Source: Candidatus Enterousia sp. (lineage in GTDB: Bacteria > Pseudomonadota > Alphaproteobacteria > Rs-D84). From it: a DNA stretch of 64,000 bases. Each line of letters begins with the position of its first letter. Positions within the stretch are counted from its first letter, which is position 1. Shown here one piece after another: positions 1-64,000 of this stretch. Made by a program: the position numbers and the translations under genes. The notes beneath the pieces are model-generated. The model saw nothing but the letters and a program-made list of their open reading frames with translations, made no database searches and was not told the origin of the DNA. The stretch spans positions 14,248 through 78,247 of the forward strand of contig JAZNVZ010000003.1 in the NCBI GenBank assembly GCA_045593065.1. The letters are read 5' to 3'.

Positions 1-175
1 AAACTTTGTCGGTTGCCTTGGCACGAACAGAACAAGTGTTTAACAGAATAATATCTGCATCACTGACATCATCTGTTTGAACAAAACCGTGATGTTCCAG
101 CATTGCGGCGATGCGCAATCCATCGTACACATTCATTTGGCAACCAAAAGTTTTTATATAGAATTTTTTGGACAT
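1..175 (-). CDS. miaB: tRNA methylthiotransferase MiaB, N-terminal fragment (continues past window start)
   Basis: The minus-strand ATG at about 173-175 translates to [58 protein letters not shown]. This matches the MiaB MTTase N-domain (KTFGCQMN and LNTCS.R motifs). The ORF runs off the window edge. Confidence 0.55.
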
Positions 176-401
176 TTTTTATTTTGATTTTTGTGTTATG
201 GTGCGCGTTTTGGCGGCATAAATTTTATTTAATGTTGCATTATTATTTGTTTGTGGTTTTGGGGCATCGGTGGCTGGTGCCGGGCGGGTTTCATATCTGG
301 AACCTAATACAGGGTCATCGATTAAAACCAAAAATTCTTGTGTGTTGTCAGCCATGTCGTTCTCCTTTATTTACATTTTGTTCTGTTAAAAATTCTTTGT
401 T

Positions 402-722
402 TTATGCGATTTGCGTTATAGGTTTTTGCGCTCTGTTGTGATGCCGGGTATATTGTTTATTTGATTCTGGTACAGATAATATAGGTTGTGCCAATAAAGA
501 TTCTTTATATTGCCTAACTATCGCAGAAAATTCTAATTCTGTATCAGCAATCAGTTGTTCTGCTATGGCCGCCAGTGTTGATGTTGGCTCTTGTATTATG
601 AATACAGTCGCCTGTGCACGGTCGTCAGTTATGCGAATATTGTGTATGCGCATGAATTCTGCGATTTTTTGACGAGTGGTATCGTCTAAACTGGGTGCCA
701 AATAAACAACTGGGTCGCGCAT
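402..722 (-). CDS. hypothetical protein (106 aa), function unknown
   Basis: ORF lying between miaB and gatB on the same strand, with no motif I recognise. It may be N-terminally shorter than listed. Confidence 0.3.
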   Translation of the reverse strand: MRDPVVYLAPSLDDTTRQKIAEFMRIHNIRITDDRAQATVFIIQEPTSTLAAIAEQLIADTELEFSAIVRQYKESLLAQPILSVPESNKQYTRHHNRAQKPITQIA

Positions 723-725
723 AAA

Positions 726-2249
726 TTATCCTAATTTCTTTTTCATAATTTCATTTACGACTGCTGGATTGGCCTTGCCACCGGTTGCCTTCATCACATT
801 GCCAACAAAGAACCCAAGCAATCCAACCTTGCCAGATTTATATTGTTCAACCTGGGACGGATTTGCGGCGATAATTTCATCGATAACTTTTTCAATCGCG
901 CCTGTATCGGTAATTTGTTTCATACCGAATTTATCCGCGATATCGCGCGGTGTACCAGTTTCCCCATCCAACATTTTGATAAATATTTCTTTGGCTTGTT
1001 TGCCATTGATTTCGTTTGCCGATATCATATCAACCAATTCTGCCAGGTTTTCAGGTGTGATAATGCGTGGTTCGTCAGTATCGCGTTCACGAATTTCATT
1101 TGTAATGTCATAGTTTTCAGGATGTGCAAACAGTTCACTAATCATCCAGTTTGCAATCGGTTTTGCGCGTTCAGGTTTATCGCCGACCGCCATATCAAAC
1201 CATTTTGAAATATCGGTCGTTTCGGTCAGTCGCGCCGCATCATATTCCGCCAGACCATATTTTTCGATGTACCGTGTGCGTGTCGCCGCTGGCAATTCTG
1301 GCATGGTGCGGCGAATGCGTTCAATGCGGTCATAGGTTATTACCAATGGCAATAAATCTGGGTCCGGGAAATAACGATAATCCAATGCGTCTTCTTTGCT
1401 GCGCAGAACAGATGTGGTGCCATCGCCTTGGTTATAACGCATGGTGTTGCGTTCGATTGTGCCGCCAGATTCCAGAATTTCTATTTGACGGCGTGCCTCG
1501 TATTCGATTGCGGTTTTGATAAATTTAAACGATACCATGTTTTTAATTTCACAACGTTCATTAAACGTGTTCGTTCCTGCACGGCGTACAGAAACATTGA
1601 CATCGGCACGCATAGAACCTTCTTCCATATTGGCGCGTGATACACCCAATGCGCGTGCGATTTCACGAATTTTGCGCAGGTATTTTTCGGCCTCGTCAGG
1701 AGAAGAAATAAACGAATTGTTTTCTGGGTTTTCAACATCCAAGAAAGTTACGATTTCTAATAATGTAACCCCAGTGCGATTATAATCAGCAAAAGATTTT
1801 GTTGGGTGTGCATCGTGTTTTAATTTTCCTGCATCTTGTTCCAGGTGGGCGCGTTCAATTAAAATCTTTTTAGGATTTCCATCATCGCCAATGATTTCAA
1901 TCCAACCACGACCAACCACGGGTGCTTCGTCTGCGGGTTGCGATATTTGATATCCCTGGGGCAGGTCAGGGTAAAAATATTGTTTGCGGGCAAAACGACT
2001 GACGTGGGAAATTTCCGCGTTGATGCCCAAACCGAATTTGATTGCTTGGTCAACACAGTATTCATTTAATACTGGCAACATACCCGGCATCGCGACATCG
2101 ACCATGCATGCTTGGGTGTTTGGGGCAACAGATGGATTATAATCCGCGGATGCGCCACTGAAAATTTTACTGTTGGATAAAACCTCGATATGGGTTTCTA
2201 AACCAATAACTACTTCCCAATCACCTGATTTGCCTTGTATCGTAAACAT
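726..2249 (-). CDS. gatB: Asp-tRNA(Asn)/Glu-tRNA(Gln) amidotransferase subunit B
   Basis: The 507 aa product has typical GatB N- and C-terminal (YqeY-like) regions. It sits in the gatC-gatA-gatB series. Confidence 0.93.
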   Translation of the reverse strand: MFTIQGKSGDWEVVIGLETHIEVLSNSKIFSGASADYNPSVAPNTQACMVDVAMPGMLPVLNEYCVDQAIKFGLGINAEISHVSRFARKQYFYPDLPQGYQISQPADEAPVVGRGWIEIIGDDGNPKKILIERAHLEQDAGKLKHDAHPTKSFADYNRTGVTLLEIVTFLDVENPENNSFISSPDEAEKYLRKIREIARALGVSRANMEEGSMRADVNVSVRRAGTNTFNERCEIKNMVSFKFIKTAIEYEARRQIEILESGGTIERNTMRYNQGDGTTSVLRSKEDALDYRYFPDPDLLPLVITYDRIERIRRTMPELPAATRTRYIEKYGLAEYDAARLTETTDISKWFDMAVGDKPERAKPIANWMISELFAHPENYDITNEIRERDTDEPRIITPENLAELVDMISANEINGKQAKEIFIKMLDGETGTPRDIADKFGMKQITDTGAIEKVIDEIIAANPSQVEQYKSGKVGLLGFFVGNVMKATGGKANPAVVNEIMKKKLG

Positions 2250-2303
2250 TTTTATTTTTCCTTGCTTTTTGTTTTTTTATACTTTAATATACCCCGTACG
2301 GAT

Positions 2304-2379
2304 GGCCAGATAGCTCAGTTGGTAGAGCAAGGGACTGAAAATCCCTGTGTCAGTGGTTCGATTCCACTTCTGGCCACCA
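2304..2379 (+). tRNA. tRNA-Phe (anticodon GAA)
   Basis: ggccagatagctcagttggtagagcaagggactgaaaatccctgtgtcagtggttcgattccacttctggccacca forms a cloverleaf with a 7-bp acceptor stem, the D-loop motif AGTTGGTA, anticodon loop CTGAAAA, T-loop TTCGATT and a 3' CCA. Confidence 0.9.
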
Positions 2380-2408
2380 TTTTTATTGCTGTGTTATACA
2401 GCATTTTT

Positions 2409-3878
2409 TTATTCCCCCATAATCTTTGTTGGACGATTGTCGACCCCGCCGAATTGCTGGATATGTTTTGCCAACTGTAAAACGCGCAAATCATCAAATC
2501 GTTTCCCTACAACCTGCATGCCCAATGGCAGATTGTTTTCAGCCATGCCGGCCGGAACACTGACCGCAGGAACACCCGCCAGGTTCATCGCAACGGTGAA
2601 TAAATCCAATGCGTAATATTCCAATGGTGTTAAATCTGCATCCAAAGGTAATGCGGTGCCGGCACCCGATGGGCACACGATTAAATCGCACCCGTCAAAT
2701 GCGCGATTAAATGCGTCTGCAATCAAACGGCGCACGCGTGCGGCCTGCATAAAATATACATCGTATGATGATGATGACAATACCGCCGTTCCAATAATCA
2801 TACGGCGTTGAACCTCGGTCCCGAAACCAGCGGCGCGGGTCTTTTTATATGTGTCGATTAAATCGTTGCCGTCCACACGCAGCCCATAACGCATGCCGTC
2901 AAAACGCGCCAGGTTTGATGACGCCTCGGCTGGGGCGATAATATAATATGCCGCCAAAGCATCCAAAATGTTTGGAATTGAAACCTGGACAATTTCGGCG
3001 CCAGCAGATTTCAAATCGGCAACGCGTGCATCAAATATGCGTTTCATGTCGGGTGAAATTTCGACATCGGCAAATTCTTTGATTATACCGATGCGTAATT
3101 TTTTGCCCGTACCTAAAATCGGTTCCAGTTCGCCCGATACATGAAAGTTTTGGTTTGGGCTACTGGTTGAATCTTTTGGGTCATGTCCCGCCATAATTCC
3201 CAATAACAATGCAGCATCATCGACCGTGCGCGCGATTGGGCCAGGGGTGTCTAAACTGGATGCAAATGCAACACATCCCCAACGCGAACACAATCCGTAT
3301 GTTGGTTTTACACCAACCAACCCCGTAATGGATGCCGGAAAACGAATCGAGCCGCCTGTATCAGTACCTGTGCCCCCCATGGCCAATCCAGATGCCACTG
3401 CAGATGTTGTCCCGCCCGATGAACCGCCCGCGGTCAGGCGGCGATTTAATTGCCAAGGATTCACAGGTGCACCAAAATATGAGGTTTTAGAAAATGTGCC
3501 CATCGCAAATTCGTCCAAATTTGCCTTGCCCAATAATACTGTTCCTGCATCAATGTATTTTTGCGAAATTGTAGATTCATATTCTGGGATGAAATTTTCC
3601 AGCATGTGTGATGCCGCCGTTGTGCGAATGCCGCGTGTTGCAAATAAATCCTTCATCGCGATTGGAATACCGTCCAGAACGCGTGGTGTTCCCGCCGCAT
3701 AACGTTCGTCCGCTGCTGCCGCATCTGCCAATGCACGTTCAGGAGTCGTGGTGATATAGCAATTTAATTCGCCGCCGAATTTTTCAATGCGGTTCAGGTG
3801 CGCACGTGTCAATTCAGTCGCAGATATTTCCCGTGATTTTAATTTCTTTAATGCTTCGATAATTGTAAAATCTATCAT
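2409..3878 (-). CDS. gatA: Glu-tRNA(Gln) amidotransferase subunit A (amidase family)
   Basis: 489 aa product with the amidase signature GGSSGG and a typical GatA N-terminus (MIDFTIIEALKKLKSREISATEL). Confidence 0.93.
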   Translation of the reverse strand: MIDFTIIEALKKLKSREISATELTRAHLNRIEKFGGELNCYITTTPERALADAAAADERYAAGTPRVLDGIPIAMKDLFATRGIRTTAASHMLENFIPEYESTISQKYIDAGTVLLGKANLDEFAMGTFSKTSYFGAPVNPWQLNRRLTAGGSSGGTTSAVASGLAMGGTGTDTGGSIRFPASITGLVGVKPTYGLCSRWGCVAFASSLDTPGPIARTVDDAALLLGIMAGHDPKDSTSSPNQNFHVSGELEPILGTGKKLRIGIIKEFADVEISPDMKRIFDARVADLKSAGAEIVQVSIPNILDALAAYYIIAPAEASSNLARFDGMRYGLRVDGNDLIDTYKKTRAAGFGTEVQRRMIIGTAVLSSSSYDVYFMQAARVRRLIADAFNRAFDGCDLIVCPSGAGTALPLDADLTPLEYYALDLFTVAMNLAGVPAVSVPAGMAENNLPLGMQVVGKRFDDLRVLQLAKHIQQFGGVDNRPTKIMGE

Positions 3879-3913
3879 TTTTATTTTTCCTGTATTTGAT
3901 TTTATGTTTTTAT

Positions 3914-4216
3914 TTAATCTGCGTCCATAACCTTGGGTACGGCAAAGTATCCGCGTGAAACACCCGATTTGTCCGGGGTGTTTGCCAAAATTTTATCACG
4001 CATGTTTGGTTCGGTAACCGTATCCGCGCGCATTGGCAAATCATGTTCACATGGGTTTAATAATGGTTCAACACCGGTGGTGTCAATTTTCTGTAATTTA
4101 TCCAACCATTCGACAACACTGTCTATGTTCATTTGTTCCAATTTTTCGTCAGGTATTTCAATCCTGATTAAATCTGCGAATTTTTGTAATTGTTGCTTGC
4201 TAAATGCCATTTTCAA
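3914..4216 (-). CDS. gatC: Glu-tRNA(Gln) amidotransferase subunit C
   Basis: Roughly 100 aa acidic protein immediately upstream of gatA, with a GatC-like sequence (IDTTGVEPLLNP...). Confidence 0.8.
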   Translation of the reverse strand: MKMAFSKQQLQKFADLIRIEIPDEKLEQMNIDSVVEWLDKLQKIDTTGVEPLLNPCEHDLPMRADTVTEPNMRDKILANTPDKSGVSRGYFAVPKVMDAD

Positions 4217-4247
4217 TCCTATATTTATAAAGTAAAGGAATTATACA

Positions 4248-4694
4248 ATGATTTTGCCAAATTTCAAGGATTTTCCGCGCGTTGGGCGAATATTGGGGAT
4301 TGATTGGGGCGCGCGGCGTACAGGTGTCGCAATCAGTGATGAAACGCATCAAATTGTTTTTGTGCGACCTGGGGTCGTGTCAAACGGTACAGATGATTTG
4401 GTAAAACAAATATTGTCTGTGATAACGGCAGAAAAAATTGTTGGTATTGTGATTGGATTGCCGTTGCGTATGGACGGAACAGAATCCCCAACCACACAGA
4501 ATGTGCGCGCGTTTGCAGACATATTGGCAACACAAACCAATGTGCCAATTTGCTTTGTGGACGAAACATTAACATCGGCATCTGCCCAGGAAGATATGGG
4601 ACGGGTGCGCGTGCGCGATATTAAACAAAAATTGGATTCACAATCTGCGCGGGTGATTTTAGAAAACGCGATTGCAATTATAAATAGATTGTAA
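4248..4694 (+). CDS. ruvX: Holliday-junction resolvase-like protein RuvX/YqgF
   Basis: 148 aa product carrying the LGIDWGARRTGVAISDE motif of the YqgF family. Confidence 0.88.
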   Translation: MILPNFKDFPRVGRILGIDWGARRTGVAISDETHQIVFVRPGVVSNGTDDLVKQILSVITAEKIVGIVIGLPLRMDGTESPTTQNVRAFADILATQTNVPICFVDETLTSASAQEDMGRVRVRDIKQKLDSQSARVILENAIAIINRL

Positions 4695-4726
4695 ATTTTA
4701 TTGTATCAAATTTTTTGTGGAATAAA

Positions 4727-4760
4727 AAACGCCACTGTTAAAAAGTGGCGGATTTTATGC
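4727..4760. terminator. bidirectional intrinsic terminator between ruvX and the AI-2E transporter gene
   Basis: Hairpin cgccactgttaaaaagtggcg flanked by A/T runs. Confidence 0.5.
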
Positions 4761-4772
4761 GTATAGCACATT

Positions 4773-5816
4773 TTAATCTTCGGTTTTTTCAGGAATTCGA
4801 CCGTCTGTGGATAATAATACTGCAATCCAACGTGTCGAATCAAATTGTGCGGTAATAATAAATATTGCAGCCAAAATCGGCACACTGAAAAACATACCTG
4901 CGACACCCCATAACAATCCCCAAAATACCAAATTGATTAATATTGCTAATGTGGACAGGTTTAATGTTTTCCCCATTAATTTTGGATCAATAATATTTCC
5001 AAATATGGTTTCCAGAACAATCAAACCGCCAGCGGTTAATAATGGCAAATGTAATGAATCCCCAGAAATCATTGCGTATAAAATTGGCAGTGCGCACGCA
5101 ACAATAGAACCAATCGTTGGAATGTAATTCATAATGAATATCAAAAACGCCCAAACGCCAGCGAATTCTAATCCAATGGCACGCAACCAGATGTATGCAC
5201 ATATACCCGTGGCGCCAGCAATGGCTGTTTTTACAAACAAATATTTTTTCATGTTTTTATCAAAACTTTCAACAATATAACCAAATTTTTTTGTTTTGGA
5301 TTTTGATTCAAACAAGTTGTTCATTTTATGATGAAATGTACTTTGTTCTACAAACAAGAATAAAATGTAAATCAAAATCATGCCCAATGATGTCGCAATA
5401 TTTGCCGCAGATGCACCAACTGTTTTTACAATGTCAGTTAGTTTTGGGAACATGTTTATATCAAATGTTAATCCTAATTTATTGAACATATATGTACTGA
5501 ATGTAATCAGTTTTTCTTGAATTTCTGGGATACGCGCAACCAGTTCCGAAAACATAGGGTTTATTTGTGTCGCGAATGCGTACAATAAATAGCATAAACT
5601 GGTGGCAGACAGTAATATTGACAATATATTAAAAAATTCTGGCCAAAACACAGGACATTTCTTTTTGCAATAATTAAACGGCAAAATTTTGCGAAAATAT
5701 GCCGCGATTGCGTTTATTAAATACCATAAAAATATTGCAACCAATAATGGAATTAATATGGTGCGACCAAACCATAACAATATAACCAGACCGGTAAAAA
5801 TAATTATTCCATTCAT
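4773..5816 (-). CDS. AI-2E family (PerM/YhhT-like) transporter
   Basis: 347 aa polytopic membrane protein with a typical AI-2E fold pattern. Confidence 0.8.
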   Translation of the reverse strand: MNGIIIFTGLVILLWFGRTILIPLLVAIFLWYLINAIAAYFRKILPFNYCKKKCPVFWPEFFNILSILLSATSLCYLLYAFATQINPMFSELVARIPEIQEKLITFSTYMFNKLGLTFDINMFPKLTDIVKTVGASAANIATSLGMILIYILFLFVEQSTFHHKMNNLFESKSKTKKFGYIVESFDKNMKKYLFVKTAIAGATGICAYIWLRAIGLEFAGVWAFLIFIMNYIPTIGSIVACALPILYAMISGDSLHLPLLTAGGLIVLETIFGNIIDPKLMGKTLNLSTLAILINLVFWGLLWGVAGMFFSVPILAAIFIITAQFDSTRWIAVLLSTDGRIPEKTED

Positions 5817-5862
5817 GTTTGTTCCTCCCTTTTTTTATTGAATTTAATGCGTATAGCGCATT

Positions 5863-6537
5863 TTATGATTTTATGTTTCCGTGTTCCAATTCTGTTATTT
5901 CTGTTGGTGAAATCAAATCGGTAAATTCTGGTTGATGACTGATAAATAAAAATGTCGTGTTTGGCATTTTGTTTATTGTTTCGGCAATCTGTTTTTGTGT
6001 TTGTGTGTCCGCCCCAGAATCAGGTTCGTCCAGAATTGCGAGTTTTGGTTTGGTTAATAATAATCGCAACAGCATTAATCGTTTGCGTTCCCCGCCAGAA
6101 AAACCAACATTAACACTGCGCCCCATCCAATCTTTTGGAATGTTTAATTGTTCGCGTGCAGATTCCAGCATTTCCATAAATTCAGCCATTGATAAATCGC
6201 GGCCTGTTTCAAAAAGCGTGTGTGCAATCATACTGTGTTTCAAAAAATTTACAACGGTTAATCCCGGTATTTCAGGAACATTTTGCGCACCCAGAAAAAT
6301 TCCGCGTAATGCGCGTTCTGTGGTGGTGGCGTTTGTAATGTCTGTACCATCGAAAATTATTTGGCCGTTTGTTATGCGGTATTCTGGATTGCCAGCAATA
6401 GTTTGTACCAATGTCGATTTTCCAGACCCGTTGTGTCCCGCTAATAAATGGCGTGCGCCAGTTTTGACAGATATGTTTATATCGTTTAATAAACATTTGT
6501 CCCCGAATGAAACAGATAAATTTTTTATTTCCAGCAT
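5863..6537 (-). CDS. sufC: Fe-S cluster assembly ATPase SufC
   Basis: The 224 aa ABC ATPase has Walker A GHNGSGKST, the signature LSGGERKR and Walker B ILDEPDSG. Confidence 0.9.
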   Translation of the reverse strand: MLEIKNLSVSFGDKCLLNDINISVKTGARHLLAGHNGSGKSTLVQTIAGNPEYRITNGQIIFDGTDITNATTTERALRGIFLGAQNVPEIPGLTVVNFLKHSMIAHTLFETGRDLSMAEFMEMLESAREQLNIPKDWMGRSVNVGFSGGERKRLMLLRLLLTKPKLAILDEPDSGADTQTQKQIAETINKMPNTTFLFISHQPEFTDLISPTEITELEHGNIKS

Positions 6538-6542
6538 TTGTA

Positions 6543-7868
6543 TTATTCCTTGCCTAGTGCCATTTGTATTAATTGTTTTGATTCTACCAAGAATTCCATT
6601 GGTAATCTAGATATAATTGGGTTGGCCGTTGCGCCGATTATCAAAGCAATCGCTTGGTCTGTGGTGATGCCAGATTGTTCCAGAAAAAACAGTGTGGCGA
6701 CATCAATAGCGCCTGTGGTGGCCTCATGCGATTGGATGTTGGTATTGTTGGTATGAATAATTGTTGGGATTGTATTCGCAGTAGCATTTTCACCCACAAT
6801 GGTTGTGTCGCATTTTGATGCGTTTGCACAATGTTCGCCAGTAAAATTAACCAAACTGCGGAATGTTTGTTTAGAATCATCTAATGCAACCCCATATGAC
6901 ACAATGTTCGATACAGAATTATTTCCAATATGAATCATTTTCGTTCCTGTGTCAGATTGTTGGGCACCACGCGTAATTGTCAGTGAATAAAAATCGCTAT
7001 GCGCATTGTTTCCGGACAAAATTGTTGATGGGTATTTCCATGTCATGGCCGACCCAATTTCAATTTGCGTCCAATCAAGTGTCGCATTATTTTCGCATTT
7101 GCCGCGTTTCGTTACAAAATTCAAAATACCACCGACAGGTTTGTTTCCTATATGTTTCCCAGCATACCAATTTTGTACAGTTGAATATTTTACATACGCA
7201 TTATCCAGCACAACAATTTCAACAACACCGCTGTGTAATTGATGATTGGGACGGCGTGGGGCACTGCATCCTTCCATATAACTTAAATTTGCACCAGTAT
7301 CTGCGATAATCAGTGTGCGTTCAAATTGACCAATTTTTGCGGTTTCGATTCTAAAATAACTGGCCAAATCAATAGGGCATTTTGTGTGTGGCGGAACATA
7401 TACAAATGTGCCGTCTGAAAATACCGCAGCGTTTAACGCTGCAAAAAAATTGTCAGTAGCAGGAACAACACTCCCCAGATATTTTTTTACCAGGTCTGGA
7501 TATTGAATTACAGCATCACTGAATGGTAAAAATATAATCCCCAGTTTTGCTAGTTCTGCGGTGTATGATGTGTGCACAGATTGACTGTCGATGACGGTAT
7601 CGGTTGCCATACCCAGTAATGCCTGTTGTTCGCTTTCAGGGATGCCCATTTTTTTATATGTGTCAGCCAAATCTGAATTATCAATCGGTTTTGCCCCAGC
7701 AAAATATTCCAATGAATCGTAATCGATTGGGTCAAAATCTATTTCTGCCCAATGAGGTTCTTGCATTTTTTGCCACGCGTCAAACGCCGCCAATCGCCAA
7801 TCTAGCAACCATTGAGGTTCATTGCGTTTTGTTGATATTTCTCGAATAAGATTTGCATCCAATTTCAA
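6543..7868 (-). CDS. sufB: Fe-S cluster assembly protein SufB
   Basis: 441 aa SufB/SufD-family protein located upstream of sufC. Its C-terminal region (DTGTKMIHIGNNS...HEATT...LPMEF) matches SufB. Confidence 0.82.
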   Translation of the reverse strand: MKLDANLIREISTKRNEPQWLLDWRLAAFDAWQKMQEPHWAEIDFDPIDYDSLEYFAGAKPIDNSDLADTYKKMGIPESEQQALLGMATDTVIDSQSVHTSYTAELAKLGIIFLPFSDAVIQYPDLVKKYLGSVVPATDNFFAALNAAVFSDGTFVYVPPHTKCPIDLASYFRIETAKIGQFERTLIIADTGANLSYMEGCSAPRRPNHQLHSGVVEIVVLDNAYVKYSTVQNWYAGKHIGNKPVGGILNFVTKRGKCENNATLDWTQIEIGSAMTWKYPSTILSGNNAHSDFYSLTITRGAQQSDTGTKMIHIGNNSVSNIVSYGVALDDSKQTFRSLVNFTGEHCANASKCDTTIVGENATANTIPTIIHTNNTNIQSHEATTGAIDVATLFFLEQSGITTDQAIALIIGATANPIISRLPMEFLVESKQLIQMALGKE

Positions 7869-7870
7869 AT

Positions 7871-8413
7871 TTATTCACCCGTTTCTGCCAGTTGTTGCGC
7901 CTGACTGAAAAATGTTAGAGATTGTCCCAGCAGGCCATCTGTAAATGTTGATGATAATATGCCATCAGGTTCAGTCGTTGTCAAATATTGTAATAATCTG
8001 TTTGCCCCGGTTATATAATTATTAATGTTATGCGCAATACTGGTATCCAGTTTTATGCAGCGGCGCAATTTTTCCAACGCAAATGGATTTTTTGAATATT
8101 CGTCCATAATCCCGCCCAGTGCGCGCCATAACGGATGTTCGTTTGTATTGCGCGGCATAACATCGATTGCCGCCATCACAGGAATTAGATTTTGCAACAA
8201 ATCTTGATATACAATTTCGGCGTTTTCGGCAACCGCGTTTGTTGCGTTTTTACTTTTTAACAAAGATTGCATTTTTGTAATCAGGTTATATTGATATGTT
8301 AATGTTTTTGATATGTTCATGATTTGTGCATTTATGCCGCGTATGCTGATAAATACAGCAATAACAGCAATGAAAACAAATGCCAATAAAGATAAAATAA
8401 TAATGTCTTGCAT
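7871..8413 (-). CDS. hypothetical membrane protein with an N-terminal TM helix (180 aa)
   Basis: Its stop overlaps the sufB start. There is a single N-terminal hydrophobic helix. I considered LemA but could not support it. Confidence 0.5.
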   Translation of the reverse strand: MQDIIILSLLAFVFIAVIAVFISIRGINAQIMNISKTLTYQYNLITKMQSLLKSKNATNAVAENAEIVYQDLLQNLIPVMAAIDVMPRNTNEHPLWRALGGIMDEYSKNPFALEKLRRCIKLDTSIAHNINNYITGANRLLQYLTTTEPDGILSSTFTDGLLGQSLTFFSQAQQLAETGE

Positions 8414-8511
8414 TGTAATACTCCTGATTTGGTTTTTATGTTAGTATAACACACATTTTTGCGATTCGTATGTTTTTATCTGGTAATAACGAAAAATCGA
8501 TTTTTTTGGTC

Positions 8512-8540
8512 TTGCACAGATTCGGTCAAATTGCTATAAT
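8512..8540 (+). promoter_or_regulatory. near-consensus sigma70 promoter (TTGCAC-17 nt-TATAAT) upstream of the TcpQ-like/secretin pair
   Basis: The sequence is cttgcacagattcggtcaaattgctataat, lying 34 nt upstream of the RBS aaagg and the ATG at 8574. Confidence 0.5.
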
Positions 8541-8573
8541 AAGAATATCTAGATGGAAAGAAAGGACATTTAA

Positions 8574-9485
8574 ATGTTTCGTAAATTTTTGATTTTTGCA
8601 ATGTTTGCAACGGCTGCGGGGTATTGTTTTGCTGAACAATCTGCCCCCCAGGTTACCACAGCCGAGGTGTTTGCCGACCAATACAAATCTGGGACAGAGG
8701 TTGTTGACGAAACCATAACAACAACCGAAACGACAGAGGTTGCCCAATATAACACAGACGAAAATGTGCCGGCATGGCCGATTGCGGGCTCTGATGCAGA
8801 TGTTGTCGCAAAATGTGATGATGCCCAGAAAAAAACGGATAGTATTCGTATTGTGTCTAAGATTGGCGATGATATGATTGTTGAAAATGGGTTTGAATTT
8901 ACAGGAACAGGATGGACCGGTGGGGCAAACATGTTGCATGGTAATCGTATCCCAATGGGTTTTGATGACGAATGCGAAAATGGCGCAGAAATGCCTTTGT
9001 TAAATCGCGAAATGTTAGAAGACGATGGCGGAAATGTCTTGGCGATGTCGCGCAGTGGTCGCAAACATTGTGCCAAGCGCAATAAACAATACGGATTTAT
9101 AGCCCAAGACGAAGGTATGGAGGGCATGGATGGCGCAGATACAGCCACATGGGAAATGGAATTTAACAAAGATATGTCCACAGAAAACACTGCTACTAAA
9201 AATGCAGATGCGCCACAGCCCAAGGCAGACGAAGTGCGTTCTTGGGTGGTGGCCAGTGGTCAAACCCTGCGCGAGGTTTTGCAAAATTGGTGCGACAAAG
9301 AAGGTTGGGATCTGGTTTGGGCGACTTCGCGTGAATATCCAATCGAGGCCAGTGCCGTATTCAAGGGTCGTTTTACAGATGTCGCATCTGCGTTGGTGCG
9401 TAATTTTGGACGCGCAACGCCGGTGCCGTATGCCAAATTTTACAAGGGAAATTTGGTGTTGGTAATTTCTACTAATGAAGAATAA
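8574..9485 (+). CDS. exported TcpQ/PilL-like protein (C-terminal TcpQ-type domain)
   Basis: Signal peptide MFRKFLIFAMFATAAGYCFA. The C-terminus SWVVASGQTLREVLQNWCDKEGWDLVWATSREYPIEASAVFKGRFTDVASALV matches the W..G.TL...L..W....GW.lvW pattern I recall for the TcpQ / PilL C-terminal domain. It lies directly upstream of a secretin gene. Confidence 0.6.
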   Translation: MFRKFLIFAMFATAAGYCFAEQSAPQVTTAEVFADQYKSGTEVVDETITTTETTEVAQYNTDENVPAWPIAGSDADVVAKCDDAQKKTDSIRIVSKIGDDMIVENGFEFTGTGWTGGANMLHGNRIPMGFDDECENGAEMPLLNREMLEDDGGNVLAMSRSGRKHCAKRNKQYGFIAQDEGMEGMDGADTATWEMEFNKDMSTENTATKNADAPQPKADEVRSWVVASGQTLREVLQNWCDKEGWDLVWATSREYPIEASAVFKGRFTDVASALVRNFGRATPVPYAKFYKGNLVLVISTNEE

Positions 9486-9517
9486 ATTTTTGTATCCGCA
9501 GCGAGGAGAATAAAAAT

Positions 9518-11146
9518 ATGAAAACGTTATTAAAGAAATTGGTTTTGTTTGCGTGTCTGGGGGCGTTGTTCGTTGGTTGTTCACGCGAACAGTCGGTCAA
9601 GGTTGCATCAACTGTGGATCAAGATTTTATCAATGCGTACGATGCGTTTGAAATGGCAAAAAATCCACGTGCCAAGGTCGCCAGTGGTGATACGGTATCT
9701 GTATCCGAAGGTGTATGGTTGGGCAATAAATCAATATCATTGGAACATCGTAATAATTTGCCTGCGCAATTTGAAACAGATACAGGGGTTACAATTTTGT
9801 TGGATGAACCTGTTACATTGCAAGTGTTGGCAAATAACATTAATACTGTAACAGGAATACCTGTTAAAATTGATAAGCAAATTAATGGCGAAAAATTAAA
9901 AAAGACCGTAAATGTTGCATATACTGGTAAATTGTCTGGGTTGTTGTCTCAGGTTGCCACAGATTTAGATTTGTTGTGGTATTATGATAAAAATTCAATC
10001 GTGTTTTATGAAACAGAAACAAGAACATTTACATTGTATGCGCTGGGGACGGATATTTCTTATCAAACCGCGGTCCAAGCCGATAATTCTGGTCAGGTGA
10101 TTTTGGAATCAACCATGAAAGAATGGGACGAGGTTGAAAAAGCATTAACCGCGATCGTGGGCAAGGCCGAAAATAGCGAGTTTACAGTTTCGCGCAGTTT
10201 GGGTACAATCACTGCCACAGCACCACCATCTGTGTTGGCGCGTATCGGCGAATATGTTGAAAAACAAAACAAAAGATTATCTCAGTTAGTAACGATTGAT
10301 GTCAAGGTTTTGCAGGTGTCAATTTCTAACGATTCCGCGTTTGGGTTGAATTTGGCGGCGGCAATTAATTCTACATCAGGGTTGAATATTGTTGCGAATC
10401 CTAAAAATAATTTGGGTGTGGCTGGGGCCAGTTCTATGAATATTGCCGTATTGTCGAATGCGTTGTCTGCACAGACAGGCGCAACCCACATGGAAAATGG
10501 CAGTGCGGTTGCCGGGGCATATACCAATGACCAAATTATGAATGGGTCTTTGGCACGTGGTGCGGGCAGTGCCGGATTGATTGAGGCATTGGCAAAGCAG
10601 GGCAAGGTGTCTTTGGTAACTAATGTTGGTGTAACAACGCGTAATAACCGTGTCGCACCCGTCAGCAACATGACATCAACAGGATATATCAAACGTTTTG
10701 AATCCAGAAACTTTACAACAGTTGAATCAAGTACTGTGGACCAGGCGGATTTGCAGACAGGTTTTTCAATGCAACTGTTGCCAAATGTTTTAGAAAACGG
10801 TAAAATATTGTTGTTGTTCCGTATGTCTGTGCGCGAATTGATTAAAATGTCAACCCAAACCATTGGCGAGGTTACATTGCAATTACCAGAGGTTGAAGAA
10901 CGCAGTTTTATGCAAGAAGTAATTATGGAATCTGGTCAAATGTTGGTTGTGTCTGGGTTCGAAAAACAAAAGAATAATGATACGCGTTATGGGTTGGGTG
11001 ATCCGGACTTTATGGCGTTGTCTGGGTCGCGTTCAACGGCATCTGGACGTGATGTGTTGGTGGTTATATTGACCCCCCAGGTGTTAATCAGTCCGTTGGA
11101 TTCAGAACGCAGTATCCAACAAAATTGGGGTGCGCCATTGAATTAA
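9518..11146 (+). CDS. secretin-family outer-membrane lipoprotein (PilN/TcpC-like type IVb pilus secretin)
   Basis: Lipoprotein signal with lipobox LFVGC. The C-terminal secretin-like region ends ...GRDVLVVILTPQVL. The 542 aa length fits PilN-type secretins. Confidence 0.68.
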   Translation: MKTLLKKLVLFACLGALFVGCSREQSVKVASTVDQDFINAYDAFEMAKNPRAKVASGDTVSVSEGVWLGNKSISLEHRNNLPAQFETDTGVTILLDEPVTLQVLANNINTVTGIPVKIDKQINGEKLKKTVNVAYTGKLSGLLSQVATDLDLLWYYDKNSIVFYETETRTFTLYALGTDISYQTAVQADNSGQVILESTMKEWDEVEKALTAIVGKAENSEFTVSRSLGTITATAPPSVLARIGEYVEKQNKRLSQLVTIDVKVLQVSISNDSAFGLNLAAAINSTSGLNIVANPKNNLGVAGASSMNIAVLSNALSAQTGATHMENGSAVAGAYTNDQIMNGSLARGAGSAGLIEALAKQGKVSLVTNVGVTTRNNRVAPVSNMTSTGYIKRFESRNFTTVESSTVDQADLQTGFSMQLLPNVLENGKILLLFRMSVRELIKMSTQTIGEVTLQLPEVEERSFMQEVIMESGQMLVVSGFEKQKNNDTRYGLGDPDFMALSGSRSTASGRDVLVVILTPQVLISPLDSERSIQQNWGAPLN

Positions 11147-11172
11147 GGTTTTTCTAAAGAAAGGAGAAAGAA

Positions 11173-11200
11173 TCAGGCGGTGAAAACCGCCTGATTTAAT
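11173..11200 (+). terminator. intrinsic terminator after the secretin gene
   Basis: Hairpin tcaggcggtgaaaaccgcctga followed by a T-run. Confidence 0.6.
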
Positions 11201-11210
11201 TTTGTTATTA

Positions 11211-11245
11211 AAAATACCCCGCAAAATGCGGGGTGAAATTTTTTA
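11211..11245 (-). terminator. intrinsic terminator downstream of rpsT
   Basis: Hairpin ccccgcaaaatgcgggg with flanking A/T runs on both sides. Confidence 0.55.
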
Positions 11246-11259
11246 TGCGACTGTCGCAA

Positions 11260-11520
11260 TTAAGCAATTTTTGCCACTTTCTTGGCCAAACGTGATACCT
11301 TGCGGGCAGCGCGTTTTTTAGGCATAACCTTGCCAGCGGCCTTCATTATTTTGCTTTCTGCACTGCGTACAGCGGCAGTTGCGGCAACCTTGTCGCCAGT
11401 TGCGATTGCGGCCAATGCCTTTTTGGTTTCGGTTTTAACAGCACTGCGGCGTGCAGTGTTAATTGTGTTTTTCTTGATTGTGACCAAGATTCTTTTTTTA
11501 GATGACTTGTGATTTGCCAC
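11260..11520 (-). CDS. rpsT: 30S ribosomal protein S20
   Basis: 86 aa basic, Ala-rich protein beginning MANHKSSKKRI... Confidence 0.9.
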   Translation of the reverse strand: MANHKSSKKRILVTIKKNTINTARRSAVKTETKKALAAIATGDKVAATAAVRSAESKIMKAAGKVMPKKRAARKVSRLAKKVAKIA

Positions 11521-11596
11521 TTTATTTTCCTTTTGTTTTTTATATGTTTCTGTTATTCTATATTAACAAAAAAGAAAATCAAGAGGAAATATCAAA

Positions 11597-12184
11597 ATGT
11601 TGTGTTTTTTTATCGTTCTGGTTGCATATGTCCTAGGGAGTGTCCCTTGTGGACTAATTTTAACAAAAATGATGGGGCGCGGTGATTTGCGCCAGGTCGG
11701 CAGTGGCAATATCGGTGCAACCAATGTTATGCGTGTTGGTGGGTTGCGTATGGCGGGTTTGGTGTGGATTCTGGATATGTTCAAGGCCATCGTTGCTGTA
11801 TTGTTAGGGACATGGATTGGTGATATTGGATTTGGCGCATGGTGTGGTTTTTTCGCCATTGTGGGGCATTGTTTCCCAATTTGGTTAAAATTCCATGGGG
11901 GCAAGGGTATATCTTGTTTGTTCGGTGTTTTGTTGGCAATAAATCCAATAATGTTTATTGTTTGTGGTGTTGAATGGTTGTTGGTTGCGTTAACATCTGG
12001 AAAATCATCTGCGGGCGCGGTTGTTGTTTTTTGTTTGCTGCCAATATTAGGATTTGTGATGAATGTGTCTGTGGGGTGGGCATTTTTAGCAATCGGTGTT
12101 TTGTGTGCTGTTCGTCATCGTGATAATATTGTTCGTTTAATTCAAGGTACAGAATCCAGCATTGAATGGAAATGGAAAAAATAA
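11597..12184 (+). CDS. plsY: glycerol-3-phosphate acyltransferase PlsY
   Basis: 195 aa protein with the PlsY motifs GSGNIGATNV and HCFPIWLKFHGGKG. Confidence 0.9.
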   Translation: MLCFFIVLVAYVLGSVPCGLILTKMMGRGDLRQVGSGNIGATNVMRVGGLRMAGLVWILDMFKAIVAVLLGTWIGDIGFGAWCGFFAIVGHCFPIWLKFHGGKGISCLFGVLLAINPIMFIVCGVEWLLVALTSGKSSAGAVVVFCLLPILGFVMNVSVGWAFLAIGVLCAVRHRDNIVRLIQGTESSIEWKWKK

Positions 12185-12218
12185 AAATACTGTTATTATG
12201 TTCTTTGTTTTTTTGTCA

Positions 12219-12232
12219 TTTTGTGTTATAAT
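12219..12232 (+). promoter_or_regulatory. extended -10 element (TGtTATAAT) upstream of the 12268 gene
   Basis: The sequence gtgttataatg lies about 35 nt upstream of the ATG. The -35 (TTTGTT) is weak. Confidence 0.3.
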
Positions 12233-12267
12233 GTGGCAAAGAGTTTTTATAACATAGGTGGGAAAAT

Positions 12268-13095
12268 ATGAAAAAGTATTTTGCTTTGTTGATGTTATGT
12301 GTGTTTATGATGCCTGCGTTTGGGGCGGGACGTTCTATGGTTAGCGGTATTAGACCGTCTGGTATTGGTGTCGCACGCAATGCCGGTGTTGTTGGAACAT
12401 CTGGGAATAATGTTGTAAATGGTGCGGCGGTGGTGCCTGCGGGAAATGCACAGGCAACTGTTAATACACCTGATACAAAATCGGCGGAAAAATCACCCGA
12501 ATCCGCGCGTCAGCAAGAAAAAATGACTTGCATTAATAATAATATTGGTATTGGAAATACTTTCGTTTGGGCATCCAGATATAGTAATACATCTAATTAT
12601 TCCACAATGGTCGAAGATGTTGAACACCCGGAAAACAATGTGTGTTTCGTTTTGGTGGGTATTCGTTCCGAAGATGCGGCTGTTAATACCGCTGATATTC
12701 AACCCAGATATTTTGAATGGGGTCAAAATATAACTTGCGGTAGTTGGGTCGATGAAGAAAAATTAAAAGACAGAATTTTAGATGCAAAAAAGAAAGGTCG
12801 TGTGTGGGCAACGATTGGTACATCTGTGGCTGGTGCTGGGGTTGGTGTTGGTATGATGGAGGCATTCGGTAATAAATTGATTGGGGGCAAGGTTCAAGGA
12901 CAAAAGGCATATGCCGAAGGTTCAATCGAATGGTATCAGGCCAAAGCAAACGAATTGAAACAAAAAAATCCAACAGAGTATAATAATTTCAAAACATTAG
13001 TGGCAGAATTAAAAACAGTTTGCAACGCATCTGGTGCTGATGCCCAGTGTAAGGATAGCAAATATCAAAATTTGATGAGTTTGTCATTAAATTAA
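12268..13095 (+). CDS. secreted hypothetical protein (275 aa) with a Gly/Val-rich N-terminal VVGTSG region
   Basis: Signal peptide MKKYFALLMLCVFMMPAFGA, strong RBS ggtggg, and paired Cys residues in the C-terminal half. Confidence 0.6.
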   Translation: MKKYFALLMLCVFMMPAFGAGRSMVSGIRPSGIGVARNAGVVGTSGNNVVNGAAVVPAGNAQATVNTPDTKSAEKSPESARQQEKMTCINNNIGIGNTFVWASRYSNTSNYSTMVEDVEHPENNVCFVLVGIRSEDAAVNTADIQPRYFEWGQNITCGSWVDEEKLKDRILDAKKKGRVWATIGTSVAGAGVGVGMMEAFGNKLIGGKVQGQKAYAEGSIEWYQAKANELKQKNPTEYNNFKTLVAELKTVCNASGADAQCKDSKYQNLMSLSLN

Positions 13096-13125
13096 TGTGC
13101 ACGTGTTTAAATATAATTATACCCA

Positions 13126-13160
13126 GTGGTATCATCGCTGGGTATTTTTTTTTGGTGTTG
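13126..13160 (+). terminator. intrinsic terminator
   Basis: Hairpin acccagtggtatcatcgctgggt followed by T9. Confidence 0.6.
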
Positions 13161-13203
13161 AAAACGATAACAGTTTTGTGTAATTTGTCCTTATAAAAAT
13201 ATT

Positions 13204-14241
13204 ATGTTGGTAAATATGAATGATTTATTTGATAAATTATTGGTTTTGCGTTCGCCTGGCATTGGACCGGTGGCTTATGAAAAATTAATAAAACAATTTG
13301 GGTCGCCTGCGGCGGCGGCAGATACTTTGCGCGATAATCGCGAATTGGTTGACGCGGTGCATCGTGAAATCGATTTGGCAATGCGTTTGGGTGCGTGTTT
13401 TGTATGTGATACAGATGCAGAATACCCCGTGGAATTAAAAAACATCAAAGGCCATCCACCTGTTATTTGTGCACGTGGAAATTTGGACACATTAAAAAAA
13501 CCGATTGTCGGTATCGTTGGTACGCGTTATGCAACCGCCACAGGAATACGATTTATCAGTGATTTAGCAGAATGTTTCGCAAATCATAATGTTGCAGTGG
13601 CATCTGGTATGGCGATTGGTACAGATACTGCGGCGCACAGTGGTGCATTGCGTGCGGCGGGGAATGCCCAAACGATTGCGGTGTTGGGCGGTGGTGTGGA
13701 TTATGTTTGGCCGATTGAAAACGAATCGTTATATAATGAAATTATTGAACGCGGTGTTGTAATTAGTGAAATGCCCATGGGGTTTGTACCACGTGCCACA
13801 AATTTTGTTCAACGAAACAGATGGATTGCGGGCATTTCAAGTAAAATAATCTTGGGCGAGGCCGATATTAAATCTGGCAGTATGCGAACAGCCCAGTTCG
13901 CAATGGATTTTGGACGTGAATTGTGGGCGGTGCCATCGCATCCCGCAGATACGCGTTCGGCAGGACCTAACTCATTAATTGCGCGCGGCGTGGCAAAATT
14001 GTGTTCGGGGGCAGGGGATTTTTTCCATGATGTCGCCACAAGTCCTGAAAACAGGCAAAATATTAATTTGAATGCGAATCTTGAAAACGATTTGTTAAAC
14101 GCATTGGGCAGTGTGCCTGTTCCTGAATCTGTATTGGCAGATGTTGTCAAAAAAACTATTACGGAAATCAAGCGTGATTTGGTTGTTTTGGAATTGCGCG
14201 GGTTGGTGCAAAAACAAAACGGTGGATATATTAAATTGTGA
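13204..14241 (+). CDS. dprA: DNA processing protein DprA (Smf)
   Basis: The Rossmann-like core (IVGTRYATATG...AIGTDTAAH...VLGGGVD) is present, with a C-terminal winged-helix-like tail. Confidence 0.85.
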   Translation: MLVNMNDLFDKLLVLRSPGIGPVAYEKLIKQFGSPAAAADTLRDNRELVDAVHREIDLAMRLGACFVCDTDAEYPVELKNIKGHPPVICARGNLDTLKKPIVGIVGTRYATATGIRFISDLAECFANHNVAVASGMAIGTDTAAHSGALRAAGNAQTIAVLGGGVDYVWPIENESLYNEIIERGVVISEMPMGFVPRATNFVQRNRWIAGISSKIILGEADIKSGSMRTAQFAMDFGRELWAVPSHPADTRSAGPNSLIARGVAKLCSGAGDFFHDVATSPENRQNINLNANLENDLLNALGSVPVPESVLADVVKKTITEIKRDLVVLELRGLVQKQNGGYIKL

Positions 14242-14661
14242 TTCTTTTCTTGTCTATACAGTGTCTATACACAAGGCAAAAAATGGGCAAAAAAACGAAT
14301 CGTTGTCAAAAAATAAAAGTTGAAAAATTGTTCAAGATTTTGTTGAAAACCATATATTATGTTTTACATTGATTCTTGTAAAAAACGAAGAGAAACAAAA
14401 AAACCAATAGGGTGGTCGTACAAAATAAAATGATTGTGAAATAATAACTGGGACGGTTATAAAACACAATCATTCCAAATGTCCCCCCCACAAGAGCGAG
14501 AGAGTTAAAAACAGTAGGCAGATATAAATATTAAATTAAATCTGGGAATGTGGTAAAAAACATATTCTGGATAAAATTTAATATTTATGTGCGGGTGTTT
14601 TTTACAACCCCTTGCGCGGGCAGGAAACTCTTTTTAGAAAGGAAGGAAAAGGAGAAACGGC

Positions 14662-15927
14662 ATGCAGGCAGCAACAATAAAACAAGACACAAACATCACT
14701 GCAATCAAAAATATGATTGAAGGACGGATGGATTTTGCGGCTTGGACATCATGGATTGCGCCATTGAATTTTGAAATTGCTGATAATACCTTAATCTTGA
14801 CCGCCCAAAATCAATTCTCGGCTGATTATATTTCAAATACTTATGGTGCAATGTTGAAAAATATTGCGTGTGAATTTGGGTTGGATGTAAAACTGGTCGT
14901 GCGTGGGACGGCGATATTTGTGGCAAATGACAATAATATGCAATCTTATACACCAACCACGGACGAAAAAACAACATCTGTGGCATTTGACGCGTTTATT
15001 TCGTCTGCGGAAAATGAATTTGCATTGTCGGCCGCGAAAAAGGTTGCATCTGGGGCGGTTGCTTTTTCACCACTGTTTATTTATGGGCCGGCGGGTTGTG
15101 GTAAAACATTATTGGCAGAATGTATTAAATCCGAATCGCAAAATGTCATCATGATGACGGGTGGCGCGTTTGTGGCTGAATTTGCACGTGCATTACAAAA
15201 GCGCGCAATATTTGCATTCAAAGATTATTGTCGTAATTGTGATACATTTATCTTGGACGATGTACAAAGTTTGGCTGGTAAAACCGCAACAATGAACGAG
15301 TTTTTACAGTTGGTATTAGATTTGCGCGCGGCGGGAAAAAATGTTGTTTTGACATCCAGTGCTGCACCAAATAATTTATCTGGATTTGACAGACGCGTTC
15401 AATCTTTGTTGGCATCTGGTTTGGTGGTTGATATGACGGCACCAAATGCCAATGTTAAACGCGTAATGTTGATTCGTGCCGGTGTTAAAACAGATGTCGC
15501 AGATGCATTGGCGAATCGTATTGCGGGCGATGGTCATGTGATTAATGGCATCGTAAATAAAATCAAAACATATACAGAATTGATGGGCGGCAATGTATCA
15601 TTAGATGTCGCAGAACATTTATTAGCAGACACATTGGAAAAATTCAAAACGCCGATTGCAATGGTTAAATCATTAAGTGAAAAATTGGGTGTTACATACG
15701 ATGCAATTTGTTCTGCGGGACGCGCGAAATCTTTGGTGTTGGCACGTCAAATAATAATGGTTGTGTTGAAAAATTCTACGCGGTTATCATTAACAGAAAT
15801 TGGGAATTATGTTGGTAATCGCGATCACGCAACAGTTATGTACGCGATAAAACAAATTGAAAAATTACAAGCAACAGATTTGATGTTGGCGGCACAGATA
15901 GAACAATTAATTGCAGAATGTCGTTAA
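14662..15927 (+). CDS. dnaA: chromosomal replication initiator DnaA
   Basis: DnaA-type N-terminus (WIAPLNFEIADNTLILTAQNQFSADYI), AAA+ Walker A IYGPAGCGKT, and a C-terminal DnaA-box-binding HTH (LTEIGNYVGNRDHATVMYAIKQIEKL). The RBS aaggag is strong. Confidence 0.85.
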   Translation: MQAATIKQDTNITAIKNMIEGRMDFAAWTSWIAPLNFEIADNTLILTAQNQFSADYISNTYGAMLKNIACEFGLDVKLVVRGTAIFVANDNNMQSYTPTTDEKTTSVAFDAFISSAENEFALSAAKKVASGAVAFSPLFIYGPAGCGKTLLAECIKSESQNVIMMTGGAFVAEFARALQKRAIFAFKDYCRNCDTFILDDVQSLAGKTATMNEFLQLVLDLRAAGKNVVLTSSAAPNNLSGFDRRVQSLLASGLVVDMTAPNANVKRVMLIRAGVKTDVADALANRIAGDGHVINGIVNKIKTYTELMGGNVSLDVAEHLLADTLEKFKTPIAMVKSLSEKLGVTYDAICSAGRAKSLVLARQIIMVVLKNSTRLSLTEIGNYVGNRDHATVMYAIKQIEKLQATDLMLAAQIEQLIAECR

Positions 15928-15966
15928 ATATGATATAATACCCAACGAAGGTAAGAGAAAAAAACT

Positions 15967-16369
<403 letters not shown>

Positions 16370-16372
<3 letters not shown>

Positions 16373-16750
16373 AAAAAGGTAATAATTTTATCTTTGCTGA
16401 TTTTGCCGTGCATTGCGCGCGGGGATGACGATGCGCGTATACAAATGTTGGATGCGGAAATTGCGCGCCTGACGGCGGAACGCGATGAAAAATACGCGGC
16501 GTTGGAACAATGCGAGAAAACAACCCATGGATTTAAAATAGCGGGCATAGGCACCTTGGTTGCGACAGGTGTCGGTGTGTACGGCAATGTAAAATTGGCT
16601 CAGAAAATAAAAAGTGGTGGCAGTTCCAGCGGCGGCAAAGGGACTGTATTAAAAGATACGCGTAGTAGAGAAGAGATGGTTGTCAGTTCCTGTGAGTTAG
16701 TGTGTGACACGACTAATCTTGAAAAGTGTGCAGAATGTCTGGAGAATTAG
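16370..16750 (+). CDS. small exported coiled-coil/TM protein, paralog of the phase-variable gene
   Basis: Signal peptide MKKVIILSLLILPCIA, coiled-coil segment IQMLDAEIARLTAERDEKYAALEQCEK, TM segment IAGIGTLVATGVGVYGNV, then KLAQKIK. This domain order matches the upstream gene. Confidence 0.6.
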
Positions 16751-16779
16751 TAAACAACGAAACAAAAAAGGAGAAAAAA

Positions 16780-17391
16780 ATGAAAAAAATATCAAAAATC
16801 GTTTTGGCATCATTGATTGGTGCCACAGCTTGCAATCTTGCAAACGCATCAAGTATCAACCCAGAAAAATTAAGAAGCAAGTGTATTAGTAATGAGAAAA
16901 CTCGCTGGGTTGAAAAAACGCAGACTTGTGTTCCAGTTTGGCCTTGTTCATCGAAAGATGAAGGAATTAAAAGGGGGTATTGTATAGGTCATGTTATCAA
17001 CATAAATAGCATAGCCAATGCTGAAAAAATAATAGACGAATATACCCGCTCGCAAGGATTTGGGGATGCTGTTGGTATAGAACGTTTGAATACTGATCAG
17101 GTTGGCGATGGTTCTTCGGTTGTCGCATTAGGGGTAAGAACGTCAGATGGATCATATTTTGGTGTTGCTGCAAATATTGAACCAACGTGGACTGTTGGGT
17201 CGCCAGCTTTCAAGGGAAGTGCTATACGAGAGGCGCTGTGGGCGTATGGTGCTATTGATTCTGATACGCTTGACGATAAATCAATTAGCTATGCAAGGTG
17301 TGCCGATGCGCGTCTGTTAGCGGGAGAGTTGTGTGGCGATGAATTACAGATGTCGTACGATGAATCAACTCACAAGTGTACTATTAAGTAA
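16780..17391 (+). CDS. secreted Cys-rich hypothetical protein (about 204 aa)
   Basis: RBS aaggag and signal peptide MKKISKIVLASLIGATACNLANA. The mature protein has about 10 Cys residues. Confidence 0.6.
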   Translation: MKKISKIVLASLIGATACNLANASSINPEKLRSKCISNEKTRWVEKTQTCVPVWPCSSKDEGIKRGYCIGHVININSIANAEKIIDEYTRSQGFGDAVGIERLNTDQVGDGSSVVALGVRTSDGSYFGVAANIEPTWTVGSPAFKGSAIREALWAYGAIDSDTLDDKSISYARCADARLLAGELCGDELQMSYDESTHKCTIK

Positions 17392-17412
17392 ACGATGTTT
17401 TATGTCAATAAA

Positions 17413-17445
17413 AAAAACCGCCCGATTGGGCGGTTGTTTTTTTAC
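17413..17445. terminator. bidirectional intrinsic terminator between the 16780 gene and parE
   Basis: Hairpin accgcccgattgggcggt with A-run and T-run flanks. Confidence 0.6.
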
Positions 17446-19418
17446 ACAAATAAATCTTTTACAAATTGGGCGTGTTCGGTGATGAATTTAAAACGGAACT
17501 CTGGCTTTTTGCCCATTAATTCGGTTACGATTGTTCGTGTTTTTTCAGTGTCTTCGGCACCATCGTCTGTGCGTGGTGGCAATTCAATACGAATTAAACG
17601 GCGTGTTTTTGGCGACATGGTGGTTTCTTTTAATTGATTCGGCATCATTTCGCCCAAACCTTTGAATCGGGATATTTCCACCTTTTTGTTTTTATATTTG
17701 CCGTTCTTTAATTCTTCTAGTTCTTCATCCGTATCGACATAGAACGATTCGGTGCCACATGTAAATTTATACAATGGTGGGCAAGACAAATATAAATGTC
17801 CACCGTAAATTAATTGCGGCATATATTGATAGAAAAATGCCATCAACAAGGATGCGATATGACTGCCGTCTACATCGGCATCGGTCATGACGATAATTTT
17901 TTCATAACGCAATTTGTCCGGATTCCAATCTTTGACCGTACCTGCGCCAATGATATCAATCAAATCATTTAACTCGCGGTTGGCACTGAAACGTTCATCA
18001 GAATTAGACAACACATTTAATACCTTGCCACGCAGAGGCATAATTGCCTGGGTCGCGCGATCGCGTGCCTGTTTAGCGGTACCACCAGCCGATTCGCCTT
18101 CGACAATAAATAATTCGGTTCCGTCCACCCCGTGTTTAGAACAGTCAGCCAATTTTGCCGGCATACGAATCCGCTTGGTTGGGGTTTTGCGTGCGATATC
18201 TTTGACCTGTTTCGTTTTTATACGCGCGTTTGCCAGATTAATAATAAATGATAATAACGCGTTGGATGTTTTTGGGTCAGATGCCAAAAACATTTCCCAC
18301 GGGTCGCGCAAAACATTTTCAACATAACGCGCAATTTCGGGGTTGGATAATTTTTCTTTGGTTTGACCTAAAAATTGTGGTGTTTTATAAAACACAGATA
18401 CAATAGCCGCAACCGAATCGAATACATCATCGCTGACGATTGTGGCGGCCGCCTTGTTGTTTGTTTTTTCGCCGTACGCTTTAATTCCTTTGGTGATTGC
18501 AGATTTAAATCCACTTTCATGGGTGCCACCGTCAATGGTCGCAATCGTGTTGCAATAAGATGCGAAAAATCCGTCATCAGATGCCGCGCCATTTTCGTCT
18601 GTTAAAAATGTTAATGCCCATTCAATGCGACCAGAATCATCAGGAAAATCAAGCGACCCCGAAAACATTTTTGGTAAAATACGCGGTTTGGAATCTGTTT
18701 TTTCAGCCAAGAAATCACTGACCCCGTTGGGATAATAGAAAGTTGTTGTGGCCGGGATATTCATATCATCCGTCAACAATTCTGGATTACAAATCCAATC
18801 AATTTTTATGCCACGTGATAAAAACGATTTCGCGCGTGCCATACGGTAAATCTTGATAGGTTTAAATACCGCGTTCGCGCCAAAAATTTCATCGTCAATC
18901 GTGAAACGAATTTTTGTTCCGTGCGCGCGTGTCGCCGCGCCGCGTTCGATTGATGATGTCGCGCGACCACGCGAAAATGTTTGATGCCATTCGTATCCAT
19001 CGCGTGCAATTACGACATCCATATTTGACGACAATGCGTTCACAACCGCAGACCCCACACCATGCAAACCACCAGATGTTTTATAAACATTATTATTAAA
19101 TTTACCACCAGAATGCAGTGTGGTTAAAATAACCTCTAACGCGGATTTTCCAGGATATTTTGGATGTTCGTCCACCGGGATACCGCGTCCGTCATCAGTA
19201 ATTTCAATGGTTTTAGAATCAATTAAATTCACAGTGATTTTTTTGGCGAAACCGGCCACGGCCTCGTCAATACTGTTGTCCATAATTTCCACGGGCAGGT
19301 GGTGCCAGGCCTTTTCGTCTGTGCCGCCAATATACATGCCAGGTCGCAGGCGAACAGGTTCCAGACCTTCTAATACCTGGATAGCGGACGCGTCATAAGA
19401 TGGTTGTTTTTCTGTCAT
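17442..19418 (-). CDS. parE: DNA topoisomerase IV subunit B (ParE); GyrB not excluded
   Basis: GHKL ATPase and Toprim motifs are present, including the EGDSAGG-like EGESAGGTAKQARDR. The roughly 658 aa length fits ParE better than GyrB. The start MTEKQPSYDASAIQVLEGLEPVR has the RBS aggtg. Confidence 0.8.
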   Translation of the reverse strand: MTEKQPSYDASAIQVLEGLEPVRLRPGMYIGGTDEKAWHHLPVEIMDNSIDEAVAGFAKKITVNLIDSKTIEITDDGRGIPVDEHPKYPGKSALEVILTTLHSGGKFNNNVYKTSGGLHGVGSAVVNALSSNMDVVIARDGYEWHQTFSRGRATSSIERGAATRAHGTKIRFTIDDEIFGANAVFKPIKIYRMARAKSFLSRGIKIDWICNPELLTDDMNIPATTTFYYPNGVSDFLAEKTDSKPRILPKMFSGSLDFPDDSGRIEWALTFLTDENGAASDDGFFASYCNTIATIDGGTHESGFKSAITKGIKAYGEKTNNKAAATIVSDDVFDSVAAIVSVFYKTPQFLGQTKEKLSNPEIARYVENVLRDPWEMFLASDPKTSNALLSFIINLANARIKTKQVKDIARKTPTKRIRMPAKLADCSKHGVDGTELFIVEGESAGGTAKQARDRATQAIMPLRGKVLNVLSNSDERFSANRELNDLIDIIGAGTVKDWNPDKLRYEKIIVMTDADVDGSHIASLLMAFFYQYMPQLIYGGHLYLSCPPLYKFTCGTESFYVDTDEELEELKNGKYKNKKVEISRFKGLGEMMPNQLKETTMSPKTRRLIRIELPPRTDDGAEDTEKTRTIVTELMGKKPEFRFKFITEHAQFVKDLFV

Positions 19419-19553
19419 AGCACCTATATTATTAGAACATTTTGATTTTTTTCGCAAGTTAGATTTTTTATTGTTTTTTTGGCGGTCTCACTTGAATTTT
19501 TTTATAAATGGACTATATCTGGGGGGACATCAAGAAAATACAAGGTCGTATTC

Positions 19554-20678
19554 ATGAATAAAAATCCGTATGAAGTTTTGGGTGTGGCGCGCGATGCCAC
19601 GGATGCTGATATTAAAAAAGCGTATCATAAACTGGTTATGAAATATCACCCAGATAAAAATCCTGGGGATAAATCCGCAGAAGAAAAATTCAAAGAGGTT
19701 AATAACGCATTCGATATATTAAAAGACCCACAAAAACGCGCCGCGTATGACCGATTTGGTGATGCAGCATTTGCTGGTGGAAATGGTGCGTCTGGGGGTG
19801 CAGGAAATCCATTTGGTGCGGGTTTTGGCGGTTTTGCTGGTGGCGCAGGGATGGATGATATATTGCGCGAGGCAATGCGTGGTTTTGGTTTTGACGGTTT
19901 TGGCGGATTTGGTGGCGCGCGCGGTGCCGCACAACAGCGCGGGCGTGATTTGTTGGATAATGTGACAATATCGTTGCGGGATGCGTATTTTGGCACAACA
20001 CATACTGTTAAATTTTCTGGTAATGTCGTATGTGATAAATGTGGTGGTAATGGTACAGATGACGGTAAACCGGCACCGATTTGTCCGCGATGTGGCGGCA
20101 GTGGTATGGTTCAAACCCGCCAAGGATTTTTTGCTGTTGAACATCCGTGTCCAGAATGCAATGGGTTGGGGCGCAAGATTTCCAAAAAATGTTCTAAATG
20201 TGATGGTACGGGCACTGTGCATAAACAACGCACATTAGAAGTAAAAATCCCAGCAGGGGTCGCCGATGGTACGCGTTTGCGTCTGGGCGGTCAGGGCGAG
20301 GCCGGTCAAAACGGTGCGGATGCAGGTGATTTTTATATTGATATTCATGTTGCAGATGATGATAAATTTGAACGCGTTGGCAATGATTTGATTTTAAAGG
20401 CCGATGTGCCGTTCACGACACTTGCGTTGGGGGGTGAAATTGAAATCGAAACCTTGGACGATAAAAAATTGTCTGTTAAAATCCCGGCGGGTACACAAAT
20501 TGGTTCGCGTCTGCGCGTGCGTGGGCATGGTATGCCAAATCCGCATCGCAGTGGTTCGTTTGGTGATTTGTTCGTTGAAATTACCATGACCGTGCCAAAT
20601 AAATTAACCGAAAAACAAAAGAAGGCATTGGCGGAATTTGCTGGCGCAAAACCTGGTAAAAAATCCGGGTGGTTTTAG
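19554..20678 (+). CDS. dnaJ: molecular chaperone DnaJ
   Basis: J-domain with HPD (KYHPDKNP), a Gly-rich linker, and four CxxCxGxG zinc-finger repeats. Confidence 0.9.
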   Translation: MNKNPYEVLGVARDATDADIKKAYHKLVMKYHPDKNPGDKSAEEKFKEVNNAFDILKDPQKRAAYDRFGDAAFAGGNGASGGAGNPFGAGFGGFAGGAGMDDILREAMRGFGFDGFGGFGGARGAAQQRGRDLLDNVTISLRDAYFGTTHTVKFSGNVVCDKCGGNGTDDGKPAPICPRCGGSGMVQTRQGFFAVEHPCPECNGLGRKISKKCSKCDGTGTVHKQRTLEVKIPAGVADGTRLRLGGQGEAGQNGADAGDFYIDIHVADDDKFERVGNDLILKADVPFTTLALGGEIEIETLDDKKLSVKIPAGTQIGSRLRVRGHGMPNPHRSGSFGDLFVEITMTVPNKLTEKQKKALAEFAGAKPGKKSGWF

Positions 20679-20696
20679 GTTTTTTTAATTAATGTA

Positions 20697-20727
20697 AAAA
20701 AAATCTCCCAAACGGGAGATTTTTTAA
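20697..20727. terminator. bidirectional intrinsic terminator between dnaJ and pgsA
   Basis: Hairpin atctcccaaacgggagat with flanking A/T runs. Confidence 0.6.
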
Positions 20728-20738
20728 GGTTGTCTTCT

Positions 20739-21338
20739 TTATTTAATCTTTTTTAATTTTTCGGCAAATGTAAATGTGTATTGAATCGCAGATATCCAAG
20801 ATGCAAACAATGATGCCCAAATCAAAATAATACCAGATTGTGATAAGAAATTCATTGTGATTAACCATCTGCGCGAAACCGTGTCTGGGTTAACAAATGC
20901 GCTGATTGCGAATAATGCCAAGAACACAATGATTGTTAACATTTGCAATGTGGTTTTAATTTTGCCTAATGAAAAACGCGCCTTGGGTACAGGCATTTCC
21001 ATTTTCTGGGTGCCCAAGAATTCGCGCAGGCCACTGACATACAATTCACGCGCAATCATCAAGATTACAGGAATCACAATGAACCAGAAACGCAACATCA
21101 ATGCCAACATAATTAATGTGTTTACAACCAATAATTTGTCGCCAATGTGATCCAGCACACCGCCCAGTTTAGAACATACATTGAATTTGCGTGCCAAAAA
21201 ACCGTCCATCCAATCACTGATAGCACCGGCGGCGAACAAAGCCAAAGACAGCCAATACATTTGCATCATCAATGTCGGTATAATCGCAAAGGCAACGCAA
21301 ATGCGGAAAATTGATAACAGGTTTACGAAAAATTTCAT
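20739..21338 (-). CDS. pgsA: CDP-diacylglycerol--glycerol-3-phosphate 3-phosphatidyltransferase (CDP-alcohol phosphatidyltransferase family)
   Basis: The CDP-OH P-transferase motif D.MDGFLAR...G..LD...DK is present in a 199 aa membrane protein. Confidence 0.8.
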   Translation of the reverse strand: MKFFVNLLSIFRICVAFAIIPTLMMQMYWLSLALFAAGAISDWMDGFLARKFNVCSKLGGVLDHIGDKLLVVNTLIMLALMLRFWFIVIPVILMIARELYVSGLREFLGTQKMEMPVPKARFSLGKIKTTLQMLTIIVFLALFAISAFVNPDTVSRRWLITMNFLSQSGIILIWASLFASWISAIQYTFTFAEKLKKIK

Positions 21339-21374
21339 ATTAAATCTCCTTTCTGTTTTATATGAACATTAACA

Positions 21375-22799
21375 TTATAACAACTCTGAATGAAAATGTG
21401 CAAAGATTTTTTTTGCCGCCGCACCACCCAACATTGGAACCCGTTCCAGTTGTTCTAATGTTGCGTCCATAATGTTGCGTACAGAACCAAAATGACGAAT
21501 CAGTGCGCGTTTTTTTACAGGGCCAATGCCATCAATTTCATCCAGTACAGATACAGTCATTTGTTTTGCACGTGTTTCACGGTGATATGTTATTACAAAC
21601 CTGTGCGCTTCATCCCGGACGGCACGCAACATCAAAAATAATGGGGAATCTTTTGGTAAATCAGTATAAATTGAACCGTCTGGTAAAATAAAGTGTTCAT
21701 CACCATTGCGGACCTCGCCCTTGGTAACACCAAATACAGGAATGTTAGGCGCGGTTTTATGGGCGATGTTCCATTGCGCCATGCCCCCATCAACAATTAT
21801 TAAATCCAATTTTGGACCATGCGCGACTGCGCGTGATACGAATTCAGCCATCATACCAATATCGTTGCTGGCGTTGCTGCGATTTTGTAATTTAAAATGT
21901 CTGTAATCAGTTTTTGAAAAACCATCGTGGCCAAAACAAATCATCGCGCCAACAGAATTCTTGCCAAACAAATGTGAATTATCAAATACGCCTGCGCGTT
22001 CAATTTTTATGTTTAATAATTTTTCCAGTGCAGAAACATTTTTGTCCCAATCCATATTTTTTTCGTGGGTTGTGCGTGAACGTTTGCCACGGTTTGCTGT
22101 TTGTGTTAATGCAATTATTTTATCGCGTATTATTGCCGCAGTTTCAAAATCCATGCTGTCTGCATATTTTTTCATGTCATTCGATAAATCTTGAATAATT
22201 GGTTCGCTGTCCCCAGTAAGAATCCGCCGTGCCAACGCAACATTTTGTTGATAATCTGGAACAGGATAACAACACGGTGCGCTGCATCGGCCAATTTGAT
22301 ACATCAGGCAGGGACGCGTACGATTTTTCATAAATGTGTCAGTACATGTGCGCAGGCGGCATACCTTTTGAATCATTTTGATTGTATCATTTAATGCAGA
22401 TACTGATGGATATGGCCCAAACACATCGCGGCGTTGTGAAATCTTGCCGCGAAATTTTAACAGTCGTGGAAATTCGTGTGCGGTCAATGCCAACATAGGA
22501 TACATTTTGTCATCCATCAGCATGATGTTATATTTGGGTTTCAATGTTTTAATCAATTCTTGTTCGCGAATAAGGGCATCGGCCTCGGTCGCACAAATGT
22601 CCCATTCAACCCGGGTGACCAATGTACGCATAATCTGTTTATGTGGTTCCAGTTTGGAAATGTCCAAATATTGACGCAACCGATTCGACAGATTTTTTGC
22701 CTTGCCGACATACAGCAATGTGTGGTCGCTGGCATACATTCTGTATGTTCCAGGCGCACTGGGGGCATTCGAAATTAAATCTGCAAATTGAATATTCAT
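21375..22799 (-). CDS. uvrC: excinuclease ABC subunit C (compact, 474 aa)
   Basis: All expected domains are present: GIY-YIG N-domain (GTYRMY...LLYVGKAKNLSNR), the UvrB-interacting region, the RNaseH-like endonuclease FDNSH, and a C-terminal (HhH)2. Confidence 0.82.
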   Translation of the reverse strand: MNIQFADLISNAPSAPGTYRMYASDHTLLYVGKAKNLSNRLRQYLDISKLEPHKQIMRTLVTRVEWDICATEADALIREQELIKTLKPKYNIMLMDDKMYPMLALTAHEFPRLLKFRGKISQRRDVFGPYPSVSALNDTIKMIQKVCRLRTCTDTFMKNRTRPCLMYQIGRCSAPCCYPVPDYQQNVALARRILTGDSEPIIQDLSNDMKKYADSMDFETAAIIRDKIIALTQTANRGKRSRTTHEKNMDWDKNVSALEKLLNIKIERAGVFDNSHLFGKNSVGAMICFGHDGFSKTDYRHFKLQNRSNASNDIGMMAEFVSRAVAHGPKLDLIIVDGGMAQWNIAHKTAPNIPVFGVTKGEVRNGDEHFILPDGSIYTDLPKDSPLFLMLRAVRDEAHRFVITYHRETRAKQMTVSVLDEIDGIGPVKKRALIRHFGSVRNIMDATLEQLERVPMLGGAAAKKIFAHFHSELL

Positions 22800-22847
22800 G
22801 ATTTATATGATAGAATATAAATTGTAAAAAGCAAATAGAGGTGAAAA

Positions 22848-23285
22848 ATGAGACAAGAATCAGGTCGTTCTATGGTTGAAATGTTGGGCGTGTTGGCAAT
22901 TATGGGTATTATTACCGTTGGCGCAATCAGTATGATTTCGTATGCTATGCGTATGCAAAAACACAGCAGGGTCAGCGATGATGTGTATCAAATCGTTCTG
23001 GGGGTGCGGCAAATGTTGGGCGAACATGACGATTTTACCAGAATTGATAATTCTACAATCTTTACTGCGTTGGCAATGTCAAACAGAAATCCATACGGTG
23101 GAAAATATACAGTTGGTGTAAACCCTGTGAATTCGCGTCAATTCGTTGTAAAAATTGACGGGTTGACAGACAGTGATTGCAAGGCATTGGTAACCAAGGC
23201 GTGGACAGATTCTGTTGATGGTGCCACGGGAAATTGTGTTAGTATGGGCAAAGATAATGTTGTATCTATTGTTTATGGGGAATAA
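22848..23285 (+). CDS. type IV pilin (class III signal G|RSMVE, C-terminal disulfide loop)
   Basis: MRQESG|RSMVEMLGVLAIMGIITVGAISM has Gly at -1 and Glu at +5 followed by a hydrophobic helix. The 145 aa protein has two C-terminal Cys residues (DCKALV...GNC). RBS gaggtga. Confidence 0.68.
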   Translation: MRQESGRSMVEMLGVLAIMGIITVGAISMISYAMRMQKHSRVSDDVYQIVLGVRQMLGEHDDFTRIDNSTIFTALAMSNRNPYGGKYTVGVNPVNSRQFVVKIDGLTDSDCKALVTKAWTDSVDGATGNCVSMGKDNVVSIVYGE

Positions 23286-23294
23286 TTTTATCGT

Positions 23295-24269
23295 ATGGCA
23301 GATGTTATAACGGTTTCTTTGGTCGAAGATGGAACAAAACTGATGCGCTGGTTTATGCGTAAATTTCCAGCGATGCCTAATCGGGATTTTTTTAAGTTAT
23401 GTCGTGGTGGACAAATTCGTGTGAATTCTGCGCGCGTGGATGCAAATCGCGTTCTGCGCGCAGGTGATGCGGTGCGTATTCCGCCAACCATCGCAATGTA
23501 TGCAAAACGCGAAAATGTTAAAAAAACAGAAAGTGGCGAGGCATTCTCTATGTCTGATTTAGAGGCCTTGCGCAAGACAATTATTTATAACGATGACGAT
23601 ATTGTCGTGTTTAATAAACCTGCGGGCTTGGCGGTGCAGGGTGGTACAGGTATTAGAAAATCTGTCGACAAAATGGCGGCGGCGTTATTTCCATACGAAA
23701 AAATATCTTTGGTTCATCGTTTAGATAGGGACACCAGTGGTTTGTTGGTTGTGGCTAAAAATCAAAAGGCCGCCCAGGTTTTGGCAAACGCGTTTCAATC
23801 TAAAACCGCACACAAAGAATATTTGGCTTTGTTAAATGGCACGGTGTCGCCAAAGTACGGCACGATTGATAATTACATCGTCAAAGGTCAGGTATTTGAC
23901 AGCCCTGAACGCATAAATGGTGGAACAGGTCAGCGTCCCCAGCGTGCAATTACAGAATACCAGGTTTTGTCGGATGCGGGTATTGTGTCTTGGGTTTTGT
24001 TTTCGCCCAAGACCGGTCGTACGCATCAATTAAGAATTCACAGTGCGTTCAGTTTGGGTGCGCCAATTATTGGGGATGATTTATATGGTACCGACAAAAA
24101 AATAGACGATGGTTTGTCCGCAATGTTGGCGACCAATAAATTATTTTTGTTTGCATACAGGATAACATTCCATCACCCACGCACAAATAAATTGATAACA
24201 TTAAAAGCGCCAGTTCCAGATTTTATGAAATCTGTGATGAATTTGTTAGAGTTTCAATTACCGGAATAA
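23295..24269 (+). CDS. rluC: RluA-family 23S rRNA pseudouridine synthase (RluC/RluD-like)
   Basis: N-terminal S4 domain followed by the catalytic motif HRLDRDTSGLLVVAK. Confidence 0.82.
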   Translation: MADVITVSLVEDGTKLMRWFMRKFPAMPNRDFFKLCRGGQIRVNSARVDANRVLRAGDAVRIPPTIAMYAKRENVKKTESGEAFSMSDLEALRKTIIYNDDDIVVFNKPAGLAVQGGTGIRKSVDKMAAALFPYEKISLVHRLDRDTSGLLVVAKNQKAAQVLANAFQSKTAHKEYLALLNGTVSPKYGTIDNYIVKGQVFDSPERINGGTGQRPQRAITEYQVLSDAGIVSWVLFSPKTGRTHQLRIHSAFSLGAPIIGDDLYGTDKKIDDGLSAMLATNKLFLFAYRITFHHPRTNKLITLKAPVPDFMKSVMNLLEFQLPE

Positions 24270-24273
24270 AATC

Positions 24274-26325
24274 ATGACCAGACGTAGAAGAATAAAATTT
24301 TTGTTGCGTGTGATATTCCTGTTCTTTGTTGGATTGGCGGTGGCTGTGATTATCGCTTTGTCCCAGGTTAATTTAGAAAGTTTGCGCGGAAATGTGTTGT
24401 CTGTTTTGCAAAATGCAACAGGGTATCCTGTGCAAATAGATGGTATTGTTTCTTGGAAATTTTCTTTGCGTCCGCGTATTGAATTGAACCAAGTGCGTGT
24501 CGCAAATGCCGAATGGGCAACAGAAAAATACGGGTTCGCTGCAGAGCGTATGGATGTTACATTAGATTTAATATCGTTGTTGCGAAATCGTCCCACAATC
24601 CGCAGTGTTAAATTGTATGATACGGCTATACGCATAGAAACCAATAAAAATGGCGAATCTTCGTTGCAGCCAATTAAACCAGATACAGAAAAACCGGTCG
24701 ATACAGAAATTGCAAAATTTCCTGTGCATAATATTCCGTTTGGAAGCATTGAATTTAAAAATTTATTGGTGGTTGATGGCCCAGATAAAATCTTTATATC
24801 TGGTTTGCAGTTGCGATATTTACATTTGAAACATCAACGCAAATTTCATGGATGGGTAAAGCCCCGTCATGATGTATACCCGTTTATTGTTGTGTTTGAT
24901 GAATATAATCCTGATAAAAATTTGTATCCGGTCAAGGTCGCACTGTCCACAGGTGGCGATGCGTTGATTGCGGATGTTGCATTGGATGCGCACAGCAAAA
25001 TTCCAACAGATTTTGTCGTCAAAGGCGATATCGTAGATTTAACTGCAATACGCGATTTATTCAAAATCGATTTAACAGGGTTGCCTAAAATTACAGTGGA
25101 TATTGTGGGCGGATTCCAAGACCCGGATATTGTGGTAATTCGTAAATCGTCTGTTAAAATGCGCGATACAATCATAAATTTGTCCGGGACATATGATTGG
25201 GGAAAATCTGTGCCGCAAATAAACGCAAAAATTTCTTCGAATAATTTAAATTTGTTAAAATTGGTGCCTGAAATGTATTCTGGATGGGTGCGTCCAAATC
25301 GTGAATTAAATGTGTTCCATGATATAAATTTACACGGCGCAGATATTAAAAATTTTGATTTAGATGTCGATATAAATTTAAAGCATTTTATCGTATATCG
25401 TGATATGGATTTGAAAAATACATCTGTGCATTTGGTATACCAAGACGGTTTGGGGCGCGTTGATGCAGATGTTGGAATTGCTGGTGGTAATATGCAAGTA
25501 GGTGGTGATTTTACCATTGATGACACTGGACGCATATTTGTAAAGGCGGGTATATATGCACATAATTTAACAATCGGCAAATTAATGGACGAAATTAGAA
25601 TACATAATTTTATTGTCGGTTTGCCAATGGATATTTATGGATATATAGAAATGGATGGGCGAAATATGTCTGAATGGATGCAAACAATTACTGGGCCGAT
25701 TGTTGCATATTCTGTGGACAAGGGTTATGCTTATCCAAAACTGGTTGAAAATATTTATGGGGCAGATGTATTAACATCTTTGCGTCATAATATTCAAGAT
25801 TTGTTTAGCGAAGATAAAAAACACGACAAGGCAAAAATTTCTGGCGCGGTGGCAAATTTGAAATTGCGCAACGGTGATATACAAACCAGAAATGGCGTTG
25901 CGATTGAAACCAGTTCTATTAATGCCAGATTGGCTGGCAATTTGAATCTGGGAGCTGAAACGATAGATTTGGCATTAACAACTGTGCCGGTGCGTGGATT
26001 AAAAATATCTTTGACTGGCAATGTTGTGAACACTGTTGAAATTGTCGGTAATTTGGCAGAACCTGATATAAAAATAAATGGTGCGGCATTAACAGGCAAG
26101 GTTGTGTCGGCCACTGGGCTGGGGTTGTTGTTGTCGCCGTTTACTGGCGGAATGAGTTTTGTTGCCGGATTATTAGCAGGCGGATTGTTGGAAAATTGGT
26201 TGGCAGACAGCGAACCTTGTAAAACTGCACTAAAAAAAGGTGCGCCTGTTCAAGATGATGACCCTGAATGGATGGAAATGCCAGTTCAAGATTTGGCAAA
26301 CAAAATGATACGGTCTAAGGAGTAA
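24274..26325 (+). CDS. AsmA-family outer-membrane assembly protein
   Basis: 683 aa protein with an N-terminal TM anchor and a long beta-rich body typical of AsmA. Confidence 0.7.
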   Translation: MTRRRRIKFLLRVIFLFFVGLAVAVIIALSQVNLESLRGNVLSVLQNATGYPVQIDGIVSWKFSLRPRIELNQVRVANAEWATEKYGFAAERMDVTLDLISLLRNRPTIRSVKLYDTAIRIETNKNGESSLQPIKPDTEKPVDTEIAKFPVHNIPFGSIEFKNLLVVDGPDKIFISGLQLRYLHLKHQRKFHGWVKPRHDVYPFIVVFDEYNPDKNLYPVKVALSTGGDALIADVALDAHSKIPTDFVVKGDIVDLTAIRDLFKIDLTGLPKITVDIVGGFQDPDIVVIRKSSVKMRDTIINLSGTYDWGKSVPQINAKISSNNLNLLKLVPEMYSGWVRPNRELNVFHDINLHGADIKNFDLDVDINLKHFIVYRDMDLKNTSVHLVYQDGLGRVDADVGIAGGNMQVGGDFTIDDTGRIFVKAGIYAHNLTIGKLMDEIRIHNFIVGLPMDIYGYIEMDGRNMSEWMQTITGPIVAYSVDKGYAYPKLVENIYGADVLTSLRHNIQDLFSEDKKHDKAKISGAVANLKLRNGDIQTRNGVAIETSSINARLAGNLNLGAETIDLALTTVPVRGLKISLTGNVVNTVEIVGNLAEPDIKINGAALTGKVVSATGLGLLLSPFTGGMSFVAGLLAGGLLENWLADSEPCKTALKKGAPVQDDDPEWMEMPVQDLANKMIRSKE

Positions 26326-26329
26326 AACA

Positions 26330-27097
26330 ATGATGGCTCATATTGCGGACATTATTCAATTAATAATTATTGTCGCATTAATATGGTATTTTTATAAACG
26401 ATTAATACAAAATACTGCATCTGAAAAATTGGTGCGTGGTATGTTGGGGTTGGTGTTGTTATGGGTGTCCAGTTTTGTGTGTGCAGCAGTTAAATTGAAT
26501 TTGTTGGGTGGTTTTTTGCATTGGGTTGCATTGTTCTTGTCGCTGAGTTTAATCGTTGTGTTTCAACCAGAATTGCGTAAATTTGTTGCGCTGATGGGAA
26601 ATATCCAAGGTTGGCGGCGTTTGTTGTTTGGACGCGGACATGGTGTGCCAAAACGCGATACATCATCGTTGGATGCGATCGTCAGTGCGGTTGAATATAT
26701 GTCATCAAAACATACAGGTGCATTGATTGTATTCCCGTCCACACTAGACGAATCATTAATAGAACGCAAAGGTGTCGCGGTGGACGCAAAAATTACCAAT
26801 GAATTATTGTTAACAATATTCTTTAATAAAACACCGTTGCACGATGGGGCGGTAATCATAGAAAATAATCGTATCGCGTATGCTGGGGCAATTTTGCCGT
26901 TGTCGCAAAATAATTTAAATTGGAAATACGGAACCCGTCATCGCGCAGCATTGGGGTTGACCGATGTGTCGTCTGCGACTGTTTTGGTGGTCAGTGAAGA
27001 AAGCGGCGACATATCAATCGCAGAAAAAGGCAAAATAACCAAATACGATGATTTGAAAAAATTGCGTTCAAAACTGGAAAAGGTTATGAAATTATAG
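26330..27097 (+). CDS. cdaA: diadenylate cyclase CdaA (DisA_N / DAC domain)
   Basis: Three N-terminal TM helices, then VVFQPELRKF...GALIVF...TPLHDGAVII...RHRAALGLT...SEESG, which reads as the canonical DAC domain. Confidence 0.85.
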   Translation: MMAHIADIIQLIIIVALIWYFYKRLIQNTASEKLVRGMLGLVLLWVSSFVCAAVKLNLLGGFLHWVALFLSLSLIVVFQPELRKFVALMGNIQGWRRLLFGRGHGVPKRDTSSLDAIVSAVEYMSSKHTGALIVFPSTLDESLIERKGVAVDAKITNELLLTIFFNKTPLHDGAVIIENNRIAYAGAILPLSQNNLNWKYGTRHRAALGLTDVSSATVLVVSEESGDISIAEKGKITKYDDLKKLRSKLEKVMKL

Positions 27098-27253
27098 TTT
27101 TTTTGTATGATTTTATACCGTCAATCGTGGGATTGGCGGTATTTTTTTGTTGTGTGTGTTTTGGTCTTGCACCGAATCGGTGTTTTTTGATAAAATGCCA
27201 GATAGAATGTAGGAATAACAAAAAACAAGAAAAGAAAAGTTAGGAGTTTTGTT

Positions 27254-28372
27254 ATGGAATTTTCTGTGTTTCGTCAGGTTTTAATCCGCGCGTTGGGGCA
27301 TATGCAATCTATTGTTGAAAAACGTGCAACATTGCCAATATTGATGAATGTTAAATTAGAAGTGGCGGACGATTTGATTTTGTCTGCGACCAATGTGGAT
27401 TTAGAATTGGTTGAACATGTGGCGGCGGATATAACATTGGCGGGCAAAACGACTGTACCGGTTCAAATGTTGTACGACATTGTTCGTAAATTGCCAGACG
27501 ATGCGGAAATTTCTTTTAAACAGGTGGGCGACAAATTGGTCGTGTCCAGTGGTCGCGCCGTATTTCAATTACCAACATTGCCGGCGGAAAATTTCCCGGC
27601 CATGGCGGGCAGCAATTTAACCACAAAATTCCAGATGACAACTGGCGATTTGGCGCATTTGATAAATCAAACAAAATTCGCAATTCCCACAGACGATGTT
27701 CGTTATCATTTGGGCGGTATTTATTTCCATATCGCAGACGAGGGTAAAACAAAAATGTTGACGGCGGTTGCCACTGATGCCCAGCGTTTGGCATTGTGTG
27801 CAATGGCGGCACCTGTGGACAGTGTCGAAATGCCGGCGGTAATTTTGCCACGCCGTGTGATTGGCGAATTGTCTAAATTACTCGAAGACGCCAATGTTGA
27901 CGATGTGTCTATTGAATTATCTGATACCAAGGCGCGTTTTACCATTGGTACCGCAATTTTGACCAGTAAATTGGTTGATGCACAATACCCAAATTATCGC
28001 GTTGTTATCCCAAAGGGCAACGACAGAATCGCCATTATGGACAGGAAACAATTTATCAATGCGGTTGATTTGGTGTCGGTTGCATCTATGGATAAAACAA
28101 AATCTGTACAGTTGACTTTCTCGACAAATAAATTGGTTATTAATGCGTCCAGTCCTGATGCTGGTACTGCAACCCAGGAATTAGATATCGAATACAATGG
28201 CGATAATTCGTTTACGGTTGTGTTTAATGTGAAATTCTTGCTGGATGTCGCGGGCCAGGTCGAAGGCGATAAATTCCAAATGGAAATGCAAGATGCGTTA
28301 TCGCCAACAACGATTAAATCCACAGACAAAAAGACGGATGCGTTGTTTGTGTTGATGCCAATGCGCATGTAA
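27254..28372 (+). CDS. dnaN: DNA polymerase III beta sliding clamp
   Basis: 372 aa protein with a three-domain beta-clamp pattern and a typical N-terminus. Confidence 0.9.
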   Translation: MEFSVFRQVLIRALGHMQSIVEKRATLPILMNVKLEVADDLILSATNVDLELVEHVAADITLAGKTTVPVQMLYDIVRKLPDDAEISFKQVGDKLVVSSGRAVFQLPTLPAENFPAMAGSNLTTKFQMTTGDLAHLINQTKFAIPTDDVRYHLGGIYFHIADEGKTKMLTAVATDAQRLALCAMAAPVDSVEMPAVILPRRVIGELSKLLEDANVDDVSIELSDTKARFTIGTAILTSKLVDAQYPNYRVVIPKGNDRIAIMDRKQFINAVDLVSVASMDKTKSVQLTFSTNKLVINASSPDAGTATQELDIEYNGDNSFTVVFNVKFLLDVAGQVEGDKFQMEMQDALSPTTIKSTDKKTDALFVLMPMRM

Positions 28373-28385
28373 AAAAAACTGAAAC

Positions 28386-28665
28386 AAAAATATAATGGGT
28401 ATCTGCTTGTTGGCGGCTCGTTTATGTAACATTTGTACACCGCACTCGCCGCCAACTGCGCATCTACTCCATTATATTTTTGTTTGTTGAATTGGCTGGG
28501 TATCTGCTTGATTCCGGTTCGCTCATGTAGCGTTTGTACACTACGCTCGCCGGAATCTGTGCATCTACCGCATTATATTTTTGTTTGTTGGATTGGCTGG
28601 GTATCTGCTTGTTGGCGGCTCGTTCATGTAGCGTTTGTACACTGCGCTCGCCGGAATCTGCGCAT
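28386..28665. repeat. three tandem copies (third truncated) of an approximately 100-bp palindromic extragenic element (REP/RPE-like, family A)
   Basis: The unit is aaaaatataatgggtatctgcttg-[arm]-...atgta.c.tttgtacac...-[arm']-ctg.gcatctac..cattatatttttgtttgtt.gattggct. The arms are inverted repeats (ttggcggc/gccgccaa in copy 1; attccgg/ccggaat in copy 2). A fourth copy lies at about 33705-33795. Confidence 0.8.
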
Positions 28666-28823
28666 GTTCTTGTCATGCCGCCGCAGGGCGGGGCCCAGTT
28701 GGACAAAATTCTGTAATGGCCGGGGCACGCATTGCATGCGATTGATGCAATAATTAAAATATCTTGCTTTTTTGTTCGGGAATTTTATAATTTGTCAGTA
28801 AATTTTAACCAAAGGATTGAAAA

Positions 28824-29393
28824 ATGGCGACATTTATTGCAAATGATATGCGTGTGGGTTGGGTGATTGCTCATAATGGAAAACGTTATTCGGTCACATC
28901 TATTACCAAGGTTAAACCAGGCAAGGGCGGTGCATTCGTCCAGGCCGATTTGCGTGATATCGATTCTGGAAACAAAGGTGGCGACCGTTGGCGTGCCGAA
29001 GACAAGGTCGAAAAATTGATGGTCGAAGATTTAGAATGCCAATATTTGTATTCTGATGGAACAGATGCATATTTTATGAATTTGTCTGATTATGAACAAT
29101 TTACAATGCCTGTCGATTCGTTGGGCGAACAGATGAAGTTCTTGGCGCCTGAAATGATGGTGCGCGCTAATTTTGTCGAAGGTCATCCTGTGTCAATCAC
29201 TTTGCCGAAAACTGTTGTCGCAACTGTGGTTGAAACAGAGCCCGCATTAAAAGGACAAACCGCAACCGGTTCGGGCGGTAAACCTGCGTTGTTGGATAAT
29301 GGTATTCGTGTCCAGGTGCCTGTGTTTATTGAACAAGATGAAAAAATCGTTGTTAACACAGAAACATTGGAATATGTCGAACGCGCAAAATAA
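28824..29393 (+). CDS. efp: elongation factor P
   Basis: 189 aa protein with the conserved KPGKG loop. Confidence 0.9.
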   Translation: MATFIANDMRVGWVIAHNGKRYSVTSITKVKPGKGGAFVQADLRDIDSGNKGGDRWRAEDKVEKLMVEDLECQYLYSDGTDAYFMNLSDYEQFTMPVDSLGEQMKFLAPEMMVRANFVEGHPVSITLPKTVVATVVETEPALKGQTATGSGGKPALLDNGIRVQVPVFIEQDEKIVVNTETLEYVERAK

Positions 29394-29412
29394 TGTGTTT
29401 TTATTCAATTAA

Positions 29413-29443
29413 AAATGGCGAAAAATTTTTCGCCATTTTTTTT
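29413..29443. terminator. bidirectional terminator between efp and fba
   Basis: Hairpin atggcgaaaaatttttcgccat followed by T8. Confidence 0.6.
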
Positions 29444-29444
29444 A

Positions 29445-30392
29445 TTAAATTTTATCGTTGCTGTGGAAAACTTCGCGGATTAAAAACATACATGTGTCGC
29501 GAACACCATCGCGCCCCGCCAATAAATATTCACGCGGATTAAATTGTTGTGGGTGCGTGTATAAATATTTTCGTATCGCTGCGGTTGTCGCCAAACGCAA
29601 ATCACTGTCGATGTTTATTTTGCAAATGTTTGTTTGCGTTGCTGCAAATTTTAATTGTTCTGGGTCAATACCAATCGCGTTTTTTATGTCGCCACCAAAT
29701 TTGTTTATGTCGTCAACCAGGTGTTCTGGGATACTGGATGCGCCATGCAAAACAAGCGGGGTGTACGGGATTTCGTCTTGGATTTGTTGCAATATATCAA
29801 ATCGCAATTTTTCATCTGCGTTTTTGCGTTTGTATGCGCCATGACTGGTCCCGATGGCAATGGCCAAAGAATCACATTTTGTTTCAGTTATGAATTTTTT
29901 TACGGCACCCGGGTCAGTATAAACAGAATTTTCGTTTGCTGTATTTTCGTCTTCGATGCCAGAGAGTTGACCTAATTCGGCCTCGACATTAACATTGCGC
30001 GCATGTGCGTATCGTGCAATATTGGCGGTTGCGGTTATATTTTCTGTGATGTCGCGTTTACTGAAATCCAACATGACACTGGAAAAGCCGATGTTTATCG
30101 CATCCATACAAGATTCAACCGATGAACCATGGTCCAGGTGCAGTGCAATCTGTTGGTCTGGGGTGATTTTTGCGCCAGAAATCATGCCCATCAGCATATC
30201 GCCCCCCATATATTTTAATGCCGATTCGGAAATCGCGATAATCGCCGGACTGTGGCACATGCGCGCCGCAGATATTATCGCGGTCAATGTTTCCATGTTG
30301 TATGCGTTAAATGCAGGAACAGCGAAATTGCCGCGCAATGCGTTTTTCAGCATGATTTCAGTGTTGCAAAGCCCAAAATCTGTGTGTTTCAT
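29445..30392 (-). CDS. fba: class II fructose-bisphosphate aldolase
   Basis: The N-terminus ...NALRGNFAVPAFNAYNMETL and the metal-binding His/Glu pattern match class II FBA. I chose the internal start MKHTDFG at about 30392 over the longer listed ORF. Confidence 0.82.
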   Translation of the reverse strand: MKHTDFGLCNTEIMLKNALRGNFAVPAFNAYNMETLTAIISAARMCHSPAIIAISESALKYMGGDMLMGMISGAKITPDQQIALHLDHGSSVESCMDAINIGFSSVMLDFSKRDITENITATANIARYAHARNVNVEAELGQLSGIEDENTANENSVYTDPGAVKKFITETKCDSLAIAIGTSHGAYKRKNADEKLRFDILQQIQDEIPYTPLVLHGASSIPEHLVDDINKFGGDIKNAIGIDPEQLKFAATQTNICKINIDSDLRLATTAAIRKYLYTHPQQFNPREYLLAGRDGVRDTCMFLIREVFHSNDKI

Positions 30393-30551
30393 GGTGGTTC
30401 TCTCTCTGGTTAAATTGATTATATCAACGAGGCACAGGAAAAATCCAGGATTTTTTTGGTGAATTGCTTGACTGCCCATTTTTTTGTGCAATAATCGAAT
30501 TAGAAGTGGGTGAAAAAGTCATCTGCAAGAACAAGTAAAAGGGATGAAAAG

Positions 30552-30959
30552 ATGAAAAAAATTTTAGCTTTGACTGCTTTGGTCGCATTGGCAGGTTGCT
30601 CTGACTATTACGATTATTACAAGGGCGGTGTTCGCTATACCCAAGATGGCGATAATTGCATTTATTACAGCAATGAAACAGCGCGTCATTATTCTAATAA
30701 TGTAAATGCGGCTGATTTGGGTAAAAAAATCGTTTACCGCAATACACGTTGTGCTGATTTGTATGCACGTGATACATTGGATCAAGAACCACGCGCAGAA
30801 CGCCGTGTTTTGACACCTGCGACAAATGTTACATATATCGAAGACGAAACAGTCGCGGCACCACGTCAAATCGTTGTTCAACCAACAGAAAAAAAATCTT
30901 GTGGCTGCAAGAAAGCAAAAAAAGCAACAAGACAATATGTTGTTGTATCAAATATGTAA
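30552..30959 (+). CDS. lipoprotein, function unknown
   Basis: Signal with lipobox MKKILALTALVALAGC, Tyr-rich mature protein with four Cys residues. The terminator hairpin at 30981-31008 follows. Confidence 0.55.
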   Translation: MKKILALTALVALAGCSDYYDYYKGGVRYTQDGDNCIYYSNETARHYSNNVNAADLGKKIVYRNTRCADLYARDTLDQEPRAERRVLTPATNVTYIEDETVAAPRQIVVQPTEKKSCGCKKAKKATRQYVVVSNM

Positions 30960-31081
30960 ATATATTATTTGATTATTAAACATCGTCCAATCGGGCGATG
31001 TTTTTTTGTTTGTGATATTATTTTATTTGAAACGCGTTAGATTTTATGGTAGAATTACATTATAAATTAAGGAGATTTTAA

Positions 31082-31441
31082 ATGAAAAATTATGCAAAGG
31101 TTTTGGTTTTTGCCGCGATTGTGGCGTTGATTGTTGTTCCGGCGATGGCGGCGGGCGGGGATGCTTGCGCTGGTAAAGAAGGTGTGTGCGGTTTGGTGTG
31201 CAAAATGCAGGACGTATTTAAAACATTGCGTATTTTGGCATTTGTTGGTGCTGGGTTTTATATGGCCGGTTGGGCATGGACCTATATTTCCAAGGGCGAG
31301 GCCAAAATGGATGATATCAAAGGTAAAGGTATCGGTTTGTTGGTAGGGTTTACATTGTTGTTTGCAATCGGTATTGTTATATCGTTCTTGATGAATACGG
31401 CCGGTTCGGATGGGACCAAGTGTGTGGCCGAGGGCTGGTAA
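31082..31441 (+). CDS. small exported membrane protein with TrbC/VirB2-pilin-like architecture
   Basis: Signal peptide ending AMAAGG, a Cys-containing N-segment, then two hydrophobic helices (ILAFVGAGFYMAGWAWTYI and IGLLVGFTLLFAIGIVISFLM) separated by a short basic loop. Overall 119 aa. Confidence 0.5.
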   Translation: MKNYAKVLVFAAIVALIVVPAMAAGGDACAGKEGVCGLVCKMQDVFKTLRILAFVGAGFYMAGWAWTYISKGEAKMDDIKGKGIGLLVGFTLLFAIGIVISFLMNTAGSDGTKCVAEGW

Positions 31442-31449
31442 GATTCTAG

Positions 31450-31488
31450 AAACAGGTGGCGAAAAGCCACCTGTTTTTTTTATGCAAA
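31450..31488. terminator. bidirectional intrinsic terminator
   Basis: Hairpin aacaggtggcgaaaagccacctgtt followed by T8. Confidence 0.65.
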
Positions 31489-31508
31489 AAATTATTTTTT
31501 ATATTTGA

Positions 31509-31733
31509 TTATTTTTTATCTTCGATATTTGCCAAAGAATATAACACAGATGATATTAATGATTGATAGGGCACATGTTGTTGTGCCGCCAATTCTTTGA
31601 TGCGGTCCAGAATTTCGTGCGGAATACGCATATTTATAACACAATCTGATTTATTAAAAGTACGGTATGCAGCATATTCTTTTAATAATGCCTCTATATT
31701 CATAACGAACAGTTGTTGCATAACATTTGGCAT
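31509..31733 (-). CDS. BrnA-like ribbon-helix-helix antitoxin (orphan)
   Basis: The C-terminus ...CVINMRIPHEILDRIKELAAQQHVPYQSLISSVL fits the BrnA/CopG-type pattern (v.iRi..e.ld.lK.lA...g.pYQsLi). There is no BrnT-size ORF upstream. Confidence 0.5.
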   Translation of the reverse strand: MPNVMQQLFVMNIEALLKEYAAYRTFNKSDCVINMRIPHEILDRIKELAAQQHVPYQSLISSVLYSLANIEDKK

Positions 31734-31958
31734 GTTGACACTCCTCTATACTTTATTCAACACACATGTCTGTACTGATGACTATAACATTGTATTTACA
31801 CTTGTCAATACATTTGTGCGCACGGTTGTAATTACGGGCGTCAGCACGATTGTGGGGGCGTGTGTATTGTGTCGTTGATGCTTTAAATCCAGTTGCATTT
31901 TGTGTTTTTGTGTCCTAAGATTGCACCATAGGAAGGTTGTACAAGGAAAGGATTTGCT

Positions 31959-33278
31959 ATGTTGAAAAAAATATTTTGTGCTGTGGCATTGTTGTTATTG
32001 GCGGTTGTGCCAGGACACGCTGAATTAAAGGTTGATATTGTTGCGGGTAATGTTGAACCGCAATCTGTTGCGATTCAACGCGTGGAAACTGATGGCGGGG
32101 TGTCCAAGGCCGATGCTGAAATGGTGCGAAATGTTGTCGAAAACGATTTGAAATCAACTGGGTTGTTCCGCATGATAAACAAAGACGCGTTTCCACAATT
32201 TGTAAAATTCAATGATATGCCTGATTTCAAATTATGGTATGCAATCAAGGCCCAGATTTTAGTTCAATCTAAAATGACAAAACAATCAAACGGTATGTAT
32301 AAATTGGAATTCTATGTTTGGGATTTAAATAGCAAAGAACAAATAGAAGCCCAGAGTTTGGCGGCATCTAAAAAATCTGTACGGCGCATGGCGCATTTGA
32401 TGGCAGATGCGATTTACGAAAGATTAACAGGCGAGGTTGGGTATTTTGATACTCAAATCGTATTTATTGCAGAAACAGGAGATGTTGCCAACAGAACAAA
32501 ACGTATGGCAATTATGGACCAAGATGGTTATGGAATGCGGTATTTGTCTGACAAAAATACTTTTGTTATGTCGCCGCGTTTTTCGCCAAATATGCGTACG
32601 GTTGTGTTTTTGTCTTACCGTGATGATAAACCTATGATTTGGACATTGGATTTAGATTCTGGGGCGCAACGCAGATTGGGCGAATTTGGCGGTATGAACT
32701 TTGCACCGCGTTTTTCCCCAGACGGTAAAAAAATTGCAATGTCTTTGGTGCGTGGCCCAGACACACACATATTTGAATACAATATGGAAACACGCGAATT
32801 GCGCCAGTTGACATTTGGACATTCGTTAAATACATCGCCATCTTATTCGCCAGATGGAACAAAATTGGCGTTTAATTCTGACAAATCTGGCAGTCAGCAA
32901 ATTCACATTTTGGATTTGGCAACCGGCACAGATGAACGCATAACTTTCAGTGCAGGGCGTTATGCTACGCCGGCATGGTCGCCTGATGGACAGTTTATTG
33001 CGTTTACCAAAATTGCTGACGATACATTTTATATCGGTGTTATGAATCCTGATGGTAAACACGAAAAGATTTTGGCAGGCGGTTGGTATATGGAGGCACC
33101 ATCATGGGCCCCAGGTTCACGCCGTTTGATTTATTACGAAACAGAAAAATCTGATGATGGCCAAGACAGAATGAGTCATTTGCGTACTGTCGATATCACA
33201 GGGCAAAATCTGTACGATATTGAATTGCCAGATGGTATAAATGGGGTTGAACCAACCTGGTCGCCAAAATTGCAATAA
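31959..33278 (+). CDS. tolB: Tol-Pal system periplasmic protein TolB
   Basis: Signal peptide, TolB N-domain and beta-propeller repeats of the type SPDGK.IAF / WSPDG. Confidence 0.88.
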   Translation: MLKKIFCAVALLLLAVVPGHAELKVDIVAGNVEPQSVAIQRVETDGGVSKADAEMVRNVVENDLKSTGLFRMINKDAFPQFVKFNDMPDFKLWYAIKAQILVQSKMTKQSNGMYKLEFYVWDLNSKEQIEAQSLAASKKSVRRMAHLMADAIYERLTGEVGYFDTQIVFIAETGDVANRTKRMAIMDQDGYGMRYLSDKNTFVMSPRFSPNMRTVVFLSYRDDKPMIWTLDLDSGAQRRLGEFGGMNFAPRFSPDGKKIAMSLVRGPDTHIFEYNMETRELRQLTFGHSLNTSPSYSPDGTKLAFNSDKSGSQQIHILDLATGTDERITFSAGRYATPAWSPDGQFIAFTKIADDTFYIGVMNPDGKHEKILAGGWYMEAPSWAPGSRRLIYYETEKSDDGQDRMSHLRTVDITGQNLYDIELPDGINGVEPTWSPKLQ

Positions 33279-33280
33279 AT

Positions 33281-33700
33281 ATGATTTTACACAAAACAAT
33301 TTTTATCGCTGTCGCCGCTGCGTTCGTTGCGCATGGCGCGTGCGCGGTGCCGGCGGTTGTGCGTTATGTCGTTGATGGCGATACTTTTTCTGCGGGTGTA
33401 AGATTAGAAGACGATACGATTATATCTGTGCGTGTCCGTCTGCGTAATGTTGATACCCCAGAATTGCATGGTGCGTGTATTGATGAAATTGTTGCGGCGA
33501 ATGTTGCGCGTAGCAGGTTGGCCGAACTGATACCGGTTGACAGCGTTGTCGAATTACAAAATATCAAAGATGATAAATACCTGGGGCGCATAGATGCCAA
33601 TGTCCTGGATTCCCGCGGGCGCGATGTTGGGAAAATTCTCGTTCGCGAAGGTTTAGGTCGTCCGTATAGTGGGGGCAAGCGCTCTGGTTGGTGCGAGTAA
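33281..33700 (+). CDS. secreted staphylococcal-nuclease-like (SNase/thermonuclease) protein
   Basis: Signal peptide followed by VVDGDTF...VRLRNVDTPEL, which resembles the SNase catalytic motif. Confidence 0.72.
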   Translation: MILHKTIFIAVAAAFVAHGACAVPAVVRYVVDGDTFSAGVRLEDDTIISVRVRLRNVDTPELHGACIDEIVAANVARSRLAELIPVDSVVELQNIKDDKYLGRIDANVLDSRGRDVGKILVREGLGRPYSGGKRSGWCE

Positions 33701-33704
33701 ACAA

Positions 33705-33795
33705 AAATATAATGGGTATCTGCTTGATTCCGGCTCGCTCATGTAGCGTTTGTACACTACGCTCGCCGGAATCTGCGCATCTACCGCATTATATT
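33705..33795. repeat. single copy of the family-A palindromic element (same as at 28386-28665)
   Basis: aaaaatataatgggtatctgcttgattccggctcgctcatgtagcgtttgtacactacgctcgccggaatctgcgcatctaccgcattatattttt lies immediately after the nuclease stop codon. Confidence 0.8.
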
Positions 33796-33810
33796 TTTAT
33801 TCTGTGGAAT

Positions 33811-34539
33811 TTAAGCACTGTGTTTGTTGATTGCTTTGTGGATTTCGTCCAAATCTGCCGATGCCGGTAATTGGTTTTCAAAATACACATTGGCAACACC
33901 TGGGCGAATACGACCGCGTTTTGGCCAATATAATCCTGTGTCGGTGCCAATCGGTAAAATTGGCAATTTTAATTCGTGTGCTAAATACAGTAAACCACGG
34001 CGTAATTCTGGACGGTCGCCTGGTTTGACACGCGTGCCTTCGGGGAATATAACCAATGTTTCGCCGTTGCGGATTTTTTTAGCAACATTGTCTGTTAATT
34101 TGCGCATATTCGTTCGACCGCGTTTGCGATTGACAGGTTGCAGTCCAATGCGTAAAAACATCCATCCATAAATTGGTATCCATGTTAATTCACGTTTAAT
34201 GATAAAAAATACATGCGGAACATTGATGTATATAATTGCAATCTCTAAAATAGACATGTGTTTTGCCGCGATAATTGCCTTGCCATCTAATCTGGTATTA
34301 GAATTTGGATAATTTGGGACACCGTCTGTTTCCCGTGGCGGAAAATGAATTTCGTATTTTATCCCACCGATGCTGCGTGCGATTGCCAATACCCCCAATG
34401 TTTCTGTACGAACCATGAATTTTGCCAATTTGCCAGACAATAACCCAATCGCCAGTAATGGTGTCCATGCAATAAAATAAATCCCCAGTACAAGTTTAAA
34501 AATAATTGTTCTTAACATTTTATCCTTCTTTGAATCCAA
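33811..34539 (-). CDS. plsC: 1-acyl-sn-glycerol-3-phosphate acyltransferase (LPLAT family)
   Basis: Contains the H(X4)D-type block and the FPEGTR motif (VIFPEGTRVKPG). Confidence 0.8.
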   Translation of the reverse strand: MDSKKDKMLRTIIFKLVLGIYFIAWTPLLAIGLLSGKLAKFMVRTETLGVLAIARSIGGIKYEIHFPPRETDGVPNYPNSNTRLDGKAIIAAKHMSILEIAIIYINVPHVFFIIKRELTWIPIYGWMFLRIGLQPVNRKRGRTNMRKLTDNVAKKIRNGETLVIFPEGTRVKPGDRPELRRGLLYLAHELKLPILPIGTDTGLYWPKRGRIRPGVANVYFENQLPASADLDEIHKAINKHSA

Positions 34540-35029
34540 ATAATGTTACGATGTATTTTAAATATTCAATCGTCCAACGTTCCAATCGGCGGGGCGCAGG
34601 CATCCCAGTTAATGGCGCAGAACATGTGATGATTTCTGTGGTGGGAACCTCGTGATGAATTAAATGCACGGCGCGTTTCATATGTTCTTCGGTTGTAACG
34701 ACAACGATTCGGTCCAAATGTTGCTGTTCCGCAATTTTACGAATCGCTAACGCGTTTTGATATGTCGATTTAGATTTTGTTTCCATCATGACACGGGCGC
34801 GCCCAGGATTGAAATTATGACTGCCCACGCCAATAATGTGAATTTTGGCGTATGGATATCGTTTCGTTTGTTGTAATGCGTATGGAATTCTGCGTGCATC
34901 GCCAGTCAAGACAAATATATTATCGTTTGGCAAAATTGGCCCACACGATAACGGCGATGTTAATTTGAATATCATTCCGCCTAATACGAAAATACCCAGA
35001 ATTAAAAAAGATGGTGTTATTAATTTCAT
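34520..35029 (-). CDS. DUF218/YdcF(ElyC)-family protein
   Basis: N-terminal TM segment followed by a DUF218-like core (IVVVTTEEHMKRA). Confidence 0.55.
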   Translation of the reverse strand: MKLITPSFLILGIFVLGGMIFKLTSPLSCGPILPNDNIFVLTGDARRIPYALQQTKRYPYAKIHIIGVGSHNFNPGRARVMMETKSKSTYQNALAIRKIAEQQHLDRIVVVTTEEHMKRAVHLIHHEVPTTEIITCSAPLTGMPAPRRLERWTIEYLKYIVTLFGFKEG

Positions 35030-35862
35030 TTATTTAATATTCTGTGTGTTGTGTGTTTTGTTACATATGTTGCAAATATCGTAATAAATACAGGCAACAA
35101 TCCCAATAATATCCACCCGTATATGTTTAAATCCAGCATAGCCATTAACCCAACACGGGCAGAATGTGCAGACGATATAATTAATAATAAAAATGGTATC
35201 GCCAGTAAAAAACCATATAATGTGGCGCGTGTACAGATGCGCGCAACAATAATTTGCATTTGTTTGGCAACGAAAGAATCACTGGCCCCGATTTGATTTA
35301 AAATTTCCAATTCACGTTTGTGCAATACCGCAGTATTGTGCGCAATGTATGTTATACATGTGGTTATTGATATCAACATAACAATCAAAACCAGTCCAGA
35401 AATTATAATTAAATACCATCCCGCCCGCACAGGTGTTTCCAGTGCGGCTTTATGGGTTAAAAAACGCGCGTATGGTGTTATTTGTGTTTGAACGGTTTTT
35501 AAATCTTGTTTAGTGGCAAATTTAACCTCCCACATTTGGGGCATATATTTTTGCAGTGCGCTGCCCCCGGATATCCAAGGCGACATCAAATCAGTCATTT
35601 GTGATGTCGTCAATTCGTGTATCGATGCAATAATGTTTTTGTTTTTTGCCAAAACATCGCGTATTTTGGGAACATCATTGGTGTCTGTGGTTTGAATCGT
35701 TGCATACAAATCCCACCGAGAATTCATACGCATTGCCCCAGTGCCAATCATTAAAGCAATCCCCAACGCCAATACAGACAAAAATGCCAACACTGACATA
35801 ATTGCCGTCATAAATGTGCTTTGTTCTTTGAATAATGAAAAAACGAGTGGTTTGGTTTTCAT
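35026..35862 (-). CDS. ftsX: cell-division permease FtsX
   Basis: TM1, a large periplasmic loop and three C-terminal TM helices. It is translationally coupled downstream of ftsE. Confidence 0.75.
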   Translation of the reverse strand: MKTKPLVFSLFKEQSTFMTAIMSVLAFLSVLALGIALMIGTGAMRMNSRWDLYATIQTTDTNDVPKIRDVLAKNKNIIASIHELTTSQMTDLMSPWISGGSALQKYMPQMWEVKFATKQDLKTVQTQITPYARFLTHKAALETPVRAGWYLIIISGLVLIVMLISITTCITYIAHNTAVLHKRELEILNQIGASDSFVAKQMQIIVARICTRATLYGFLLAIPFLLLIISSAHSARVGLMAMLDLNIYGWILLGLLPVFITIFATYVTKHTTHRILNK

Positions 35863-36641
35863 TGCATGTTTCCAATATCTTCGAATTGTTTTGATAATTC
35901 ATTCAAATAGTTTTTTGGGGCGGGACCTTTCCATAATTTTTTAGCCCCAGTTTCGGCATGTTGGGCCACAAAATGCACATGATGGTTTTCAATATGAATT
36001 ACCGGGAATTTATATGTGTTAATTAAACTGTTGTTATGTGTTGCCAAAATAATCGTTGTGCCAAACATCTTGTTCATTTGAATAAACAGTTCCATCAAAC
36101 GGGACGCGTTATCATCATCAAGATTGCCGGTCGGTTCGTCCGCCAATAAAATTGATGGCTGAACAATAATTGCACGCGCAACAGATATGCGTTGTTGTTG
36201 TCCCCCACTGAGTGCCAACGGGTTTTCGTTTGCATATTTGCCCAGACCAACCCAATCCAGAACCTTGGGCACCAATAATTTAACCTTGGATTCTGGGACA
36301 TTACGAACGCGCAATGGCAACGCAACATTGTCAAATACAGACAAATGCGATAATAACGAATATTCTTGAAACACAATAGCCATTTTTTTGCGGATGTTCG
36401 TGATTTCATCGCGCGACATGTCGTTTGTTATCTTCCCAAATAGTTTTATTTGACCCGTCCGTGGTTTATGCAGTTGATAGATTAAACGCAACAGGGTTGT
36501 TTTTCCCGCGCCAGATGCCCCTGTTAAAAAATAAATCGCGCCGCCAGTAATGTTAAAAGACACATCGGTCAACACATCGGCACCGTTATCATACGCGGCC
36601 GATACATTCGTCAGTGATATAGATGCCGATTTTTCTTCCAT
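35859..36641 (-). CDS. ftsE: cell-division ATP-binding protein FtsE
   Basis: ABC ATPase with Walker A GASGAGKTT, signature LSGGQQQR and Walker B LLADEPTGNLD. Confidence 0.85.
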   Translation of the reverse strand: MEEKSASISLTNVSAAYDNGADVLTDVSFNITGGAIYFLTGASGAGKTTLLRLIYQLHKPRTGQIKLFGKITNDMSRDEITNIRKKMAIVFQEYSLLSHLSVFDNVALPLRVRNVPESKVKLLVPKVLDWVGLGKYANENPLALSGGQQQRISVARAIIVQPSILLADEPTGNLDDDNASRLMELFIQMNKMFGTTIILATHNNSLINTYKFPVIHIENHHVHFVAQHAETGAKKLWKGPAPKNYLNELSKQFEDIGNMQ

Positions 36642-36767
36642 TTCAAAACTATATTAGAAAAAAATATGTGTTGGGTCAAATATTAAAATATTTTAAAAAA
36701 ATAGCTTTTACGATTTGTAAATATACTAAATTTATGATAAAATTAAGTGTAAAGAATTGGTGTAGGA

Positions 36768-37652
36768 ATGATTAATAATCGCATTGCGTATGCTGTTTTT
36801 TTATCGATTTTGCCTATGACGGCACTGGGCAGTATGGCATATGTGCCATCGCGCCCGTGTGATTGTGTGTTGGGTTGTGATTATACGGCGGATACTGCAC
36901 CAAATGGTTATGGCGCAAATGGTTGGAATTATTATCGTGGTGCCCCAGGATATCACGATTTTCAACGCGTTCAACCCGTAAATGAAGATACAGAACAAAC
37001 CCAAGACCAACCGTTGAATCAGGCAGAAAAAACTGATAATTCTTGGCAAGATGTGGGAATGTATGTGGCGGCGAATTTGGGTGCAAATATGTGGTCTTGG
37101 AAAAACACATATGAATCCAATTATGCGGGCGTGGATTTGAGTCAATCCCAAGATAAATATTCGTTTGAAAATGTTTGGGGCGCATCGTTGGCATTGGGAA
37201 TGGGGTTTGATGAAAATCTGCGTGGCGATATTGAATTAGGCATAACATCAAAATTCGAAGACAGTGATGATATTGCAGAATATACATTGCAATCACAATA
37301 TATCATGGCCAATGTGTACCGTGATTTTGAATCTGGGTTTTATTTGGGGGTTGGATTGGGTGCTGCCAAGGTAACAGCCGGATTGGGTGGTGCGTTATTT
37401 GATTCTAAAAAGCAAGAAGAATCAATTACATCTATCAAGGTCGGTTTGTCGGCGGGTTATGCCACCAAAATTGCAGACAATATGTTTGTCGATTTTCGAT
37501 ACAGATTGTCCGGATTAAAGAGCGCAGAAATTTCTAACAGTTCATTTTTATGGGATGATGTCGAAGGCGATTATGTTTCGTATTCTTTGCGCATCAAAAG
37601 TGATTTGTTAGTAGAAAATGCGTTGTCAGTTGGTCTAAGGTTTTATTTTTAA
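36768..37652 (+). CDS. outer-membrane beta-barrel protein (OmpA-like/porin-family barrel)
   Basis: Signal peptide, alternating amphipathic beta-strands, and a C-terminal aromatic residue (...VGLRFYF). Confidence 0.7.
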   Translation: MINNRIAYAVFLSILPMTALGSMAYVPSRPCDCVLGCDYTADTAPNGYGANGWNYYRGAPGYHDFQRVQPVNEDTEQTQDQPLNQAEKTDNSWQDVGMYVAANLGANMWSWKNTYESNYAGVDLSQSQDKYSFENVWGASLALGMGFDENLRGDIELGITSKFEDSDDIAEYTLQSQYIMANVYRDFESGFYLGVGLGAAKVTAGLGGALFDSKKQEESITSIKVGLSAGYATKIADNMFVDFRYRLSGLKSAEISNSSFLWDDVEGDYVSYSLRIKSDLLVENALSVGLRFYF

Positions 37653-37670
37653 ACATTTGGGGACAGAGAG

Positions 37671-39365
37671 ATGAAAAATAAATTTGGTATGTATTCGTTT
37701 ATTTTGACAAGTGCGATTTGTATGTTTGGCACATCAGCATTTGCTGCTGCCAGTGTGCGTGCATTGGGAACAGGAAACAATGCCGTGGTGGGAACATCTG
37801 GGGCTGCGGTTGTCAAATCTGCATCGCCAAATATTGTGGCGCGTCCAGGCGCATCAACCGCTGGGGCGGGGCAGGTGTCGCGCGCATCTTCGTTGCGTTT
37901 TTCGCCAACGGTATCATCTGGAACGATTAGTGGGGCAAAACAATATACGGTAAATACATCCGGCAAAAACCTTGGGGGCAGTGTTGCTGTATCGCCTTCA
38001 TCACGATTGTCTATTGGTAAATATTTGAATTTGTCGCATACGAATTCGGTTACCCCAACCAGTGGCGGAACAACCCCAACTGGTGGCACAGGGGGATGCA
38101 CCGCGTGCACAAATGATATAGACGCGTTGCAACAGGCATTGGATGAATTGCGCGCCAGAATAGATGCGTTTAATGACAGTAAACAAAATACTTTGATTGT
38201 TGGGGAACAATCTGGAGAATACATTACTATCGATGGCGACAGCCAAAATGTTATTAATATAGATATCGATTTGTTAAAGCAAGAATTGAACGAGGCATTG
38301 GGTAATGATAGGCCCGTGGTTACAGAATTAGATAATACATATAAATTATGGTGGTGCTATGCTGATGAATTAGAAACCGCTGTGGCGGGTGATAACATAG
38401 CGGACGCAACAAATATGGTGGCCGGTAAAAAGTGCCCAATTACCCACAGAAATTTGGTTATTGATTTAGGACATGTGTTGCAAAATTATGATTTGGTGAC
38501 AAATAATACATCTATTAATAATGCTATTGCACAGTTGCAGGCAGAATTAGAAAACAAACAGGTCGTGTTAACACCTCGTGGTGGCATAATTACGATTGGC
38601 CCAGATGCCGAAGACGAAACCAAGACCGCAATCAGTGTGGACGAAGATGCTTTGCGCGATGTGTTGGGGTTGGCTGAATTGCGGACGGCCGAGATGCGCG
38701 TTACTGACCAGGGCATGTTGCAGTGGCGTTATATGGACGAATTTGAATTAGATAACGAAACGCCAAAATGGACAGATGTTTATGATTTGACGAATTTGTT
38801 GACTAATTATGTGTCTATTCCTGCGTTCGAGGCAGAGCAAGCGCGCGTCAATATCGAATTGGGCAAAAGAGAGTATAAATTAACCCCAGATGTGCAGTAT
38901 AATTATGAAGGGAATTGGATGCCACTGGTGTATATCAATCGTGCCAACGAAGAACGCCCTGTAATTGGTTTGGAACTCAAAGCGTTGAGGGCGTGGGTTT
39001 TGGAACAAGTACACATGAATGGCAATGGTGAATACCGTGTTTTTGAAATGGTAAATGACGGTCCAATATTGAAATGGCATTACATAGGGGAAGATGATTG
39101 GAAAGAATTGAATTTGAATGATTATTTCGCATCACGAAATGATTTTAATACATTGCAGTCAGATTTTAATAGTTTGAGCAGCACCGTAACCAGTGTTAGC
39201 AGTACGGTTACCACAATGGAAAATGCGATAAACGAAATAAGCGAAAATTTGGCCAAAATTACGCCGCCTACGGATGGTGGATTGTATATTTTGAGTGTTG
39301 ACGAAACCGATGGCCCAGCGTGGCAACCGATTGAAATAGTTGATGCCGAATATGATGGCGAATAA
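37671..39365 (+). CDS. large secreted hypothetical protein (564 aa) with Gly/Ser/Thr-rich N-region and coiled-coil segments
   Basis: Signal peptide MKNKFGMYSFILTSAICMFGTSAFA. A VVGTSGAAVV motif is shared with the 12268 protein. Confidence 0.62.
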   Translation: MKNKFGMYSFILTSAICMFGTSAFAAASVRALGTGNNAVVGTSGAAVVKSASPNIVARPGASTAGAGQVSRASSLRFSPTVSSGTISGAKQYTVNTSGKNLGGSVAVSPSSRLSIGKYLNLSHTNSVTPTSGGTTPTGGTGGCTACTNDIDALQQALDELRARIDAFNDSKQNTLIVGEQSGEYITIDGDSQNVINIDIDLLKQELNEALGNDRPVVTELDNTYKLWWCYADELETAVAGDNIADATNMVAGKKCPITHRNLVIDLGHVLQNYDLVTNNTSINNAIAQLQAELENKQVVLTPRGGIITIGPDAEDETKTAISVDEDALRDVLGLAELRTAEMRVTDQGMLQWRYMDEFELDNETPKWTDVYDLTNLLTNYVSIPAFEAEQARVNIELGKREYKLTPDVQYNYEGNWMPLVYINRANEERPVIGLELKALRAWVLEQVHMNGNGEYRVFEMVNDGPILKWHYIGEDDWKELNLNDYFASRNDFNTLQSDFNSLSSTVTSVSSTVTTMENAINEISENLAKITPPTDGGLYILSVDETDGPAWQPIEIVDAEYDGE

Positions 39366-39380
39366 GTTTTTGCATGGTGG

Positions 39381-39412
39381 AAAAACGCCGGCGATTTGCC
39401 GGCGTTTTTTTT
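39381..39412 (+). terminator. intrinsic terminator
   Basis: Hairpin cgccggcgatttgccggcg followed by T8. Confidence 0.7.
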
Positions 39413-39759
39413 CAAAAAAAAATATCGCCGTTTCCGGCGGTATTTTTCGAATGCCCAGAAAGGAAGGAAAGGAGAAAAAGAAACGGGCATTCTAAACTGT
39501 AAAAAACTGGGCGGGGTCCAAGGTCCAGAGGAGAGAGAATGTAGGAGGGAGTCTGAATCCCTGGGCCCCTATCAAATGGATTAATCCCTTTGACGATTCG
39601 TAATGTAATACATTTTATTATGTTTGTCAAGTGTTTTTGTCAAAAAAATTTTTCGTATATTTTTTATGCCCGAAATCCTGGGAAATCGTCCTGGTTGATG
39701 GGGGAATGACTGTGGCGTAAAATTATGGTGTCAGTTTGTACCAAAAAAAGGGGGGCTTT

Positions 39760-39987
39760 ATGACACATGAAGAAGTTTGGCAGGCAATCGAAAAATTCGC
39801 GCAAGAGCACGGAATGTCTTGTTCTGGGCTGGCAAAATGTGGTGGATTGGACGCAACAACATTTAATAAAAGCAAACGTTGGTCTAAATGTGGTCAGCCG
39901 CGTTGGCCGTCCAGTAATAGTATCGCTAAAATACTAAGTGCGACTGATACCGATTTGCGCGATTTTACCAAGCATATGGAAAGATAA
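39760..39987 (+). CDS. short helix-turn-helix transcriptional regulator (alphaproteobacterial LexA/CI-N-domain-like family)
   Basis: MTHEEVWQAIEKFAQEHGMSCSGLAKCGGLDATTFNKSKR...RWPSSNSIAKIL matches a conserved alphaproteobacterial HTH protein I recall. The internal start MTHEE is preferred. Confidence 0.6.
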   Translation: MTHEEVWQAIEKFAQEHGMSCSGLAKCGGLDATTFNKSKRWSKCGQPRWPSSNSIAKILSATDTDLRDFTKHMER

Positions 39988-39998
39988 AGCGATTCGTT

Positions 39999-40928
39999 TT
40001 ATTTGCAAAATATGGAAAATATTTCCCAATGTGTACTGCCCACAAATTGGTCGACAGGAATGACATTGGTTAATTTATATCCACCGCGCACCAGTATGTT
40101 TTTATCGCGCGCCCATGTGTCGGGATTACAAGATATGTATATAATGCGTGCAACATTTGATGCGGATAATTCTGTGGCCTGGGCCATGGCACCTGCGCGT
40201 GGTGGGTCCATAATAACCGTATCGTATTGATTTAATTGTCTGGTTTTCAATGGGTTTTTGAATAAATCGCGTTTTATCCCAATGCCAGAGATATCAAATC
40301 CATCGGCGTTTGTGGCGAATGTAAAATTGCCAATTCCACAGAATAAATCAGCCACCCGTTTTGCGCCCGCGACATTTTCAATAACCAAATCGCGAATTGT
40401 GCGTTCAGTGGTTTCGGTGGGTTGCAAAAATGCCCCGTCTGGGAAATTGATTCGTTTTTCGTCAAATGCGATAACAGGTGTATTATACGCACGAACAATT
40501 TTTTCGTTCCATGTAAATCGAATAATCTGCGCAGGTAATTTTTGTACAGCATCGCGAAATTTTTGGGAAAAATATGGCACATTGCTGGTTGAGTTCACAA
40601 CAATCCCGTTTTCGCATTTTGTTATCAACACAGATGTCGCACATTCCCATGGCAACGCCGCCAGATTAGGCAGAATTTCATTAATTTCAGGCAATACATT
40701 TGGGCAATTTGTTATGTTTACAATGTCACGCGACATTGCTTTATAAAAACCGAATCGGTTTGGGGCCGCCACGAAATCTGCACGGCGGCGTGTGCCAGGC
40801 GCGCCCCAGATTGCGTTTGTGCCGTTTATACCGTGTGGCAGATTTTCCAATTTTTTTGTGTGATAATCAGGCGCAGTAAAATCATACGCACACCCGCCAC
40901 ACAACCCAAAAAACGGACATTTTGTCAT
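39999..40928 (-). CDS. 23S rRNA (uracil-5)-methyltransferase RlmD/RumA-family (lacks TRAM; N-terminal Cys cluster)
   Basis: CPFFGLCGGC Fe-S motif and the SAM-MTase motifs DLFCGIGNF and VIMDPPRAG. Confidence 0.78.
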   Translation of the reverse strand: MTKCPFFGLCGGCAYDFTAPDYHTKKLENLPHGINGTNAIWGAPGTRRRADFVAAPNRFGFYKAMSRDIVNITNCPNVLPEINEILPNLAALPWECATSVLITKCENGIVVNSTSNVPYFSQKFRDAVQKLPAQIIRFTWNEKIVRAYNTPVIAFDEKRINFPDGAFLQPTETTERTIRDLVIENVAGAKRVADLFCGIGNFTFATNADGFDISGIGIKRDLFKNPLKTRQLNQYDTVIMDPPRAGAMAQATELSASNVARIIYISCNPDTWARDKNILVRGGYKLTNVIPVDQFVGSTHWEIFSIFCK

Positions 40929-41012
40929 AAATTTGCCTTTTGTTTATGCTGTCAGTGTATCATAATTTATGTTGATTCCAAGTTGTTTTCTGCATATCAT
41001 ACATATGTTATG

Positions 41013-41828
41013 AAAAATACAGATAAAAAAATTGCTTTGTTCGCGGGCGCATTGTCGTTGCCGTTTTTGGCGCGTGATGTGTTGCGCCGCCGTGGTTGGG
41101 ATGTGTATGTCGTGGGGATCAAGAATTTTTATGACCCGGCATTAAAACCCGATTTGGTAATTCGATTAGGTGGGGCGGGGCGCGCTGCACGGGAATGTCG
41201 CAAACGCGGAATAAAAAAATTAACATTTGTGGGTGCATTGGGACATATTAATTTGGCGGATATTCGGCCTGATTTTTGGTCTTTGGGCGTATTGCTGAGT
41301 GTATTAAAACATCAACGGGGGTATGATTCTATGGCGGTTGCATTTAATAAAGCATTGGAAAAACGTGGATATGAAATTGTTGCGGCCCAACAGGTTGCAC
41401 CAGAATTAACATTTGAACGCGCGGGCGTACAAACCAAAACCAAACCAACCCGTGCAGATATGGCGAATATTGAACGTGCGATTGATGTGTCGCATACCAT
41501 TGGAACGGCGGATATTGGTGCGTCTGTGGTTGTTGATAAACAAGTTATCGCGGTCGAGGCCGCCGAAGGCACTGCGCGTATGTTGGAACGTGTTGTTGAA
41601 ATGCGCCAGAAAAAACACGGTCGGGCATCTGGGGTGTTTGCAAAAATGACAAAGCCAGGTCAAGATTTGCGTATTGATATTCCGGCGATTGGTGTTGATA
41701 CGGTTCGTGCGGTTGCGGCGGCGCATTTGCGTGGAATAATTGTTAATGCTAAAACATGTTTTGTGATTGACAAACCGGCGGTGATTGCGGCGGCTAATCG
41801 CGCAAAAATTTTTATTGTCGCAAAGTAA
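41013..41828 (+). CDS. lpxI: UDP-2,3-diacylglucosamine hydrolase LpxI (DUF1009)
   Basis: A protein of about 272 aa with an LpxI-like N-terminus (KKIALFAGALSLPF) and C-terminus. I used the internal start MKNTDKK. Confidence 0.65.
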   Translation, partial: KNTDKKIALFAGALSLPFLARDVLRRRGWDVYVVGIKNFYDPALKPDLVIRLGGAGRAARECRKRGIKKLTFVGALGHINLADIRPDFWSLGVLLSVLKHQRGYDSMAVAFNKALEKRGYEIVAAQQVAPELTFERAGVQTKTKPTRADMANIERAIDVSHTIGTADIGASVVVDKQVIAVEAAEGTARMLERVVEMRQKKHGRASGVFAKMTKPGQDLRIDIPAIGVDTVRAVAAAHLRGIIVNAKTCFVIDKPAVIAAANRAKIFIVAK

Positions 41829-41970
41829 TTTTTTTCAAAAAACTCTTTTTTTTTATGTCTAAAAAGTGTATAATATATGCAACATAAATAGGGGGGATTT
41901 TGTCGCATTATCAGGAATTTTTCCCCAAAAACAAACAAACGAACGAACGACATATAAAGGAAAGTGTGAT

Positions 41971-43353
41971 ATGAAAATCAAAAATTTTGCATTTTTTGGT
42001 GTTATGGCATCAATTTTGGGCGTCTGTGCCGCAAATGCAGATACGCCAACGGCGAAGCGAATCGCATCCACGCATTATGTGGACGAGACGGTTGCCCCAA
42101 AACAAGATAAATTAGACACCACCGCAGGTACAGGAAATGTTACATTTACTGGCGAAGGTAATGCAATCACAGGTGTTAGTGCATCTGGTGATGGTACGGT
42201 TCAATTTACCAAGGGTGCAACATTTTTGACCGCCACAGATATTACTGGTAAACAAGATAAAATTTCGAATGCGACAAATGGTAATATCACAACCACAGAT
42301 GCATCCGGTCAAACACAAGATTCTGGAAAAACATTTACAACAACAGTTGACAGCAATAGTACGAATGCTCAAATCCCAACAGCGGCTGCGGTTCAAAGTG
42401 CGATTACCACAGCCACGGCGGATGTTTCTGGCAAGGTCGATATTGCCCAGGGTGTTGGACATGAAGAGCATATTGTAGTTACTGATATTAATGGCAATGT
42501 TACGACTGCGCCATCAATTAAGTATACCCAAGTTGATGGATTGGTGGGCGCTTTCCAAGCATATAATGATTCAGCCGTTGATTCCGGAACATATGAAGTT
42601 ATTTCTGCTGGAAACTATGTTGGTAAGAATTTGATAAAGTTGGACGGAGAGAAACAAAATAAAATCGATTCCCGTGTGCCTGCGGTAGGACAAGGAGAGC
42701 CAAATTATCTGGCGATTACACCAAATAGTATCACGGTTGGTAAAAACCTGGCGTTGTTGGACCGCGCAATTCAAGAAAATCGTGGCAAACTTAACAGCAA
42801 ACAAGACGCATCAGATTCAAATGTGCCTGTGGCAGGACAAGGTCAACAGTATGCCGTAATTTCCGCTGGTAATAATGTTGGTACAAACTTGGTTGCATTG
42901 GATACGGCAATCACAAGCAATCTTGCCAAAATTCAAGAAAATCGTGACAAACTTGACAGCAAACAAAACGTAGCAGATTCAAATGTGCCTGTGGCGGGAC
43001 AAGGACAATCATATAACGCGATTACCAGTGGTAATTCTGTTGGTACAAACTTGGTCGCATTGGATACGGCGATTGGTACATTGTCTGGGACGGCGGGCGA
43101 TGCAGTGCAGGGTGTTAATGCAACCGTATCTGGCACTGGCGAGGCCATTACCGCCGTGGCAGAAAATGCAACAACACATAATTTAGATTTGACCAAATCT
43201 CAATTATCATACGCCGGTGCAATGAACAATGCGTTGCCAGAAATCAACGGTACGGCAAACTGGACAACAGCAAATTGTACTGATGATGACCCATGTGTGT
43301 TGACCATGAAATCAAATGGTGTGTTTGTGTGGACACATATGGTTACACAATAA
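41971..43353 (+). CDS. exported fibre-repeat protein 1 (phage-tail-fibre-like repeats; paralog family of three)
   Basis: Signal peptide MKIKNFAFFGVMASILGVCAANA and an N-terminal module AKRIASTHYVDETV. There are three 54-aa tandem repeats (NVPVAGQGQ.Y..I..GN.VGTNLVALDTAI). The C-terminal module is NCTDDDPCVLTMKSNGVFVWTHM. Confidence 0.8.
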   Translation: MKIKNFAFFGVMASILGVCAANADTPTAKRIASTHYVDETVAPKQDKLDTTAGTGNVTFTGEGNAITGVSASGDGTVQFTKGATFLTATDITGKQDKISNATNGNITTTDASGQTQDSGKTFTTTVDSNSTNAQIPTAAAVQSAITTATADVSGKVDIAQGVGHEEHIVVTDINGNVTTAPSIKYTQVDGLVGAFQAYNDSAVDSGTYEVISAGNYVGKNLIKLDGEKQNKIDSRVPAVGQGEPNYLAITPNSITVGKNLALLDRAIQENRGKLNSKQDASDSNVPVAGQGQQYAVISAGNNVGTNLVALDTAITSNLAKIQENRDKLDSKQNVADSNVPVAGQGQSYNAITSGNSVGTNLVALDTAIGTLSGTAGDAVQGVNATVSGTGEAITAVAENATTHNLDLTKSQLSYAGAMNNALPEINGTANWTTANCTDDDPCVLTMKSNGVFVWTHMVTQ

Positions 43354-43369
43354 AATAATCATAACATTT

Positions 43370-43402
43370 TAATCCCCATGATTTTCATGGGGATTTTTTA
43401 TT
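43370..43402 (+). terminator. intrinsic terminator after fibre gene 1
   Basis: Hairpin atccccatgattttcatggggat followed by T-runs. Confidence 0.65.
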
Positions 43403-43432
43403 TTGTTTTTAACATGTATTAATGTGTAAAAA

Positions 43433-43470
43433 AAATCCCTGTCTAATCGACAGGGATTTGATTTATATGC
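43433..43470 (-). terminator. intrinsic terminator after fibre gene 2 (convergent)
   Basis: Hairpin atccctgtctaatcgacagggat with an A7 run on its 5' side on the plus strand, which is the T-run on the minus strand. Confidence 0.6.
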
Positions 43471-43489
43471 AAATCACATGTGGTGATTA

Positions 43490-44653
43490 TTATTGCACAT
43501 TGCCCAGGTTCATGTTTGTCCATGTGTAATTTGTACCATCAAATGTCAATGTACATGGATTAGACCCAGTGCACGATGTGCCCGCAGCATATGCACCACC
43601 ATTAAAGTTTGCCAATTCATATGTCATACCGTCTTTGTATGTAATTCTGCCACGGCCAACACTGATTTGTCCGTTTGTTTGGTCAACTTCGACAACAGGT
43701 TGATTGGTTGCGGTATCTGCAACATTTGTAATTGTGTCTTGTTTGCCCGCAATATCCGCAGCAGTCAAAAATGTTGCGCCTTTTTCAATGGTTACAACAC
43801 CGTTCGCCGCAGTTACCGCGGTTACCGCGTTCCCAGAACCGTTTTGCTGCGATACAACAACATTAGTATTGTTTAATGTATCTTGTTTGCCAGAAATATC
43901 AGGAATTGCAGGCGTGTTTGTCAAATCTGCATAATCACCAGATGTCGCAACTGCGGCCAATGTTGGTTTGTTTGTCAAATCATTATAACTGCCAGATGTC
44001 GCAACCGTTGCCAATGTTGGTTTGTTCAAGATTTGTGCCGCCCCCGTTGTTGCGTTCCAGTCAGATTGAACATTTCCAGATGCCGCCGCGTTTTGAATTT
44101 CGTTCATAACCGTAGAACCATTAGGTACAGTGCCGATTGTGTTGTTAATACCGCTGATTGCACCGGCAACGGCCTGGCCAGATGGTGCGATTGTTGTATG
44201 TGTGGAATCAATCGTGTTTTCAACAAAATCCGCGTTTGTTGGAATTGTTGGTTTGTTTGTCAAATCATTATAACTGCCAGATGTGGCAACCGTTGCCAAT
44301 GTTGGTTTGTTCAAGATTTGTGCGGTACCGCCGGTTGCGTTCCAATCGGCATTAACCTGGGCAGGAACATCGGCAGATGTGATATATCCCGCATCATTTG
44401 CTAATTCGCTGACATTATCGCCTGGTTGCAATGCGGTCGCGCCTTCTGCCGCGCCACCCGCAACTTCATCAATCGCGGATTGGATTGTTGTCGCGGTTAA
44501 TCCGGATGTTTGGTTGTCGTAATCAGCCGCCGCAGCATTTTGTTTAACATAATTTACAGTTGCAACCTGGGTTACAGGGTTAGTGGCGTATGCATTCGCA
44601 GCGGCAAATATAGATGCCATTACGCCAAAAAATGCAAAGTTTTTAATATTCAT
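43490..44653 (-). CDS. exported fibre-repeat protein 2 (contains SGSYNDLTNKPT phage-fibre-type repeats)
   Basis: Start MNIKNFAFFGVMASIFAAANAYA with RBS aaggaa, then VATVNYVKQN. The unit NKPTLA(T/A)VATSG(S/D)Y(N/A)DLTN occurs three times. The C-terminal module is CTGSNPCTLTFDGTNYTWTNM. Confidence 0.8.
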   Translation of the reverse strand: MNIKNFAFFGVMASIFAAANAYATNPVTQVATVNYVKQNAAAADYDNQTSGLTATTIQSAIDEVAGGAAEGATALQPGDNVSELANDAGYITSADVPAQVNADWNATGGTAQILNKPTLATVATSGSYNDLTNKPTIPTNADFVENTIDSTHTTIAPSGQAVAGAISGINNTIGTVPNGSTVMNEIQNAAASGNVQSDWNATTGAAQILNKPTLATVATSGSYNDLTNKPTLAAVATSGDYADLTNTPAIPDISGKQDTLNNTNVVVSQQNGSGNAVTAVTAANGVVTIEKGATFLTAADIAGKQDTITNVADTATNQPVVEVDQTNGQISVGRGRITYKDGMTYELANFNGGAYAAGTSCTGSNPCTLTFDGTNYTWTNMNLGNVQ

Positions 44654-44846
44654 GTTTTGTTCCTTGGTTTTTTGGTTGTTTATTTGTTGGTGAGCAGAAT
44701 TTTTTATATTCTCCCCCCTGATAATTACTTTATATTTTATCATAAAATTGTATTAAAACAAAACTGTTTTTACAAATAATTAATATCAAATTATTGCCTT
44801 TTGATATTTGCGTGGTATAGTTGCAACAACAAAAAAGGTTGATGAT

Positions 44847-45182
44847 ATGAAAAAACAAACGCCGCGCGGGGAACGCATCGCATCCAAAGTCCAAACTATT
44901 GTTGCAGAAATTCTGCGCGATAAATTCAGTGATGATTCGTTGATTGCGGCTGTGTCCCTGGTTGGCGCAGATGCACATGGTGGTTTGTCTTTTGTGCGGT
45001 TGTATTATTACACAAATAATGACCCGGTTTTGACCCAAGAAAAATTGGATTCTATAACAAAAACTGTGCGTTATGAATTGGCGGGACGTTTGAATCAAAA
45101 ATACACACCTGAAATTAAATTTGCATACGATGACACAATCGACCGTGCAAATCGAATCGAAGAATTATTGAAAAATCTGTAA
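44847..45182 (+). CDS. rbfA: ribosome-binding factor A
   Basis: The sequence RGERIASKVQTIVAEILRDKF...VSLVGADAHGGLSFVRLYYY matches the RbfA KH-like fold. Confidence 0.78.
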   Translation: MKKQTPRGERIASKVQTIVAEILRDKFSDDSLIAAVSLVGADAHGGLSFVRLYYYTNNDPVLTQEKLDSITKTVRYELAGRLNQKYTPEIKFAYDDTIDRANRIEELLKNL

Positions 45183-45202
45183 TAAAGTGGGGGGCGCGGG
45201 GG

Positions 45203-45775
45203 ATGAAACTGGGCGAATATATGTTGAGCAAGGCCGAAACCAAAACATATTCTTGGTTCGTGTTTTTAATGACTGTGTGCGAATCGATTTTCTTGTTCGT
45301 CCCGCCCGAGGTTTTTATGACACCACCCATTGTGGCCAGCAAGAAACGCGCCGTCCCGACCGTTGTGGCGGCATCCATTGGTTCGATTGTTGGTGGTGCG
45401 ATTGCGTATATGATAGGACTCTGGCTGTTCGATTCGGTTGGCGTGTGGTTGATTGAAAATTTTGCATCCATGGAACGGTTTGAAATTGCAAAACAATTAT
45501 TTATAAAACACGGTGTGTTTATTATATTGCTGACGGCGGTAACCCCAATACCATACAAATTAATGGCGATTTGCGCGGGTTTTATGGGATTCCCGGCGTT
45601 GCTGTTTTTGGGGGTGTCGGCGATATTTAGAACAGGGCGATTCGCGATTGTTGGATATTTACTGTGGCGATTCCAGGAAAGTGCAAATAAAATTGTTAAA
45701 AAATATTTTTGGCCTTTGACGGCGGCGGCAATATTGATTGCAGGTGTCGGTATATTACTGATGTTTTTGTTATAG
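45203..45775 (+). CDS. DedA/YqaA-family membrane protein
   Basis: Four TM helices and the VTPIPYK motif typical of YqaA. Confidence 0.72.
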   Translation: MKLGEYMLSKAETKTYSWFVFLMTVCESIFLFVPPEVFMTPPIVASKKRAVPTVVAASIGSIVGGAIAYMIGLWLFDSVGVWLIENFASMERFEIAKQLFIKHGVFIILLTAVTPIPYKLMAICAGFMGFPALLFLGVSAIFRTGRFAIVGYLLWRFQESANKIVKKYFWPLTAAAILIAGVGILLMFLL

Positions 45776-45780
45776 TATGA

Positions 45781-46150
45781 ATTACGTCACCCCGCCGCAT
45801 AATCGTCATTCCGGCGCATGCCGGAATCCAGTTTGCGGAGCAAACTTGCTCACTTATTACACAAGTCCGCCTATGGCGGACTGGATACCGCGCGTCCGCG
45901 GTATGACGTCCGCGGTATGACGGGGCAGTTAGTTCTCATCCCGCTTTGTTTATTCCCACACCACAGAATCGTCACCCCGCCGCAGGGCGGGGTCCAGTTG
46001 GCGCAATGCGCCAACTTGTGTAATAATGCAAAAAAACACAAGTTTTGCGGAACGCAAAACTGGATACCGCGCGAAATTCACCCACGAAAATTTGCAATTT
46101 TCGCGGGGCCCGAAACCGCGGTATGACGATTCTGCGCCAAGAATGGAATA
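45781..46150. repeat. GC-rich array of at least 8 short stem-loops (palindromic extragenic repeat cluster, family B)
   Basis: The hairpins are attccggcgcatgccggaat, agtttgcggagcaaact, gtccgcctatggcggac, ataccgcgcgtccgcggtat (tandem), ccccgccgcagggcgggg, agttggcgcaatgcgccaact, agttttgcggaacgcaaaact and a second ataccgcg...cgcggtat. A 25-bp core ccgccgcagggcggggYccagttgg also occurs at 28675. Confidence 0.75.
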
Positions 46151-46316
46151 AAAAATGTAAAAAATTTCAAAAACCATTTTTTTTAACGAAAAATTATGAT
46201 ATAATGTTGTCAACTGTTGGGGGGGAATTTTGTCCTGATATTTTTCTAATAAGTATTGTGCAAACCCGTCCCAATCAACCAATAACAAACAAACGAAAGA
46301 AACAAAGGAACAAAAC

Positions 46317-47456
46317 ATGAAAGTAAGAAATTTCGCGTTTTTCGGCGTAATGGCCGCAATTTTGTCCGTTAGTGCCGCTAACGCAGATACAACAAAACGT
46401 ATCGCATCAACAAATTACGTTGATAACAAAGTTGATAATCAACATAATGGTCAGGTTATCACAGCAACCGACACTACTGGTGTGATAGGATATAAACAGA
46501 TTGATAGCGCAGTAACACAAGGTTCTTCCAACTTGGTTACATCTGGTGCTGTTCAAACAGCTATCGCTAATTCACAAAATGCTACAACATATACAGCGGG
46601 TGATGGTTTGGATTTAAATAATAATGAATTTACTGCAAATGTAGGTGATGGTCTTGCTATCAATGCTACAAGTAAAGCAATTGAATTAGATGCTGCAACA
46701 CAAGCATCGTTGGCTTTGGCTGATACAGCATTGCAACAACACCAAGATATTTCTGGCAAACAAGACAACTTGGGTGGTGGTGCTAATGATGGTAAGGTTG
46801 TTACAGCCACAGGTACGGCGGGTTCAGTTACTTATACTGGAATTGATACCACAGTAGGAGCAAATGCTAACAACTTGGTTACATCTGGTGCTGTTCAAAC
46901 AGCTATCTCTAATGCACAAAATGCTACAACATATACAGCAGGTGACGGTTTGAGTTTAGATGGTAATGAGTTTAATGCAGAGGTTGGTACAGGCCTTGCT
47001 ATTAATGGTAGTGGAGCAATTGAATTAGATTCTGCAACACAAGCATCGTTGGCTTTGGCAGATACAGCATTGCAACAACACCAAGATATCAGCGGTAAAC
47101 AAGACAAGATTGCTAACGCAACAGCTAATGATATCACAATAACAGATGCGAATGGTCAAACACAAGATTCAGGTAAAGCATTTACAACAACAGTTAGTGC
47201 AAGCAGTACAGATGCTCAAATCCCAACAGCACTTGCTGTCCAAACAGCTATCTCTGGTGCAGTTGATACCGCAATCGATGGTGTTACATATCCAACTGTT
47301 AATATTACTGGTAATAATGCTTTGGCTAATATTGATGGTACTGCTGCGGCGAACCAAGACACCCATTGTTCAGCAAATGAACCTTGTGTATTGACATACG
47401 AAGGCAACGGTGCTTACAAATGGTCATCTATTTGGGGTTTGCCAACAAACAACTAA
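46317..47456 (+). CDS. exported fibre-repeat protein 3 (paralog)
   Basis: Signal peptide MKVRNFAFFGVMAAILSVSAANA, then KRIASTNYVDNKV. An approximately 80-aa unit (NLVTSGAVQTAI.N.QNATTYTAGDGL.L..NEF.A.VG.GLAIN......IELD.ATQASLALADTALQQHQDISGKQD) occurs twice. The C-terminal module is CSANEPCVLTYEGNGAYKWSSIW. Confidence 0.8.
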   Translation: MKVRNFAFFGVMAAILSVSAANADTTKRIASTNYVDNKVDNQHNGQVITATDTTGVIGYKQIDSAVTQGSSNLVTSGAVQTAIANSQNATTYTAGDGLDLNNNEFTANVGDGLAINATSKAIELDAATQASLALADTALQQHQDISGKQDNLGGGANDGKVVTATGTAGSVTYTGIDTTVGANANNLVTSGAVQTAISNAQNATTYTAGDGLSLDGNEFNAEVGTGLAINGSGAIELDSATQASLALADTALQQHQDISGKQDKIANATANDITITDANGQTQDSGKAFTTTVSASSTDAQIPTALAVQTAISGAVDTAIDGVTYPTVNITGNNALANIDGTAAANQDTHCSANEPCVLTYEGNGAYKWSSIWGLPTNN

Positions 47457-47613
47457 TTGTTGACCGTTTCAGCATAGGTTTATGTTGAAATAAAAATCAC
47501 ATGTTTTGATTCCGTACCCCCGCGCAGATTTGCGTGGGGGTTTCTGGTTGCTCCGTTTTCGCTTGCAAATGGTGTTATACTGGTGTATCATTGCCGCAAA
47601 GGATGCGCGGGAA

Positions 47614-49407
47614 ATGGACCAAAAATATATTAGAAATTTTTCTATTGTTGCACATATTGATCATGGTAAATCAACCTTGTCTGATCGCCTTATCGAATTT
47701 ACTGGTGGTTTACAGTCCCGCGAAATGAAGGCCCAGGTTCTGGATTCTATGGATATCGAACGCGAACGCGGAATTACAATCAAGGCGCAAACCGTTCGTT
47801 TGAAATATCGCGCACATGACGGACATGAATATCAACTGAATTTAATGGACACACCGGGACATGTGGACTTTTCTTACGAGGTATCGCGGAGTTTAGCAGC
47901 GTGCGAGGGCGCAATTATCTTGGTCGATGCAACCCAGGGTGTCCAGGCGCAAACATTGGCAAATGCTTATTTGGCGTTGGATAATGATTTGGAAATGTTG
48001 CCGGTGTTAAATAAAATCGATTTGCCGTCCAGTGATGTTTCTGGTACGCGTGAACAAATCAGCGATGCGATTGGTTTGGATGCATCAAATGCGATTTGTG
48101 TGTCGGGTAAAACAGGCGCGGGTGTTCCAGAATTGTTGGAAGAAATCGTTACAAAATTGCCGGCACCACATGGTGATGCGGCGGCGGCAACACGCGCGTT
48201 GTTGGTGGATTCTTGGTATGATTCTTATTTGGGCGTGGTGGTGTTGGTGCGCGTGGTTGACGGAAGTTTGCGCCGTGGTCAAAAGATAAAGTTTGTTGCA
48301 ACTGGCGCAGAATACACTGTCGAAAAAATCGGTTATTTCACACCTAAAATGGTTGATGTTGACGTATTGTCCACGGGCGAGGTTGGATTTATCATTACAG
48401 GTATGAAAACAATTCACGATTGCAAGGTTGGTGATACTATCGTTGATGCTAAATTTGGTGGGGACGCGTTGCCCGGATTTAAACCGTCTGTGCCGGTGGT
48501 GTTTTCTTCGTTCTTTCCAATGGCGGCAGATGATTACCCCAGTTTGCGCGAAGGTGCAGAAAAATTGGCGTTAAACGATGCGTCTTTTACTTTTACGGTT
48601 GAAAAATCGTCTGCGTTGGGATTTGGATTGCGTTGTGGATTTTTAGGACTGTTGCACATGGAAATTATCAGCGAGCGTTTGGCGCGTGAATTTAATTTGT
48701 CGCTGATTAACACTGTCCCCAGTGTGTTATACAAATTGCACCTGCGCGATGGAACGGTTATGGATTTAGAAAATCCAGCCGATATGCCTGACCCAACGCG
48801 TGTCGATTTTATCGAAGAACCCTGGGTGTTGGCAACAATCATGATGCCGGATAAATATTTAGGCGGTATTATGGAATTGTGCGCATCACGCCGTGGTGTC
48901 CAAGATAATATTTCTTATGTTGGTAATCGTGCGGTGTTGACATATCGGTTGCCGTTGGCGGAAATCGTGTTCGATTTTTATGACCGTGTGAAATCGATAT
49001 CTTCGGGGTATGCTTCGTTCGATTATTCTGTGTGCGGGTATCAGCAATCTGATTTGGTCAAGGTGTCAATATTGGTTAATGACGAAAATGTCGAACCGTT
49101 GTCGTTTATGTGTCATCGGTCATCGGCGGAATCACGCGGTCGACAAATTGTGGAAAAATTAAAAGACCTGATTCCACGGCATCAATTCAAAATCCCACTC
49201 CAGGCCGCAATCGGTGGAAAAATTATCGCACGCGAAACTATCGCTGCATACCGCAAAGATGTTACCGCAAAATGTTATGGCGGCGATATCACGCGTAAAC
49301 GCAAATTGTTGGAAAAACAAAAAGAGGGTAAAAAACGTCTGCGGACATTTGGGAATGTCGAAATACCTCAGTCGGCATTTATCAACGCATTAAAGGTTGG
49401 TAAGTAA
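47614..49407 (+). CDS. lepA: elongation factor 4 (LepA)
   Basis: GTPase motifs AHIDHGKST and DTPGHVDF, plus the LepA-specific C-terminal domain. I used the internal start MDQKYIRNF. Confidence 0.9.
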
Positions 49408-49432
49408 ATTATAGGTAAAGGAGCGTGCTTTC

Positions 49433-49819
49433 ATGTCTATTACAAAAAAATTAAAAATTAAAAAATCACAATGGCGCGAATTTATTAGATGCGCAAAAAT
49501 AATGCGCGATGCAAGTGCAAATGTGGCACGCGCCGAAGATAAAATACACCTGAAAAAAACTTATAGTTATGATATCGAACAGGTCGGTTGGGACAATGGT
49601 TCTTGCTTGGTTACGCATGTGTATCCTGGCAAGGATGAATTCGGTGCTCAGGTGAATAAAAAATATCGTGATGTTTGTGAACATTTTGAATGTTGCAAAT
49701 GTTCATATTGTGTGCATCACCGTGATTGGCACAATTATAGGGACGCCAAGAAATCTTATGAATTGGCAAAAATTGCGTTCAGGATAGCCAGACAAAAATT
49801 TTTTGCAAAAGTAAAATAA
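49433..49819 (+). CDS. small Cys-rich hypothetical protein, paralog 1 of 3 (integrase-linked)
   Basis: RBS aaggag. The C-terminal cluster is CEHFECCKCSYCVHH followed by a basic helix YELAKIAFRIARQKFFAKVK. Confidence 0.6.
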   Translation: MSITKKLKIKKSQWREFIRCAKIMRDASANVARAEDKIHLKKTYSYDIEQVGWDNGSCLVTHVYPGKDEFGAQVNKKYRDVCEHFECCKCSYCVHHRDWHNYRDAKKSYELAKIAFRIARQKFFAKVK

Positions 49820-49840
49820 AAAAAACCAAAGGAGGCGCAC

Positions 49841-50236
49841 ATGTGTATAAAAAAAATTTGTCTTAATAATATAAAAAAATTGCGTATGCATCGCGCAGAC
49901 CAAGATGCGTATGATGAAAAATATAATGCGTACACAAAAACTTTGGATGCATTGAAAAAGGTAAAGACCCAGCACGAAGCCGCCCAGGCCGATATTACAA
50001 AAACTGTGTATCTGGATGCGGGTGATGCTGCGCCAAAGCAAGAAATTTGCCGTATGGTCGTGTACGAAGATATGCAACCTAAATATATTCAAACATGTTC
50101 GTATTTCAAAGATTGTGATAACGCCGATTGTCCGCATTACAAAAAGTTAGCGCGTTATATGCATGTGGATGAACAACTGGTCGTGGCAAAAATCGCATTC
50201 GAACGCGCCGAATCTGTGTGGAGTAAACAACGATAA
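49841..50236 (+). CDS. small Cys-rich hypothetical protein, paralog 2 of 3
   Basis: RBS aaggagg. Cluster CSYFKDCDNADCPHY followed by VVAKIAFERAESVWSKQR. Confidence 0.6.
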   Translation: MCIKKICLNNIKKLRMHRADQDAYDEKYNAYTKTLDALKKVKTQHEAAQADITKTVYLDAGDAAPKQEICRMVVYEDMQPKYIQTCSYFKDCDNADCPHYKKLARYMHVDEQLVVAKIAFERAESVWSKQR

Positions 50237-50247
50237 AAAAGGTCGTA

Positions 50248-50646
50248 ATGATGTCTGTGAAAAAAAGGTTTTTAGATTTTTTGAATCGTTATGATGATGT
50301 TCGTCAATGGAGTCGTGCATTGGCGAATGCTGGCATAGAACTGTGGGATGCACAACATAATATTACTGTCAATTATTTTTGGATTGGTGATATGTTGCCT
50401 GATGACAGTTTGTCTAATGGCAAACCTTGTTTCCGTGCCTATGTTCGTGATATTGATGATTACATGCACGCGGACAGGTCGCGTACGTTTGTTTGTGAAC
50501 AAATCCGTAATGGCGCAATATGCAAATGTACTGATTGCCAGTATTATCAAAACTATGCAAAATATTTGGCTGTATTGCGCAAGTATGATGCAATCCAGGC
50601 ACTGAGAGATGAAGCGGTAAAAAATTTGTACGCAAAGCAAAAATAA
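50248..50646 (+). CDS. small Cys-rich hypothetical protein, paralog 3 of 3
   Basis: Cluster CEQIRNGAICKCTDCQYY followed by a basic tail ...KNLYAKQK. The spacing to the neighbouring genes is tight. Confidence 0.55.
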   Translation: MMSVKKRFLDFLNRYDDVRQWSRALANAGIELWDAQHNITVNYFWIGDMLPDDSLSNGKPCFRAYVRDIDDYMHADRSRTFVCEQIRNGAICKCTDCQYYQNYAKYLAVLRKYDAIQALRDEAVKNLYAKQK

Positions 50647-50667
50647 AAAAGCAAAAGGAGAAAAATT

Positions 50668-51669
50668 ATGGCGCACCAGTTTTTCTTTAATCCGTATATC
50701 TTGGATGGGCTGCCAACGCCCGCAACAGGATTTGATGTCGTGCAAGATATTTCGGAACCACGGTTGCGTTTGTATATAACCAGTCGTGGCGCAAAAACTT
50801 TCTTTGTGCGTAAACGTGTGCATGGCAAAGACACCAGAATCATTATCGGTTCGTATCCAGAAATGGATATCGAAACTGCGCGCAGTATGGTGGCAACAGT
50901 GTTGAATGATGCGACCAAAAAAATTCCAATGCGCCGTAAACAAATCGGTTTTCGTGAATTTTGGGGGGAATATTTGAAAAACAAGGTGCGCCGCTGCGAA
51001 GATTCCCAGGTGAAATTGGTGCGCGCGGTTAATCAACATTTGCCAGAATTGTTCGATAAAAATCTGGACGAAATATCCCAGACCGATGTGAAATCTGTGA
51101 TTGAAAAAATCAAAGGGCCGGCAATCGCTGCGCGTATGCAAGAGGTTTTAACCAGTATATTCAAATATGGTATAGACCAAGGGTATATTAAAACAAATCC
51201 TGTGGCCGGATTGCCACGATTGGCGCATGTTCGCCGTAAAATCCCATTAAACGAAAACAATTTCCCAAATTTGATGGATGCTATTCGCGCAGTGGACAAC
51301 GAAACTATGCGAAACACTTTTTTGATGTTGATTTATTCGTTCTTGTCAAAAAGTAAAGTGTTGGCGATGCGCTGGGATGAATTAGATTTTAATCGTTATA
51401 CTTTACATGATTGGCCGTTGCCTGATGTCGCGGTGGTGTTGTTGGAACAGATGCCCCAAGATGGCGATTGGGTTTTTGTTGGTCGCTGCAAAAATCATTT
51501 GATGGACCCACGGGTTGCGTGGAATAATGTTGTGCATGCCGCAGGTATTCCAGGATTGCGTATGGATGATGTACATAAATTCTTGATGCGGCGACTGGTA
51601 TGGGCGGCTGACCGCGAAGATTTGCGCGCAAATATGAATTCTTTGTTAAACGAATTGTCTATATATTAA
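50668..51669 (+). mobile_element. int: tyrosine recombinase / phage (P4-type) integrase with an N-terminal arm-binding DUF4102-like domain
   Basis: RBS aaaaggag. N-terminus LPTPATGFDVVQDISEPRLRLYITSRGAKTFFVRKRV. A central SAM-like region and a C-terminal catalytic region (...HDWPL..., ...HKFLMRRLVWAA) are present. The catalytic Tyr cannot be placed with confidence. Confidence 0.72.
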
Positions 51670-51810
51670 AAAATATGTTTGTCAAGTTTTTGTTATAATT
51701 TGTTATAATCTCTTGACACCAGGTGCCGAAAATGATAAATTTGGTTAGTATGAGAAAATGCCCGTGGTTTTTTGTGGGGCGTGAAAGTTAACAAAAATAA
51801 AGGATTAAAA

Positions 51811-52044
51811 ATGTCAACTTTTGAACAAGTTAAAAAGATTATCGTTGAAAAATTGGGTGTTAAAGAGGCCGATATTACAGAAAACGCCACATTCGTGAAT
51901 GATTTGGGTGCAGATTCTTTGGATGTTGTCGAATTCGTGATGGAGGTTGAAAAAGAATTCAATATTACAATCCCAGACGAAGATGCTGTGAAATTGGAAA
52001 AAGTTGGTGATGCTGTTAAATATATCGATGCACACAGAAAATAA
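51811..52044 (+). CDS. acpP: acyl carrier protein
   Basis: 77 aa protein with the DLGADSLD phosphopantetheine-attachment motif. Confidence 0.92.
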
Positions 52045-52157
52045 TTTCCAATTAAAATAAAAAATTATCCGCCATGTGTGTGGCGGATTTTTTTCTGTAT
52101 ATTTTTTCTAAAATATATTATGATAGGCCTGTTATAAATAATAAAAAAGGATTATTG

Positions 52158-53408
52158 ATGAGAAGAGTTGTCGTAACCGGCATGGGTATCGTTTCGCCCG
52201 TTGGTACAGGTGTTGAATTCGCATGGAAAAATATTGTACGCGGTGTGTCAGGGGTGCGTAAAATCGATACTTTTGATACCACAGATTTTGCGTCTAAAAT
52301 TGCGGGTGTGCCTGTGCGTGGCGATGGGGCAGGGGAATTTAATCCCGATACAGTTGTCGAACCACGCGAACAACGCAAATATGACCGCGCAATGTTGTAC
52401 GGTGTTGTCGCCGCAGACGAGGCCATGCGTGATGCAAATTTGACGGATTATGATGGCGACAAAGATATGTTCGGCGTGTCTATTGGCAGTGGTATCGGTG
52501 GCGTTCAAACAATTTATGATACATGTTTAGAATTGTCTAAATCTGGGCCACGATTTGTCAGTCCGTTCTTTGTACCAAAGGCAATTATTAATATGACCGC
52601 AGGTCAGGTATCAATAAAATATGGTTTGCGTGGGCCTAATATTTCTGTGGCAACTGCGTGTGCAACAGGTTCGCACGCCATTGCCGAGGCCGTGAATTTT
52701 ATTCGTAATGGCACAGCAGATTTAATGTTGGCCGGTGGGACCGAGGCCGCAGTTACCGAATTAGGATTGGCGGGCTTTTCTGCGATGAAGGCATTGTCAA
52801 CACGTAATGATGACCCGACACATGCTTCGCGTCCATGGGATATGACGCGTGATGGGTTTGTCTTGGCCGAAGGCGCAGGTGTTTTGGTACTGGAAGAATA
52901 TGAACACGCTGTCAAACGCGGCGCAAAAATTTATGCCGAGGTTGCAGGTTGTGGTATGACCGCTGATGCGCATCATATTACTGCGCCCGCCCCAAATGGC
53001 GAAGGTGGTCGCCGGTCTATGCAAATGGCATTACGTGATGCAGGAATGAAACCTGGGGATATTGATTATGTGAACGCACACGGCACATCCACAGGGTTGG
53101 GTGATGTTGGTGAATTGGTTGCGGTGCGTGAATTGTTTGGCGATGAACATACATGTATGTCATCAACAAAATCAATGACAGGGCATTTGTTGGGGGCGGC
53201 TGGTGCGATTGAGGCGATATTCAGCATATTGGCAATTCGCGATAATATCGTTCCGCCAACAATCAATCTGGAAAACCCAATCCCAGAGGTTGGCAGCTTT
53301 AACCTGGTGCCAAATGCAGCACAAAAACGTGAAGTGAATGCGGTAATCAGTAATTCGTTTGGGTTCGGTGGAACAAACGCATCAGTCATATTCAAACGCG
53401 TAAAATAA
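52158..53408 (+). CDS. fabF: 3-oxoacyl-ACP synthase II
   Basis: Active-site C in ATACATGSHA, the H..GH.TG region and the GFGG C-terminus. Start MRRVVVTGMGIVSP. Confidence 0.9.
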   Translation: MRRVVVTGMGIVSPVGTGVEFAWKNIVRGVSGVRKIDTFDTTDFASKIAGVPVRGDGAGEFNPDTVVEPREQRKYDRAMLYGVVAADEAMRDANLTDYDGDKDMFGVSIGSGIGGVQTIYDTCLELSKSGPRFVSPFFVPKAIINMTAGQVSIKYGLRGPNISVATACATGSHAIAEAVNFIRNGTADLMLAGGTEAAVTELGLAGFSAMKALSTRNDDPTHASRPWDMTRDGFVLAEGAGVLVLEEYEHAVKRGAKIYAEVAGCGMTADAHHITAPAPNGEGGRRSMQMALRDAGMKPGDIDYVNAHGTSTGLGDVGELVAVRELFGDEHTCMSSTKSMTGHLLGAAGAIEAIFSILAIRDNIVPPTINLENPIPEVGSFNLVPNAAQKREVNAVISNSFGFGGTNASVIFKRVK

Positions 53409-53450
53409 TATTTGTGTTTTGATTTTGTGCTGCTAATATATCGAACATAT

Positions 53451-53527
<77 letters not shown>

Positions 53528-53677
53528 TAAAATTAAAATTGGAGCCACAGTGCCAATTTTAATTTTATTGTGGTGGTGACGAAATGATTTGGTACCTTGG
53601 CATTGTGCAACAATGCCGGTTCGGAACGAAGCGAAGCGGAGTGAAAGGGGCCCACGAATGAAATGAAGTGGGAATTA

Positions 53678-53706
53678 CAATCTTGTTGCCCCGACCATAA
53701 AATTAA
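53678..53706 (+). repeat. att-like core, copy 2 (duplicate of tRNA-Pro 3' end, no tRNA body)
   Basis: aatcttgttgccccgaccataaaattaaagttgg lies 142 bp downstream of copy 1. The interval contains a 14-bp perfect inverted repeat (aaaattaaaattgg...ccaattttaatttt) and no ORF. Confidence 0.8.
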
Positions 53707-53716
53707 AGTTGGTTAA

Positions 53717-54154
53717 ATGTCTGAAAAAGAAAAAATCGTTCGTGTCGGGGTAGGAATTTGGATTTTAAATTCATCTGGCCAATTATTGTTAGGTCAGCGT
53801 TTGTCTGTTCATGGTAATGGGACATGGGCACCACCGGGGGGACATCTGGAATATGGTGAAACGATGTCCAGGTGTGCATCGCGTGAATTAATGGAAGAAA
53901 CAGGAATAATTATACCTGAAAATAAATTTCACCAGATTGGTTTAACAAATGATATTTTCCCAGATAAACATTATATAACGATACATTGTGCTGTATCTGG
54001 GGTTGTTGCTGTGCCACAAATTATGGAACCAAACAAATGTGCAGAATGGCGTTGGTTTAATACGGATAAATTGCCGTCTAATTTATTTTTGCCTGCACAG
54101 AATTTTTTGAATCAGTATAAATTGCAGAAAATTTTTAACCCTTTGACAATGTGA
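53717..54154 (+). CDS. NUDIX hydrolase
   Basis: Nudix box GGHLEYGETMSRCASRELMEETG. Confidence 0.8.
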   Translation: MSEKEKIVRVGVGIWILNSSGQLLLGQRLSVHGNGTWAPPGGHLEYGETMSRCASRELMEETGIIIPENKFHQIGLTNDIFPDKHYITIHCAVSGVVAVPQIMEPNKCAEWRWFNTDKLPSNLFLPAQNFLNQYKLQKIFNPLTM

Positions 54155-54180
54155 ATTCTTTTTGTGATAATTTTGTTGTC

Positions 54181-55185
54181 ATGGCAAAAAAATTCAAAAA
54201 TGTTTTCAAACGTATAACAAAGCGCAACACTTTTGTGGTTTTGGCTGTGGCGGTTGTGTTTTTCGCAATATTGATGTTTGGTTTTGTGTCAAAAAAATCT
54301 GTTTTGATTACTGTGCCAAATGGTGCATCTGTATCCCAGATTGCAGATATATTAAAGAAAAATGATTTAATCGATTCGGCATCTTCGTTCAAATTGGCTG
54401 TGCGCGCCCAAGGCGGCAATATCAAGGTTGGACAATACAATGTCCCCAGTGGCGCATCTGCATGGCGAATCGCAAAAATGATGGTAAATGGTGATGTTGC
54501 GCTGACCAAGATTACAATTCCCGAAGGTTTAACATTAAAACAAATTAAAAATTTATTGGCACGCGATTCGACACTGACTGGCGATGTTGATTGTGTGCAA
54601 GGGAATATGAGTCAGGTGTGCAGAATTCATGATGGTGATGTTTTTCCTGATACATATCATGTTGCGCGCGGTACACCGCGGTTGGCGGTATTGGATTTGG
54701 CGCGGCGCAAAATGGATTCTGTGCGCGGCAAATTCGAATCGCGCAATATGCCGCGTCCACTGACCAGTTGGAATCAAGTGATAACATTGGCATCTATTGT
54801 GCAAAAAGAAACCCCAAAGGTCAGCGAAATGCCCATCGTTGCCAGTGTGTATTTGAATCGTCTGCGCCGCGGCATGCGATTGCAGGCCGACCCAACCGTT
54901 GTTTATGTTTTGACAGATGGATTGGGCGATATGCAGGGCGCGCCGCTGCTGACCGGGCATTTGAAATTGGATAATCCATATAACACATATTTGAATGCAG
55001 GATTACCACCGGGGCCCATTGCAAATGTTGGTGCGGCGGCGATAAAGGCAGTATTACGCCCAGCGGATACAAATTATTTATTTTTTGTTGCAGACGGCAA
55101 GGGCGGACATCGTTTTTCAAATACTTATGAAGAACACTTGAAAAATCATGCTGATTGGCGACAGATAAAAAATTCTAGAAAATAA
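54181..55185 (+). CDS. mltG: endolytic murein transglycosylase MltG (YceG family)
   Basis: N-terminal TM helix followed by a YceG-like domain. An alternative GTG start at 54151 overlaps the NUDIX stop. Confidence 0.78.
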   Translation: MAKKFKNVFKRITKRNTFVVLAVAVVFFAILMFGFVSKKSVLITVPNGASVSQIADILKKNDLIDSASSFKLAVRAQGGNIKVGQYNVPSGASAWRIAKMMVNGDVALTKITIPEGLTLKQIKNLLARDSTLTGDVDCVQGNMSQVCRIHDGDVFPDTYHVARGTPRLAVLDLARRKMDSVRGKFESRNMPRPLTSWNQVITLASIVQKETPKVSEMPIVASVYLNRLRRGMRLQADPTVVYVLTDGLGDMQGAPLLTGHLKLDNPYNTYLNAGLPPGPIANVGAAAIKAVLRPADTNYLFFVADGKGGHRFSNTYEEHLKNHADWRQIKNSRK

Positions 55186-55220
55186 TTTGCCTGAAATTGT
55201 CAGGCAATTTTTTTATAATT
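55186..55220 (+). terminator. intrinsic terminator
   Basis: Hairpin ttgcctgaaattgtcaggcaa followed by T7. Confidence 0.65.
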
Positions 55221-55348
55221 TTTTGAATCATTAAATTTTTTAATAAAAAACCACGGGTTTCCGTGTGTTGCGCGATGTTTGTGAAATGCGGGGAAAAATT
55301 CGCGCCGATTATACCATGAAAAATTGGTTTGTGCAACAAATCTTTTTT

Positions 55349-55378
55349 TTGACAATGGGAATAGAAACGTAGTAGAAT
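55349..55378 (+). promoter_or_regulatory. sigma70 promoter (TTGACA-18-TAGAAT) for the OMP gene
   Basis: ttgacaatgggaatagaaacgtagtagaat lies about 58 nt upstream of the ATG. The 5' UTR contains the hairpin aacaggatgacagatttcctgtt. Confidence 0.45.
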
Positions 55379-55436
55379 GAGATTAACAGGATGACAGATT
55401 TCCTGTTCAATTAACAAATAAAGGAAAGGATTATTT

Positions 55437-56036
55437 ATGAAAAAATTAGCTTTATCTTCTTTGGTCGCATTATTTGCGGTTTCCAGTGCTAACGCTGCTA
55501 CAAATTTCTTTGTTGGCGGAAACACAAATATTCAGTTGAACGATGACCATGCAACAGTTTTGAGTGTTGCTCCTGAATTTGGTTGGAAAATGAATTCAAA
55601 TTGGGATTTGGGTGCGTATGCAAACTTTGGTTATGACCATAAATATATGGAAAACACTTTTGGTATGAAAGGTGATACATACTCTTATGGCGCAGGTGTG
55701 TTTGCACGTTACAAAGTTGCACAAATGGGTGGTTTGAAACTGTTATTGAGAGGCGATGTGAACGCTGGCTTTACAACATATAGCCCAGACGATAGTGATA
55801 TTGATGCTGAAACATCTACAGCTATCAATGCTGCTATCATCCCAATGGTTACATATGATTTGACAGAATCTTTCACATTGTATGCCCAGTTGAACTTCTT
55901 GGGTGTGAACGCGGGTTATACATTTGAAAACAAAGACCTGGATATTGAAGACGGTTGGAGATTGGGCGCATTTGCTGATTCCGACAATGTCATGAATACA
56001 GGCAACTTTAAAATTGGTTTCAACTATAACTTCTAA
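55437..56036 (+). CDS. small outer-membrane beta-barrel protein (OmpW/OmpA-like 8-strand barrel)
   Basis: Signal peptide ...VSSANA, amphipathic strands, and a C-terminal ...GFNYNF. The hairpin at 56056-56088 is followed by a T-run. Confidence 0.72.
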   Translation: MKKLALSSLVALFAVSSANAATNFFVGGNTNIQLNDDHATVLSVAPEFGWKMNSNWDLGAYANFGYDHKYMENTFGMKGDTYSYGAGVFARYKVAQMGGLKLLLRGDVNAGFTTYSPDDSDIDAETSTAINAAIIPMVTYDLTESFTLYAQLNFLGVNAGYTFENKDLDIEDGWRLGAFADSDNVMNTGNFKIGFNYNF

Positions 56037-56199
56037 TGATTCCAATCTAACGATTAATCCCGGCCAATCGGTCGGGATTTTTTTTATGAAATCTTGTTGA
56101 AAATGGTCGATTTTTTGAAATTTATTGTTGGGTGGTGCGGAAATGCAAGAAATTTTTTATCTGCAACCCAAAAATTGGCGGTTTTTCCCAGAAAAATTC

Positions 56200-56228
56200 T
56201 TGACAATTTGAAACATCGCGTTTATACT
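56200..56228 (+). promoter_or_regulatory. str-operon sigma70 promoter (TTGACA-17-TATACT) with an approximately 147-nt leader
   Basis: The sequence is ttgacaatttgaaacatcgcgtttatact. Confidence 0.5.
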
Positions 56229-56375
56229 GAACCTGCTTTCCGTGTAAATAAGGAAAGTGAAACATACAGAAAACTGCGCTTTTTGCAGATTTATAACCAT
56301 GTGCACGCACATGGAATAACTCTGACGGGGTGGTTTTGTGTAACAAAAAGTAAAGTAAAAACAAAGAGATTTTGA

Positions 56376-56747
56376 ATGCCAACAGTAAATCAACTGATTC
56401 GGAAACCTCGTAAAAAGAAAGTGGTCAAAAGTACCGCTCCTGATATGATGGCCAGTCCGCAAAAACGTGGTGTTTGCACACGTGTGTATACCACAACACC
56501 TAAAAAACCTAACTCTGCGCAACGTAAAGTGGCCCGTGTTAAATTGGCCAATGGTCGCGAAGTTACTGCATATATTCCTGGCGAAGGACACAATTTGCAG
56601 GAACACAGTGTGGTTATGATTCGTGGTGGTCGTGTAAAGGACTTGCCTGGTGTTAAATATCACATTATTCGTGGTGTTTTGGATACCAAGGGTGTCGAAT
56701 CAAGAAAACAAGGTCGCTCTTTATATGGGGCAAAAATTAAAAAATAA
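56376..56747 (+). CDS. rpsL: 30S ribosomal protein S12
   Basis: [15 protein letters not shown]...[11 protein letters not shown]... Confidence 0.95.
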
Positions 56748-56810
56748 TACACCCGTTATATGTGGGTGAGTAATCCAGGTAAACCTGGGTGAAGAAATAA
56801 AGGATAAAAT

Positions 56811-57287
56811 ATGTCAAGACGTAAAGCTGCAACAAAACGCGAAATTTTGCCAGATTCTAAATATAACAATCTGGTTGTTGCAAAATGTATCAATGTCGTT
56901 ATGTGGGACGGCAAGAAAGAAGTTGCTGAAAACATTGTATATGGCGCATTGGAAAAATTAAAAACTCTTGCCAAAGACGGCAAAGATGAATTGGCCACAT
57001 TTTTAGAGGCCGTGGATGCATTAAAACCATCTGTCGAGGTCAAAGGTCGCCGTGTCGGTGGTGCAACATACCAGGTCCCAGTAGAAGTTCGTCCAGAACG
57101 TCAACAAACGTTGGCATTGCGTTGGTTGATTATGTTTGCACGTAAACGTGGCGAACGTTCTATGCAAGAACGTTTGTTTGCAGAATTGCGCGATGCGTTA
57201 AATGGCACAGGCGGTGCATTCAAGAAAAAGATTGATACTCATAAAATGGCAGAGGCGAACAAGGCGTCTGCTCATTTCCGTTGGTAA
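56811..57287 (+). CDS. rpsG: 30S ribosomal protein S7
   Basis: [20 protein letters not shown]...; 158 aa. Confidence 0.95.
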
Positions 57288-57311
57288 AATAATAAAAGAA
57301 AGGAAAATACA

Positions 57312-59393
57312 ATGTCTGTTGGAAAAACCGCGCCTTTACATATGTATCGTAACATAGGAATTATGGCGCATATTGATGCGGGTAAAACAACCACATCTGA
57401 ACGTATTTTGTTCTATACAGGTAAAACATATAAAATCGGCGAAGTGCACGATGGTGCCGCCACAATGGACTGGATGGCCCAAGAACAAGAACGCGGTATT
57501 ACAATTACTTCGGCTGCGACAACATGTTTCTGGCGCGATCATCGTATTAATTTGATTGATACCCCGGGGCACGTGGACTTTACAATGGAAGTAGAACGTT
57601 CTTTGCGTGTGTTGGACGGTGCGGTTGCGGTGTTTGAATCTGTGTCTGGTGTGCAACCACAAACTGAAACAGTGTGGCGTCAAGCCGACCGATATAATGT
57701 TCCACGTATTTGCTTTATTAACAAAATGGATCGTATTGGTGGTAATTTCTTCCGCTGTGTTGATATGATTCGTGAACGTTTGGGCGCAAATCCATTGGTT
57801 TTGAATTTCCCAATCGGCGCAGAATCTGATTTCCGTGGCGTGGTTGATGTTTTGGAAATGAAAGGTTTGATTTGGGAAGATGAAACTGGTTCTCATCCAG
57901 TTACAATAGAAATTCCCGAAGATTTAAAGGCCAAAGCACAAGAATTGCACGATAAATTGATTGAAGAAGCCGTAACCCAAGATGATGCCGCCATGGAAGC
58001 ATACATGGAAGGTAAAATCCCAGATAATGACACAATTAAAAAATTGTTGCGCAAGGGCGTGATTGCACAGAATTTTGTTCCTGTGTTGTGCGGTACTGCA
58101 TTTAAAAACAAAGGTGTTCAACCATTGTTGGATGCGATTGTTGATTATTTGCCATCGCCATTGGATATTCCTGCAATCAAAGGTACCAAAAAAGACGGTG
58201 AAACACCTGACGAACGTCATGCTGATGTCAAAGAACCTTTCAGTGCGTTGGCGTTCAAGGTTGCCAATGACCCATTCGTTGGAAATTTGATGTTTATCCG
58301 TATTTATTCTGGTAAATTGCAATCTGGTTCATACATTTATAATTCAACCCGTGATAAACGCGAACGTGTTGGCCGTATGTTGTTGATGCATGCGAATACC
58401 CGTGAAGAAATCAAAGAAGCATCTGCGGGTGATATTATCACATTGGTTGGTATGAAAGAAACAATTACAGGTGATACATTATGTGATGAAGCAAACCCAA
58501 TTATTTTGGAAAGCATCCATGTTCCAGAACCTGTGATTTCTATTGCGGTTGAACCAAAAACCAAGGCCGATATTGAAAAAATGTCTTTGGGTTTACAAGC
58601 GTTGGCCAAAGAAGACCCATCGTTCCGCGTTTCTGTGGACGAAGAATCTGGTCAAACAATTTTGTCTGGCGTTGGTGAATTGCACTTGGAAATTTTGGTT
58701 GACAGATTGCTGCGTGAATTCAAGGTCGATGTTAATGTTGGTGAACCACGTATCGCGTATCGTGAAACATTCCGCAAACCAGTTACCGAAGAATATACCC
58801 ACAAAAAACAATCTGGTGGTTCGGGTCAATATGCCCAAGTTAAAATTGAATTTGAACCATTGGAACCAGGTAAAGGGTACGAATTCGAAAATAAAATTGT
58901 CGGTGGTGCGATTCCAAAAGAATACATCCCTGGCGTTGAAAAAGGGTTAAAGATAGCACAACAAACAGGTGTTTTGATTGGCTATCCAACTGTGGATTTC
59001 AAAGCAACATTGGTTGATGGTAAATATCACGAAGTTGACTCTAATGTATTGTGCTTTGAAATTGCGGCACGTGCTTGCTTCCGCGAAGCGATGAAGAAAG
59101 CATCGCCAAAATTATTGGAACCGATTATGAAACTTTCGGTCAATACACCGGAAGAATATGTCGGTGACATTATCGGTGACTTGAACAGCCGCCGCGGTCA
59201 AATCAATGGTATCGAAACACAATTCGGTAACCAACTGATTTCTGCATTTGTTCCGTTGGCGAATTTGTTCGGTTACGTGAAAACCCTGCGTTCTTTGTCA
59301 CAGGGACGCGCAAACCCATACATGGAATTGTCGCACTATGACGAAGTCCCGCAAAATGTTGCCGATGAAGTCATAAAGAAAATGACAAAATAA
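57312..59393 (+). CDS. fusA: elongation factor G
   Basis: [16 protein letters not shown] and DTPGHVDF; 693 aa. Confidence 0.95.
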
Positions 59394-59492
59394 AAAAAAG
59401 ATTGCGATTTTTGATTTCTGGTTTATGATTGTATTCGAAACCAGATTTCAAGAATCTCGTTAACAAAACAAAGAAGCCCTAAGGAGAAACTC

Positions 59493-60680
59493 ATGGCAAA
59501 AGAAAAATATGTAAGAACCAAGCCACATGTCAATATTGGTACTATTGGTCACGTTGACCACGGTAAAACAACATTGACTGCTGCTATTGTGCACTATTAT
59601 GGTGTCGGTATTGACGCACAAAAAGGCGTTGATCAAATCGATAATGCACCAGAAGAAAAAGCACGTGGTATAACAATTAATACTGCCCACGTTGAATACG
59701 AAACAGCCAGCCGCCATTATGCGCACGTTGACTGCCCAGGACACGCGGACTATGTTAAAAACATGATTACTGGTGCGGCACAAATGGACGGTGCTATTTT
59801 GGTGGTTGCTGCAACTGATGGTCCAATGCCACAGACACGCGAACACATCTTGTTGGCACGCCAAGTGGGTATTCCAAAAATCGTTGTTTATTTGAACAAA
59901 TGCGATTTGGCGAACGATCCAGAATTGTTGGAATTGGTTGAAATGGAAATTCGTGAATTGTTGTCTGCTAATGATTTTGATGGCGACAATGCACCAATCA
60001 TCCGTGGTTCTGCTATTTCCGCATTGGAAGAAAAACAAGACGGTTTGGGCAAAGAATCTATTGATGCTTTGTTGAAAGCATGCGATGAATACATCCCAAT
60101 GCCAGAACGTCCAGTTGATAAACCTTTCTTGATGCCAATCGAAGACGTGTTCTCTATCACAGGTCGTGGTACAGTGGTTACAGGTCGTATCGAAGCTGGT
60201 GTTATCAAAGTTGGTGACGAATGTGAAATCGTTGGTTTGCGTCCAACACAAAAAACAACTGTCACAGGCGTTGAAATGTTCCGCAAATTGTTGGATCAAG
60301 GTGAAGCCGGTGATAACGTTGGTTTGTTGTTGCGTGGAACCAAGAAAGAAGATGTCGAACGTGGTCAAATTATCTGCAAACCAGGTTCTATTACACCACA
60401 TACAGATTTCGAAGCAGAAGTGTACATCTTGCAGAAAGAAGAAGGCGGACGTCATACTCCATTCTTCTCGAACTATCGTCCACAATTCTACTTCAGCACA
60501 ACTGATGTGACAGGTACTATTACATTGCCAGAAGGCAAAGAAATGGTATTGCCAGGTGATAACGTTCGTATCACAGTGCAGTTGATTGCACCTATTGCGA
60601 TGAGCGAAGGTCGCCGTTTTGCTATCCGTGAAGGCGGACGCACAGTTGGCGCAGGTGTTGTATCAAAAATCAACAAATAA
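59493..60680 (+). CDS. tuf: elongation factor Tu
   Basis: [32 protein letters not shown]...; 395 aa. Confidence 0.95.
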
Positions 60681-60769
60681 TTAAATTGACAGCGGGGAAA
60701 AGTTTGTTAAACTTAATCCCCGCTGTTGCATGACAGTAAATAAACAAAAAAAATAAGGAAACGAACAAA

Positions 60770-61081
60770 ATGGTACCAACATCTAAAATTCGCATTAAAT
60801 TGACGGCGTTTGATCACCGTGTATTAGTTGAATCGGTTGACGAATTAGTCAAAACGGCCAAGCGCACTGGCGCAGATGTGGTGGGACCTGTTCGCTTGCC
60901 GACATTAATTCAAAAATTTACAGTCAATCGTTCTCCACACGTTGATAAAAAATCACGTGAACAATTCGAAATCCGCAATCACAAAGCGGTTGTCGATATT
61001 GTTAATCCAACCCCTCAGACAGTTGATGCCTTGATGAAATTGGATTTGGCGTCTGGTGTTGATGTAAAAATTAAATTGTAA
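60770..61081 (+). CDS. rpsJ: 30S ribosomal protein S10
   Basis: [21 protein letters not shown]...; 103 aa. Confidence 0.92.
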
Positions 61082-61141
61082 TTGTTAGGTTAATAAAAGG
61101 TGTGTTTGTTAACCTCTGGCAAATAAAAAAGGCATAAAAAA

Positions 61142-61861
61142 ATGAAACGTAGCGGATTAATTACAACAAAAATAGGAATGACCCGTCTGTATGATGATGC
61201 AGGCGTGGCACATGCTGTCACAGTATTGTCGGTTGGCGATTGTGCTGTGATTGGTAATCGTACAATGGACAAGAACGGCTATGTCGCTAACATCCTGGGG
61301 GTGTGCGAGGCCAAAGCAAAACATGTTGCAAAACCACAGGCGGTGGCGGCAGAAAAAAGCGGTATTAAACCATATCGCAAGGTTGTCGAATTCCGCGTAT
61401 CGGATGATTGTGTCATCCCAGCAGGAACACAATTATCTGCGTCTCATTTCGTTGTCGGACAATTTGTTGATGTCCAAGCGACCAGCAAAGGTAAAGGGTT
61501 CCAGGGCGCAATGAAACGTCATAACTTTGGCGGTAAAGAAGCATCCCACGGTGTGTTAAAGGCCCATCGTTCATTGGGGTCTACGGGTATGCGTGAATGG
61601 CCAGGCCGTGTTTTAAAAGGCAAAAAAATGGCCGGTCAAATGGGTAATGAAACCGTAACAGTACAAAATTTGAAAATCTTTGGCACAGATGTCGCTGAAA
61701 ATTTGATTTTTGTCGAAGGCGCTGTGCCAGGTGCAAACGGCACATTTGTCTTGGTGACAGATGCTGTTAAAAAAGAACAAACAGAATTGCCAGTCCCAAC
61801 AGCCACAAAAGCAGTTGAAACTGAAGCAAAAGCAACAACAGAAAATAATGTTGCAGAATAA
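61142..61861 (+). CDS. rplC: 50S ribosomal protein L3
   Basis: MKRSGLITTKIGMTRLY... Confidence 0.92.
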   Translation: MKRSGLITTKIGMTRLYDDAGVAHAVTVLSVGDCAVIGNRTMDKNGYVANILGVCEAKAKHVAKPQAVAAEKSGIKPYRKVVEFRVSDDCVIPAGTQLSASHFVVGQFVDVQATSKGKGFQGAMKRHNFGGKEASHGVLKAHRSLGSTGMREWPGRVLKGKKMAGQMGNETVTVQNLKIFGTDVAENLIFVEGAVPGANGTFVLVTDAVKKEQTELPVPTATKAVETEAKATTENNVAE

Positions 61862-61866
61862 GTAAG

Positions 61867-62496
61867 GTGGAAAAAATGCAATTAGATATTATAAATTTTG
61901 ATGGTAAATCTGTTGGCAAAGTCGATTTGGCTGACAGTGTATTCGGTGTTGCTCCACGTGCGGATATTTTGCATCGTGTTGTTACTTGGCAACGTGCAAA
62001 CGCCCGCGCAGGCACACATGCAGTGAAAACTGTGTCTGATGTCGCCGGCAGTGGCCGCAAGGCATTCAAACAAAAAAAGACAGGTAATGCGCGTCAAGGT
62101 GAAAGATATAATGTTCACATGCGCGGCGGTGGTGTTGTTCATGGCCCAGTCGTCCGTGATCACAGTATCGATTTGCCAAAGAAAATCCGTAGTTTGGGTT
62201 TGAAAATGGCTTTGTCTTCTAAATTACAAGATGGCAATTTGATTGTTATCGATTCTGAAAAATTAAAAACTGCAAAAACAAACACAATCGCAAAACAGTT
62301 GAAAAAATTGGATTTGAATTCTGTGTTGTTTGTAGGTGCCGCAGAATTGGATGAAAATTTCAAAAAATCTGTTGCGAACATCGTTAATGTCGATGCTTTG
62401 CCAACGATTGGTTTGAATGTTTTGGACATCTTGAAACATGAAAAATTGGTTTTGACAGCCGATGCCGTCAAATCCGTAGAGGCCAGATTGGCATAA
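61867..62496 (+). CDS. rplD: 50S ribosomal protein L4
   Basis: 209 aa protein in the position and with the pattern expected for L4. Confidence 0.9.
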   Translation: MEKMQLDIINFDGKSVGKVDLADSVFGVAPRADILHRVVTWQRANARAGTHAVKTVSDVAGSGRKAFKQKKTGNARQGERYNVHMRGGGVVHGPVVRDHSIDLPKKIRSLGLKMALSSKLQDGNLIVIDSEKLKTAKTNTIAKQLKKLDLNSVLFVGAAELDENFKKSVANIVNVDALPTIGLNVLDILKHEKLVLTADAVKSVEARLA

Positions 62497-62511
62497 CGAA
62501 AGGATTAAGAG

Positions 62512-62850
62512 ATGGCAGAAAAAAAAGTTAAAGAAAATAAAATCGTTGCGACAGCCGGGATTTATGATATACTGGTTCGTCCAGTTGTTTCAGAAAAATC
62601 TGCAAAATTGTCTGAAAGCAACGGCGTTGTGTTTGAAATCGCAATGTCTGCAACCAAGGCAGATGTTGTGCGTGCAATGCAAGCGATTTACGGTATTAAA
62701 CCAACCAAGGTAAATATTGTTATTACCAAAGGCAAGGTTAAAACTTTCCGTGGACGCAGCCGCGGCACACAGCGCGACATTAAAAAAGCATATGTGTCTT
62801 TACCAAAAGATGCCACATTGGATATGGCGGTAGCGGCACAGAGTAAATAA
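62512..62850 (+). CDS. rplW: 50S ribosomal protein L23
   Basis: IYDILVRPVVSEKS...; 112 aa. Confidence 0.9.
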   Translation: MAEKKVKENKIVATAGIYDILVRPVVSEKSAKLSESNGVVFEIAMSATKADVVRAMQAIYGIKPTKVNIVITKGKVKTFRGRSRGTQRDIKKAYVSLPKDATLDMAVAAQSK

Positions 62851-62915
62851 TCTCTTGGACAGAGAACCAGAATATAAATGGTGTTATTGTTCAAGATAAC
62901 AAAAGGTAGAAAAAA

Positions 62916-63749
62916 ATGGCATTAAAGCATTTTAAACCGGTTACCGCAGGAACACGTGGTTTGACATTGGTCAGCCGCGCGGAATTGCATCGCGGTAAAC
63001 CAGAAAAGGCCTTGACCGTTGGTTTGAAATCCCACGGTGGGCGTAATAATTTTGGTCAAGTGACCGTAATGCACCAAGGTGGCGGTCATAAACGCAGTTA
63101 TCGTTTAATCGATTTTAAACGCAAAAAGGTTGGTATGCCTGCGACAGTTGTTCGTTTGGAATATGACCCAAATCGTACAGCGTTCATTGCATTGATTGAA
63201 TACAAAGATGGTATTCGTTCATATATTTTGGCACCACGCGATTTAAAAGCAGGTGATATTGTTATTTCTGGTGAACGCGAAGATATTAAACCAGGTAATG
63301 CAATGCCATTGAAAAATATGCCAATCGGTACAATCGTGCATAATGTCGAATTAAAACCTGGTGCAGGCGGTCAGTTGGCGCGCAGTGCAGGTTGTTATGC
63401 CCAATTAATGGGTAAAGACGGTGTTTATGCCCAGATTAAAATGAACAGTGGCGAGTTGCGTAAAGTTCATTCCGATTGTTTGGCAACAGTTGGCGCGGTT
63501 TCTAACCCTGACCAACGCAATGTGAATTTGGGCAAGGCCGGTCGTGCCAGATGGTTGGGTGTTCGCCCATCTGTTCGTGGTATGGCGATGAACCCGAACG
63601 ATCACCCAATGGGTGGTGGTAATGGACATTCCAAGGGTCACGAACCAGTTTCACGTACAGGTATTCCAGCCAAGGGATATCGTACCCGTAGCAATAAACG
63701 TACAAGCCGGATGATTATCCGTAGCAGACATTTGGCGAAGAAAAAATAA
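62916..63749 (+). CDS. rplB: 50S ribosomal protein L2
   Basis: [15 protein letters not shown]...; 277 aa. Confidence 0.95.
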
Positions 63750-63768
63750 TAAAAAAACGGAGTAAATG

Positions 63769-64000
63769 ATGTCTCGTTCAGTATGGAAAGGTCCTTATAT
63801 TCATCCGTCACTTTTAAAGAAAGTCGCGGTTGCAAATGAGAAAAATGACCACAAACCTATTAAAACATGGTCCCGCGGTAGCACAATCGTGCCACCAATG
63901 GTTGGTTTAACATTTGAAGTACACAATGGTAATAAATTTATTCCTGTGTCTGTTGTCGAAGATATGATTGGACACAAATTGGGTGAATTTGCACCAACAC
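63769..64000 (+). CDS. rpsS: 30S ribosomal protein S19 (3'-truncated by window end)
   Basis: [19 protein letters not shown]...HNGNKFIPV...; runs off the window. Confidence 0.88.

Follow-up and report, generated by a model that had tools for sequence, protein, structure and literature searches.

A pair of adjacent genes in the gut alphaproteobacterium Candidatus Enterousia (order Rs-D84; genome of less than 1 Mb) probably encodes the outer-membrane conduit of a type IVb pilus, with a filament of a TcpA-like pilin passing through the channel, the other parts dispersed and attachment as its role. The device is of a known kind; what is unusual is its genomic layout. Candidatus Enterousia and other Rs-D84 bacteria are widespread in human, ruminant and termite guts, and have no known means of acquiring nutrients. 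The genome survey of the lineage describes genomes below 1 Mb, no respiration and no standard transporters, and proposes that its members depend on a partner (PMC12306168).

The two-gene unit and its proteins

The unit lies in a 64-kb stretch of DNA, which was analysed as a whole and which we call the window. It consists of a 303-aa partner gene followed by a 542-aa secretin gene, both of them present in the ORF listing of the window at the coordinates and lengths that an earlier sequence-only reading had given. That reading had also placed a pilin gene elsewhere in the window, and this is included among the features below.

8512..8540, + strand: sigma-70-type promoter; -35 TTGCAC at 8512-8517, 17-nt spacer ending in TGc (extended -10), -10 TATAAT at 8535-8540
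8574..9485, + strand: TcpQ/BfpG/PilL-class secretin partner, 303 aa (Pfam TcpQ; sequence and fold match to BfpG)
9518..11146, + strand: type IVb-class lipoprotein secretin, 542 aa (Pfam Secretin, TIGR02520, BfpB match, lipobox Cys21)
11170-11197 and 11215-11235, no strand assigned: two intrinsic-terminator-like hairpins between the secretin gene and the convergent rpsT; bidirectional use is possible
22848..23285, + strand: TcpA-like type IV pilin, 145 aa, the probable filament subunit for the secretin, a functional link that we infer (motif, fold, profile)

The unit had been credited with its own promoter and terminator. The promoter (TTGCAC-17-TATAAT) matches exactly, with an extended -10 TG in addition, and two hairpins stand 3' of the secretin gene. 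The hexamers and their spacing are identical in 83 of 84 Enterousia loci, as is the extended -10 TG (83/84), and 54 of 84 relatives have a T-tailed hairpin no more than 150 nt beyond the secretin stop. Ribosome-binding sites precede both genes. The gap between the genes is 32 bp here (median 33 bp across 83 loci), and the two are presumably co-transcribed. To the left lie sufC/sufB, as previously described, together with a 180-aa ORF; the right flank, also described before, consists of rpsT and plsY. Further downstream lie dprA (2 kb from the pair) and the pilin gene (11.7 kb). A location at oriC was ruled out: the GC-skew step at about 8.2 kb merely tracks the direction of coding, and the 25 DnaA boxes counted are no enrichment over the 24 expected.

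In relatives, the slot 3' of the secretin measures between 79 bp and 3.6 kb. In about half of the species it is filled by unrelated ORFs, Cys-rich or lectin-like, that carry signal peptides; many species, and this window, have nothing there. Variable secreted proteins of the same type are also encoded elsewhere in the window.

The 542-aa protein had been read as a PilN-type lipoprotein secretin, and the 303-aa protein as carrying a TcpQ/PilL-type C-terminus. Profile searches place both above their Pfam cutoffs. For the secretin, PF00263 (Secretin) matches residues 357-523 with E=1.6e-12 and 47.8 bits (cutoff 27.5), and the best NCBIfam model is TIGR02520 (PilN family, type IVB; E=6.9e-70), though with a score of 236 bits, below the equivalog cutoff of 287.65. 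The next family, MshL, scores 92 bits, and the secretin of an out-group that lies inside a full operon (L091) also falls below the TIGR02520 cutoff, at 245 bits. The match to BfpB (PDB 9u5s_A; E=2.9e-37) runs in three collinear segments spanning residues 32-523. In particular, residues 32-117 are collinear with BfpB 13-97 (the LG region), a segment that is weak when taken alone (i-Evalue 0.024); residues 41-60 are conserved at 98%, and the motif D.VS.S..WLG also occurs in out-groups. Identity with plasmid PilN genes is about 26% over 96% of the length.

The layout of the secretin is a lipobox Cys21, an LG-collinear N-terminus, an N0/N3 region and the secretin domain, followed by a 19-residue tail in place of an S domain. 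It is a predicted lipoprotein by virtue of the Cys21 lipobox. This cysteine is invariant among 24 relatives, down to 30% identity, and no fewer than 84 of 88 Enterousia copies have a canonical lipobox (LAGC/VAGC/LTGC-type).

The partner is modular. A Sec signal peptide (residues 1-20, without a canonical lipobox in Enterousia) opens it, an N0-like TcpQ domain (residues 221-300) forms its C-terminus, and between them a middle domain (residues about 61-160) is flanked by two hypervariable linkers, of which the first is acidic. The TcpQ domain matches PF10671 (TcpQ) over residues 222-299 with E=1.5e-17 and 63.8 bits (cutoff 27), and is 92-95% conserved in a per-domain profile. The middle domain is moderately conserved and shares motifs with the PilL-like protein of out-group L091; its AF2 model, with a pLDDT below 50, is too uncertain for a fold assignment. 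Over residues 222-300 the pLDDT is 78-90, and this part of the model matches BfpG (PDB 9u5s_R) in Foldseek with E=1.4e-7, TM 0.86, rmsd 1.5 A and 34% identity, ahead of VirB7 and secretin N0 domains. The sequence match to the same chain has E=2.9e-14. A search for records encoding an identical TcpQ-like protein (P0121) or the ORF at 402-722 found no match.

That both proteins match a single solved complex, BfpB-BfpG of EPEC (PDB 9u5s; PMC12531336), counts in favour of a pilus conduit. In both, the partner gene precedes the secretin gene. The Enterousia secretin, a predicted lipoprotein, lacks an S domain like the lipoprotein BfpB and aligns with it over its full length, with a candidate LG region at the N-terminus, and BfpG has the N0-like fold of the partner's C-terminus. 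On the other hand, identity between BfpB and the Enterousia secretin is only about 25-27%, and BfpG has 114-134 aa against the 303 aa of the partner, which has in addition a conserved middle domain and two hypervariable linkers. The Enterousia pair is chromosomal and, unlike in EPEC bfp, no other bfp genes follow it; the comparison here is one of genes and predicted structure. In the length of the partner and its C-terminal TcpQ domain, the pair resembles PilL of the IncI1 plasmid R64 (pilL-pilN of the pilL-V cluster), and the best curated model for the secretin is likewise that of the PilN family, at a sub-equivalog score. Unlike the Enterousia partner with its Sec-type signal peptide, the PilL-like protein of out-group L101 is a lipoprotein.

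Motor genes, pilin and PilO2 in Rs-D84

The sequence-only reading had asked whether the pair sits inside a full type IVb cluster in relatives. In the nearest out-groups, which are uncultured, it does: pilL, pilN, pilO, pilP, ATPase and platform genes form a single operon in the R64 order. The TcpQ-domain gene is upstream of the secretin in 52 of 54 out-group loci and, among the 43 loci with at least 7 kb of downstream sequence, the secretin is followed by PilO in 42, the ATPase in 42 and the platform in 40. The Enterousia pair descends from such operons or has a common origin with them. Within Rs-D84, however, the pair is never continued by PilO, PilP, ATPase or platform (0 of 89 records). The one out-group locus without a downstream ATPase (L099) was considered as an intermediate towards Rs-D84 and set aside, as it belongs to an unrelated lineage of 57% GC.

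The motor is likewise missing from the surroundings of the pair. As had been stated earlier, there are no pilus ATPase, platform or peptidase genes beside it; none occur among the roughly 44 window ORFs scanned by profile, and profile HMMs built for out-group PilO, PilP, ATPase and platform find no match in the whole 64-kb window. More broadly, no assembly ATPase, platform or prepilin peptidase is present in the available Rs-D84 sequence (the 64-kb window and some 20 kb of the corresponding region in 88 relatives), a search that covered about 7% of the genome. This result counts against a pilus conduit. So does the genome survey, which gives type IV pili for another lineage only (PMC12306168); the literature on Enterousia and Rs-D84 is silent on pili for this clade.

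Other parts of a type IVb pilus are retained elsewhere. A strict prepilin pattern (GFTLIE-like) finds nothing in the window, while the looser G-x4-E followed by a hydrophobic stretch finds exactly one gene, at 22848. Its G6 (-1), E11 (+5), C111 and C130 are invariant across 45 homologs, and it is conserved across the order. The AF2 model (pLDDT 79) has a helix at residues 10-57 and then a four-stranded sheet, and its only significant PDB fold matches are to TcpA (8uhf_I, E=1e-4; 3hrv_B, E=0.012). The family profile matches Vibrio cholerae TcpA with E=2.3e-8 over residues 9-117, with G-1 and E+5 in register and a shared DGL..CK.L.T motif. The partner, too, belongs to a Pfam family named after this system (TcpQ). 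The curated models are less favourable: the N-methyl model TIGR02532 scores 9.2 bits against a cutoff of 16.3, and all others are sub-cutoff (ComGE E=0.016, PpdD E=0.096). Source pipelines name the orthologs 'type II secretion system protein / pseudopilin'. TcpA has 199 aa in its mature form plus a leader, against 145 aa for the Enterousia pilin. The leader of type IVb pilins is typically some 15-30 residues long. In this genome it is 6 residues when the longest ORF is taken, with Arg at +1, both atypical for the class; some orthologs could start 14-20 codons earlier. Divergent homologs of the pilin keep the same uvrC-pilin-rluD context, which revealed no motor genes. A second candidate, the ORF at 31082-31441, fits a VirB2-type pilin in topology, has no profile support and was set aside.

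One inner-membrane part is also at hand. A single Enterousia locus (L045, contig JAZRIB010000007.1) carries a gene whose best match is 'type 4b pilus protein PilO2', a component that ICE/PAPI-1-type type IVb clusters carry. It is partial, running off the end of the sequence, and comes from one genome only; a scan of viral contigs for the Enterousia PilO2 found no match. Compared with the R64 and ICE clusters, the Enterousia genes are dispersed rather than gathered in one operon, and the conjugation context is absent. The lone, partial PilO2 gene, the sub-cutoff TIGR02520 score of the secretin and the pilin's sub-threshold score, Arg +1 and short leader all count against a pilus conduit. Nevertheless, the retention of a TcpA-like pilin and of PilO2 speaks for a type IVb pilus system with dispersed genes rather than for a lone channel. 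The pair is an 'orphan' by position only, and the stand-alone module described in the sequence-only reading is stand-alone in that sense alone.

A different reading of the missing motor is that it was lost, and that secretin and partner were kept as an autonomous gated pore for the import or export of other macromolecules. We consider this improbable, and hold to be equally improbable its wider form, in which the whole of Rs-D84 discarded the motor and the pair is an essential gate for exchanging macromolecules with a partner cell. Such a gate could take up DNA, peptides or lipids, or deliver variable Cys-rich proteins, and would amount to a secretin that functions with no filament machine of its own. 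The stand-alone pore would fit the absence of PilP, ATPase and platform beside the pair (0/89 records, against 42/43 out-group loci with the ATPase), a conservation of the secretin above that usual for a pilus secretin and exceeding that of dnaA and sufB, and a lineage without standard transporters for which no type IV pili are reported (PMC12306168). It sits poorly with an order-wide pilin whose invariant G-1 and E+5 matter only for processing and filament assembly, with the PilO2 gene in L045, and with the reach of the motor search, only about 7% of the genome. In addition, secretins are closed gates that are opened by the substrate filament.

Selection on the pair and its neighbours

A genome scan with an 8-sequence alignment found a relative in 409 species genomes; the best 80 of the 409 loci are all from Enterousia, and the more distant contexts come from a metagenome scan. 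The pair is present and syntenic in all 89 Rs-D84 records, in a fixed position between core genes, and both genes remain uninterrupted in 84 to 88 species. The secretin has a dN/dS of 0.043 and a median identity of 81.7% over 87 loci, and few genes of the region are as constrained (dN/dS of rpsT 0.038, gatA 0.07, sufB 0.087, dnaA 0.15, dprA 0.19).

The pair is as well conserved in species with an empty post-secretin slot as in those with a filled one, which bears on the idea that the type IVb machinery is mainly a type-II-like exporter of the variable secreted proteins encoded beside it. There are precedents, as TCP exports TcpF and CFA/III exports CofJ. About half of the species have signal-peptide-bearing Cys-rich or lectin-like ORFs in the slot, and in L088 the partner gene is immediately preceded by an ORF for a Cys-rich protein of 1023 aa, which matches TcpF, but weakly and below threshold (E=0.005). 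Enterousia has no significant TcpF homolog, nor a tcp-like island such as that of V. cholerae. The slot genes are mutually unrelated, the slot is empty here and in many species, and variable secreted proteins are encoded elsewhere in the window too. Export as the main function is also improbable; as it would still require the same pilus machinery, it modifies a pilus conduit rather than replaces it.

The presence of dprA and the pilin gene downstream had suggested a pore for a DNA-uptake pilus acting with DprA and the pilin. Scavenging DNA would be useful to a lineage that is unable to make nucleotides (PMC12306168). This proposal found no support and is more doubtful still. Transformation relies on the PilQ/ComP or Com class, whereas the secretin and pilin here belong to the type IVb class (BfpB/TcpA-like). 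dprA is near-universal and merely syntenic; its constraint is the weakest in the region, and in relative L007 the gene is split. Finally, no ComEC or ComEA family member was matched among the window ORFs scanned.

The proposal that the pair is a decaying remnant of a type IVb (thin-pilus) cluster from a conjugative plasmid or ICE can draw on its closest annotated relatives (plasmid PilN/PilL and BfpB/BfpG genes) and on the downstream operon genes missing at the Rs-D84 locus, but selection and synteny effectively refute it: it is contradicted by the dN/dS and median identity of the secretin and by a promoter identical in 83 of 84 species, both frames are intact, the position is fixed order-wide with no integrase or transfer genes alongside, and in GC content the pair matches the remainder of the window. 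It is no decaying remnant.

Proposed role and significance

By analogy with BfpB-BfpG (PMC12531336), the secretin of the proposed pilus would be lipidated at Cys21 and reach the outer membrane without a pilotin, and its N-terminal LG region would descend along the barrel. The C-terminal N0-like domain of the partner would then bind this LG region near the N3 ring, and binding would promote multimerization of the secretin into a gated channel; the BfpB channel is a 17-mer. A pilus of the TcpA-like pilin would thread the channel, and the drive would come from inner-membrane parts encoded elsewhere: PilO2 and, presumably, an ATPase and a platform. Going by the biology of the lineage only, the pilus most likely attaches the cell to a partner cell, a host surface or an aggregate. 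An attachment pilus would explain why the pore is under constraint equal to that of translation genes.

Of a type IVb pilus, Rs-D84 keeps the pore with its partner, a TcpA-like pilin and, among the inner-membrane parts, at least PilO2; the pore is constrained like ribosomal protein genes. This points to a pilus as a central organ of a presumed partner-dependent lifestyle, and would offer a handle for finding its attachment target. Elsewhere, type IVb genes nearly always form one operon, and often a mobile element carries it; the lineage would be a clear natural case of such an operon broken up and dispersed.

The pair and its class

The two neighbouring genes encode a divergent new member of the known type IVb secretin-partner class. 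They lie in the same orientation 32 bp apart, and Shine-Dalgarno sequences precede both.

Features of the pair
8512-8517 (TTGCAC) and 8535-8540 (TATAAT), + strand: promoter with a 17-nt spacer and a TG extended -10
8574-9485, + strand: TcpQ-like partner, 303 aa; Pfam PF10671 (TcpQ) at C-terminal residues 222-299, E=1.5e-17
9518-11146, + strand: secretin, 542 aa; Pfam PF00263 at residues 357-523, E=1.6e-12
11170-11197 and 11215-11235: two hairpin terminators between the secretin and the convergent rpsT

The sequence-only reading had proposed a TcpQ/PilL-type C-terminal domain, a PilN-type lipoprotein secretin and a dedicated promoter and terminator. The Pfam matches bear out both domains, the promoter was found exactly as described and two hairpins lie 3' of the secretin. 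Among curated families the secretin matches TIGR02520 best ('PilN family type IVB pilus formation outer membrane protein', E=6.9e-70), with a score of 236 bits that falls below the equivalog cutoff of 287.65 bits. Its Cys21 is invariant among 24 relatives (identity as low as 30%), and at least 84 of the 88 Enterousia copies have a canonical lipobox.

Both proteins match one solved PDB entry, 9u5s, the secretin complex of the EPEC bundle-forming pilus. Three collinear alignment segments with BfpB span secretin residues 32-523 (E=2.9e-37), and partner residues 220-301 match the BfpG chain (E=2.9e-14). The AF2 model of the partner is confident for residues 222-300 only, and this part superposes on BfpG with a TM score of 0.86 (rmsd 1.5 Å, 34% identity). 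After BfpG, the next fold matches of this domain are VirB7 and secretin N0 domains, which are likewise given as similar folds for BfpG itself (PMC12531336). BfpB-class proteins are lipoprotein secretins with a partner-binding N-terminal LG domain, and have neither S domain nor pilotin (PMC12531336). The secretin described here has only 19 residues beyond its secretin domain, and residues 41-60, inside the LG-aligned part, are 98% conserved. Against annotated plasmid PilN and BfpB-type genes it aligns over 96% of its length at only ~26% identity, and the partner can be aligned with plasmid bfpG/TcpQ-family genes over its last ~110 residues only.

The partner is built of five modules. A conserved N-terminal signal peptide leads into an acidic linker that is hypervariable. 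Next comes a middle domain of moderate conservation (residues ~61-160), which has invariant Trp and Cys residues, and another hypervariable linker connects it to the TcpQ domain, which is 92-95% conserved. Motifs of the middle domain are found again in the PilL-like protein of L091, an out-group locus with a full operon, so this domain is not peculiar to Enterousia.

Genomic setting and selection

Homologs come from uncultured gut and rumen MAGs labelled 'Alphaproteobacteria bacterium', and a genome scan assigns them to Candidatus Enterousia; a relative occurs in 409 species-level genomes (the best 80 of the 409 are all at least 80% identical). Enterousia genomes (order Rs-D84) span 0.75-1.0 Mb and lack respiration, the TCA cycle, flagella and standard transporters; dependence on a partner organism has been proposed, and type IV pili were reported for a different lineage only, not Enterousia (PMC12306168). 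The remainder of the window is housekeeping (gatBA, ruvX, sufCB, rpsT, plsY, dprA, dnaA, dnaJ, uvrC, dnaN, efp, tolB, lepA, fabF and a GyrB/ParE-type topoisomerase subunit gene).

In 87 syntenic loci from other species the left flank (gatCAB, ruvX, an AI-2E transporter, sufC, sufB and a 180-aa ORF) and the right flank (rpsT, plsY, dprA, dnaA) of the pair are fixed. Of 84 species, 83 share the same promoter hexamers, spacing and TG. The 180-aa ORF (7871-8413, - strand), divergent from the pair and upstream of sufB, has an N-terminal membrane helix and gave no match in a Pfam search; it is order-wide (median identity 67.6%, dN/dS 0.08), occurring also in L088, a more distant Rs-D84 relative.

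Median protein identity to the window, and dN/dS against the 11 closest species (dS about 1)
Secretin: 81.7%, 0.043
GatA: 81.3%, 0.07
RpsT: 80.2%, 0.038
SufB: 77.2%, 0.087
PlsY: 70.9%, 0.117
DnaA: 63.2%, 0.153
TcpQ-like partner: 60.6%, 0.135
DprA: 60.3%, 0.194

A decaying relic is thus excluded: the earlier suggestion of a remnant conjugative or type IVb system does not withstand the secretin's dN/dS, the fixed synteny and the near-invariant promoter.

Elsewhere in the window, three paralogous secreted repeat proteins (41866-43353, +; 43490-44743, -; 46317-47456, +) share the signal peptide MK(I/V)(K/R)NFAFFGVMA and a C-terminus with Cys; none has a Pfam match, and they may serve as variable surface proteins. 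At 49433-51669, three short paralogous ORFs rich in Cys and His (128-132 aa) precede an ORF resembling tyrosine recombinases (50668-51669; weak XerD match, E=0.0015); this segment may be a small integrated element, and a tRNA-Pro lies at 53451. A 119-aa ORF (31082-31441) with a signal peptide and two hydrophobic helices, a VirB2/TrbC-like topology, is kept in relatives (L168:17962-18318); profile searches gave it no support. In some Enterousia genomes a reverse-transcriptase (RVT_1) gene (L168:3577-4608, L169:1113-2144), preceded by a small ORF, lies between dnaA and dnaJ; the window lacks it, and it may represent a retron or an insertion of the group II intron type.

Other type IVb parts and the out-group operon

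The pair is an 'orphan' in position only, and two other type IVb parts survive in the lineage.

22848-23285: TcpA-like pilin ORF, 145 aa, N-terminus MRQESG followed by RSMVEMLGVLAIMGIITVGA

Across 45 homologs the pilin never varies at G6, E11 (+5) and two cysteines in the C-terminal part. The AF2 model (pLDDT 79, pTM 0.70) places a four-stranded sheet after a helix of 48 residues, and its only significant matches in a PDB fold search are TcpA (8uhf_I, E=1e-4; 3hrv_B, E=0.012). At the sequence level, too, the family profile matches TcpA (E=2.3e-8), and the alignment brings G-1 and E+5 into register. The pilin is an atypical member: none of the curated prepilin models reaches its threshold on this ORF, Arg stands at +1, and the copy in the window has a leader of only six residues. 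Some of its orthologs are labelled as pseudopilins of type II secretion by source pipelines.

A further type IVb gene is located by the rearranged region after dnaA in the Enterousia locus L045, where a PilO2 ORF (19330-20163) runs open to the end of the available sequence. The out-group PilO profile hits it (E=4.8e-38), and it is similar to genes annotated as 'type 4b pilus protein PilO2' (Bosea, E=4e-14, 99% coverage) and, though partial, reaches 24.9 bits on Pfam PAP_PilO. The order after dnaA (L045:15254-20163) is ORFs of 189, 283, 300 and 320 aa, a 124-aa lipoprotein, then pilO2; judged by eye only, the 189-, 300- and 320-aa ORFs are HD-domain-, LpxK- and LpxC-like, respectively.

A metagenome scan with the nearest out-group secretins as queries gave 80 loci. 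In L088 (secretin 70% identical to that of the window) the pair also stands alone and the same pilin follows uvrC, so this layout is older than the genus. The next relatives (30-40% identity) have a single operon of TcpQ-domain gene, lipoprotein secretin, PilO, coiled-coil PilP-like protein, ATPase and platform, the R64 pilL-N-O-P-Q-R order. Their PilO scores 52-79 bits on PAP_PilO. Their ATPase belongs to the GspE/PilB family (TIGR02533, E about 1e-67) and their platform to the GspF family. Where at least 7 kb lies downstream, ATPase and PilO each occur in 42 of 43 out-group loci and the platform in 40 of 43; the TcpQ-domain gene precedes the secretin in 52/54 out-group loci. Out-group protein profiles found no PilP, ATPase or platform in the window and the Rs-D84 loci (~20 kb around the window genes). 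The organisation is unusual: the pair is separated from the rest of its operon and, throughout an order of gut bacteria with tiny genomes, keeps a fixed place between core genes.

The 'stand-alone' description holds for position only, as the lineage keeps the pilin and a PilO2 gene. That the secretin is a lone outer-membrane channel without a motor is quite unlikely, because the pilin keeps its conserved processing and assembly residues and a PilO2 gene is present.

Proposed role

An improbable alternative is secretion of variable neighbouring proteins. It is suggested by the slot 3' of the secretin, elsewhere a variable island (79 bp to 3.6 kb) of unrelated secreted ORFs, but this slot is empty in the window (11147-11259) and in many species. 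Across Enterousia, the island (L001:11685-13463, L002:12060-13364, L004:11854-13362, L005:11856-13463, L006:10087-12132) encodes Cys-rich proteins, or lectin/tail-fibre-like proteins with a terminal ...GTGTFTAGP motif. L088 has a 1023-aa Cys-rich secreted ORF immediately upstream of the partner gene (5156-8227), whose Pfam TcpF match is weak and below threshold (E=0.005; 16 bits, cutoff 25).

DNA uptake, raised earlier on account of dprA and the pilin, is very unlikely: the class of secretin and pilin gives no support, and dprA is weakly constrained. This gene (13204-14241) is the least constrained of the region and is split in one relative into two ORFs of 151 and 186 aa (L007:13056-14081), which suggests that it can be lost. 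A mobile-element relic is effectively refuted.

We favour a pilus; homology, gene organisation, selection and ancestry are established by the data above, whereas its assembly, the passage of a filament and a use in attachment are inferences. By analogy with BfpB-BfpG, the secretin would be lipidated at Cys21 and would need no pilotin to reach the outer membrane. After export by Sec, the partner would bind the LG region through its N0-like domain and promote assembly of a gated multimer, through which a filament of the TcpA-like pilin, built by inner-membrane parts encoded elsewhere, would be threaded. In a cell with no evident nutrient transporters that presumably depends on a partner, such a pilus would most plausibly serve for attachment or aggregation, and this role would explain the unusual constraint.

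Follow-up and report, generated by a model that had tools for sequence, protein, structure and literature searches.

Probably exported proteins with conserved ends and mosaic centres in Candidatus Enterousia: a candidate family of variable surface fibres

Introduction

What are three related, repeat-rich, apparently exported proteins doing among the housekeeping genes of a Candidatus Enterousia genome, and how do they relate to phage tail fibres? Enterousia genomes (order Rs-D84) lie below about 1 Mb; flagella are missing from Rs-D84 and Candidatus Enterousia, as are the TCA cycle, respiration and standard transporters, and it has been suggested that these bacteria may have a partner-dependent lifestyle (PMC12306168). 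An original prediction, made from the DNA alone, described the three genes as a paralogous, variable, exported family of fibre-like composition. Our analysis supports that description, although the interpretation as a whole, which invoked domesticated phage modules, was only partly supported.

Results

Locus and gene neighbourhood

Three ORFs of 460, 387 and 379 aa were read from the window (the whole 64 000 nt stretch analysed), exactly where three paralogous genes had been predicted:

41971–43353, + strand: g1 CDS, family member, 460 aa, 100 % identical to database protein P0001
43490–44653, − strand: g2 CDS, family member, 387 aa, database copy P0002
46317–47456, + strand: g3 CDS, family member, 379 aa

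The g2 start at 44653 is backed by the family alignment and a Shine–Dalgarno site. Database copy P0025 is the g3 protein, but called from an internal Met. The neighbours of the trio are LpxI, a tRNA U5-methyltransferase, RbfA, a VTT/YqaA protein and LepA, in agreement with the predicted setting among housekeeping genes and outside a prophage. An integrase-like gene 3 kb downstream is the only phage-type gene nearby and is a conserved chromosomal neighbour of lepA. The same locus also holds family members in other genera, and is kept among housekeeping genes in several metagenome-assembled genome (MAG) species.

Repetitive genes from a metagenome invite the suspicion of an assembly artefact or collapsed duplicates, which the original prediction had itself raised. 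Collapse is excluded because the paralogues' shared ends are only 78–83 % identical in DNA, with synonymous differences, and because the alleles and the three-gene locus were recovered again in independent assemblies from several samples in ENA and Logan; the chance that the locus is artefactual is negligible.

Promoters, leaders and terminators

As predicted, the three genes have a conserved 5′ region in common, with a TATAAT-type −10 box, a run of six to seven G and a leader, rich in CAAAC, with AAGGAAC...ATG at its end, and each is followed by its own terminator-like hairpin:

41866–41970, + strand: g1 promoter and 5′ leader, TATAAT at 41869–41874
44654–44745, − strand: g2 promoter and leader, TGaTAAAAT at 44742–44734
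46197–46316, + strand: g3 promoter and leader, TGaTATAAT at 46197–46205
43371–43395, + strand: g1 terminator-like hairpin, then a T-run
43433–43459, − strand (read 43459–43433): g2 terminator-like hairpin, then a T-run
47516–47541, + strand: g3 terminator-like hairpin, 11 bp including 8 GC pairs and lying upstream of the true lepA start

The g1 upstream region aligns with those of g2, g3 and relatives, and the promoter and leader are conserved in other genera along with the locus. In g1 the G6 run (41891–41896) is able to pair with CCCC at 41923–41926, although the predicted hairpin is weak (z = −0.2); the leader is rich in CAAAC/GAAC and carries the Shine–Dalgarno site AAGGAAAG at 41957–41964. 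The G6 run of g2 (44718–44713) falls within a predicted 5′ hairpin (z = −2.55), the leader being otherwise CA-rich with an AAGGAAC Shine–Dalgarno site. The g3 leader, CAAAC-rich with the same AAGGAAC site, has a G7 run (46219–46225) that is G6 in a sister strain.

Conserved ends

A common signal peptide (MK/N-I/V-K/R-NFAFFGVMA), a short N-module (general form IAS/VATxxYV) and a C-module (C-x5-PC-x-LT...Y-x-W) were each found in all three proteins, as had been claimed, and six-frame translation revealed none of these motifs elsewhere in the window:

41971–42039, + strand: g1 signal peptide, aa 1–23, MKIKNFAFFGVMASILGVCAANA followed by DT, read from sequence
44585–44653, − strand: g2 signal peptide, aa 1–23, MNIKNFAFFGVMASIFAAANAYA followed by TN
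46317–46385, + strand: g3 signal peptide, aa 1–23, MKVRNFAFFGVMAAILSVSAANA followed by DT
42061–42084, + strand: g1 N-module IASTHYVD, aa 31–38
44543–44566, − strand: g2 N-module VATVNYVK, aa 30–37
46401–46424, + strand: g3 N-module IASTNYVD, aa 29–36
43201–43341, + strand: g1 C-module, aa 411–457, key residues Y414, L422, C436-x4-P441-C442, L444 and W454
43511–43645, − strand: g2 C-module, aa 337–381, ITYKDGM...CTGSNPCTLTFDGTNYTWTNM
47289–47432, + strand: g3 C-module, aa 325–372, Y...NNALANID...CSANEPCVLTYEGNGAYKWSSI, without the first hairpin

The g1 signal peptide has a positive n-region, a hydrophobic h-region and an A-x-A cleavage motif, features that are conserved across the family, and Sec export with cleavage of the signal peptide is very probable. 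All seven variable sites among g1–g3 in codons 5–13 are synonymous and none is non-synonymous; we propose that the hydrophobic core may be under purifying selection. The universally conserved C-terminal part is only ~45 aa long; its strands are polar and its Cys pair is invariant. In most members a polar tail of 5–25 aa follows the C-module Trp, and the last residues of several members are ...Y-x-W or ...FAY.

Family extent

The original prediction had suggested a search for further members. Among 1.84 billion representatives, the C-module profile picked out about 80 protein clusters: it matched 91 representatives at E≤1e-3, and in about 80 of the 91 the match was single and at the extreme C-terminus of a protein of 350–700 aa. 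The N-module is present in 70 of 81 members, at about aa 26–31, and those without it include evident N-terminally truncated fragments. Every member has a signal peptide, and exactly two mature Cys were counted in all full-length members (63/63). The mature part is rich in Thr (13–15 %), Ala (12–16 %) and Asn (9–11 %). Those relatives that are named come from Candidatus Enterousia and from MAGs of uncultured (alpha)proteobacteria of gut and rumen.

The terminal modules had been suspected to lie outside described families, and this was borne out: the three genes had no match in Pfam (E≤1) or NCBIfam, nor did 63 family members in Pfam, and PDB sequence and fold searches returned none. These proteins thus form a small family, with a defined architecture and an invariant Cys pair, that has no structural relative in those searches and is not covered by any curated database searched here.

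Central regions and strain variation

The centres had been described as entirely different, which proved incorrect. Positions 42237–42404 of g1 and 47084–47251 of g3 are 79 % identical in nucleotides, and 42211–42271 of g1 matches 43723–43783 of g2. At the sequence level, the centres are mosaics of common, shuffled modules. The tandem repeats that had been claimed were present in all three genes: 162 nt in g1 (1.9 copies, with more degenerate copies upstream), 54 nt in g2 (2.1 copies) and a ~342-nt duplication in g3.

42237–42404, + strand: ~56-aa g1 module, DITGKQDKI...GQTQDSGKTFTTTV...AQIPTAAAVQSAI, missing from sister-strain allele P0004
42768–43070, + strand: g1 tandem repeats, 162 nt (54 aa), SDSNVPVAGQGQ.Y..I..GN.VGTNLVALDTAI...
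46500–47107, + strand: g3 duplicated ~114-aa unit (46500–46768 and 46842–47107, 82–91 % nucleotide identity)
47084–47251, + strand: g3 copy of the ~56-aa module common with g1

The mosaic centres also differ between strains. In sister strain L008, the flanks are 98.8 % and 97.3 % identical to this locus and the housekeeping neighbours are all unchanged in length, whereas the g1 centre is 73 % identical with module indels, including a 61-aa module inserted in g1 between these strains. The central cassette of g3 (46420–47097) is replaced in L008, whose g3 allele (P0059) carries three copies of the ~56-aa g1/g3 module, and the L008 g2 allele (P0003) is without one 18-aa repeat unit. A protein that is not on the surface, but whose repeats are prone to slippage, could also come to vary between strains.

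The products might be envelope-internal fibres, either periplasmic or on the inner leaflet of the outer membrane, acting as tethers or spacers and varying by repeat slippage without external selection. Simple repeat copy number does explain part of the variation, a conserved disulfide together with a Sec signal peptide proves periplasmic delivery only, and neither an autotransporter barrel or lipobox nor a dedicated secretion gene was found adjoining the trio. We nevertheless consider this explanation unlikely, since the replacement of the g3 cassette and the 61-aa insertion in g1, between flanks 97–99 % identical, go beyond slippage and are what exposed proteins under diversifying selection typically show. 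A binding role is suggested by the homology to receptor-binding fibres of phages, and two to three fast-changing copies in a genome of <1 Mb argue for an interaction function.

Phage tail-fibre similarity

The proposal of domesticated phage tail-fibre modules held for g2 and failed for g1 and g3, neither of which had a phage match.

43850–44368, − strand: g2 phage-tail-fibre-like region, aa 96–268, including NKPTLATVATSGSYNDLTNKPT units

The NKPTLATVATSGSYNDLTNKPT units form a 54-nt tandem array at 43915–44026, with a third copy at 44241–44311. The g2 protein matches phrog_17509 (function unknown) at 6e-15 and phrog_9729 (tail fiber) at 3e-6. By tblastn, aa 96–268 are 40–53 % identical to tail-fibre and tail proteins of phages phiRSL1, crAss-like cr50_1 and S-H38 (E down to 2e-23). 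Tail-fibre PHROGs each match at most 4 of 63 relatives (E down to 9e-17). The assignment of the g2 repeat to Phage_fiber_2 was not upheld, as the Pfam search of the three genes gave no match to it at E≤1. Judged by these comparisons, tail-fibre similarity is real for g2 and a minority of relatives only.

The match of the g2 centre, together with the integrase-like gene, could indicate true tail-fibre genes of a phage, gene transfer agent or tailocin particle assembled in the cytoplasm. This is highly improbable given a signal peptide in all members, housekeeping neighbours without other phage genes, an arrangement conserved in several MAG species, the lack of phage matches for g1 and g3, and an integrase-like gene that itself belongs to the lepA neighbourhood. 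Furthermore, the family N-leader was absent from IMG/VR, and even at E≤5 the C-module matched none of 50 697 phage records.

Structure predictions

The AF2 monomer of g1 was poorly folded (pLDDT 46.7), with helices of 27–35 residues in the repeats and four short strands at the C-terminus; the C-terminal 85 aa were predicted as two beta-hairpins (pLDDT 78.6).

These strands, the segmented-coiled-coil-like repeats and the ...Y-x-W or ...FAY endings recall trimeric autotransporter adhesins (TAAs, type Vc), which likewise combine a conserved signal peptide, a variable repetitive passenger and a conserved C-terminus; the C-module would then be a minimal membrane anchor. A divergent type Vc family is improbable, as YadA_anchor, YadA_stalk and YadA_head were unmatched (three genes, E≤1; 63 members, E≤0.01) and ~45 aa is too short for four transmembrane strands and a pore helix, the more so in g3 with its missing hairpin. 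The invariant Cys pair, polar strands and polar tail past the Trp also speak against it.

No outer-membrane anchor or recognizable anchor domain was identified in the mature proteins (three genes, 63 members), nor did a dedicated partner for their secretion emerge, and the sole outer-membrane export candidate seen in the window is a TcpQ/secretin pair at 8574–11146. The TCP system of V. cholerae secretes the Sec-exported protein TcpF, and such a pair could export folded periplasmic proteins. Release as soluble or loosely bound fibres (lectin-like factors, phage decoys or matrix components) is rather doubtful, even so, because the strictly conserved C-module and N-cap resemble attachment or assembly elements.

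Discussion

Taken together, we somewhat favour the view that these proteins are a new family of surface fibres or adhesins that are exported by Sec, vary by cassette and are probably trimeric. That the fibre is trimeric is fairly probable; for exposure at the cell surface with an adhesin or recognition role, the chances are even.

Under this preferred explanation, each gene would have its own conserved TATAAT-type promoter, with transcription passing through a 5′ hairpin of the G-run and C-run and a CAAAC-rich leader that is unstructured, and Sec would export the product through its cleavable signal peptide. The mature chain would begin with a short IAS(Q/K)xYVD cap, followed by short fibre modules that make up a mosaic rich in Thr, Ala, Asn and Gly. 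Among these modules would be helix caps (x-P/A-S/T-x-x-A-V), ISGKQD units and segmented coiled-coil repeats (VG.NL.ALD...), joined in some members by repeats of the phage tail-fibre type (SGSYNDLTNKPT). The chain would close with the ~45-aa C-module, whose two invariant Cys (C-x5-PC) are most likely joined by a disulfide in the periplasm; its two beta-hairpins most likely nucleate the folding and trimerization of a trimeric fibre, or attach such a fibre at its cell-proximal end. A disulfide-stapled trimerization or anchor module is our tentative assignment. The conserved ends would stay fixed and frame the centre, where cassettes would be duplicated or lost, pass from one paralogue to another and give way to others in different strains.

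The T4 fibritin 'foldon' and other C-terminal trimerization nuclei of phage fibres are short beta-hairpin elements with a conserved Trp, and the C-module likewise ends a probably fibrous protein with short predicted hairpins and a conserved Trp. After export, a foldon-like element would bring three chains into register. The C-module differs in being longer and in its Cys-x5-Pro-Cys pair, and searches gave it no sequence or fold match. Phage proteins with SGSYNDL-xNKPT repeats are trimeric fibres; the tail fiber protein of Ralstonia phage phiRSL1, the cr50_1 tail protein and the baseplate wedge/tail pin of Synechococcus phage S-H38 resemble the g2 centre, and PHROGs 9729, 892 and 28766 match a few relatives and are similar in composition. 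In contrast to the present family, they are phage-encoded and have no signal peptide, N-module or C-module. TAAs such as YadA, Hia and BadA are adhesins of host-associated Proteobacteria with a comparable signal peptide, variable coiled-coil stalk and conserved C-terminus. Our family lacks their anchor, stalk and head domains, and its C-module is too short, too polar and, with its predicted disulfide, not a four-strand barrel segment.

The superfamily of mosaic adhesive trimers (MAT) of Bdellovibrio bacteriovorus comprises Sec-signal-bearing, chimeric, phage-tail-fibre-like fibres (Caulton et al. 2024, PMC10769870). It is a multi-copy chromosomal family, with modules swapped between paralogues, in a diderm that depends on contact with other cells (PMC10769870). 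The Enterousia family shares its Sec signal, probable fibre character, copy multiplicity and module exchange; for MAT proteins, too, the means of cell attachment has yet to be established (PMC10769870). The MAT members described there are ~1000 aa long; in MAT proteins a beta-rich N-terminal domain of ~130 aa is conserved and the C-terminal tips vary, some having a Peptidase_S74 chaperone and others none (PMC10769870), whereas here proteins of 350–700 aa have a conserved N-terminal element of ~10 residues, a variable middle and a conserved C-terminus. Neither an S74 domain nor sequence homology to MAT was detected in the three genes or 63 members.

Multi-copy variable surface proteins are also found in reduced-genome, host-dependent bacteria, namely Mycoplasma Vlp/Vsa and Anaplasma Msp2/P44, which resemble our family in their conserved 5′ UTR, signal peptide and flanks around recombining or repeat-variable centres. 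Those proteins are lipoproteins or beta-barrel porins switched by defined mechanisms such as invertible promoters or pseudogene cassettes, in contrast to the fibres proposed here, and no such defined switch was found at this locus. If the preferred explanation is correct, the family would give each strain surface fibres or adhesins of its own, with which to contact a host or partner cell.

The three genes and their common ends

The ORF list confirmed three paralogous genes, numbered g1 to g3 by position, which encode the predicted exported fibre-type proteins; longer upstream extensions of their reading frames found no support in the family alignment.

41971-43353, + strand: g1, exported fibre-type protein of 460 aa
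43490-44653, - strand: g2, exported fibre-type protein of 387 aa
46317-47456, + strand: g3, exported fibre-type protein of 379 aa

As originally predicted, g1-g3 align at both ends, through a common signal peptide, a short motif just behind it (the N-module) and a C-terminal end of ~45 aa with the pattern C-x5-PC-x-LT...Y-x-W (the C-module). A six-frame regular-expression scan of the whole 64-kb window found FAFFGVMA, the N-module [IV]A[ST]xx[YF]V and the C-module C-x-PC-x-L...[YF]xW in g1-g3 only. The N-modules (IASTHYVD in g1, VATVNYVK in g2 and IASTNYVD in g3) follow a Sec-type signal peptide at a distance of ~10 residues or less, and all three proteins carry the C-module at the extreme C-terminus, with a mature part that contains two cysteines exactly. 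Over the shared ends, the DNA identity is 78-83 %. Conservation of the signal peptide is selected at the protein level, because all 7 variable sites among g1-g3 in codons 5-13 (NFAFFGVMA), read from the alignment, are synonymous. This level of DNA identity, together with the synonymous differences, also rules out recent gene conversion or assembly collapse as the cause of the shared ends. A lipoprotein reading was rejected, as no canonical lipobox (L-[AS]-[GA]-C) is found at the cleavage site; a cysteine within the signal peptide was seen only in g1 and its database cluster representative P0004 (LGVC, non-canonical), and the signal peptides of g2, g3 and the wider family end in A-x-A followed by D/T.

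Each gene is followed by a terminator-like hairpin of its own, and the expectation of a conserved 5′ UTR was borne out by upstream elements that are common to g1-g3 and to relatives in four other metagenome-assembled genomes (MAGs). These comprise a -10 box of the TATAAT type (TGnTAxAAT in most), a G-rich run ~15 nt downstream of it that could fold with a C-run into a hairpin at the predicted 5′ end, a leader rich in (CAAA)n and free of structure, and AAGGAAC or AAGGGAA a short way ahead of the ATG. Folding of the 5′ UTR predicted the G-run/C-run hairpin for g1, g2 and the MAG RUG13870 with modest z-scores (-0.2 to -2.6), which offers a suggestion only. Taken as a set, the upstream elements would represent a strong-expression cassette. 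The (CAAA)n tract has ~14 copies in Candidatus Enterousia onthequi (locus L006, ~7930-7985) versus 2-5 in the window genes, and the G-run upstream of g3 (46219-46225) is G7 in the window versus G6 in the sister strain. No claim of phase variation through either tract is made, as both tracts belong to untranslated leaders and assembly noise could account for the differences.

A small family of relatives

A word-indexed homology search with the three-protein alignment returned just 15 relatives, all unannotated, in which the same leader, N-module and C-module enclose unrelated centres. HMMER, run exhaustively with a C-module profile of 57 positions against 1.84 billion cluster representatives, found 91 proteins at E≤1e-3. 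Approximately 80 of the 91 are proteins of 350-700 aa with one match each, at the extreme C-terminus; the profile also recovered the cluster representatives of g1 (P0004, 7e-19), g2 (P0003, 9e-18) and g3 (P0025, 6e-14). By regular expression, the N-module IAS(Q/K)xYVD was present in 70 of 81 C-module-bearing sequences, at approximately residue 26-31 and directly behind the signal peptide, and the remainder include evident N-truncated fragments from contig ends. Every member has a signal peptide, in most cases the leader MKI[KR]N[LFI]AF[FC]GVMA, and some subgroups retain the N-module behind a different signal peptide (MKINNVAIAGIF..., MKRNHIAIAGIL...). The family is real, small and uncurated.

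In each of the 63 full-length members (63/63) the mature part contains two cysteines and no others, both within the C-module, and this invariant pair points to a conserved disulfide, which would fit folding outside the cytoplasm. Two off-family profile matches, P0017 and P0023, were set aside as unrelated repeat proteins with a W-x-G-x-C-x5-PC-x-LT hairpin, a local motif resemblance only. Both contain W-T-G-x-C-x5-PC-x-LT(I/M) many times over, in a form that scores against the C-module profile; the Cys-x5-Pro-Cys hairpin is possibly a small structural element that recurs.

Variation of the centres between strains

The central regions had been described as entirely different, which proved wrong in detail. 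A module of ~56 aa is encoded by both g1 (42237-42404) and g3 (47084-47251) at 79 % nucleotide identity, and g1 42211-42271 matches g2 43723-43783.

The sister-strain locus in the ENA (L008), traced through P0004, has the same gene order as the window, with a DNA identity of 98.8 % over 33713-42251 and 97.3 % over 47097-53467. Between the two strains, 10 of 10 housekeeping neighbours are equal in length, whereas 3 of 3 fibre genes differ. The g1 protein has 460 aa in the window and 347 aa in the sister strain, the window extras being a 61-aa module (the one common to g3) and a ~54-aa repeat. The g2 proteins (387 versus 369 aa) differ by one 18-aa NKPT repeat unit. In g3 (379 versus 414 aa) the ends are kept, and where the window has its ~225-aa centre the sister strain has a coiled-coil-plus-module unit in three copies instead. 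The three genes thus diversify cassette-style between fixed ends.

Separately, two adjacent copies of a GC-rich element of ~160-185 bp, with the ends CGTCACCCCGCCGCA ... CCGCGGTATGACG, were observed between yqaA and g3 (45785-46130). The sister strain has one copy; the element was found nowhere else in the window and had no Rfam match, and its candidate identities are a MITE/REP-like element and a small RNA gene.

Curated families and similarity to phage fibres

Searches of Pfam and NCBIfam found nothing significant for g1-g3, and Pfam applied to 63 family members revealed no recurrent family, only ten families with one weak match each. PDB sequence and profile searches were also empty, which agrees with the original view that the terminal modules may belong to no described family. 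The specific assignment of the g2 repeat to Phage_fiber_2 (PF03406) failed, with no match in g1-g3 at E≤1 or in the 63 members at E≤0.01.

The broader proposal of phage tail-fibre modules was upheld for g2 and for a minority of relatives, but not for g1 or g3. In PHROGs, g2 matched phrog_17509 (6e-15, function unknown) and phrog_9729 (tail fiber, 3.4e-6), g3 had one marginal match and g1 had none; any one tail-fibre PHROG matched at most 4 of the 63 members. When 50,697 phage records were searched by tblastn, residues 96-268 of g2 matched phage proteins at 40-53 % identity (E down to 2e-23), annotated as tail fiber protein (phiRSL1), tail protein (crAss-like cr50_1) and baseplate wedge/tail pin (S-H38), and neither g1 nor g3 had a match. 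The C-module had no match in the phage records even at E≤5, and the leader with N-module had no match in IMG/VR. Because the phage matches are confined to g2 and few relatives, with none for the C-module or leader, phage-type fibre modules appear to be one ingredient of the module pool rather than the source of the family frame.

A conserved chromosomal locus

The neighbours of g1-g3 are LpxI, a tRNA U5-methyltransferase, RbfA, a VTT/YqaA protein and LepA, and the observation that the genes are interleaved with housekeeping genes (RbfA, YqaA and LepA) rather than placed in a prophage was confirmed. Since a signal peptide is present and the neighbours are housekeeping genes, the reading of g1-g3 as true phage fibres or prophage genes was excluded. 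A genome scan found relatives in the uncultured proteobacteria RUG13870 and RUG11963, in Ca. E. onthequi and in an uncultured Alphaproteobacteria bacterium. RUG13870, Ca. E. onthequi and the Alphaproteobacteria MAG each hold two family members in the same LpxI...RbfA-YqaA-LepA region, so that the family has long been at home at this chromosomal site; the RUG11963 region stops at a contig end.

Several other features of the window were recorded. It is probably near the replication origin, because dnaA (14662-15927), gyrB (17442-19457) and dnaN (27254-28372) all lie inside it and cumulative GC skew climbs almost monotonically across it. Directly after lepA are three tandem paralogous, Cys/His-rich ORFs of ~130 aa (49433-49819, 49841-50236 and 50248-50646, + strand) with no Pfam match; the sister strain also has three, and RUG13870 has one of ~110 aa in the same place. 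These are followed by a 333-aa integrase-like protein (50668-51669, + strand) that matches Arm-DNA-bind_3 and Phage_int_M only, with no catalytic-domain match at E≤1e-3. It may represent a recombinase that was domesticated or has degenerated, and not the integrase of a mobile element, because its position between lepA and acpP/fabF is kept in database locus L004 and in the sister strain. On the other side of the fibre locus, an OMP_b-brl protein (36768-37652, + strand) precedes a 564-aa secreted protein (37671-39365, + strand) with LQWRY.DEFE...KW repeats and no Pfam match. Its counterparts in L007 and L004, two of the database loci compared, have 844-903 aa and more repeats, and it is apparently another exported protein of variable length that is conserved beside the fibre locus.

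Structure prediction and comparison with known systems

AF2 modelled the g1 monomer with low confidence (pLDDT 46.7) and placed helices of 27-35 residues on the 54-aa repeats, which would suit a fibre that is an obligate oligomer and contains coiled-coil segments. A model of the C-terminal 85 residues built on a 51-sequence alignment reached a pLDDT of 78.6 and showed two β-hairpins, the second made of PCVLT...YxWT; this last hairpin may resemble the foldon of T4 fibritin.

In trimeric autotransporter adhesins (TAAs, type Vc), the C-terminal YadA_anchor contributes four β-strands per chain to a 12-stranded barrel. Pfam found no YadA_anchor in g1-g3 or the 63 members, and no YadA_head, YadA_stalk or HIM in the 63 members. 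In contrast to TAAs, the conserved C-module has only ~45 aa with an invariant cysteine pair, and the helical segments predicted are generic. The TAA reading was excluded because the anchor, stalk and head domains were not found.

The closest functional analogue is the Bdellovibrio superfamily of mosaic adhesive trimer (MAT) fibres. MAT proteins have a conserved β-rich domain of ~130 aa directly behind the signal peptide and a variable C-terminal tip, with or without a Peptidase_S74 chaperone (PMC10769870). The family described here conserves only an N-module of 8-10 residues, with fibre-type repeats starting ~10-20 residues past the predicted cleavage site, whereas its C-terminus is its most conserved part; Pfam found no Peptidase_S74 in g1-g3 or the 63 members. 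MAT fibres are intertwined trimeric β-prisms or β-helices; the full-length AF2 model of g1 is of the monomer. Membership of the MAT superfamily was rejected because both the defining N-domain and the variable C-tip are absent. The family is filed as candidate chromosomal, exported, mosaic fibre adhesins with apparently new terminal modules.

Proposed route to the cell surface

The architecture of the family, its invariant cysteine pair, its mosaic, strain-variable centres and its conserved housekeeping locus are direct observations, and a role as a variable surface fibre or adhesin is plausible. The proteins would be exported by Sec and cleaved after A-x-A, the disulfide would form in the periplasm, a trimer would be nucleated from the C-terminus, and the product might be displayed as a variable surface fibre or adhesin. 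Passage through the outer membrane is the weakest link of this proposal, and no barrel, lipobox or partner gene was found next to g1-g3. Elsewhere in the window, a TcpQ-domain protein (8574-9485, + strand; PF10671, 1.5e-17) is followed immediately by a secretin (9518-11146, + strand; PF00263, 1.6e-12) with a lipoprotein-type signal (...GALFVGC). This reduced genome thereby encodes, at 8574-11146, a TcpQ/TcpC-like pair with an outer-membrane secretin. Folded periplasmic proteins could cross the outer membrane through such a pair, which is, speculatively, the window's only candidate for the fibres. A DprA gene was also seen at 13204-14241.

Biological meaning

Rs-D84/Ca. Enterousia bacteria are uncultured and widespread in animal guts. 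Ca. Enterousia (GTDB order Rs-D84) are described as non-flagellated rods with genomes of ~0.75-1.0 Mb, without a TCA cycle, respiration, parts of glycolysis or standard transporters (PMC12306168). Their metabolism is so reduced that they have been proposed to depend on a partner, and hypothetical membrane proteins have been named as possible mediators of cell contact (PMC12306168). Taken together, the original observation was largely correct and its interpretation was partly supported.

It is possible, though we consider it rather unlikely, that Rs-D84/Ca. Enterousia possess an unrecognized class of Sec-exported trimeric fibre without an autotransporter barrel, whose trimer owes both nucleation and attachment to a new C-terminal module stapled by a disulfide, and whose plug-and-play middle cassette is exchanged among paralogues, strains and phages, the two jointly setting docking to partner cells or host surfaces. 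If true, this would be a bacterial counterpart of the swapping of phage receptor-binding proteins, and would give a handle on how the uncultured Rs-D84/Ca. Enterousia find their partners. Should the proteins prove to be periplasmic structural proteins, the result would be a modest gain in annotation only. In practice, the N-module and C-module provide a searchable marker, the proteins are candidate antigens or probes to visualize or enrich Ca. Enterousia cells, and the new small C-terminal module may be a compact trimerization tag. With two to three exported, predicted strongly expressed fibre genes in a genome of <1 Mb, and centres that differ between near-identical strains, these proteins would be the likeliest partner-contact molecules, and as such would also face phage and host immunity.

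Follow-up and report, generated by a model that had tools for sequence, protein, structure and literature searches.

The locus analyzed here lies within a window of 64,000 nucleotides of a Candidatus Enterousia sp. contig. Three small ORFs, each encoding a protein with four conserved Cys residues (Cys4), are followed by an integrase-like gene, and this cluster is set between lepA and acpP. The features referred to below are as follows:

47516..47541, + strand: terminator-like hairpin ahead of lepA, where the inferred transcription unit has its 5' boundary
47563-47591: promoter-like site TTGCAA-17-TATCAT ahead of lepA (promoter scan)
47620..49407, + strand: lepA (EF4 GTPase), start approximate (ORF translation), first gene of the inferred operon
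49418-49423: Shine-Dalgarno sequence (SD) AAGGAG of ORF1
49433..49819, + strand: ORF1, small Cys4 paralog 1, 128 aa, pI 9.5; invariant Cys codons at 49604-06 (C58), 49676-78 (C82), 49694-96 (C88) and 49709-11 (C93)
49829-49835: SD AAGGAGG of ORF2
49841..50236, + strand: ORF2, small Cys4 paralog 2, 131 aa, pI 8.7; invariant Cys codons at 50048-50 (C70), 50096-98 (C86), 50114-16 (C92) and 50129-31 (C97)
50238-50242: weak SD AAAGG of ORF3
50248..50646, + strand: ORF3, small Cys4 paralog 3, 132 aa, pI 8.6, alternative start at 50251; invariant Cys codons at 50428-30 (C61), 50494-96 (C83), 50521-23 (C92) and 50536-38 (C97)
50655-50660: SD AAGGAG of the integrase-like gene
50668..51669, + strand: integrase-like gene, P4/IntS-type tyrosine-recombinase homolog, 333 aa
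51678..51741, + strand: conserved intergenic block, starting 9 nt past the stop codon of the integrase-like gene
51811..52044, + strand: acpP (acyl carrier protein), 77 aa, always the next gene downstream
52067-52088, + strand: next strong-stem terminator-like site, after acpP
52074-53408: fabF, after acpP
53451-53527: tRNA-Pro, after fabF

The stop codon of lepA is 25 nt from ORF1 and the gaps that follow are 21, 11 and 21 nt, which bears out the original prediction of three tightly spaced small ORFs leading into an integrase homolog. A strong SD had been claimed for each small ORF; one is present for ORF1, ORF2 and the integrase-like gene, but ORF3 has AAAGG only, which makes three of the four genes. 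From lepA through the end of the integrase-like gene the terminator scan returned no site of strength comparable to the flanking ones, only short stems of 5-7 bp, all within coding sequence, at 50408-25, 50468-84 and 51455-72. Gaps, SDs and terminator scan together suggest that lepA, the small Cys4 genes and the integrase-like gene form one operon. Orthologs of lepA in the related loci L001 and L005-L007 match Pfam GTP_EFTU/LepA_C, and the locus contains no known RNA family except the tRNA.

The product of the integrase-like gene is homologous to P4/IntS-type integrases, and to this extent its designation as a P4-type integrase was correct, but every catalytic residue is missing. An arm-type DNA-binding domain at about aa 1-85 (Pfam Arm-DNA-bind_3, 31.6 bits versus a cut-off of 27; phmmer match 3jtz; Foldseek matches 3jtz and 3rmp (P4-like), TMt 0.77-0.78) is followed by a core-binding (SAM-like) domain at about aa 95-182 (Pfam Phage_int_M, 31.8 bits versus a cut-off of 27; profile matches 2kkv and 2kj9 at E 1e-5 and 3e-5). 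The catalytic-fold domain at about aa 194-333 is degenerate; Phage_integrase scores 12.2 bits versus a cut-off of 27.1 (E = 0.16), over aa 194-246 only, and the protein stays far under the cut-offs of the XerD and integrase models of NCBIfam. Catalytic losses were read from the ortholog alignment, an HMM alignment with lambda Int and a MAFFT alignment with Sf6 and lambda Int: Arg-I is lost (lambda R212 and the arginine of Sf6 ALR align with Ser or Pro), a 12-aa deletion removes the Lys hairpin, HGFR of the HxxR motif aligns to D-V-[H/Y/N]-K, and a deletion of about 25 aa takes out LAH...GIY, and with it His-III and the Tyr nucleophile. Past position 277 there is no invariant Tyr or His among 22 orthologs. 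By these alignments the protein is catalytically dead, i.e., unable to recombine DNA. The AF2 model (pLDDT 81) has as its Foldseek top match the full-length three-domain lambda Int 1z1b, with probability 1.0. A dN/dS of 0.11 (all such values were computed against the relative L001, at 79-88% protein identity) indicates purifying selection, and the length of 332-337 aa is constant across the 120 best protein clusters; these two results rule out a decaying pseudogene or prophage remnant. Both DNA-binding domains are strongly conserved, the first ~70 residues being nearly invariant. The protein is a domesticated recombinase, most likely serving as a DNA-binding protein, and is called the pseudo-integrase from here on.

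More than 80 species-level genomes share the fixed order lepA, small ORFs (0 to 5), pseudo-integrase gene, acpP, fabF, with lepA, the pseudo-integrase gene and acpP in identical order at 83 non-redundant loci. The hosts are gut and rumen Alphaproteobacteria, Candidatus Enterousia and its relatives of the order Rs-D84, with genomes of about 0.75-1 Mb. In GTDB, 271 species encode the pseudo-integrase, which is a single-copy gene whose protein identity tracks that of LepA (Pearson r = 0.90) and which has no relative in 2.9 million viral contigs (IMG/VR). Att sites, for which a search of the flanks had been suggested, were not found: there are neither att-like direct repeats nor notable inverted repeats around it, and no tRNA adjoins the pseudo-integrase gene, the nearest being the tRNA-Pro 1.8 kb downstream past acpP-fabF. 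The locus is a vertically inherited chromosomal unit of the reduced-genome bacteria of order Rs-D84. A mobile island with att sites is ruled out by the missing repeats, the lack of an adjacent tRNA, the fixed synteny and the lack of a viral-contig match, and a recombinase-driven shufflon or phase-variation cassette was rejected as well, all genes being co-oriented, notable inverted repeats being absent and the recombinase being dead.

The dN/dS of ORF1, ORF2 and ORF3 against their L001 orthologs is 0.37, 0.21 and 0.09. An HMM built from the homologs of other genomes matches precisely these three ORFs (E 7e-15, 1e-13 and 2e-9) and nothing further at E<10 among the 381 ORFs of the window; the three also match one another by BLASTP (pairwise E 4e-5, 0.003 and 0.01), and 108 of 112 family members join as a single BLASTP component. 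Four Cys are the sole invariant columns of the family, in 100 of 100 representatives, with the spacing C-x(15-35)-C-x(5-12)-C-x(3-5)-C. The small ORFs were thus rightly seen as diverged paralogs with a common Cys-based, metal-binding-like module in which the Cys are conserved once aligned. Of the C-terminal cluster of about four Cys with HH/HY/YY dyads the four Cys stood, but in the form of one distal and three clustered residues, and the dyads are not conserved. The N-terminal halves had been described as unrelated; they are very divergent but alignable at the family level, where profile matches cover positions about 4-132. Members share about 13-25% identity, the mean column identity being 13%. 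Weaker conservation is seen for an aromatic residue at C82+3 (F in 75%), a Pro after the last Cys (48%), an N-x-x-Y motif six to nine residues past the Pro/last-Cys region (N 62%, Y 82%) and a basic C-terminus with the consensus FWxxKFxxxK. The family is basic overall (median pI 9, with pI >8.5 in 86% of members), and the proteins have neither signal peptide nor transmembrane segment, their N-termini being predicted amphipathic helices.

A word-indexed homolog search with a 100-sequence alignment gave just three new clusters, and it was an exhaustive HMMER search of 1.84 billion cluster representatives that revealed the family, with 98 matches, all of 92-260 aa, and no relative beyond these. 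Natural two-module fusions of 218-260 aa occur in the family. Searches with the small proteins of Pfam, NCBIfam, PHROGs, PADLOC and PDB sequences, and fold searches, gave no match and thus no known family; with 100 family members no Pfam match recurred and no Pfam family was matched by more than two of them, PADLOC gave nothing at E<=1 for ORF1-3 or the pseudo-integrase, and a BFVD fold search with a small protein gave nothing at E <= 1e-3. The expectation that these are not Xis/AlpA, Cro/CI, Ner or another standard regulator is borne out by the absence of Pfam, PHROGs and NCBIfam matches and by the predicted fold, and a toxin-antitoxin pair was rejected for want of a family match in Pfam, PHROGs, NCBIfam and PADLOC. 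Judged from their sequences, the small Cys4 proteins are a new, very divergent and previously undescribed protein family. The AF2 model of ORF1, of moderate confidence (pLDDT 72.5; 54-71 in the Cys region), places a helix at 3-37, beta strands at 59-67 and 73-81 and a helix at 94-123, with the four Cys flanking the beta-hairpin and the onset of the C-terminal helix. The fold predicted in this way is a helical hairpin tipped by a beta-hairpin/metal knuckle.

Each locus carries 0 to 5 small Cys4 genes, and the gap between lepA and the pseudo-integrase gene falls into size classes of 16-25 bp (zero small genes), about 400, 800, 1200 and 1650 bp, and 2283 bp. All 116 matches to the small-protein HMM across 0.7 Mb of flanking sequence lie inside this gap and on the same strand. 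The linkage to the pseudo-integrase may, against the explanation proposed below, merely reflect low rearrangement rates in reduced genomes. Small genes are missing from 11 of 83 genomes, all of which keep the pseudo-integrase gene, and we infer from this that the small genes are dispensable. In multi-copy genomes 59 of 61 small-gene copies find their best match in another genome, and the paralogs are therefore old and not recently diversified. This pattern and dN/dS values below 1 leave the proposed arms-race character of the locus undemonstrated.

The intergenic block downstream of the pseudo-integrase gene holds TTTGTCAAG, two tandem TTGTTATAAT repeats (51690-51709), TTGACA (51713-18) and the extended -10 element TGATAAATT (51733-41), and by these motifs it is the acpP promoter or promoters. 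The block was aligned across about 75 genomes; in 73 genomes the tandem repeat shows a conservation equal to that of the promoter hexamers, and 74 of 78 occurrences of the double TGTTAT motif are at the acpP promoter site (the other four lie elsewhere in 0.71 Mb). The tandem TTGTTAT repeat is a candidate operator for the arm-binding domain. It should be noted that the repeat overlaps a possible upstream promoter, TTGTCA-N18/19-TATAAT, and promoter or UP-element function alone could therefore explain its conservation. No enrichment was seen elsewhere in the window, where a single weak additional match was found; this and the four off-site occurrences leave no regulon evident.

The pseudo-integrase has the three-domain architecture of the P4/IntS-type integrases (CP4-57, Sf6, HPI) with a DUF4102 arm domain, and its C-terminal helix is alike (R-x-N-M-N-x-L-L versus K-R-R-E-M-M-Q-W-W of Sf6 Int); it differs in an identity of about 24%, in the lost catalytic residues and in being single-copy, vertically inherited and not part of a mobile element. 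Retention of the recombinase fold, loss of the catalytic tyrosine and purifying selection all hold for its gene, as they do for the class of SroF/MrpR and TnsF. SroF/MrpR (YopR) is an integrase-fold master repressor of SPbeta-like phages with a small antirepressor, Sar (bioRxiv 10.1101/2025.11.27.690993; PMC10516654). Both have a tyrosine-recombinase fold without the catalytic tyrosine, which in SroF/MrpR serves as a DNA-binding regulator and is predicted to do so here, and in both cases small, fast-diverging proteins are encoded nearby, with multiple specific pairs in SroF/Sar. SroF, however, is phage-encoded, has no arm-binding domain and no detectable sequence relation to the pseudo-integrase, and Sar mimics DNA and is LexA-controlled (its SPbeta counterpart YopT has 72 aa), whereas the proteins described here are basic, Cys4, about 130 aa long, chromosomal and encoded upstream in the same operon. 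TnsF is the inactivated tyrosine-recombinase target selector of Tn6022-like Tn7 transposons (PMC10293859); its zinc fingers are fused N-terminally and it serves a transposon, whereas here the Cys modules are separate genes and transposition genes are lacking. Ogr/Delta, the late-gene activators of P2/P4, are likewise small Cys4 proteins of metal-binding type with a similar local C-x-N-x-x-C knuckle, and P4 Delta is a covalently duplicated module resembling the two-module fusions. Homology to Ogr/Delta was rejected, hhalign giving a probability of 1.9% over 10 aligned columns only and no member matching Pfam Ogr_Delta; the spacing of Ogr is C-x2-C-x22-C-x4-C, unlike that of the family, and the proteins here are longer, with long flanking helices. 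The WhiB-like (Wbl) Fe-S transcription factors of actinobacteria, about 80-140 aa long and encoded by several paralogs, have a basic C-terminal tail and four invariant Cys spaced C-x(14-22)-C-x2-C-x5-C. The small proteins share their size, Cys number, tail and multiplicity, but there is no sequence or profile similarity to Wbl, and Cys spacing, predicted fold and phylum differ.

Our preferred explanation, at a probability of roughly 0.4, is that the pseudo-integrase is an exapted DNA-binding scaffold and the small Cys4 proteins are its exchangeable accessory subunits. An integrase derivative would have been taken over for sequence-specific DNA binding or an architectural role, with parallels in SroF/MrpR and TnsF. 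Each small protein would be a basic antiparallel helical hairpin whose tip, a beta-hairpin with a Cys knuckle, is held together by a single metal ion, most likely Zn2+, an Fe-S cluster being possible. The modules may pair as homo- or heterodimers, since natural two-module fusions exist. The small proteins would be dispensable and exchangeable and, by binding nucleic acid, the pseudo-integrase or both, would adjust the targets or the assembly of the complex; the invariant tandem TTGTTAT repeat of the neighbouring acpP promoter would be a plausible first target. On this view they would belong to a pseudo-integrase regulatory module as accessory subunits that bind nucleic acid or a partner. A tight co-evolving interface is made less likely by the extreme conservation of the pseudo-integrase next to the hypervariability of the small proteins, and the basic charge of the latter also speaks against the parallel with the DNA mimic Sar. 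It is more speculative, and in our view rather unlikely, that the dead integrase and the Cys4 array make up an unknown kind of chromosomal regulatory or nucleoid-organising system of the Rs-D84 core, in which a conserved DNA-binding scaffold is combined with 0 to 5 dimer-pairing, metal-clamped coiled-coil proteins that give variable specificity or signal input (e.g., redox or metal sensing), perhaps targeting lipid synthesis via the acpP-fabF promoter.

The small Cys4 proteins could instead be independent of the pseudo-integrase, as fast-evolving accessories of a phage, microbe or host interface (anti-phage, anti-defence or effector-like) that accumulate behind lepA in a permissive and well-expressed place. 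This is doubtful but deserves serious attention: between 0 and 5 copies are present and losses occurred several times independently, divergence is so extreme that only the structural Cys are conserved, dN/dS of ORF1 and ORF2 is above that of neighbouring genes, the pseudo-integrase is unchanged where small genes are absent, and the hosts have reduced genomes and are probably partner-dependent (PMC12306168). Against it, the variable genes at the site all belong to one family, unlike a generic hotspot, and PADLOC gave no match and the viral libraries PHROGs and BFVD no relative; the proteins lack export or membrane signals, having predicted amphipathic N-termini instead, dN/dS is below 1 and the paralogs are ancient lineages, not recent expansions. 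The presence of exactly four invariant Cys, the frequent Pro after the last of them, the basic C-terminus, several paralogs per genome and hosts that are anaerobes without respiration (PMC12306168) would fit small redox- or oxygen-sensing transcription factors in which the Cys ligate an Fe-S cluster, as in Wbl. We consider this improbable, as the Pfam searches with 100 members gave no recurrent match to Whib or any Fe-S family, the Cys spacing is unlike that of Wbl, and a helical hairpin with a beta tip is predicted, not the Wbl helical bundle.

Slightly less probable again is a translation- or ribosome-associated role, in which the small proteins would be co-expressed with LepA/EF4 and akin to zinc-ribbon ribosomal proteins and their paralogs, the pseudo-integrase being an unrelated neighbour. 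The genes do follow lepA directly, spaced by 11-25 nt without a strong terminator-like site in between, and encode small basic proteins with a Cys4 site; ribosome-docking proteins, however, are normally well conserved, in contrast to the low identity within this family, the absence of small genes from some genomes also counts against such a role, and no ribosomal-protein family was matched. The original model of an integrative mobile element or prophage remnant, in which an active P4-type integrase carries diversified Cys-rich cargo, was refuted by the tests and is extremely improbable. In its favor are the homology of the N-terminal and central domains to P4/IntS-type integrases and the GC content of the small ORFs, slightly under the window average (0.38 versus 0.416; that of the pseudo-integrase gene is genome-like). 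The integrase that was to carry the cargo has none of the catalytic residues, occupies the same place between lepA and acpP in more than 80 species and co-diverges with LepA, and the locus has no att-like direct repeats or adjacent tRNA and is absent from viral contigs, the closest phage integrases being 24% identical.

Domesticated tyrosine recombinases are well known in eukaryotes, as Crypton-derived genes, while to our knowledge bacterial ones have been described only on mobile elements, as the repressor SroF/MrpR and the target selector TnsF. A dead integrase that is conserved and vertically inherited in genomes of 0.75-1 Mb, shorn of nearly all non-essentials, is therefore likely to have a host function, and the locus would offer a clear example, in bacteria, of an integrase exapted into the core genome. 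The Cys4 family, with its 0 to 5 copies at a single locus, offers a tractable, self-contained test of how small metal-binding modules diversify. Automatic annotation labels the pseudo-integrase as 'integrase family protein', and in these MAGs the gene would therefore be wrongly counted as marking a mobile element.

Four consecutive plus-strand ORFs follow lepA at 49433-51669, three small genes of a family with four invariant cysteines (Cys4) and a 333-aa integrase homolog, which confirms the original prediction of a small-ORF triplet with short spacers running into an integrase gene. The region is laid out as follows:

47516-47541, terminator-like hairpin before lepA (pattern scan)
49405-49407, stop codon of lepA, the 5' neighbour of ORF1
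49433-49819, plus strand, ORF1, small Cys4 gene, 128 aa
49841-50236, plus strand, ORF2, small Cys4 gene, 131 aa
50248-50646, plus strand, ORF3, small Cys4 gene, 132 aa
50668-51669, plus strand, integrase homolog, 333 aa
51678-51741, conserved block at the putative acpP promoter, starting nine nt past the integrase-homolog stop and present in ~75 related genomes
51690-51709, two tandem TTGTTATAAT repeats within the block
51713-18, TTGACA within the block
51733-41, extended -10 within the block
51811-52044, acpP, 3' of the integrase homolog and followed by fabF and tRNA-Pro
52067-52088, terminator-like hairpin after acpP (pattern scan)

The spacers measure 25 nt from lepA to ORF1, then 21 nt (ORF1 to ORF2), 11 nt (ORF2 to ORF3) and 21 nt (ORF3 to the integrase homolog). 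A strong SD had been claimed for each small ORF; 5-9 nt before the start it is found for ORF1 (AAGGAG) and ORF2 (AAGGAGG), as well as for the integrase homolog (AAGGAG), but ORF3 has AAAGG only. From lepA to the end of the integrase homolog the pattern scan lists only short 5-7-bp stems, all within coding sequence, and since no strong terminator-like hairpin is found over this stretch it is reasonable to infer that lepA, ORF1-3 and the integrase homolog form an operon. Just 5' of lepA (46317-47456, plus strand) lies a gene whose 379-aa product begins with a hydrophobic, signal-like stretch, contains two long internal repeats (NATTYTAGDGL...ATQASLALADTALQQHQDISGKQD) and is possibly a surface protein; no Pfam match is recorded for its counterparts at the same position in the close relative L001 (375 aa) and in L005 (429 aa).

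The integrase homolog matches the Pfam models for the arm-type (31.6 bits) and central core-binding (31.8 bits) DNA-binding domains, while the catalytic-domain model scores 12.2 bits, below its 27.1 cut-off. Compared with known structures, its AF2 model (pLDDT 81) resembles full-length lambda integrase (1z1b, E 3e-8, probability 1.0), and the N-terminal domain resembles 3jtz and 3rmp, which are P4-like arm domains. The nearest phage integrases, of the IntS, Sf6 and CUS-3 type, share 24% identity with it. When it is aligned with Sf6 Int and lambda Int, the position of Arg-I (lambda R212, corresponding to the Arg in Sf6 "ALR") holds Ser in the window protein and Pro, Ser or Thr in orthologs, ~12 residues comprising the catalytic-Lys beta-hairpin are deleted, the position of Sf6 H-G-F-R reads D-V-[H/Y/N]-K, and a deletion of ~25 residues takes out "LAH...GIY" and with it the Tyr nucleophile and the second His. 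The helix with which P4/IntS-type integrases typically end is retained, and none of the Tyr or His residues after residue 277 is invariant among 22 orthologs. With these catalytic residues lost, the protein is a catalytically dead P4/IntS-type derivative and cannot be a recombinase. It is under purifying selection (dN/dS 0.11), and its arm-binding domain, residues 1 to ~70, is near-invariant across orthologs; most likely the protein has been retained for DNA binding. Like P4-type integrases it has arm and core-binding domains, but unlike them it lacks a recognised catalytic domain, the catalytic residues and a mobile context, and classing it as an integrase would be wrong. It joins the small group of exapted recombinase folds, here as part of the core gene set of a host with a minimal genome; no report of such a case was found in the literature searched.

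The locus is a vertically inherited, putative operon with a variable Cys4 array. Candidatus Enterousia, a member of the uncultured order Rs-D84, has genomes of ~0.75-1.0 Mb that lack the TCA cycle and respiration (PMC12306168). The integrase homolog has >1000 relatives, the best 120 clusters of which are 332-337 aa long and 60-99% identical; the named members among them belong to Candidatus Enterousia and to Alphaproteobacteria/Proteobacteria MAGs. When GTDB was scanned with one genome per species, 271 species proved to encode it, and 80 loci were retrieved. It lies downstream of lepA in the 77 non-redundant loci that allowed scoring of the two genes together, and wherever the sequence reaches far enough it lies ~1.15-1.3 kb upstream of acpP. 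Its identity between loci follows that of LepA (Pearson r = 0.90, 77 loci). No viral relative was detected in 2.9 million viral contigs, neither att-like direct repeats nor inverted repeats were found flanking the region, and base composition is that of native sequence (GC 0.435 in the integrase homolog, 0.381 in the small ORFs and 0.416 in the window). The Cys-rich array had been read as possible diversified cargo of a mobile integrase; the lost catalytic residues, the fixed position between lepA and acpP, the co-divergence with LepA and the lack of viral relatives in the contigs searched effectively refute this model. One MAG titled "uncultured Muribaculaceae bacterium" (L053) carries the full lepA/Cys4/integrase-like arrangement, most likely because the MAG was mis-binned or mislabelled and not because the locus was transferred to Bacteroidota.

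ORF1-3 are genuine genes and paralogous to one another. In pairwise BLASTP they show weak similarity over the C-terminal third (E 4e-5, 0.003 and 0.01), and when all 381 ORFs of the 64-kb window were scored with an HMM derived only from homologs in other genomes, exactly these three matched (E from 7e-15 to 2e-9) and no further ORF reached E<10. Relative to the L001 orthologs (79-88% protein identity) dN/dS is 0.37 for ORF1, 0.21 for ORF2 and 0.09 for ORF3, and 0.03 for lepA. Of 116 ORFs taken from lepA-to-integrase gaps 112 were retained as family members, 108 of them in one BLASTP single-linkage component, and representatives of the 100 clusters at 60% identity were aligned with MAFFT. The only invariant columns are the four Cys (ORF1 C58, C82, C88 and C93); F at C82+3 (75%), P after the last Cys (48%), N-x-x-Y (N 62%, Y 82%) and a basic C-terminus, FWxxKFxxxK, are frequent, and the HH/HY/YY dyads to which attention had been drawn at the Cys cluster are not conserved. 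With a median pI of 9.06, and pI >8.5 in 86%, the proteins are basic. In the AF2 model of ORF1 (pLDDT 72.5), long helices at the N-terminus (3-37) and the C-terminus (94-123) flank a linker of low confidence and a beta-hairpin (59-67 and 73-81); the four Cys sit at the base of this hairpin and in the loop after it.

As had been suspected, the small proteins fall outside the standard integrase-adjacent families: no Pfam family was matched by more than two of 100 members, and PHROGs, NCBIfam and PADLOC gave no match. Exhaustive HMMER searching of 1.84 billion cluster representatives returned 98 matches, all of 92-260 aa, the long ones being two family modules. By these searches the family is new and without known relative; a relationship to Ogr/Delta was considered and rejected (hhalign probability 1.9%). 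Two-module Cys4 fusions (218-369 aa) occur in several genomes, in proteins P0133, P0135, P0170, P0189 and P0214 and in the L076 and L079 arrays, which suggests that the modules act as dimers.

Across 0.7 Mb of flanking sequence the family HMM has 116 matches, every one of them within the lepA-to-integrase gap, and the number of small ORFs in the gap varies: 11 genomes have none, 47 have one, 11 two, 10 three, 3 four and one genome five. Gap sizes fall into discrete classes (16-25 bp, ~400, ~800, ~1200 and ~1650 bp, and 2283 bp) corresponding to these numbers, from 0 to 5. L001 was counted by script as having three, while gene calls list four (128, 137, 131 and 131 aa); its 137-aa paralog (7421-7834) lies between the ORF1 and ORF2 orthologs, where the window has the 21-nt spacer (49820-49840), and points to a clean single-gene gain or loss between close relatives. 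In multi-copy genomes 59 of 61 copies find their best match in another genome and not next door, which indicates that the paralog lineages are old and differentially retained, not recent duplicates. In the L070 array the Cys4 genes are joined by an ACP-like third ORF of 100 aa, which carries a DSLD motif.

While this description of the locus is solid, the mechanism we propose is tentative, with a probability of about 40%: a pseudo-integrase DNA-binding module with Cys4 accessory subunits. The integrase derivative would be a sequence-specific DNA-binding or architectural protein, and the small proteins would be metal-clamped (probably zinc), dimerising, basic helical hairpins. As accessory subunits, and dispensable ones, they would bind nucleic acid, the pseudo-integrase or both. 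Precedents for an integrase derivative as DNA-binding protein are SroF/MrpR, an integrase-fold phage repressor without the catalytic Tyr which is under the control of small specific partner proteins (bioRxiv 10.1101/2025.11.27.690993; PMC10516654), and TnsF, an inactivated recombinase serving as DNA target selector (PMC10293859). Weaknesses of the mechanism are that the small proteins vary far more than the pseudo-integrase and that 11 genomes have none; a rival reading is that they are independent, fast-evolving accessory or effector proteins occupying the lepA slot. They might otherwise be Fe-S, Wbl-like redox regulators, the four Cys being the only invariant positions, or ribosome-associated factors.

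The block before acpP reads TTTGTCAAG; TTTGTTAT-N2-TTTGTTATAAT; N2-CTTGACA; ~14 nt; TGATA, and is >80% conserved at most positions (73 genomes). By sequence its TTGACA box and extended -10 make an acpP promoter, and TTGTCA-N18/19-TATAAT may be a second. The arm-binding domains of heteronymous integrases (lambda, P4-type) recognise short direct repeats, and for this reason the tandem TTGTTAT repeat is a candidate operator for the arm domain of the pseudo-integrase. The double TGTTAT motif has 74 of its 78 occurrences in 0.71 Mb at the acpP promoter site. The first TTGTTAT repeat lies outside both hexamers, yet its conservation equals theirs. A promoter or UP-element role alone could account for the conservation. 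The sole other near-match in the window (12213-12232, plus strand, TTGTCATTTTGTGTTATAAT, 2 mismatches), upstream of an ORF at 12268-13095, is probably just a promoter. Four relatives, L008 (~4997-5170), L013 and L016 (~5000-5120) and L020 (~5000-5160), carry in the spacer that separates the integrase-like gene from acpP, before the acpP promoter, an extra ~95-nt element, absent from the window and partly duplicated in L008 and L020. Without a match in Rfam, it folds as a long hairpin (-33.7 kcal/mol, z = -8.7 vs shuffles) and could be a MITE/REP-like palindromic element or a structured RNA.
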